NCBI GenBank assembly: GCA_032718475.1
Contig: JAUCBJ010004414.1
Span: 1-38,595 of the forward strand
Length of the DNA: 38,595 nucleotides
Source: Nemertoderma westbladi
Lineage: Eukaryota; Animalia; Xenacoelomorpha
Reading direction: 5' to 3'
Under the pieces are notes generated by a model, which did not search any database, was not told where the DNA came from, and worked only from the letters and a program-made list of their open reading frames with translations. Shown one piece after another: positions 1 to 38,595 of this stretch. Numbering within the stretch: the first letter of the stretch is position 1; each line of letters opens with the position of its first letter. A program made the position numbers and the translations under genes.

Positions 1-150
1 GTTTCTGCCCCCCCCCCCCCCAACTAGTTCTGTTTCTGCACCTCGGCTATCATGATCTCCTACCCCCCCCCCCCCCCCCCCCCACTCCCCCACTAGATCT
101 GCAACTGTTTCAGAATATTGGCTGCCCCCACCCCCCCCCCCCCCCCCGAC
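1..150 (-). repeat. Degenerate tandem copies of the septin last codons plus stop, separated by G tracts (sense strand)
   Basis: CDS end on + strand reads ctaatgctgtaactgtttctgcatcttggctatcatctcc; related copies at about 93-124 (ctagatctgcaactgtttcagaatattggct), 24-62 (ctagttctgtttctgcacctcggctatcatgatctcc) and 1-8, with poly-C runs between them. Confidence 0.8.
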
Positions 151-1200
151 CTAATGCTGTAACTGTTTCTGCATCTTGGCTATCATCTCCTGCATCCTTC
201 TCAACTCGGCGTCCTTCTCCGCTATCTGTTTCTCTTTGTCCTCCAACTCCCGAGCTTTCTCGCCCCCTGACGCCCCCCTCGCCGGCCGCGGACCCCCGCC
301 CCCAGACGTCTGGATCTTAGACGCCCGGAATATCTCGTAATGATTCTCGTGGGTGAGCTCCTGCAGATCCTGCATGTGGGTGATCAACATGGCCCGGAGT
401 TTAACGAAGTCGCAGTGTTCGGGGTTCTCGACCTCGACGACCCCCCAGGGGTATTGTCTGCCGCGGACTCGCTTACCTCGGACGTCCATCACTGTGTTGG
501 AACCGATAACAGCGAACGGGACCGAGTCTCGCATCTTCTTGTTCTGATCCTTGTAATCATCATCTTCATCCGCGTCGGCTGACGGAATCTTGTAGATGTT
601 TATGTGGTTCCCTTCGATCTCGGAAAGAATTGCTTTCTTTAGAACCGCCACCTCCGATACTGTAAGCGTGTCTGATTTGGCGATAATCGGTACGATGTTC
701 ACTTTATCGTGGAGTTCCTTCATGAATTGCACGTCTAGCGGTTTCAACCCGTGGCCGTTCGCGTTGATGAAATAGAAGAGACAGTGGATGCGATTGTCGG
801 CGATGTTACGCCGATTTAATCCGCTCTCGTCTTTATAGTAAACCTCGAACTGATCGTCGATGTACTTGGTGATCGCTTTGAAGCAGTCGGTGTTATCGAT
901 AGCGTCTCCGAACCCCGGCGTATCGATTACCGTTAGACGGAGTTTCACTCCTCGCTCCTCGATCTCCACCGTGGATGCGTCGATCGACGCGGTTTTCTTT
1001 ATCCTCTCCCCAGCGCTCGGTATTTGTCGGTCCGGATACAGATCCGTTAGGAACAGACTGTTCACCAACGTGCTCTTACCCAATCCGCTCTCGCCAACGA
1101 CCATCAGCGTGAACTCGAAACCTTTCTTCACGTATTTCCTGTGGACCTGGTTGGGTAAATTGGCGAACCCCACGTAACCTGGGGTATCAGGGTTACTCAT
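151..1200 (-). CDS. SEPT2: Septin, SEPT2/Sep1 group, intronless, 349 aa
   Basis: N-terminal [16 protein letters not shown]1 [10 protein letters not shown]3 DTPG, G4 AKSD, septin unique element [18 protein letters not shown] and a C-terminal coiled coil; closely resembles SEPT2-group proteins. Confidence 0.95.
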
Positions 1201-1710
1201 AATTATAATTTTGGTTTGTATTCTAATATGTATAAATGGCGTACCGGTACAGAAATTGAGAAATATTAGGCCTATTGAACACGGAAACCAGGCTGCTACC
1301 GGTAGTGGCGACGGGCGACGCCCACCTCAGAAAAGGGGAACACCGAACTGCCGAACAGACTAATAACAGAATCCTACTACACTACAGACTGACAGATAGC
1401 TGGATAGCGGGAACAAATGAACAAACAAACAGCTAGTTCAGTTTTGGTTCTGTGCCACAAAGTGCCAGACGCAAGTAGGCCAACCATCTAACACAATCAA
1501 TGGGTGTTGCCGTATGTGTTAGTTTGATGAAAAACAATTAGGGCCTACCGTACTTCAGTACTTGGTACTTCTGGAGAAAATAAACCAGAATGTTTAAACT
1601 TTCTAGGCCTATATACCAGTATACAAAACAAACCAACAGCGACAGATACAGAGATAGTAAAGTTAAAGTACAGAAGTACGGCTCTACGGCTGTACGGCTG
1701 TACGGCTGTA
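1201..1710 (-). promoter_or_regulatory. Putative septin 5' leader/promoter region with palindromic motif cluster
   Basis: Lies directly upstream of the ATG; TACCGGTA at 1242 and 1297, TAGGCCTA at 1267 and 1604. Function is inferred from position only. Confidence 0.35.
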
Positions 1711-1818
1711 CGGACGGATAGAGGTATTGAAATAAACTATTAATGGATTTTTGCATCAGACCATGACCAGACCACCCCAGACCACTTTGTATGCAGGTAG
1801 TATTATTTAAATTAAATA

Positions 1819-1940
1819 CTTTCAGACAATATCAGTTCAACAGACTCCCGCTAGATGGCTAAATATCTGTAAATTTACTCTCGTTTCAATCGATTACTAT
1901 GTTCTTGAGCTAAGCTAAAGATGGCATGCATATGTATCAT
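1819..1940 (-). repeat. Diverged inverted copy of part of the 315-bp repeat unit
   Basis: ctttcagacaatatcagttcaacagactcccgctagatggc aligns to the reverse complement of gccctctagcgggagaccattgcactgatggtgtctgaaag in the 5.9-6.8 kb array. Confidence 0.65.
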
Positions 1941-2121
1941 ATGTACTGTAGGGGGTGAATGTGTATCGTCAATTTCGTTGTTAATGTTAATAATGTTTTG
2001 CAAGGGGAGGCATTCTGGCATTAGGCAAAAAAATGCAATAGCAATGGCCTACTTCCCTATTCTCACATGCCACTGCTACATGCTCAACATTAGCCTCTTT
2101 AGTTAGAAAAGCAATTACATA

Positions 2122-4850
2122 CACCATGACCAGACCATGTCCTGAGTCGTGGAATATAGTGTCTTTATTCAGGTACCTCCCCCCACCCCCGACCCAAATT
2201 TTTCTACAAATCTTAAAATTTGAAACACAGATAGTTTCACCTCCCTCCTCCTTAGTGGGTAAAGTCAAAATTTTTATTTTTGCTTTCAATCTCTAGCTAC
2301 AAGCGTTTGAAAAATGTGTCTCCGACGATATTGCACCAGTACAACACAGTTAGTTTTCAATCTATAGTGATTTGTTGGTACTGTTAGAAAGCTGGCCATA
2401 TGTAAGGATTCCTAAATGTAATACAATCTTAAAAATAGCTGAGATATGGGCGTTCAAAGGTTTATTTTATTCGATTAAATAAAAGCACCTTATTCTAGAA
2501 CGCTTTGTTTATATATGAATAACTGATGATAAAGTTAGGCAATGCCCAGCCCAGTACTACTTATGGGATAAACAAAATGTTCCAGAATATAGTGTTTTTA
2601 TTTAATAGAATAAAACAACCTCGCGCAGGTGCAAAACGGGGATGCAGACACTTGCCCAATATATTTAGTTTTTAACCGAAAGTACTGTTGTAGGTCACGT
2701 AACCAATAGGTAACTTTCCCCAATACGCGACTTACAGAATAAGTCACTTCCCAATAAGTTTTTAAGACAATAATTTCCATTCACTATAGTACGTACTAGG
2801 CATACTATTGCATCACATAATCAGATAGTTACGCGCACATTGAACGCAAGTGAAAATAGGGATCTTCAGCGCAAATTGACCGAAGTGAAAAAATTTATAG
2901 TTTATTGTTTTGGTTAGAAAACACCGCCACTGTAACCTACTACTTTCACTTTCCATTAATGTTCTTAATTAAATAAAATTAATTTTTCAAAACCACAAAA
3001 AAGTATTTTATTTTGCGGTATTTTTGCGCCATTGACTCCACATAATATATCTGTACTTTTTCCCATTCCCATACTTCTACAAAAAAATTATCACGCTTTC
3101 ATGTCATTTGTTCGTTTTCCATGAGAAATATACAACGCATCAAACTAATTAATAGAGTACTTTATTTATAATAATATGCTGTATTAAACTTGAGACAACA
3201 CGCTTTTTAGGCAACATTATGGTATTTTTTATAAATTGTTTGTTGTTTTATTAAGCTATTGGCGGAAGTAGTTAAAAGTACAAAGGTAGACCACAAATAC
3301 TCTTTAGTTTAATGGATGTAAAGTTAAACACGATCACAGTATTAGAAATAAACCAAATATGTGGTGGTTGCGCTAGAAAAGGTGTTAATGACATAAATGT
3401 TACTTCTGAGAAAAACGCATTTAGATTAGCAAGTAATTATCTTTGAGTCAGGTTTGTTGGGATAAAATCGAAATTTCGTGACTTTTCCTAAAATATTAAT
3501 GGGCTATCCAACAGAGCAACCGCCATTTACGTGGCTCAGTTAGTTTTCGTGCTGTGGTCCTTTTCTGGCACCCATCTCCAGTATTTTTCGTGCTAACATT
3601 TTCAAAAGTTTTTATGGCTCACTAAAATTAATTTATTTGCGGTACAGTATATTTTCTGGGACGCTGATTACGAATATGATACTCAGTCAGAAATATCGTA
3701 TTATCCAACCAAATTCGATTTTTGCCGTTTGAATTATTTTGTTACTTGTACTTTTCGTCCCACCTGACAAGCACCAAAAATTACAGTTGTGTTACCACGA
3801 TGATTTTTTAATGAGTTGTATCGTGATCAGCGACCTTGAAAACCAGTAGAGCTTCAGAATTACCAAACCAAAGGCAAAATTTAACAGTTTATGAATTATA
3901 ATTTTGTGCTTCTTGTACTTTTCGTTCTGGGCCACCAGAATTGAAATAAAATTGGTTATTTAAGCAGTGACATTTAGGGTACCTTAATAAAGACACTATA
4001 TTCCGCCCAGGTACCTAAATAAAGAGAAAAGACACTATATTCCGTCCAGGTACCTAAATAAAGAGAAAAGACACTATATTCCGCCCAGGTACCTAAATAA
4101 AGAGAAAAGACACTATATTCCGCCCAGGTACCTAAATAAAGAGAAAAGACACTATATTCCGCCCAGGTACCTAAATAAAGAGAAAAGACACTATATTCCG
4201 TCTAGGTACCTAAATAAAGAGAAGAGACACTATATTCCGTCTAGGTACCTAAATAAAGAGAAAAGACACTATATTCCGTCTAGGTACCTAAATAAAGAGT
4301 AAAGACACTATATTCCGTCTAGGTACAGGTACCTAAATAAAGAGAAAAGACACTATATTCCGTCTAGGTACCTAAATAAAGAGAAAAGACACTATATTCC
4401 GTCTAGGTACCTAAATAAAGAGTAAAGACACTATATTCCGTCTAGGTACAGGTACCTAAATAAAGAGAAAAGACACTATATTCCGTCTAGGTACAGGTAC
4501 CTAAATAAAGAGAAAAGACACTATATTCCGTCCAGGTACCTAAATAAAGAGAAAAGACACTATATTCCGTCTAGGTACCTAAATAAAGAGAAAAGACACT
4601 ATATTCCGCCCAGGTACCTAAATAAAGAGAAAAGACACTATATTCCGTCTAGGTACCTAAATAAAGAGAAAAGACACTATATTCCGTCTAGGTACCTAAA
4701 TAAAGAGTAAAGACACTATATTCCGTCTAGGTACCTAAATAAAGAGAAAAGACACTATATTCCGTCTAGGTACAGGTACCTAAATAAAGAGAAAAGACAC
4801 TATATTCCGTCCAGGTACCTAAATAAGACACTATATTCCAAGGCATGGTG
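2122..4850. mobile_element. Non-autonomous TIR element with TA target duplication
   Basis: Left end ta|caccatg...ggaatatagtgtctttattcaggtacct (2120-2178) is the imperfect inverted counterpart of aggtacctaaataagacactatattcc...catggtg|ta (4813-4852). No transposase ORF. Confidence 0.6.
3978..4840. repeat. 39-bp tandem array, about 21 copies
   Basis: Unit gacactatattccgYcYaggtacctaaataaagagaaaa; some copies carry an extra aggtac. Confidence 0.97.
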
Positions 4851-5514
4851 TACTTATACGCGACAAGCGGCATTCTATAACCTTTACTGGGTAAATAGCC
4901 TCGCCTCACTTAGAACAAATAGATATAACATTTGCCATTGTTGTAGGAATCCACATATCTCAGCTACTCTAACCAAATTAATACTTTTTAACCAATTTGG
5001 ATCAGTAAATCGCACCAGAATATATTAATTACTGTAGTACGGAATAAGGTCGAACTTAACTTCTGACACAACCTACATAGAAACAAGATGAAAAATACCG
5101 GGAGATCAACAACATCTGTTTTTATGTACATAAATTCAGCGATTTCATTACAATTATGGGTGGGGTGGTAGGAGAGCAGTGGCGTACCTGAATAATGACC
5201 ATCTGGGATATCCTCTTTTGGAGTTTAGTACAGTAAGTGGTAGTGATGTAAGACTTGATTGTTACTTACCAAGTAGAAGAGCAGCGGTAAAACAAATATT
5301 ATCGATTAACATTTTTTACATTATTAAATTGAAATACTACTAATATTGCATAGAGATAATAACATACATTAAAACTGGGATGTATAAAACAAACACGAAG
5401 TGGGGCCTTCGCGCAGCACGTGACTTAAATTTAATTTAAGTACTAATTCGAAAGTATTACTGTATTAGCAAATTTTAAGCAGATTTCGCCTAATCACTTT
5501 TTACCTCTTTCATT

Positions 5515-6881
5515 TCTATTCAGACATTTCTGACTCTAGCGGTATAGTGAGAACTGAAGATGGATTAGGGTCTCCAGCCCCACAAAGACACAGCCTATGG
5601 ATGAATAGTACATACGTACATCGGCCAAGTTTCATCTTGAATAACGGATAACGAAATGAGAGACGGATCTCACTTTCAGAAATTTCGTCGTATAGCGGCA
5701 GACCGATTAAATCTCCCCCCCCCCCCCCCCCCCCCCCACAAAGACGCAGCATGTGGTCCAGAATATATGGCAAGATTCAGCTTAAACTGATTAAAATCAA
5801 TGAGACGGGAGAATCTATTCACTTTCAGGCATAAAGTAGTCCTATAGCGGGTGACTGTTGAACTGATTTTCAACAAAACAAATTTTCAACTTGGCAGCTT
5901 TAAATCCGACAAAGTTATTAGTATGTCAAAATCGTAACGACGACGACGATTTCACTTTCAGACATTTGGCCCTCTAGCGGCAGACTGGAGAACTGCAGAT
6001 GGATTCGCCTCCTTTGAAAGTCACAGCTAATGGTCTAATACATATCTGCCAAGTTTCAGCTTAAACGGATTAAAAGCAAAGAAATGGGAGGGCATTTAAT
6101 GTTTAGACATGTGGCCCTCTAGCGGGAGACCATTGCACTGATGGTGTCTGAAAGTCTCTCAAAAATCTCAACTTTAGCTCATATTGATACCTACAAATTT
6201 TCAACTTGGCAGCTTTAAATCCGACAAAGTTATTAGCATGTCAAAATCGTAACGACGACAACGATTTCACTTTCAGACCTTTGGCCCTCTAGCGGCAGAC
6301 TGGAGAACTGCAGATGGATTCGCCTCCTTTGAAAGTCACAGCTAATGGTTTAATACATATCTGCCAAGTTTCAGCTTAAACGGATTAAAAGCAAAGAAAT
6401 GGGAGGGCATTTAATGTTTAGACATGTGGCCCTCTAGCGGGACACCATTGCACTGATGGTGTCTGAAAGTCTCTCAAAAATCTCAACTTTAGCTCATATT
6501 GATACCTACAAATTTTCAACTTGGCAGCTTTAAATCCGACAAAGTTATTAGCATGTCAAAATCGTAACGACGACAACGATTTCACTTTCAGACCTTTGGC
6601 CCTCTAGCGGCAGACTGGAGAACTGCAGATGGATTCGCCTCCTTTGAAAGTCACAGCTAATGGTCTAATACATATCTGCCAAGTTTCAGCTTAAACGGAT
6701 TAAAAGCAAAGAAATGAGAGGGCATTTAATGTTTAGACATGTGGCCCTCTAGCGGGAGACCATTGCACTGATGGTGTCTGAAAGTCTCTCAAAAATCTCA
6801 ACTTTTGCTCATATTGATACCTACAAATTTTCAACTTGGCAGCTTTAAATCCGACAAAGTTATTAGCATGTCAAAATCGTA
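5515..6881. repeat. 315-bp tandem repeat (about 3.2 near-identical copies plus one diverged 5' copy), itself a dimer of related subunits
   Basis: aattttcaacttggcagc recurs at 5881, 6196, 6511 and 6826 (period 315); each unit has two cagaca..ggccctctagcgg blocks. Confidence 0.95.
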
Positions 6882-6931
6882 ACGACGACGACAACGACGA
6901 CGACGACGACAACGACGACGACGACGACAAC
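6882..6931 (+). repeat. (ACG/ACA)n microsatellite
   Basis: acgacgacgacaacgacgacg... read directly. Confidence 0.95.
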
Positions 6932-7115
6932 TATTTGCATAAATTGACCCACCCCCTAACAGTGTCAATTCGCTAAAGCTCCGCCAACTTCGTGGCTCGC
7001 CCCACAAACACTAATTAAAGTTTACAGTAGTTAATATTTAATACAAATACAAAAATAATAAGTATTGGTATAAAACGTATGATCCATAATGACAGTATTG
7101 TGTTTCTGACTTTAA

Positions 7116-8016
7116 CCCTTAAACTGGTGAAAACTCATATGAGTTTTGGGGGGGCCAATTCTTCTAATTTTTCTAATGGTAGTATCTGACTTGGTTAGAA
7201 TTCATATTTGAGTTCTCTCAAGTGTATTCCCTTTTGGTGGATCGTTTTTAGGAAGAATTCGTTGACTTGGTGAAAACTCATGAGTTTATGAGCCATCGTC
7301 TGGACTTGGTAGAGATTATATTTTTTTGCTATTCTTCCTTGGTGAGAGTTTTTCTTACATTTATATTTTAAAGCTCAAAAAAATGTATGTAAATTTAAGA
7401 ATTGAATGCGGAATTATGTCAGTTTGGAATTCATAAACAGAATGGCTTCAAAATTATTCGTAACATTCTATGAATGTAAAATTCTAAGTGTTGAAATTTT
7501 TTTTATCGAATAAGACTATTTATTTTAAAAAATGCTGCGAATTAGTAAATTCGCGATAGATTGTGTAATTTTCAACTTCAGAGGCCGTTAATATCATCTG
7601 AAAGAGGAGAAAATTACCTTCAACTGTAACTTATAATAATGAAACGGCCATTAGTTGAAATTAGACAATTTTCCCACACTTTACTACTTACACACTTAGC
7701 GTATACTGATCGTCTGTAGCCGATTCAACTACTGTTGTAAAGCTCATCAACAGCCCAATACAATGGGCCTGGTGACGTAGACAGAAAAGTTAATGCTACC
7801 TTCCCGGGAGCTGATAAACAAATGTATAGCCGAAACTCATGTGAGTTGAAACCAAGTCAGAACGGTTTTTCTATAACTCATATTTGAGTTTACACCAAGT
7901 CAGAATAGATTTCATCAATAATTCCCGCCAAGTAGAACTGACAATCGCAAAACTCATATTTGAGTTTTCACCAAGTGGAGATGGCGTTTTAGAAAAAATC
8001 GTTACCAGTTTAAGGG
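7116..8016. mobile_element. piggyBac-like MITE, 901 bp
   Basis: TTAA at 7112-7115 and 8017-8020; perfect 13-bp TIR CCCTTAAACTGGT/ACCAGTTTAAGGG; repeated subterminal palindromes aaactcatatgagttt near both ends; non-coding. Confidence 0.88.
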
Positions 8017-8084
8017 TTAAAAAATTTCATCCAATTTCCATAGTTGTGATGTTGTTGAAGCCAATATTATGTAACTTGGGTGAT

Positions 8085-10376
8085 GTGTGGCCAAGGCCAA
8101 TACATAAACTTTGTATTGTGTGGCCAATACATAAATTTAAAATTTGTATTGTGTGGCCAATACATAAATTTAAACTTTGTTTTGTGTGGCCAATACATAA
8201 ATTTAAACTTTGTTTTGTGTGGCCAATACATAAATTTAAACTTTGTTTTGTGTGGCCAATACATAAATTTAAACTTTGTATTGTGTGGCCAATACATAAA
8301 TTTAAACTTTGTATTGTGTGGCCAATACATAAATTTAAACGTTGTATTGTGTGGCCAATACATAAATTTAAACTTTGTTTTGTGTGGCCAATACATAAAT
8401 TTAAACTTTGTATTGTGTGGCGAATACATAAATTTAAACGTTCTATTGTGTGGCCAATACATAAATTTAAAATTTGTATTGTGTGGCCAATACATAAATT
8501 TAAACGTTGTATTGTGTGGCCAATACATAAATTTAAACTTTGTTTTGTGTGGCCAATACATAAATTTAAACTTTGTTTTGTGTGGCCAATACATAAATTT
8601 AAACTTTGTTTTGTGTGGCCAATACATAAATTTAAACTTTGTATTGTGTGGCCAATACATAAATTTAAACGTTGTATTGTGTGGCCAATACATAAATTTA
8701 AACTTTGTATTGTGTGGCCAATACATAAATTTAAACTTGTATTGTGTGGCCAATACATAAACTTAAACTTTGTATTGTGTGGCCAATACATAAATTTAAA
8801 CTTTGTTTTGTGTGGCCAATACATAAATTTAAACTTTGTTTTGTGTGGCCAATACATAAATTTAAACTTTGTATTGTGTGGCCAATACATAAATTTAAAC
8901 TATGTTTTGTGTGGCCAATACATAAATTTAAACTTTGTTTTGTGTGGCCAATACATAAATTTAAACTTTGTTTTGTGTGGCCAATACATAAATTTAAACT
9001 TTGTTTTGTGTGGCCAATACATAAATTTAAACTTTGTTTTGTGTGGCCAATACATAAATTTAAACTTTGTTTTGTGTGGCCAATACATAAATTTAAACTT
9101 TGTTTTGTGTGGCCAATACATAAACTTAAACTTTGTTTTGTGTGGCCAATACATAAATTTAAACTTTGTTTTGTGTGGCCAATACATAAATTTAAACTTT
9201 GTTTTGTGTGGCCAATACATAAATTTAAACTTTGTTTTGTGTGGCCAATACATAAATTTAAACGTTGTATTGTGTGGCCAATACATAAATTTAAACTTTG
9301 TTTTGTGTGGCCAATACATAAATTTAAACTTTGTTTTGTGTGGCCAATACATAAATTTAAACTTTGTTTTGTGTGGCCAATACATAAACTTAAACTTTGT
9401 TTTGTGTGGCCAATACATAAATTTAAACTTTGTTTTGTGTGGCCAATACATAAATTTAAACTTTGTTTTGTGTGGCCAATACATAAATTTAAACTTTGTT
9501 TTGTGTGGCCAATACATAAATTTAAACTTTGTTTTGTGTGGCCAATACATAAACTTAAACTTTGTTTTGTGTGGCCAATACATAAATTTAAACTTTGTTT
9601 TGTGTGGCCAATACATAAATTTAAACTTTGTTTTGTGTGGCCAATACATAAATTTAAACTTTGTTTTGTGTGGCCAATACATAAATTTAAACTTTGTTTT
9701 GTGTGGCCAATACATAAACTTAAACTTTGTTTTGTGTGGCCAATACATAAATTTAAACTTTGTTTTGTGTGGCCAATACATAAATTTAAACTTTGTTTTG
9801 TGTGGCCAATACATAAATTTAAACTTTGTTTTGTGTGGCCAATACATAAATTTAAACTTTGTTTTGTGTGGCCAATACATAAACTTAAACTTTGTTTTGT
9901 GTGGCCAATACATAAACTTAAACTTTGTTTTGTGTGGCCAATACATAAATTTAAACGTTGTATTGTGTGGCCAATACATAAATTTAAACTTTGTTTTGTG
10001 TGGCCAATACATAAATTTAAACTTTGTTTTGTGTGGCCAATACATAAATTTAAACTTTGTTTTGTGTGGCCAATACATAAACTTAAACTTTGTTTTGTGT
10101 GGCCAATACATAAATTTAAACTTTGTTTTGTGTGGCCAATACATAAATTTAAACTTTGTTTTGTGTGGCCAATACATAAATTTAAACTTTGTTTTGTGTG
10201 GCCAATACATAAATTTAAACTTTGTTTTGTGTGGCCAATACATAAATTTAAACTTTGTTTTGTGTGGCCAATACATAAATTTAAACGTTGTATTGTGTGG
10301 CCTATACATAAACTTAAACTTTGTTTTGTGTGGCCAATACATAAATTTAAACTTTGTTTTGTGTGGCCAATACATC
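8085..10376. repeat. 33-bp minisatellite, about 69 copies
   Basis: Unit gtgtggccaatacataaatttaaactttgtttt with no unique spacers; explains the 11-aa periodic ORFs on both strands. Confidence 0.98.
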
Positions 10377-10514
10377 CAGTAGAATGTTGTAATGAACTTC
10401 TTCCATTTCAGAAGAATAATTAAATACAGCAATTTTTAAATTTCTGCTACACTGCCCTTTATGTCAGTAACGTCTGAAACAAATAAATAAACAATAGACA
10501 AAAATAATAAATAT

Positions 10515-10650
10515 TTATTGCAAGGGAAAAAGTAGAACTTTTTTTCATTATTCTCGAGGCATTATATTTACCGAGCGGCAGCAAGGTTAATAAAGGGTCT
10601 AGAGAATATTGAAAACAGATGTTTTACGTTTTTTCCCTTTTAATACGTAA
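10515..10650. repeat. Imperfect foldback palindrome, probable MITE remnant
   Basis: aagggaaaaa...ttttcattattctcgag pairs with ctagagaatattgaaaa...ttttttcccttt around a central ccgagcggcagcaagg. Confidence 0.5.
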
Positions 10651-11163
10651 TTTTATTCTTAAATTGGTACTTTTTTTGCTGCTCAATTCTTTAATAAAAT
10701 ATAAAGCGATATAGTGTTACAAAAAAATTGAGCTGTAGTATTTTACTATATTGCTTCCATAGTTACAGCGTTTCATATTATTGTACTCTGCAACTCCGGA
10801 TTCTGCCTTACTCAATGTTAAATGATTTAGTGTTCTCGAATATTTATTAGGTAAGTTCAAAGCAACTAAAGTTACAATAACTTTTCAGTGTGTGGATGGA
10901 TTTTAAGTAAATTACTTGCAAACCTTAAACCTTTTCTTTATCGATGCTCTTTCAACTTTAAGAAATTTAATAAATTCCACAAAAAATATTTAAATTTACT
11001 TTGTTCCCCGGGAAGAAAAGTTAATCAATGCAATCCTATGTGTTACCCTTTTCTCCCGATTTCGGGGGATATTTGAGCTAAAAAGTAATAATTTAAGAAT
11101 ACAATTATTGTTCATTAAATTCTGGATTGTATGTATTGTGTTTTATAATAATTATTATTTTGA

Positions 11164-11358
11164 GGGTCATAGTAAAACGCGGATCCGGATTCTACATTTA
11201 ACATTGTCCCTACGGAAGTCGATTTTTTTTACATTTTATAACTCACAAAAATAAAACTATAACCTGTTCTATTGACTTTAGTTTATTGTTTTGGTTAAAA
11301 TAACGTGCCACTGTAACCTGCTCCTTTCCCTTAACCGATCCGCGTTTTACACCTGCCC
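11164..11358. mobile_element. Mutator-like MITE, copy 1
   Basis: Imperfect TIRs gggtcatagtaaaacgcggatc / gatccgcgttttacacctgccc; perfect 9-bp TSD ttattttga (11155-11163 and 11359-11367). Confidence 0.85.
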
Positions 11359-12133
11359 TTATTTTGATTGTATTTGTAACAACTGTCTCCATAGGAATAT
11401 CTCATTCAATACACAAACCAGAGATTATATGCATTTATTGCCTTCATCATCTGAATAAATAAATTAATAGATTTGTTTTGTGTATATGCTAGCACTGATA
11501 AAGTACCGGTATGTAGTTTCGTAAATGGATCAACAGTTTAACCACCATTAACCCACCGGTTAACCACTAACCAGCCCCAGCCGGTTAACCATTAGCCAAA
11601 AGGTAAATGAATCTCAATATTGCAATGTAAGATTTACTGTTAATTGCACGATAATATTTCCATAACCTCAATATAAACTGAAGTCAGTAACGATGAACTG
11701 AAGAACTGCAACTATTCCTACTTACATGAAAAAGTAAAAGTACGCTTTTGTTTTAAATTATTCATAATTATGTACGACGTAATTTTACTACAAAAGTAGG
11801 AGATCAAAAACCACAAGCCACTTATTGTTGTTAGTGTTACAGTACCGAAATAAATAATGATACCGTTGTAAGTAACTTTAAATTTTTGCTACATTTTCCA
11901 AACTGTCGCTATTTCAATATCGCGTATGTCGATGACGTCTCACAATTATTGTGCTAATGAAAGGCGAGTGCAGATTGATAAAGTCATGACCTAATGTTCC
12001 TCCAAAGGGGAATATAGACCCAGGAAGGGTGCAAAGCTACTAATGAAAAGCTTTAAAAAAAAGGCTAAATGATTATTTATGTTATTGCATAGAATAATGG
12101 TTAAATAAGGTTGAGTGGGTTAGTCCAGAGAGT

Positions 12134-14320
12134 TTAATTCTTACGACGAGTTACAGTAGAGACTCCGTCTTGGAACTTCGTCTGATAAAGTACATTAGCG
12201 TTATTAAACATTCCCTCCTTAAGGGAGACAACAATAAACTGACTGTTTTTGAAGTGGGTTTTAATCATTTGTCCGACGTTCTGAGTGTGGGACAGATCGA
12301 GAGCTGCATCAACCTCGTCTAGGATATATATGGGGGCGGGCTTAAACATCAACAGACTGAGAACCAAGGAGAGAGCCACCAAGGACCGCTGTCCCCCGCT
12401 CAACTCAGTGAGACTGTCCTTCCAGACACCGCCGAAGGAGACCTTGATCTCGAGACCGTCCAGCACTGCCCCTGTAGGGGGCTCCAGCTTGGAGAAAGCG
12501 CCGGGTAGCAACGTCTTAAAGATAGAACCGAAATCTCGGTTCACCTGGAAACAGGCCTTCTCCAAGGCCAACTGCTTCTTCTCATCCAACTCACGTATAA
12601 TCGACTGGATTTTATTCTTATCCCCGATCACGGTCTCTTTCTTCTTGATGAGCTCGTGGTAACGCTCCTGCGCTTTCTCCAACATGTTCATGGCTCGCAT
12701 GTTGACGTTCTTACTGAGTTTCCCTTGGGTTTCCTTCAGCGACTTCAGTCGACGTCCAACTTCCCGCATATCCGTCGACCGGAAGTCGTATGCCGTATTC
12801 TCATTCCCAAAGTATTGCTTCTCCGACTCTATCCAGTTGTTGGACTCCAACAACCCGGCCGCCCTCCCATTCAACTCCCCCCGCTCCGCCACTGATTTCT
12901 CCAGACTGTGTTGCAAATCCTTCATCTTTAGATCAGCTTCCTGCATCTCCTTCACTAGTTTGTTCTGCTCTTTCTGTTTCTCTTGGATTTCTTTATTTTT
13001 ACTAGCCAGGGCGCTCTTCGCGTCCGATAAACGTTTCTCAACTTCCTTGACAGCCTCTTTAGCCTCGGCTTCGCCCCTTTCAGCCTCTACTATTTGCTCC
13101 TCGATGGCCGCTATCGATTCCTCGCATTGCTCACTCTCTACTTGCCCATCCACTACGGATTTCTTCAACTCCAACATCTCCAGTTTCAGTTCCTCCGTAT
13201 ACTGAACTTTCTCCTGTAGAACATCGTGAGCCTCTCTAACCCGCACCTTGAGTGCTTCAATAGCGGCTTTGGTAGATTTGATCTCCGCCTCCTTGGAGTT
13301 GTCCTGATTAAGCAACCGATCCTCTAGTTGTTTAGCTAGTTTATTAGCCTCGAGGGTTTCGCTTCGAATCTCTTCGATACGTCGGGAATCAGCCTCGATG
13401 AGGTCCTTCAGCTCCCGGACCTCCTCAACCTGCCGGAACTGCCGATTCTGTCGCAGTCGTCCCTCCAACCGCGAGAACTCGTCCTCGACGCGATCCAACT
13501 CGCGTTTAATCTCGCGGAACTTGGCCTCCTTGTCGTTCTCCACGTCGACCGCCCGCTGCGACTCGCGAACCTCGCCCTCCCGTCGCTGCACCTCGATCTG
13601 GTGCTCGATCAGCTGGGAGGCCTTGACGAGGACCGGCTCGGAGCGGCCCCGGGAGCCCCCCGTGAGCATCCCGGCCGGCGAGAACTGGTCGCCCTCGTAG
13701 GAGACCGCGGGGGCGCGAACATCGCGACTGAAGGCCAACGACTTGGCCTGGTCGCTGGTCCGGGTCAGGAACGAGTTCCCGAACACGAACCACATCGCGG
13801 GATCGAGGTAAGGCTCGTAGTCGATAAGCTCGATGGCTGGATTGGCCTCCCCTTCGGTCAGCCGTCTCGCGGCCTCAACTTTGTGAGCCGGTAGTCGCGA
13901 GCTCGATATCTTATCCAACGGGATGAAGGTGACCCGTCGCTTCAACTGACCTCCTTCGATGAGTTTCTTCCCGGTTGTGTTGGAATCGACGACGACGTTG
14001 TAGAGTTTCCCACCGGCCGCCACTTCCAACCCGGTGGCCGCCTGTTTGAACTGATCCTTGAGTTTAATGAGTCTCGCCACGACCCCCTTCACTTTGGACC
14101 GATCAAACCCCCTCTCCGGGTCCGTGTAGTCCACCGTTAGTTGCGGCATGTTGCCGGACAGCTGCTCCATCTTCCGTTTAATCGCGTCGACTTCCTCGGC
14201 GACAGACCGTTGTCTCGTCACGGCAGCTCGGAGTTTCTCTCCGTCGAATTCGACCTTCTCTAAACGTTTCCGTATCGCCTCCACGTGTTTCCTTTTGGTA
14301 TCGTATTCCGTTGTTATTCC
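12134..14320 (-). CDS. SMC2: SMC2 exon 2: hinge, C-terminal coiled coil and C-lobe of the ATPase head (728 aa)
   Basis: Hinge motifs (GGKLYNVVV, RVTFIPL, GDQFSPAGMLTGG), signature LSGGQ and Walker B YILDEVDAALD. Acceptor tttctctctgttag|GGA at 14321/14320 is in frame with the 12134-14284 ORF. Confidence 0.93.
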   Translation of the reverse strand, partial: GITTEYDTKRKHVEAIRKRLEKVEFDGEKLRAAVTRQRSVAEEVDAIKRKMEQLSGNMPQLTVDYTDPERGFDRSKVKGVVARLIKLKDQFKQAATGLEVAAGGKLYNVVVDSNTTGKKLIEGGQLKRRVTFIPLDKISSSRLPAHKVEAARRLTEGEANPAIELIDYEPYLDPAMWFVFGNSFLTRTSDQAKSLAFSRDVRAPAVSYEGDQFSPAGMLTGGSRGRSEPVLVKASQLIEHQIEVQRREGEVRESQRAVDVENDKEAKFREIKRELDRVEDEFSRLEGRLRQNRQFRQVEEVRELKDLIEADSRRIEEIRSETLEANKLAKQLEDRLLNQDNSKEAEIKSTKAAIEALKVRVREAHDVLQEKVQYTEELKLEMLELKKSVVDGQVESEQCEESIAAIEEQIVEAERGEAEAKEAVKEVEKRLSDAKSALASKNKEIQEKQKEQNKLVKEMQEADLKMKDLQHSLEKSVAERGELNGRAAGLLESNNWIESEKQYFGNENTAYDFRSTDMREVGRRLKSLKETQGKLSKNVNMRAMNMLEKAQERYHELIKKKETVIGDKNKIQSIIRELDEKKQLALEKACFQVNRDFGSIFKTLLPGAFSKLEPPTGAVLDGLEIKVSFGGVWKDSLTELSGGQRSLVALSLVLSLLMFKPAPIYILDEVDAALDLSHTQNVGQMIKTHFKNSQFIVVSLKEGMFNNANVLYQTKFQDGVSTVTRRKN

Positions 14321-14679
14321 CTAACAGAGAGAAACAATTAAACAGATTAAGTAATTTAGATAGAAAGTTTTTGGACAATGAATGGCCTTTTTGCTTTCTT
14401 TAAAAATACATGATGTGATTATAAGTAAGCTTAGTAAGGTTCATATAATAATAATAAGTAAGGTTCAGTCAGTATAGCGACAAAGATGGGGTAACCTAAA
14501 ACTAATCCGCAATTCATTCAAACCAATTTTTTTTATTCTACATTATCTTACTAATTTAATATCACCAAAAAGTCTATAAAAATATATAATGCGGATCACT
14601 TTCAATTCCATGGTGGGGATTTCTCAAAACTTGGCTCAGACAAACTTTAGTCCAATGACTATCGATTGACCAAAATTCA

Positions 14680-14836
14680 GGGTAGGTGTAAAACGCGGAT
14701 CCGGATTCCAAAATTATAAATTAAGGGAAAGGAGCAGGTTATAGTTTTATTTTTGGGAGTTGTAAAAAAAATCGACTTCCGTAGGGACAATGTTAAATGT
14801 AGAATCCGGATCCGGATCCGCGTTTTACTCTGACCC
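14680..14836. mobile_element. Mutator-like MITE, copy 2, inverted relative to copy 1
   Basis: Reverse complement of 11164-11358 with an internal deletion; TSD caaaattca / caaaatcca (8 of 9 match). Confidence 0.82.
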
Positions 14837-15385
14837 CAAAATCCATCCCTCTCCGGGGGAAATTCGACACAAATAACAGCTGATTACTACCATAAATAGA
14901 ACTGCAACCTGTTCTATTGTGTTTAGTTTATTATTCCAGCCCCCCCCCCCCCCCCCCTGCCCTGTCTCCGATTGACGGTATGCACTTCTACATAGTTACC
15001 AATTTAGTTTCCAAAGCAACGGAAATTTCCCTCGCCATTTAACCATTTTTAATGCCAATTTAGCTAAAGTATTGTGGCTTTTAAACTAAAACGAATTCAT
15101 AAATTACACTTAAAATCAATAGAGCAAGCCCAATTTTATTATGTGAAAAATATTCGCTAACATTAATGAAAATTTACTACTTACTCTCCCCTACCTGTTC
15201 CTTTTGTTTGACTTGTGTTTGCAAATTTAAGTATAATTTCAATGAATAAATATATGTTACGCAAAAATAAATTTTAGACTTTTTTGGTGATTAACGGGGT
15301 AATATAGAATCCAAACAAGCTCAAAATCGCTCAAAGGTCCCCGTCTACTAACGCATGAACCTGCAATACAGTACAAAAAAATTAA

Positions 15386-15464
15386 CCGGAAACAGGGATT
15401 AGAACTCGGTACCGGTACCTAGAGATTCCAAGTCCACCGCTCTACCAACTTCGCCTTTGCGCCG
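15386..15464 (-). pseudogene. tRNA-like sequence (SINE head or tRNA pseudogene)
   Basis: Minus strand ggcgaagttggtagagcggtggacttggaatctctaggt...gagttctaatccc has A-box-like and B-box-like motifs and is followed by a T run. Stems pair poorly and there is a 6-nt insertion, so it is unlikely to be a functional tRNA. Confidence 0.6.
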
Positions 15465-15547
15465 TACCTAATGGGCGGTACCTAATATCTGTGAATTCAG
15501 ATTCCGTAATGATACTTTGGGCCCAGATCCACATAGACTAGTGAATA

Positions 15548-18500
15548 TCCCGTTCCACCCACCTGTAACTCCCTCCCGTTCCACCCACCTGTAACTCCCT
15601 CCCGTTCCACACACCTGTAACTTCCTCCCGTTTCACCCACCTATTACTCCCTCCCGTTCCACCCACCTGTAACTCCCTCCCGTTCCACCCACCTGTAACT
15701 CCCTCCCGTTCCACCCACCTGTAACTCCCTCCCGTTCCACCCACCTGTAACTCCCTCCCGTTCCACCCACCTGTAACTCCCTCCCGTTCCACCCACCTAT
15801 TACTCCCTCCCGTTCCACCCACCTGTAATTCCCTCCCGTTCCACCCACCTATTACTCCCTCCCGTTCCACCCACCTGTAACTCCCTCCCGTTCCACCCAC
15901 CTGTAACTCCCTCCCGTTCCACCCACCTATTACTCCCTCCCGTTCCACCCACCTATTACTCCCTCCCGTTCCACCCACCTGTAATTCCCTCCCGTTCCAC
16001 CCACCTATTACTCCCTCCCGTTCCACCCACCTGTAACTCCCTCCCGTTCCACCCACCTGTAACCCCCTCCCTCCCGTTCCACCCATCTGTAACTCCTTCC
16101 CGTTCCACCCACCTGTAACTCTCTCCCGTTCCACCCACCTGTAACTCTCTCTCGTTCCATCCAATGTAACTCCCTCCCGTCCCACTCACCTGTAACTCCC
16201 TCCCGTTCCACCCACCTGTAACTCCCTCACGTTCCACCCACCTGTAACTCCCTCCCGTTCCACCCACCTGTAACTCCCTCCCGTTCCACCCACCTGTAAC
16301 TCCCTTCCGTTCCACCCACCTGTAACTCCCTCCCGTTCCACCCACCTGTAACTCCCTCCCGTTCCACCCACCTGTAACTCCCCCCTCCCGTTGCACCCAC
16401 CTGTAACTCCTTCCCTTTACATCCACATATAACTCCCTCCCGTTCCACCCACCTGTAACTCTCTCCCGTTCCACCCACCTGTAACTCTCTCCCGTTCCAC
16501 CCACCTGTAACTCCCTCCAGTTCCACCCACCTGTAACTCCCTCCAGTTCCACGTCCACCCACCTGTAACTCCCTCCCGTTCCACCCACCTGTAACTCCCT
16601 CACGTTCCACCCACCTGTAACTCCCTCCCGTTCCACCCACCTGTAACTCCCTCACGTTCCACCCACCTGTAACTCCCTCCCGTTCCACCCACCTGTAACT
16701 CCCTCCCGTTCCACCCGCCACCCACATATAACTTCCTCCCGTTCCACCCACCTGTAACTCCCTCCCGTTCCACCCACATGTAACTCCCTCCCGTACCACC
16801 CACATGTAAGCACGTAACTCCCTCCCGTTCCACCCACATAACTCCCTCCCGTTCCACCCACCCGTAACTCTCTCCCCGTTCCGCCCACCTGTAACTCCCT
16901 CCCGTTCCACCCACCTGTAACTCCTTCCCGTTCCACCCACCTGTAACTCCCTCCCGTTCCACCCACCTGTAACTTCCTCCCGTTCCACCCACCTGTAACT
17001 CCCTCCCGTTCCACCCACCTGTAACTCCCTCCCGTTCCACCCACCTGTAACTCCCTCCCGTTCCACCCACCTGTAACTCCCTCCCGTTCCACACACCTGT
17101 AACTCCCTCCCGTTCCACCTACCTGTAACTCCCTCCCGTTCCACCCACATGTAACTCCCTCCCGTTCCACCCACATATAACTCCTTCCCGTTCCACCCAC
17201 CTGTAACTCTCTCCCGTTCCACCCACCTGTAACTCCCTTCCGTTCCACCCACCTGTAACTCTCTCCCGTTCCACCCACATATAACTCCCTCCCGTTCCAC
17301 CAACATATAACTCCCTCCCGTTCCACCCACCTGTAACTCTCTCCCGTTCCACCCACCTGTAACTCCCTCCCGTTCCACCCACCTGTAACTCTCTCCCGTT
17401 CCACCCACATATAACTCCCTCCCGTTCCACCCACCTGTAACTCTCTCCCGTTCCCCCCACATATAACTCCCTCCCGTTCCACCCACCTGTAACTATCTCC
17501 CGTTCCACCCACATATAACTCCATCCCGTTCCACCCGCCTGTAACTCACTCCCGTTCCACCCACCTGTCTGCCTGTAACTCACTCCCGTACCACCCACCT
17601 GTAACTCCCTTAAGTTCCACCCACCTGTAACTCCCTCCCTTTCCACCCACCTGTAACTCCTTCCCGTTCCACCCACCTGTAACTCCCTCTCGTTCCACCC
17701 ACCTGTAACTCCCTCCCGTTCCACCCACCTGTAAGCTGCAACTCCCTCCCGTCCCACCCACCTGTAACTCACACCCGTACCACCCACCTGTAACTCACTC
17801 CCGTACCACCCACCACCACCTGTAACTCCCTTAAGTTCCACTTCCACCCACCTGTAACTCCTTCCCGTTCCACCCACCTGTAACTCACTCCCGTACCACC
17901 CACTAGGGTTCGACCGGAGCAATTTTTTTTGCCGGAGCCGGGTACCGGACCGGAGCAACCTAAAAGTGCCGGAGCCGGGGCCGGAGCCGGACCGGAGCAA
18001 CATTGTTTGTTATTTTGCCTTGAGTTTGCCGTAATTAACTTTGCAGATAGCTCAGGGGGGGGGGGGGGGTCTCTTTACTGCTTTACATAATCAATTAACG
18101 GATATCTATCTAGTACGGTAGTAATAGCATAGATCTACAGACTGACAGACCTATACCTGTATCAGTGTATAGGCCTACTGATATAATATAATCTATATTA
18201 TATATACCTGTATACGGTCATTCGGGTACTGCCTGACAGCTGGACAGCCTGGCGATGTACTAGCTAACTGGCAGACTGGATTGGAATGGAACTAATTCTG
18301 TTACTGGAGTACTGGTAGCAATTAAAGTTAGGTCTTGTAGTCTTGGGTAAGTGGAAGACTGTCAGACTCATAGGCCTACAGCTGTACAGCGAAAGACAGT
18401 CAGACAACAGGACAATGCAACAGCAATAGGCAGATAGGCCTACAGTGTTTAGCCTACGGCCATACCATAATACAGTCGGCAGTACAGTCTGCCAGTAGAC

Positions 18501-19101
18501 GTTAATCAGTTCGCAGACGGACGTCCGGTGTCTGGCTGTATGTTTGCCTTGCCTATCCATGTAGCTATGCATCGTGCAGCACAAATACTTTTTGCCGGAG
18601 CTCCTGCACCTAATTTGACCGGAGCCGGACCGGAGCCGGACATGCCAAGTCCGGCCGGAGCCGGAGCCGGAGCCGGAGCTCCGGTCGAACCCTACCACCC
18701 ACCACCACCTGTAACTCCCTTAAGTTCCACTTCCACCCACCTGTAACTCCCTCCCGTTCCACCCACCTATAACTCCCTCCCGTTCCACCCACCTGTAAGC
18801 TGCAACTCCCTCCCGTCCCACCCACCTGTAACTCACACCCGTACCACCCACCTGTAACTCCCTAAGTTCCACTCACCTTACCTGTAACTCCCCCCCGTTC
18901 CACCCACCTGTAACTCCTCCCGTTCCACCCACCTGTAACTCCCTCCTGTTCCACCCACCTGTAACTCCCTCCCGTTCCACCCACCTGTAACTCCTCCCGT
19001 TCCACCCACCTGTAACTCCCTCCTGTTCCACCCACCTGCACGGCTGCACCTGTCTGCCTGTATCTCCCTCCCGTTCCACCTACCTGTAACTCCCTCTCGT
19101 T
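15548..19101 (-). repeat. 26-bp minisatellite (roughly 100 copies) derived from the SMC2 exon 1/intron junction, interrupted by a MITE
   Basis: Sense-strand unit AACGGGAGGGAGTTACAG|GTGGGTGG vs real junction AACGAGAGGGAGTTACAG|GTAGGTGG (24 of 26 identical). Confidence 0.96.
17904..18694. mobile_element. hAT-like MITE, 791 bp, inserted in the minisatellite
   Basis: Perfect 17-bp TIR TAGGGTTCGACCGGAGC (17904-17920, 18678-18694); 8-bp TSD ccacccac (17896-17903, 18695-18702); subterminal ccggag repeats. Confidence 0.92.
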
Positions 19102-20412
19102 CTGCTTCATTCCGTTCTCTTTGTCCCTGAGCTCCTTACTATTCTTCCTGATGCGATTGTTTATCTGATGTAGTTCCGACTCTAACCCCGTCACCCTATC
19201 CCTCGTCTCTCTCAGCTGCTGCTCCACTGACTGGATTCCGCCCGTCTCCGTAACTCCCGTAGACAACGCGTGTAACTTCTTCTCTTCCATATCCAACGAG
19301 CTCCTCATCTCCTCGTGTTTCTTTTCCAAGGAATCCAAATCTTTCAGTGATTGCTCTAGAGTTTTCTGTCTCTCCATTAAGGCCCCTTTATCTTCCTCCA
19401 TGCTCTTACTAACTTCCTGCTTTTTCTTCTTTTCGTCTTTCAGTAACCTCCTCTGATTCTCCAATAAGCTTCTCGCCTTCCCGTAATGCGCTTTCCTCTG
19501 CATCAACTGGTTGTTAACCTCCCCCATCTGGCCCCCGGTCGTCGCCGATCTCTCGCTCTCCAGCACTTTAACCTCGGCTTCGATCTCCGCAATCTTTCCG
19601 GGATTGTCCTCGACAACGCTCCGCATTTTACCGATCTCTTCCTCTGTGGTTCTTATGGAGGCGGCGTTGGCGGCCACAGACTCCTCTACCTGTACGAACT
19701 GCCAGGCGACCCAGAGTTTATTGAGATGGTCGATCTCTCTGGTTATCTTCTGGAACTCGAGGTAACCCTGGCGTTCCTCTTGGAGTTTCTCCAGACAGGG
19801 CCTCAACTCCTCCTCCAACGCGGTGTTGATTTGTACCAACTTGGACTCTTTCTTCTCTATGGTTTTCTCTGCCGACTCTTTTTTACTTTCGTACAACCGC
19901 GTTCCGGCCGCCTCCTCAATCATCGATAGAATCTCCACGGGTTTCATATTGAGCACTTTGGTGACGCGGCCCTGCATGATCAAGAAGTGGGGGTTGTTGA
20001 CGTTAAGTTGGACGGACCTGAAGAGATCCTGAACGCGTTGGTTGGTCGCATTCACTCCGTTTATCGTGTATTTATTTCGACCTCCGACAACGACTTGACG
20101 AGTTACGACTATCTCGTTGTTCAATTCGTATCCCAAAGGGCTTTGCATTTTATCTCGGTTATCGAAAGTTATTGTCACGGTCGCTTTGGTGATTCCCGCT
20201 TGCCCGCTTTTGTAGACCAAATCCTGCAGATTGGCGGCTCGTACAGATGTAAGGTTCGATATTCCCAGAAGGAAACATATTCCATCGAGAATGTTCGACT
20301 TACCAGAGCCGTTCAATCCAGTTATAGCGTTAAACTGTGTGTCGAACCCTTTAATCTCAGTGCGGGTTGCGTAGGATTTAAATCCATCCAAAATAACCTC
20401 CTTGATAAACAT
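19084..20412 (-). CDS. SMC2: SMC2 exon 1: N-lobe of the ATPase head and N-terminal coiled coil (443 aa)
   Basis: MFIKEVILDGFKSY, Walker A GLNGSGKSN, Q-loop NPHFLIMQGR and IEEAAGT, all typical of SMC2. The ORF beyond codon 443 is repeat-derived. Confidence 0.95.
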
Positions 20413-20570
20413 ATTTCAGTATTTCTTCAGTTATTACTGTCTTACTCTTTGTCTTAGGCCTATCCTTTCTTCTGTTCTTAGTAAATTCTGAAATTAGGAA
20501 CACAGAATAGGCCTACGCCTGTACGCCTACGGTTAGACGGTCAGCATCAGACGCGGCTAATTGAGTCTAA
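20413..20570 (-). promoter_or_regulatory. Putative SMC2 leader/promoter region
   Basis: Directly upstream of the ATG; TAGGCCTA at 20455 and 20508, the same motif seen upstream of the septin. Confidence 0.35.
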
Positions 20571-20980
20571 CTACAAATAACTTATTGAACTTGGCAGCTT
20601 GACCACATAACATGCATGATGATAGAGGGCAGTTATTATTAAACCGTTCAGCCATTAGCCTATTTCAGCATTTGTTATTTTTAAAGGATATTTTCCAGTT
20701 TTGTACAGTTGTACCTACGAGTAACAATAATTTCGTCCGAGGATTGAGGATTCTAGCATTTCTGCTTTTGTTTGAGGAGTATATTGACGATAATAATTTA
20801 TTTGAAATATTTGAAGATTTGTTTGATAACAAAATTGTTGGTTTAAATGTTTCCACCAGTCTCACCTTGTACGAATGGATCCAAAATCGAAACCGGTAAG
20901 AATGCCATTTGCGACATCCAAAGATGACCAACTTGAATTAGTCAAAGGGTTTAACAGATTTATTTTGCGTTTTACGCTAC

Positions 20981-21466
20981 TGTTAAAGGGACATCACGCT
21001 ACTATATGTATTATTTAATATACGGTATGAGAGCAATATTGCAAGAAGCAATGTCAGTGAGAAGAGGCAAGTCGTTTCCAAGGTCTACCCAGAGCTTGGT
21101 TTAGCCGAGACACGAGGATCTGAACTTTGCATTCCTAATACTCTACTTACCAATAATACTTGAATATAGTAGGAGCTTTATTGTACTTTAATAAGTACGG
21201 ATATTTCATCTTACTGTAGGCACGTATTTATAATATGATACGGACAGTAAGGAAAGAGAAAAATAATTATTTCTCGCCGTTGCACTAAATATAATATATA
21301 AGTAATTAAGTAATAAAGACTAATATATTGCACTAATCTACTAGATAATCGCTAAAATAACATTCTACTAAATAAAATTAAAGAAAACGATTATAATAAA
21401 AGTACATTATAATACATACATAAATATAAAAATAATAAAAACATATAAAATAATATAGTCACACAC
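20981..21466 (-). repeat. Candidate 3' LTR of BEL/Pao element 1
   Basis: On the - strand it follows the end of integrase and a purine-rich ggagtggg tract, begins TG, contains AATAAA and ends ...tttaaCA. No second copy was found, so the boundaries are unconfirmed. Confidence 0.4.
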
Positions 21467-21481
21467 CCACTCCAGACGCCG

Positions 21482-22720
21482 TTACGTTGGGGAGTCCCTG
21501 GATGTTGGTTGGATTAGGGAGGTGGTCGTGGGAAGAGTATCTTGCCTTCCATAGTTTCCGGACAGTTCTCGGTCTCTCTCCAGTAAACATAAACGACCAA
21601 CTGGGCGATTGAGCTGCTGCGTCTCGAAGACAATTCCCGGTTTCTTAAAGTTACCTTGCATGACGACGAGTTCTACCGTTCACACCAAACCATCATCTGA
21701 GATATGAGTCTCGATGATACGACCTGTCTGCCACCGCTTACATGGAAGATCTGATTCCACAATAAGGACCATGTCTCTGGCGCTGACGTTTTCTTGCTGC
21801 GCAAACCACTTAGTTCGAAGTTGTAGCGTAGGCAGACAATGTTTTTCGAAGTGGTCAGCGAAACGACGGGATAATAACTGCATAAATTGCCAAGTTTGTC
21901 GGCAGTATTCGTCTCCGTCCGTGATTTCCGATCGTGGGAGCATGGCTACAGGTTTCTTCAGTAGGAAGTGCGCGGGTGTTAGCGCTTCCAGGGAATTGGG
22001 ACTTGATGAGACTGGCATAAGCGGTGTCTCGTTGAGATAGGCGGCGATTTCCTCTATTAACGTCCGCAAAAGTTCGTCGGTGAGATACGCGCGGCACGGC
22101 ACTATAAAGTGAAATGCGGTCTTCACGCTCCTGATTAATCTCTCCCAACTTCCTCCCCACCAAGGGGCGTCGGCGGCGTTGAAGGTCCAGCTAGACGCTG
22201 TTACCCTTAGCTGATCGTCCACCTGTCTTTGGTTCCAATCTTTGACGTAAGCCTTGAGTTCTTTGTTTGCACCAATGAAGTTCGTTCCCTTATCAGATCT
22301 CATCGTGTTACTAGTTCCAAAGCGAGCAATCTGTCGGCGTAAGCTCAGTATGAAGCTATTGGTAGATAGATCGTTCACCATATCGAGATGGATAGCTCTA
22401 CAAGTCATACAGACAAAGATGACACACCATCGCTTGACTATAGTCCTGGCACGATATACTTCAATAGGGCCAAATAAATCCACACCAGTATTTGTGAAGG
22501 GTGGTTCATAGAAGCTTACTCATTCCCTAGGTAATTCTGCCTCTCGCTGTGTTAAAGGCCTACTGAATACTTTCCTACAGGGTATGCAGTTCCTAAGAAC
22601 TTGGTTCAGACCTCTACGGGGTTTATGAAAATAATAGCGAGTTCGAATTTCGCTAAGAACTCGTTCTCTACCAGCATGCTAAAGCTTACTGTGAACATCT
22701 ACAATCATCTTGATTTGTAT
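21482..22720 (-). pseudogene. Integrase of BEL/Pao 1
   Basis: HHCC remnant (CIPC), GVDLFGP, RAIHLD, SDKGTNF, APWWGGSWERLIRSVK and LTPAHFL; in-frame stops near 22679 and 21680. Confidence 0.92.
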
Positions 22721-24271
22721 TTCAAGATTTCTAATGAGTATGGGAAACTTAGTGTCAAAGGATAATGTAGCATTAGTTAGTCTTCCTCCAACGTGTATTA
22801 ACCCATCTATCATTGTGCTAGAGAATCGATCCCTTAAGCGCATCTGTGGATTTCTCAACAACAGGAAATACTTATCGGAATCCTCATAGCATTGCAGGAG
22901 TCTCAGTATCTGCTTATTGGTTTCTTCATGCTCCTGGTAACTGATCTTCTCCTTCAGAAATCTGTCTGATATCTTGTATTTGGGAAGATCTTTAACAACA
23001 TGGACCTGGGCAGATGTCAGTGGAGCGGTATCACTAGCGATCTTCGTCCTGGAGTAGTGATAATGAAAGCATCGCTTCAAATATGCAATGGCCTTACAGA
23101 GCCGATTCCATGAGCTATAGTGATGTATCGCTCTCTGCAGGAGGGGTGAGAGTCCCTGCGAGACGTCTGGTGTTCCAGATTTCCAATCTCTCTCTCTGAT
23201 TTCCACAACAGACTTATTTGTGGCGGGGGATTGTGGATCCAAAGCGTCGTCTCCGGAAATGTGTAGTACAGACAGATCTATCACGGGTTTAAATAACTTC
23301 GATTTACTCGCCCGGGTTTTAGGTTTGACTTTCTCCGCTCCCTTGGCTTGTCTAATCTCAGCCGTGGTAAGATGAGGAGGCCATTCATCCTCTTCCTTGC
23401 TTAGGAAGTCGGGTCCACCTAACCAGTCTGGAGTATCTATCAGTTCTTGTGGAGTTGCTTCCCTGGAGGCAATGTCGGCTGGATTAATCGTCCCAGGGCA
23501 ATGTCTCCATTGATCTATCTTCGTGCGACTAAGTATAATGGCTACTCTGTTGGTAACGAAGACGCTGAACTGACAGACTTCATTGGTTATATACTCCAAC
23601 ACGAGTAAAGCATCGGTCCAATAGACAGTTTTCTCCAGTGGATAGTCGATCTGTTCTGTTACATTCCGGCCGATTGCTGTAGCGTATAGAGCCGCTTTTA
23701 ACTCCGCTCAAGGAACTCTCAGCTTGTTGTTTATCAAGGCCTTAGAGGTAACCAAGGCGACCTTAATTCCATCCGGAGTTTCAACCCTCAGGTAGGCTAC
23801 TATACCTATTCCCATGTCGCTGGCGTCTCCAAACACATGGAGTTGATAGGAATACGTGGGGAGAACATGACCAAAATAGGAATGGGAAATCGTAAAGTTC
23901 TCGATGGATGGTAGAGAATCTTCCCATTTCATCCACTTCTTTAGTAGTTCTCCCTTAAGTGGATCGTCCCATGAGTGGTTTTCAAGCCACATTTGTTGTA
24001 CTAAATTCCGAGCAATCAATATAACTGGGCTAATAAATCCCAATGGATCGAAATAAGTGCTCAGGATACTTAGACAAATCCGTTTAGTTCGAATTGGATT
24101 ATCTCGCTGTTTTAGCTGGAAAAACAGGATATCTCTCTCCGTGTCCCATTTCAAACCAAGCGTCTTGGTTTCTGGAAGATTGTCCTTGATAAGGTCTAGA
24201 TCTTTAACTCCTCGGTCTTCTACCGGGATCGATTCCAGAAATTCACGGGAGTTACTGGTGAATTTAGTTAA
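22721..24271 (-). pseudogene. Pao RNase H (peptidase A17) region of BEL/Pao 1
   Basis: FDPLG, LHVFGDAS, WRHCPGTINPADIASR; split across frames. Confidence 0.9.
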
Positions 24272-25906
24272 TCAAAATCCACCTCTTTTCAAGCACTCTA
24301 CCGTTCCCTTGGCGACATCAATGGCGTCTTCCACCGATGGGAGGGACTTTAAATTGTCGTCCATGTATATATCCCGTTTGATGTTGTCGATAACCGCTTT
24401 AGAGAAGGCGTCCCGGTTGTCATCAGCAGTGGTGCGCACTACTGAGCAGGCGTTTGAGGGGCTCGAGATGATCCCAAAAGCCTGGATGGTCATCCAGTAC
24501 TCCACCGGTATCTGGTTGAGGTCTCCTTCAGGCCACCACAGAAATCGTAGGCTGTCTCGATCCCTATCCAGCGCCTTAACTTGTAAGAACATGCCTTCTA
24601 TATCCGAGGCGAAAGCGATCGAATATTGTCGTAATCTTAAGAGTATTCCCAACAAGGATTGGAGTAAGTTGGGTCCTGGCAACAACTCGGAGTTAAGGGA
24701 TTGGCCCATGTAGAGGGCGGAGCCGTCAAATACTACCCGGACTTCGTTGGGTTTACCGGGTTTGGGAACGTAATGATGTGTTAAATAGTACGTTCTCTCA
24801 GTTATGGGTGTTTCTTCCGGTACTCGCTCCGCATATCCCTTGTCGATGAATTTCTTCAGCTGGGTCTTGTACATCTCCTTAGCTGAAGCATTTGCCGTAA
24901 GGCGTCGATGTAGTTGCGCGATTCTCTTCTCCGCCAAGGGTCGGTTATTTATAAAATTGGGTTCTCGCCGTCGGAAAGGCAGACCCATCTCATACCTACC
25001 TTGATCTTTAAGAAAACGTGTAGTCGTTTCCTGTATCTGCTTGGCTCTTTCCTCTTCTACCGATAGGGCCTTATCGTAGGAGTTAGGCTCTACAGCTTCT
25101 TGAGTAAAGAATCGTACGGCGTGTTCATCGTGAGTCTTGGCGTTGTAACGATCTATCACTTCATTCAGTTCGTCGTTGTAATCGACTTGTCCACCTGGAT
25201 GGATGAGGTGACACAGGTTCACTTGGTTTTGCCAAGTTTCATTTTCCGTAAGGAGGTCGATGGTATTCTCCTCGTCGAATAGTTGATGAATATCGTCATT
25301 ATCTGAGGAGTATGGTGTTCCCTCAGGTGTGTCGTCTCCCTCACTGATTTCCTCTTCCCATTCACTCACCTGGTGGACTTGATCTTTAGGTAGCCTTTCC
25401 ATGAGTGTCCTACGGGAAGGTCCAGTAAAGTACCAACCTACTCTAGTTCTTCCCGCATAGGTTTGCAGTGGTTGCGGTTGAGCAGGCCGTTTCTCTAATG
25501 TCTCAAGCGCCTCATGCGCATTTTGGCCGATGAGTATTTGTACCCCTGGGTAGTCGATGTTGAATCTAGGTATCTCATGCTGCTGGGTGAAATCGTCTTC
25601 ATCCCAGTTATAAGGTTCCACTTGGCTGGTAGCGAAGTTCTTTATCGCCACCATTTTTACTGACCTTATACTGTGTTCTCCTAGTTCATCCTGGGGGGTG
25701 GACAACGCGCCTACATAGTAGTCTGTAGCTACTGTAGATTTCCAAACCTGCATAATTCCTGAAAGGTTCAACTTAGTTCGGAACTTGGGTTGTCCAGCAA
25801 AGATGTATTCGGCTAGTTCTTTGTCGATGAATGTTCCTGTGCTGCCGGAGTCAAGTAGTGCGTTCACTATATAGCTCTTTTCTAACCCGTGGACTCTCAA
25901 CTGCAC
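24272..25906 (-). pseudogene. Aspartic protease plus reverse transcriptase of BEL/Pao 1
   Basis: LLDSGS, RVVFDGSA, SLNSELLPGPNL, SDIEGMFLQV, LRFLW, YMDD. Confidence 0.92.
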
Positions 25907-25926
25907 TACGGGAAATTCTCGGATTC

Positions 25927-28132
25927 CTACGTTGGAAGTTGGCGCTTTCCAAGATGGTTGTCGTCAGGAATAGTTAGGGGGAGCTCAATATCGGTTTCAG
26001 TCTCATACGTAAGTGCTCGATACACTGCGGTGTTTATCATATAGCAGGATTCGTTTTCGTCGGAGAATTCGTCCGTGTAAAATCCTTCCATCTCAGAACT
26101 GTGGTCAGTGTCGTTCACATCACTGAATTGGACATGTAGTTCGGACTCACTTACCTGACTCGGGCTGTTTCTTTCGAATTCGGTGTGCAACAAGATATGA
26201 TGTTTCGTGCCGCACGTAGCACACCTTGCATCAGAGTAACAGGTTCGCCGTTGGTGTCCTTGTCTGAGACAATTATAACACAACCGCTTATCCCACATGA
26301 CTTTGCGTCTATCTTTTAGGGATTTCTTTAAGAATTCATCACACACACTTAAACGATGGGGCCCGTCGCACAACGCACATTTTGGTTTGATGTTACTTAC
26401 TTTACCTTGGGTAGTGTTGTGCACACTCGTTCTTTCTTCCATGAACTCTCTTAGGAGACGTAGGAGGAGTTTTTGTTACCTGTTCTCTCCTGTCACTGGT
26501 TCGAGACTTAAATTTACTTACGTCTTTAGGTGCTTTGTTGACATAGTAAGATCTTTCGGTGTCTTTCCCGCTGTTCTCCTCTTGAGAGGTTTGGCTTTCG
26601 CCATCATCTGTATAACACACTGGGGTGACCTTTCTCCTAGAAACAGGTTTTTCAATTACCTTATTTTCCGGTGTTTTCTCTCGGGACTGCTTTAAGAGCT
26701 GTAATCTTACCTCTCCATTTAAGAATGACATGAGATCAGCCATGGTAGGGTCTCTTTGTTGCTGGTCCATCATATAGAGCTCTTTCTTGTCCCAGCGAGT
26801 ACCTACTCCACCCTTTGGCAAAGTAGATGCTACGGCTCCAATAACCATGGAACTCTGATATTCATGAGACTTACCTAACCAATCTAATTGTCTACAGATC
26901 TCCTGAATCTCATCGGAAAACTCTATAATCCCGCTGCTAAGGAACTTTCGGGGCGCTACCAATTTTGCATACAAATACCTAGCTATGTTTGTCCTATTAC
27001 CATACCTGATGTTTAGTGTATCCCAAACTTGTCTTAATCCATCTGGATGTCCAATAAACTTTAACGCCATTAACTTGGGAGGTCCTTCCAAACACTCGAT
27101 GAGGAATCTAAGTTTCTCTCCATTAGATAGTACAGAGTTCTGTATGTTATCTTTGTAATATTCATTAAAAGGTAACCATTTCATCTCATCTCCATTGAAC
27201 TTGACGATCTCTCCCACTTTTACCGCTTGACGGGCTTCGGTTCTAGCCATTTGACGCGTAAAACTTTCTTGGGCCATCGTGTTATTTAATATCGAGTTAT
27301 CGGTATATAAATTTCTCGGATTAGGATCAGGTCTATATGGAATATCATTGTCAACAGGTTTATAATTACCTTTAATAGGGTTTACTATAGGAGTTTCTAC
27401 TTCACTAGCAGTATAGATGCGTGTAGGCTCCACACCTTGCGCTTGAAATACTTCAGACCTAACAGGTTGACACATTGTTACATGGGGTGGTGGTATACCC
27501 CTTTGTATATTTACTAATTTATCGCGTTCTAACGCGATACTCTGCTGCACTTCTCGCAACTCTAACCTACCTTCCCTTACTGTTCCCTTGAACTGTTGAA
27601 CAGTCTCCTGCATCTGCCCGAGCAGCAGATCCATCCCCCGCCGTCCCTCATCCACCCACTCGACCGCCGAAGCGGGAGCCGCCAACATAGTAGCGGGTAG
27701 GCGAGGGACGACGGGCAATAAATCGTTGATGTCTCGCTCGGCGTCCAGGACAGGAATTGTCTCAGGGGCTGTTCTACTGGGCACAGGTAGTTTAGTGCTG
27801 TGCAAAGGGAACTTAGAGTTGGGTTCTGGAAGTACAGGGGTCTCTATCACAGAGGTTGTGGCTTCGAGAACAGGCCTAATTATTTCAGGCTCATCTACTA
27901 TAGTAGGGAGTCTTTTCACTCTAATAATTTGGTCTGTGGGTTCTGTACTACCTAAGTCTGTGCTAGCTAGTTGCCTTCTCACAGCTAGGGGCAAATTAGG
28001 CAATTTCTGATGGTGGGGCGTTCTTCTACGCCTGCTGGGATGAGATCTATTTCCTCCGCCTTCAGGATCTGTTGTATCGCCTTCATCAGATGATGTAAAT
28101 CCCTGTCTCTTGGGAGTAGATCGACTTATCAT
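25927..28132 (-). pseudogene. Gag of BEL/Pao 1 (capsid-like domain and zinc knuckles), frameshifted near 26440
   Basis: KFNGDEMKW...EKLRFLIECLEGPP...LNIRYG (DUF1759-like), then CALCDGPHRLSVC, CYNCLRQGHQRRTC and CATCGTKHHILLH. Confidence 0.88.
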
Positions 28133-29601
28133 CTGCCACTGACTAGCTGTCTCTGTTTATCTATGTAGTCTTGCTTCTCTTGAAGAATTTCCAACTCTAG
28201 TTGGGTTGTCTCTTCAGACGCCCTCCGTTCTGCTTCTGCCACTGCCTCTGCCGCTTTTCTTTCCGCTTCTGCCGCTGCTACCTTTCTTTCAGCCTCTGCC
28301 TCTGCCGCTGCCGCTGCCGCTTTTCTTTCAACCTCCGCCGCTGCCGCTTTTCTTTCAGCCTCTGCCTCTGCCGCTGCCGCTGCCGCTTTTCTTTCAACTT
28401 CGGCCGCTGCCGCTGCTGCTGTCTTTCTGTCTTCTATTCGTTTTTTCTTTAACTGTTCTTCTTGGACTCTAGCGATGCGGATGCTTTCATCAAATTTAGC
28501 TTGGTTCGCGGCTAACATTTCTGCATCTAATGAGTCCAACACAAACTTGGCTCCTTCACTAGTAGGGCAAAGTCCAGCTAGCCGTCTCCTCAACTCTTTG
28601 TCACCTATAAATCGTTGATAGTCCGACAGATATATGTCAATAGCGTCCTTCTTATCAGGTTTCTCCAATGTCGCTTCGCTTTCCACTTGAGAAAAGGTAG
28701 CGTCTGTTGATTCTCCGTGGGTTGAGCGCTCAGTTAGCTGAATTTTCCATTGGGATGTTCCTTGGACTTTAAGACTCACCCGTTGGAACCAATTCTTTAC
28801 GGCAACTTGCAACGACGTGTCTTGACTTCTCTTCGAGGCTTCCTCAAAGGCCGAAAGGATTAGTCTAATTCTTAGGATTCGTTCTCGAACTTGATATAGC
28901 AGCTCTCCCTGCTCTTGAGGTCCTTGGGGTTGTTGAAACAGTTGTTCCCCTAATCGCTCCAAAGAGCTGAAGAATCCCTGTACATATCCGGCTGCCGACC
29001 TCTTCCACACAGCTGGATCTCTAGTGTCCTTTACCATTCCCATCCTGTATAAGTCTTCCCAGGCAGGTTCCGATAAGTTAAACGGGAGTTTGGGTCCGGG
29101 GAAGTTCCATTGCGTCTCGACAATAGACTTTAGTTCCTCCATTGTGTATCCCGCATAACTGTCCTTGGTCGATCGGTTACTTCTCGCCCAATCGATTTGG
29201 TGTTCCTCCACCGCAATCAATACCCTAGTGAGTACGGCTTCAGGAAGAATGAGAAGTGGATCCGAATAAACTGCATCTGCCATCTTTGCTCCGCGCTTGG
29301 GTGGCAACTCTACAGTATCTGAACTACTGGAGCTATCGGGCTTCTGAGAAATAAGTTCTCGGTTAGAGTGTTGCTGCTGTTTAACAGCTGCCTCTTGGTC
29401 CCGCTTGACTTGAGCCCGAGTGCCTATGATAGACCTACGGTACTTTACTAGCTTAGGGTCGGATACTACTACTGGAGGGATGACCTTTCTTACAGTAGGA
29501 GGGGACTTGAACTTCGGTCTCAAACGTTCCGCACTCCTATCTGGATCGCAGACTGTTGTTTCTAGGAGACTATCTGACAGATTTTGCTTAGTGTCAGCCA
29601 T
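28129..29601 (-). CDS. 490-aa ORF upstream of gag; unknown product with an Ala/Glu/Arg/Lys-rich helical repeat
   Basis: Long open frame starting at an ATG just after an AT-rich leader; its TGA overlaps the next ATG (ATGA). No domain recognised. Confidence 0.6.
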   Translation of the reverse strand: MADTKQNLSDSLLETTVCDPDRSAERLRPKFKSPPTVRKVIPPVVVSDPKLVKYRRSIIGTRAQVKRDQEAAVKQQQHSNRELISQKPDSSSSSDTVELPPKRGAKMADAVYSDPLLILPEAVLTRVLIAVEEHQIDWARSNRSTKDSYAGYTMEELKSIVETQWNFPGPKLPFNLSEPAWEDLYRMGMVKDTRDPAVWKRSAAGYVQGFFSSLERLGEQLFQQPQGPQEQGELLYQVRERILRIRLILSAFEEASKRSQDTSLQVAVKNWFQRVSLKVQGTSQWKIQLTERSTHGESTDATFSQVESEATLEKPDKKDAIDIYLSDYQRFIGDKELRRRLAGLCPTSEGAKFVLDSLDAEMLAANQAKFDESIRIARVQEEQLKKKRIEDRKTAAAAAAEVERKAAAAAAEAEAERKAAAAEVERKAAAAAAEAEAERKVAAAEAERKAAEAVAEAERRASEETTQLELEILQEKQDYIDKQRQLVSGR

Positions 29602-29734
29602 GTTTGTTTGTATAGTTGAATGTCTACTACTATAACTACAGTTAAAGCAAGTCTAGTAATTCAGTATCAACTATAAGCCTAGTAATTAATTACCGATACC
29701 TTTACTCAGTGTAACGTGTTATATACAATATATT

Positions 29735-29990
29735 AGAATACCGGTATACACTTATAGTATATAATATAAGTATTATCACAGACTAGAATTAGTCACAGAA
29801 TACCGGTATATAATTTAAGCATAAATATTAAAATATATAATAAGCCTATCGTGAATACCGGTATACAGCATACACCTATAGTATATATAAGTATAATTAT
29901 AGACTAGGATTAATTACAGAATACCGGTATATAATTTCAGCTTAAATTTATAGAAATAAATATAATAAGCCTATCGTAAATACTGGTTTG
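29735..29990. repeat. Two diverged tandem copies of an approximately 120-bp unit
   Basis: gaataccggtata at about 29736, 29798, 29853 and 29919; aatatataataagcctatcgt-like sequence occurs twice. Confidence 0.75.
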
Positions 29991-31981
29991 TCAGTTATTT
30001 TATAACAACTGAATTTCTGAATTTTAGGGTTACTTTACGTTACTTTATTACCGTTATTAAGCAGTAGTCCAACTGATATTAAGACCTAATTGATGGATGA
30101 CAGGCCTACTATTTTATAAATCGGTTTGAGTTGATTTATAATATATATATACCCTTATAATGGGTTTTGACAATATTTGAAATAAATGTTATTATTTCTG
30201 GTAAGGAGTCACTACACCGAAGCTGAACGCTCTCAGTGGAGTGCTACTTGTTGGACACTAAAACAAATAATTCTACTTGACTAAGTTACTTATTACTACA
30301 AATTACATACAATTACTGTGTGAGATTACAATCTCTAAATAAACACAAAAGTTACACGTACAAATTTTAGGGGTAATTTTACAAGAAATCTACAAACCAG
30401 CCTAACAAGGAGTGAGAATTTCTGGTTCTTACAAACGGACAGGATACTACGGTATTTGAAAATAATAAAGCAGTAGTAAATATATTGCGTTGTCTAGATA
30501 AGAAAATACCACCGTCTGACGACTTATAGTCTCTAGCTTTACAGCTCTATAAGTACTACGTTATGTACCCGGAGTGTCCCTACCTAGAAGTTAATTACCG
30601 CAGCCAACCAGAGCTAACGTGCCTATTAACCACTTTACAACACAAATATACTGCCTACACACTAATTACCTTCGGAAAGCACTGTACACTAAACCCTAAA
30701 TTAGGTACAAGTACTTATACAACAAATAACCAGCAGTTAAAAATACTTGTACAGCTAAAAGAACCACGGTATCTGCTGGAGTGACTAGAGCATAAAATCA
30801 CCAGTCTTTACATACGCCAAACAGCCCTGATGTAGTACCGGGGTTAATTTAACTATAACGGTATGTATAACAAGCACAATTACTGTAGGAATAAACTTGG
30901 GGTTGTGTATGTTGCGAATAATCGCATAAACTCTGAATAATAAATATTACGCTACCCGTACAGACTACACAAACAAAATACAAACCAAATGCTGACAGAC
31001 TACTATCAAGCTTAAATAAACTACAGTATATGCAGACTCCGAAATGGTTAGTTAGTATGCGTTCTAACCGAGTAGTACGACTTATTCTTTCGGAGGGGAT
31101 TTACCTTACAACACTGGATGCCCCCACCTTCCTAACTAGTACTTTATCGGACATACGCTCTACACACACTGCAATCTCTTCAGACTTAACAACAGCTAGA
31201 CAACAATCCAGCCTACAAATTATTTATACAATCTGAGCAGGCTTACACGCCTTCTGTTCAATATTAACTTACAGATAAATAAAACTGACAGAAATAAGTA
31301 AAATCCCAATAAAAAACTAGGGCTGCAGTCCCTGATTAATTATAAAGACCTACCGGTATATAATTATCAAAATCGAATAATACTGATGTACCTGTAAGTA
31401 CCGGTTCGGGTGGTTAGGTAGTTAGGCCTACAGGTTACTGGTCGACCGGTACATTCGACTTTATTGCCTACGTTGCAATAAAGAAACTAGAATAACTGTT
31501 ATTGTTCGCGCTTTTAGACCTTTAGCAGTTTAACCTGCCAATTTTAGGTGTCTTCTAGTTTATAAATCGACTTTAGCCTATAACAAGTATTTGGTGTTCA
31601 TAAAGTTACATTAGCCGAAGCCAGCCTATGCGCGACCATTCACCCACGGTTAAGGGAGACTGGCTTCGGATGCTCTGACCTTATTGCGGTGTAGACTTAC
31701 TGTATTATTCGATTGCTCGTTACTATAATATCTCTGACAAATATTATTCACTTTCGGGAAATATTAACAGTTCCTTTAGGACGTGGCGCTCTAAGTATGT
31801 AAACAGAGTTATGACTTACACTAAACACAACTGGATGGCTAATGATTTTCGTATAAAGCGCATTCTTTAGGAAATGCTTTGTTATCTGTCACACTCCTGC
31901 ACACTACCGCACACTGCTGCACCCTGATCTGCCGACCTTCACTAAATTTGATCATATATAAGGAGAATAGCAACTGACACA

Positions 31982-32505
31982 TGTAGGGATTATGAAATAG
32001 CATTCAATTCACTCCAAAACCACTATAATGTAAGTCGCAGTTGCTACAGGTAACTGGTCCCTCTTACCTTCAGTATATCAAGAAGATTGGGGTTTTATGA
32101 TTATTTATTGATATTCTCCAAATATAACAACATATCCATCAACTTATAACAATTAATAACCGACAGTAAACAGAAGTAAAATAATGCGGTAGGACAGGTA
32201 TGTATGGTCTGACAAAGAAAAGAAAGTATGTTTGTATGTACTGGTCTGATAACAGTTATACGTTCCTATAATCAAAGCCGTCTAATGTTTGGCTAAAGTC
32301 TGAAACTCAGATAATTCCAAAGCCGATGTTCTGGGGCTCAGGAAAAGGTAAACAAAGACCGTCATACATTGCGCGATTTCCCGTAGGCTTCTGTACAAGA
32401 TAAAATGAAAATCGCCCTGATTGGTCGAGCGAGCCAAACAAAGAAAGTTAAGAAAGCTCCACATTGACATTAAATCAGCTGATAGATTTCGTCATCGGAA
32501 CTACA
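31982..32505. repeat. Candidate LTR-like segment
   Basis: Begins TGTAG and ends CTACA, with AATAAA on the - strand; no target duplication and no second copy in the window. Confidence 0.25.
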
Positions 32506-32944
32506 CTGTATTAAGAGTATTTGGCGTATTGCGGCATAAAATGGCTTGTTATGTCCGCTAAAGTACACATACAGAAAAAATGGCCTTTTATGTCCGCTAA
32601 AACACCTACACAGTACTTTGCGGGGAAAATGATTAGTTATATCTGCAAAAGCCTTTACATACCAGTCTGCCAGTAATACTTTGTATAGGCCTACCTAACA
32701 ATTAGGCTTAAACATACAGTTGGCTTATAATTAAGTCATACTTATCTGCTTATAATACATTGTTACTTTCTGACTTTACCTGTCAGCCTGTTTACTAAGG
32801 TAACATAGTAAACAATACAACGTAACAATACAACAATAGAGTACTGTAGTTAAAATAAATAGACAAATTCAGCTCCGGTTGCCGGTATTACAGTATTATG
32901 GTGAAGTGATTTGACTGTTTGAAGAATTGTAAATGAGAATCGAA

Positions 32945-33165
32945 TGCGAGCGAAGCGAGCGAAATTTTTTTGTGTATTTTCGTGATTTCAATTAATTTGT
33001 GGTGCGCATCAGAGGCAGAGCTGCGCGCGGAGGCGCAACGCGCACCTGTCTCACCCGAACGCGCACCTGTCTCACCCAAACGCGCAACGCGCATCTGGTA
33101 TGCGGTCATTCGCGCAGGTACGCGTCCGAGTTTTGCAGCATGAATTCCAACCTGGCCTATATTCA
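32945..33165. repeat. CpG-rich DNA-transposon-like fragment
   Basis: gcgagcgaagcgagc motif and a tandem aacgcgcacctgtctcaccc (two copies) in an AT-rich background. Confidence 0.35.
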
Positions 33166-33250
33166 TATATGGGCCGGTTGTTAACAGAGCTATTAACATC
33201 CATTTTCTACTCCATATCGTTTATATAATAACTAAAATAAAATATATAAT

Positions 33251-34348
33251 ATGGAGGAGACAAAAAGATTAAGAAAATATAAACAGCAAAGAAATGCTGT
33301 CCGGACAAATATAAAGAAAGAGTTTACTGAAGCAGGTATTTTGTTAGATGCTGGCTCTCAGGTAAATATAGAAGATTTAAGAATTATATACGGTAAAATA
33401 AATAGATACTACACAAATTTAAAGGAGTATGATGAAAAAATATCTGACCTTATTGAAGAAGTAGACGAGGATGAGGAAGTTTCGATTGTATCTACATTTG
33501 ATAGCAATGTAAATGATTATTTAACTAAGCTTGATACTAGAGTAATGATGCTCACTGAAAATATGAATACAACACTGGAACCTTCATATGTAGGCCGAAA
33601 TCCCCCTGGTACATCTTTTAACACTTTCGTATCAGGTACCAGTGATATTAATTCTCATGTCAAACTCCCCAAACTAGAGTTTGAAGGTTATGATGGTGGT
33701 TTTTTAAAATGGAGAGAATTTTGGGATTCTTTTGATGCTGCGATTAATAGAAACACTAAATTGCAACCTGTAGAAAAACTGCAATATTTAAAGTCCAAAT
33801 TACAGGGTGATGCAAAACAAGCTATTTTAGGCATTGAACTAACTAACGAAAATTATGATGTCGCAGTAAAAATTTTAGAAGAAAGATTTGGTAACAAACA
33901 GTTTACTATTGATGCCCATTACTCTGAGTTAATGTCAGTTCCACCATCCTCGAACAATACAGCAATGCTTAGAACAACATATGATATTTTAGAAAGACAT
34001 TTTAGAAGTTTGATTGCTCTAGGGGAAGAAATAAACCAGGCTGTCTTTATTTCATTAATTAATTCAAAATTCCCCACTCAGATAAAGGTTCAGTTGGAAC
34101 TCCAAAAAGACCCTGAAGAGGATTGGACTGTTGATTCCTTGAGAAAACATATAAAGAAATTTATAACTGCCCGAGAGGCTGGAGAAAGATGTAGTGGACA
34201 ATCTGAAAATAAAGAAAGGGATAAAAAACAGATTTCTATAGATCCGAAGTCTACTAGTCCACACGCCTACAAGTCAACATATCCACAACAGAAGCCTATC
34301 TACAAATCAACAACAGAAGCACTAACAGTAAGTTCTAACCATGCATGA
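33251..34348 (+). pseudogene. Gag (DUF1759-like) of BEL/Pao 2
   Basis: 365-aa ORF with the Pao capsid motif; the frame shifts just before the zinc knuckles. Confidence 0.9.
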
Positions 34349-37300
34349 GTTCACTAAAGTTTGTTTGTACTGTAAGGGTGAACATTGGAGTGACGAATGT
34401 AAAAAATATGATGATGCTGATTCAAGGCGAATGCAAATTAAGGGTCATTGCTACATTTGTGCAAAGAAAGGACATAGTTCAAACCAGTGTAGAATTGATA
34501 AACCATGTGTCTACTGTAACAAACGCCGTAGTCACCATAGAAGTTTATGCTTTAAACAATTTCCATCTAAGAAACCAACAAGTGGCAACAGCAGAGGTTC
34601 TTCTGCAAATTTTGCATCAGTAGAAAGTTCGGTGCCTGCAACAATTGACATCAACTGTAATGATTTATCAGCAACTGACACAAACAACAGTATAATTGAA
34701 AACTGTACATTAGCTTCTGATAATGTTGTAGTAATGCAAACAGCCTTAGTAAAACTAATGAACCCTGTTGCATCGATGGATTATACTGTAAGAACTTTGT
34801 TCGACACTGGATGTAAACGAACTACTATTACTGAGAAACTGGCTAGAAAACTCGGATTGAAACTGTTAGACAAGAAAATTGATACATTTGGTCGTAAAGA
34901 ACCAACCGAAATTAGAAGTGCTGAAACAGAAGTTGTTGTTTTATGTAAAGATGGAACTTCCCAAATTGTTAATTGCAAAGTTGTTAACATAATAACTGGC
35001 GAATTACAACGCCAAACTATCAATATTAATAACTCAAACTTCTTATTAAGTAGTTTACCACTTGCAGACCCACAACCAATTAAAAACGAAGTGGTAACCA
35101 TTGATTTCTTAATCGGAAATGACTATTATTGTGATTTTGTCACTGGTGAAAGAATTACTATCGATAAAGGAACATATTATTTGTTAGGTTCTAAGTTTGG
35201 ATGTTATCAGGTCGTTTTGAATGTGAACAGCCCAATGAACAAGCAAATGAAAATTGCCTATTAACTATTGATAGCCCAAAAATACCTGGAACTCATGAAA
35301 TCCATTCTTTAGAAAACTTTTGGAAATTAGAAACTATTGGTATTAAAGATACAACAGTGAATGAAATTGATGACGATGTAGCTATGGAGTTATTTAATAA
35401 AAGTATTGCATATGATATCAAAGAAAATATATATTTTGTTTCTTGGCCATGGAAACATGCAGAAACTATTGATTTAGTAGACAACAAAGAATTAGCACTG
35501 GGTAGATTTAAAACCTTATTGCGACGATTTCAAAATGATGAAACTTTATTCAAATCATATGCTACAATAATAGATAACCAAATAAAAAAGGGAATTATTG
35601 AAATGGTCGATGAAAATGAGTGTGAGAGTCACAAACTCCATTATATTCCACATCATCCTGTTGTTGATTAAAAAGATTATCAACCAAGGTCAGAATTGTA
35701 TATGATGCATCTTCAAAGTCAAAGTCAAAAAATAAAAGTTTAAATGAATGCTTATATAGAGGACCTTGCAAGTTACAGGACTTATGCAGCCTGTTATTAC
35801 GATTAAGAATGTGGAATATTGTTATCTTAGCAGATATTGAGAAAGCATTTCTCCAAGTTGGCCTAAACCGAGCTGAGCGGGATGTAACTAGATTTTTCTG
35901 GCTAAAAGATCCATCCCTTCCATCAACAAAGGACAATATTGCAGTTTACAGATTTTGTAGAATCTTGTTTGGAATAATCTCCAGTACATTTATATTAGCT
36001 GCAACCATTGATCACCATTTATCCCTTCCTAATGTAGACTCTCCAAATGCAAAACAGTTACGCAATGATATTTATGTTGATAACATAATTAGTGGTAAAA
36101 ATACGCTACCGGAAGCAATTGAATTTTATAATGAATCAAAGAAAATATTTAATGCTGCTTCAATGAACATTAGACAATATATGTCTAATTCTAATGAGTT
36201 TATTGAGAGTCTACCTGAAGATGACAAAGTTGACAAAGATAGTTTAAAGGTGCTTGGTGTAACATGGAATATAATATCAGATACATTATCTGTTAAAGGA
36301 CCAACACAAACTGAATCTATGAATGATATCTATACAAAAAGATCTGTTTTTAGCATACATGCAAAAACTTTGACCCTATGGGTTTCTTTAATCCTGTAAC
36401 ATTAGCCTCTAAAATATTCATTCAATCCTTGTGGATAGAAAACAATAATATGAAGTGGGATGATAGATTAAATGAATATCAAATAGCACAATGGAAAGAT
36501 ATTGTAATTGAACTACAACAAATATCTACTCACCAAATACCACGCCGCTTTTGCTATGTTGATGATAGTAAAATAATATATGATATTGTGGGATTTTCTG
36601 ATGCATCAAAATATGCATATGCTGCTGCAGTCTATTTACGAATCACTAATCATGAAGCAATAAAAACTTGTTTGGTTTTCTCTAAAAATAGATTAACACC
36701 AGCAAAAACAATTGCTAAAGATGATATCAGTATTCCCAAATCTGAATTACTAGGTTTTGTTATAACATTACGTGCAATGGTATTTGTTGCTCAATCATTA
36801 AATGTGACAATTACAAACAAAACATTGTTTACTGATTCACAATGTTGCTTAGATTGGTTAAAATCTCCAAGATCTATAAGCAAATTTATTGACAAACAAA
36901 TAATGGAAATAAAATCACAAATAGATGTATGTTTTAGATATGTCATTAGCTCTGACAACCCTGCTGATTTAGCTACACGTAAACAATCTGCAGTTGATAT
37001 TAAAGAATCTCATTTATGGTGGGAAGGCCCAGAATGGTTGAAAGAACCAGAAACTTCATGGCCAATATGGAACAGAATTCCAATTACTAACGAAATGATA
37101 GAAAATATATCAAGTAACAGACCACAAACCTTATATGAAGTTGGATTACTTGCTTCTACTGTAATAAAGAACAGTCCCTTTGAGTTAGATATAAATAATT
37201 TCTCTACCTTGAAAAGATTAATTCGAGTCACTTCATGGATTCAACGATTTATTAATAACTGTCGAAGTTCCTTCTACCTTCCGAGTTAGAAAAATCCAAA

Positions 37301-38595
37301 CTAATGTGGGAACTTCATATCCAAAAACAATATTATGGTAAAATTATTATAGATATAAAACACAAGAAGAAGAACAATTTACAGTGTCAGCTCGGATTAC
37401 AAATACATGAAAATGGACTTATTCATTGCCATGGACGTTATGATTATGTGGACTTAATGGAAAGTGCTAAATTTCCAAAATTATTACCAAAAGCATCCAG
37501 ATACACAGAATTAACAGTCCTAAAGTTCCATGTTGATGTTTTACATTCAGGAATATCTCATACGCTATCTCAAATACGCCAAGAATACTGGATACCACAT
37601 GGTCGAACAGTAGTACGATCTATAATCAGAAATTGCAAAATATGCAAAAGGAAGGATGGAGGACCTTACAAATCCCCCCCGATGCCATTATGGCCATCTA
37701 TACGTGTTTCAAGATCTAGTGCCTTTACCAATGTTGGTCTTGATTATCTTGGTCCGTTGTATATCTAGGATAACAATAATACAACTGTGAAGGTCTGGGG
37801 ATGTTTATTCACATGTTTGACAGTTAGAGCTGTCCATTTGGAAGTTGTACTTGATATGACTACTGATGAATTCATATTATGTTTGAGGAGATTCTTTGCT
37901 CGCTATAGCAAACCTAAACTGATGATTGCAGATAATGCTCCACATTTTAAACTAGCCAAAACTGTTATTGAAAAAATGTGGGGGAAGACAATCACAAACA
38001 AAGATGTCCAAAGTTATGTTTCAACTGGTAATACTAAATTTAAATTTATTACAGCTTAGGCCCCATGGATGGGAGGTGTATATGAAAGATTAGTTGGATT
38101 AGTGAAACGTGTAATGAAGAAAGTTATTGGTAAAGTTTGTTTATCACTAGTTCAATTGCAAATTTTATTTGCTGAAGTGATGGCTGTAATAAATTCCCGA
38201 CCATTGGTGTATGTATCATCCGCAATCGACGACGGATTAACATTAACTCCTGCGCACTTTCTCTCTATCAACACAACAATTGGTACACCTACATCAGAAG
38301 ATGATGACAATGCTAAGGATTTAGATTATTATTTGATGAAACCAGAAAACTCTGCAAATAAGCTCATAAAACAATGGAAAGAAGGGAATAATCTTCTAGA
38401 TAGCTTCTGGAATGTATTCTATAAAGAATATTTGATGTCTCTTCGTGAACGATATCAATCTGATCTGCCCCAACCACGTGTAAAAGATTCTCACATCCCA
38501 AAGGTGGGAGATGTTGTTATCATTAAAGACAAAGATAAAATTGTAAAACCTTCAAGAGGTTCATGGAAACTCGGTCGTATTCATAAATTATTACC
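34341..38595 (+). pseudogene. Zinc knuckles, protease, RT, RNase H and integrase fragments of BEL/Pao 2
   Basis: Consecutive ORF fragments 34341-35264, 35201-35671, 35809-36399, 36378-37289, 37304-37768 and 37787-38059, continuing past TAG stops to the window edge. Confidence 0.92.

What the first reader, a model, noticed from the sequence alone, without database searches (positions are those of the whole stretch)
15548..19101. SMC2 intron is filled with about 100 tandem copies of its own 5' splice site
Seen: the 26-bp unit (sense AACGGGAGGGAGTTACAG|GTGGGTGG) equals the last 18 exon nt plus first 8 intron nt of the real junction, with two A>G changes. One change is at intron +3 (GTAGGT to GTGGGT). 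Established: A at +3 matches the U1-binding consensus better than G, and SMC2 is an essential condensin subunit. Inference: the spliceosome must choose the correct donor among about 100 downstream near-copies, and using most of them would introduce stops or frameshifts. The amplified variant is the weakened one, as expected if selection only tolerates decoys that lose the competition. Alternatively the array recruits U1 (splicing enhancement, protection from premature polyadenylation) or tunes expression by copy number.
Basis: partly seen in the sequence, partly recalled or inferred. Interest (0 to 1): 0.85.

Follow-up and report, generated by a model that had tools for sequence, protein, structure and literature searches.

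The report
Splice-donor minisatellite in SMC2's only intron
The end of the first exon of an animal's SMC2 gene, with its splice signal, is repeated 102 times in the gene's only intron, yet the one spliced, likely-mRNA assembly seen uses the first signal, so this is likely a tolerated example of a repeat type already known from lancelets ("mirages") and several human genes.

Summary
There are 103 units of 26 bp at 19101-15548 (minus strand). The first spans SMC2's real donor (19084|19083), and a 791-bp hAT-like insertion splits the array 15+88. A 4575-nt intron-free contig (run X3, likely RNA) joins 19084 to 14320, and the joined protein is colinear with homologs.

The 'selected weak decoy' reading is not supported. 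85 of 102 copies keep AG|GT. The consensus pairs with U1 almost as well as the real site (-12.5 vs -12.9 kcal/mol). One copy equals the real donor and one beats it. Strengthening changes are not depleted. In human F7, the same +3 G>A change made in the pseudo-sites did not make them compete.

This is a 'mirage' (junction-spanning) minisatellite, as in lancelet Adh3 and globins and in human F7, CBS, IFI6 and ABCA7. The scan noted the same kind at many other genes of this genome (13 unchecked notes seen).

Two extras. The intron position is absent from three coral-like SMC2 loci, whose own introns this gene lacks. Both founder changes complete GGG runs, a G-quadruplex lead (chance 0.21).

The parts
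19084..20412 (-). SMC2 coding exon 1 (443 codons, phase 0 end). The X3 contig extends it to 20592 without a gap.
   Evidence: Pfam SMC_N
14321..19083 (-). the only intron in the coding sequence, 4763 nt, GTAGGT...TTAG
12134..14320 (-). SMC2 coding exon 2 (hinge and C-terminal head)
19076..19101 (-). junction unit: last 18 exon nt plus first 8 intron nt; the real donor CAG|GTAGGT lies at 19084|19083
18695..19101 (-). array part A, 15 units including the junction unit; the most diverged part
17904..18694 (.). 791-bp non-autonomous TIR element (17-bp perfect TIRs, 8-bp target duplication CCACCCAC), hAT-like by those features
   Evidence: superfamily assignment from my own knowledge
15548..17903 (-). 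array part B, 88 units; most homogeneous at the far end
14321..15547 (-). 3' part of the intron: high-copy dispersed repeats (14420-15508), four AATAAA, and a pyrimidine-rich acceptor

Best explanation
It is a junction-spanning ('mirage') minisatellite: 102 intronic copies of SMC2's own exon end and donor follow the real donor, likely seeded by a 26-bp tandem duplication and expanded by ordinary minisatellite turnover, and they are likely tolerated because the spliceosome takes the first donor it meets rather than the strongest. Shown: the anatomy, the spliced join at the first site in one contig, intact and even stronger decoys, and the TIR insertion with its target duplication. Inferred: the exon is the source of the unit, because the exon's A at -14 encodes E439 (E or D in 32 of 33 homolog rows) while the array's G would give Gly. 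Inferred: growth happened mainly at the far end, because differences per unit fall from 2.6 near the exon to 0.8 at the far end. Inferred: multi-unit duplications occurred, because the same rare variants lie on both sides of the insertion. Inferred by analogy with F7: site choice is by position.
For: Spliced contig at the first donor, and no X3 contig running from the exon into the intron among the 2 records laid. No indel at the junction: the L428-Y508 spacing is 80 residues in the query and in 73 of 97 full-length homologs. Decoys are not purged: 85 of 102 keep AG|GT, including 13 of the 14 nearest the donor. No depletion of strengthening changes. Three other arrays in the window (39-, 315- and 33-bp units) carry no match to my donor pattern, so tandem amplification is common here. 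Precedents: PMC1557585, PMC3087553, PMC3902484, PMC5954066.
Against: X3 is not on record as RNA; I infer it from the intron-free, transcript-shaped contig. It is one sample, and contigs drop rare isoforms, so leak to decoys (seen in IFI6, CBS and ABCA7) is not excluded. The first decoy is destroyed and the next is in frame, which hints at selection. Unchecked notes report several arrays per gene in this genome, which a purely random seeding model would not readily explain. The F7 scanning result comes from mammalian cells and 5-9 copies.
Confidence: 0.68

Rival explanations
1. The GG variant took over because it is the unstable one, not because it is a weak donor. Both A>G changes complete a GGG run (1 to 3 runs per unit), which would make the non-template strand prone to G-quadruplexes or R-loops and drive expansion. 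The G-runs could also favour the upstream donor. This refines the best explanation rather than excluding it.
For: It accounts for both changes, whereas donor weakening accounts for one. G4Hunter mean rises from 0.85 (junction unit) to 1.31 (consensus). 53% of 25-nt windows in array B reach 1.2, against 2-3% in the exons and the unique intron. G4-dependent instability of a G-rich minisatellite is known in yeast (PMC2673046 abstract). G triplets enhance a 5' splice site in PLP/DM20 (PMC1919487 passages).
Against: 4 of the 8 A positions would create a new GGG run, so the chance that both changes do is 0.21. One loop is 10 nt, and only 4 canonical G3N1-7 motifs occur in array B. Other single changes would raise the score more. 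No structure was measured.
Confidence: 0.2
2. One reading: selection tolerates only weakened decoys, or keeps the array as a U1 platform (splicing enhancement, protection from intronic polyadenylation, copy-number tuning).
For: +3 G is slightly weaker. The nearest, frameshifting decoy is GT>GC and the next intact one is in frame. Four AATAAA lie in the 3' part of the intron, within about 0.4-1.0 kb of the last decoy and 3.9 kb or more from the real donor.
Against: Equal and stronger donors persist. There is no depletion of +3 or +4 G>A. The chance of a donor hit is 0.58. The F7 experiments with the same change found no competition.
Confidence: 0.1
3. The repeat made the intron. Either a tandem duplication of an exonic AG|GT segment (Rogers model; the mirage intron-gain model) or insertion of a dispersed satellite created a new intron in an otherwise intronless SMC2.
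For: 3 of 3 coral-like genomic loci (L002-L004) have an unbroken exon across the matching position (P0005 445|446), and they have introns near 404, 422, 462 and 482 that this gene lacks. Diverged relatives of the unit, with flanks absent from the window's array, occur in runs X1, X2 and X3.
Against: The intron start resembles the start of exon 2 no more than 14% of 3409 other coding 26-mers do. There is no indel at the junction, and E439 is conserved. The last 1227 nt of the intron are unrelated to the unit. The three coral loci are close kin and count as one comparison, so the intron may be older and simply absent in corals.
Confidence: 0.08
4. The array is an assembly artefact.
For: Its full length was not checked in raw long reads, and no contig spans it.
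Against: Contigs of two DNA runs from different studies run from the exon through the donor to 19057. Summed depth on units is about 65-135 times the exon depth at 15567 (the tool warns this is no copy number). The copies carry structured, shared variants and a clean TIR insertion.
Confidence: 0.02

Closest known systems
Amphioxus 'mirage' minisatellites (Adh3, globins BflGb6 and BflGb9, troponin C, PGBD5); PMC3087553 (6 passages seen) and PMC3902484 (1 passage seen)
   Same: Tandem units that span the host gene's exon-intron boundary; many but not all keep the splice signal; regular splicing persists; boundary copies are less homogenised.
   Different: About 100 units here, against 3-6 in BflGb6 (Adh3 copy numbers not seen). 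A TIR element sits in the array. The host gene has only this one coding intron.
Human F7 IVS7 37-bp VNTR; PMC1557585 (abstract, synopsis, introduction and 9 passages seen). IFI6 (6-16), CBS IVS13, LMNB2 and PDGF arrays as cited in its introduction (those papers not seen)
   Same: The first unit spans the donor. F7 pseudo-sites carry the same intronic gtgggt hexamer. The most upstream site is used, even against +3A or +4A pseudo-sites.
   Different: Those arrays have 5-25 copies. In F7 the decoys are identical to the real site, whereas here they differ at two places. IFI6 and CBS leak to the next two sites; leak was not measurable here.
Human ABCA7 intron 18 25-bp VNTR; PMC5954066 (6 passages seen)
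   Same: Similar unit length, donor GT in the unit, and alleles up to 9.7 kb, so the size here is within the known range.
   Different: The ABCA7 unit begins at the GT. Use of the second site (one unit retained) and length effects on splicing are reported there and were not seen here.
hAT-type non-autonomous elements (MITEs); from my own knowledge
   Same: Short perfect TIRs beginning TAGGG, an 8-bp target duplication, no transposase frame.
   Different: No autonomous partner was sought and copy number was not checked.

Membership tests
mirage / junction-spanning minisatellite | tandem unit spans a real exon-intron boundary of the host gene | tested here: met
   junction unit 24/26 identical to the consensus; spliced join at that donor
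mirage / junction-spanning minisatellite | many but not all copies keep the splice signal | tested here: met
   85 of 102 keep AG|GT
mirage / junction-spanning minisatellite | regular mRNA is still made from the authentic site | tested here: met
   one 4575-nt intron-free contig in X3, which is RNA by my inference only
mirage / junction-spanning minisatellite | concerted evolution, with boundary copies excluded from homogenisation | tested here: met
   runs of shared variants; 2.6 differences per unit near the exon against 0.8 at the far end, so only the exon-side boundary shows it
mirage / junction-spanning minisatellite | length or composition differs between haplotypes | tested here: inconclusive
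   X2 has a unit variant at depth 850-1142 of about 3500 that X1 and X4 lack, but it may come from another locus
F7-type positional 5' splice-site choice | only the most upstream functional site is used, whatever its strength | not testable with these tools
   contigs only; rare isoforms are dropped
intron made by tandem duplication of an exonic AG|GT segment | intron start repeats the start of the downstream exon | tested here: not met
   14% of 3409 other coding 26-mers match as well
intron made by tandem duplication of an exonic AG|GT segment | intron position absent in other species | tested here: inconclusive
   absent in 3 of 3 coral-like loci, which are close kin; no other animals available
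recursive (ratchet) splice sites | polypyrimidine tract before the YAG|GT | tested here: not met
   4 of 20 pyrimidines before the unit's CAG, against 15 of 20 at the real acceptor
hAT-type MITE (17904-18694) | short TIRs and an 8-bp target-site duplication | tested here: met
hAT-type MITE (17904-18694) | many dispersed copies and an autonomous hAT partner | not tested
   no genome held; read laying cap spent on the flanks

The most novel reading that the evidence does not exclude
This animal has a mutational process coupled to splicing or transcription that seeds and amplifies tandem repeats specifically at splice junctions, for instance G-quadruplex or R-loop breaks where Pol II and U1 pause. 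It does so even at a lineage-specific intron of an otherwise intronless essential gene. The genome would then be a natural experiment with hundreds of donor arrays for testing position versus strength in 5' splice-site choice, and for testing mirage-driven intron gain.
Probability: 0.2. Interest if true: 0.7.

Novelty: new member of a known kind. Interest (0 to 1): 0.3.

Why it matters
As a single locus it adds a large invertebrate example to a described repeat class. It also suggests that an essential gene tolerates about 85 competent downstream donors, including one equal to the real site and one stronger, which fits choice by position. The larger open question is at genome scale: why so many junctions of this animal carry such arrays (unchecked notes), and whether they leak or create introns. 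This locus alone cannot answer that.

Tried and rejected
No genome is held, so junction enrichment and the family's other loci could not be tested.

No RNA holder is listed; this blank is no evidence on expression. X8 had nothing laid.

A 27-nt unit pattern found 0 matches in metagenome contigs. A look-up by sequence among earlier findings gave one unrelated hit, and 'near' gave none.

Dispersed-satellite origin. X1 record 5 (213 nt, depth 19.9) is listed with a 44-nt piece and 0 other letters against 19058-19101, with flanks that are not in the window's array. None of 8 motifs taken's joint and loose-end tables matched the window exactly. So related arrays probably exist elsewhere, or in another allele. 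I doubt the piece is exact, because a de Bruijn contig set should not hold the same 31-mers twice, and I could not lay it again. The direction (exon as source) rests on E439.

Rejected: recursive splice sites and an origin of the intron by tandem duplication. Gaps in homolog gene models gave no intron marker at this position. ARAGORN found no tRNA.

Paper searches that added nothing: 0 papers; 1 review, not read; only PMC3087553; nothing on SMC2 introns among the 15 listed of 352. PMC10078293 (11 passages) did not address junction-spanning units in what I saw. No MaxEnt scoring was available. No supplements were read; PMC3087553's additional files hold the mirage alignments and may bear on the comparison.

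Full report
Gene and junction. The window holds SMC2 on the minus strand in two coding exons, 20412-19084 and 14320-12134, separated by a 4763-nt GT-AG intron. Joined in a script, they give 1171 aa with no internal stop. Pfam finds SMC_N on both exons and SMC_hinge on exon 2. The best-ranked of the 120 listed homologs are animal SMC2s at 47-48% identity, so the host is an animal without close relatives among the hits. I aligned the 97 hits of 1150 aa or more (23 shorter hits left out). There is no indel at the junction: L428-Y508 spans 80 residues in the query and in 73 of 97 homologs, and 81 in 17. Run X3 has one 4575-nt contig that lies on 19083-20592 (record 3066-4575) and on 12000-14322 (record 746-3068), which is exactly the 19084-to-14320 join. 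It has no cover of unique intron sequence at 14323-14419. X3 is not on record as RNA; I infer that it is, and an intronless DNA copy is the unlikely alternative. DNA runs X1 and X2, from different studies, run from the exon through the donor to 19057. X1 or X2 may be the assembly's own source.

The array. It has 103 full units including the junction unit, 15 in 19101-18695 and 88 in 17903-15548. Between the parts sits a 791-bp element with 17-bp perfect inverted ends and an 8-bp duplication of the unit's intronic part; calling it hAT-like rests on my own knowledge. The same rare variants (7-nt and 6-nt insertions) occur on both sides of it, which points to multi-unit duplications. Differences per unit fall from 2.6 near the exon to 0.8 at the far end. 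Array sequence makes up 58% of the intron, and the last 1.2 kb are high-copy dispersed repeats. X2 carries a unit variant at depth 850-1142 of about 3500 that X1 and X4 lack. This suggests turnover between individuals, but the variant may come from another locus.

Are the decoys selected to be weak? 85 of 102 intronic units keep AG|GT, 72 of them as CAG|GTGGGT. A duplex model with the recalled U1 5' end gives -12.9 kcal/mol for the real site and -12.5 for the consensus. One copy is identical to the real donor (17123), one is stronger (16190), and CAG|GTAAGG lies 202 nt in. Strengthening G>A changes at +3 and +4 are as frequent as at neighbouring intronic positions, and variant types per position are equal in the exon and intron parts; copies are not independent, so this test is weak. 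Two random founder changes would hit the donor 9-mer with probability 0.58. In F7 minigenes, pseudo-sites changed from gtgggt to gtaggt or gtgagt were still ignored in favour of the most upstream site (PMC1557585). One after-the-fact hint of selection remains: the first decoy (+26, frameshifting) has GC for GT, and the next intact one (+48) is in frame.

An alternative for the two changes. Both complete a GGG run, from 1 to 3 per unit, and raise the G4Hunter mean from 0.85 to 1.31. G4-dependent minisatellite instability is documented in yeast (PMC2673046, abstract only). The chance of this pattern is 0.21, so it is only a lead.

Origin. The exon's A at -14 encodes E439, and homologs have E or D there in 32 of 33 rows. 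This favours the exon as the source of the unit. Related units with other flanks occur in X1, X2 and X3 and are not exact matches to the window's array, so the family probably has some other loci. The metagenome scan gave 4 loci from 366 candidates: one transcript-like and three genomic coral-like loci. All three genomic loci have an unbroken exon across the position of this intron, and introns near P0005 residues 404, 422, 462 and 482 that this gene lacks. So this SMC2 lacks the coral introns and has one at a position the corals do not share. That is one independent comparison. The intron does not look like a product of tandem duplication, and the units are not recursive splice sites.

Comparison. 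Junction-spanning minisatellites are described in human F7, IFI6, CBS, LMNB2 and PDGF (PMC1557585 introduction), in ABCA7 with alleles up to 9.7 kb (PMC5954066 passages), and in lancelets as 'mirages' (PMC3087553 and PMC3902484 passages). The name 'mirage' and the pointer to PMC3087553 came to me from earlier notes of this scan; I then read the passages. Those notes (13 distinct ones, unchecked, loci not examined by me) report the same kind of array in many genes of this genome. My searches found no paper on genome-wide junction-seeded arrays, but the library lacks most subscription journals.

Verdict. This is a real, large, ordinary member of a known class. It was likely seeded by local duplication and is likely tolerated through first-site choice (0.68). 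Interest is 0.3. The open and more interesting question is the genome-wide bias towards junctions, which this locus cannot settle.

Noticed in passing
window 151-1198 (-): Septin gene (Pfam Septin E 5e-122) whose coding sequence has no intron. Like SMC2, it is intron-poor, although earlier notes describe multi-intron genes in this genome.
   Followed up: partly
window 12134-20412 (-) against L002-L004: SMC2 lacks the introns seen in the coral-like loci between P0005 residues about 270 and 550, and has one at a position they lack: wholesale intron loss or retroposition, plus a possible gain.
   Followed up: partly
window 3989-4826, 5878-6889, 8105-10375: Three more tandem arrays (39 bp x21, 315 bp x3, 33 bp x69) between the septin and SMC2 genes, with no match to my donor pattern. 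The 39-mer read on the minus strand looks like a pyrimidine tract plus TAG|G, and similar sequence lies near 2150 and 2585.
   Followed up: partly
window 21680-29652 (-) and 33236-38595 (+): Two broken BEL/Pao-type LTR retrotransposons: DUF1759 and DUF5641 in the first, DUF1759 and Peptidase_A17 in the second. Their frames are interrupted by stops.
   Followed up: partly
window about 15385-15465 (-): A tRNA-like, high-copy stretch (depth 3000-9000 in the DNA runs) that may be a SINE head. ARAGORN calls no tRNA.
   Followed up: partly
window about 14680-14935 and about 11165-11360: The same very high-copy repeat (summed depth up to about 1e5) lies in rearranged form in the SMC2 intron and downstream of the stop codon. 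By record length, the X3 contig would end near 11255.
   Followed up: no
run X1 record 5 and X3 record 17: Other arrays or transcripts carry relatives of the SMC2 junction unit, one listed as matching 19058-19101 without differences. How a junction-derived unit reached other loci is unexplained.
   Followed up: partly
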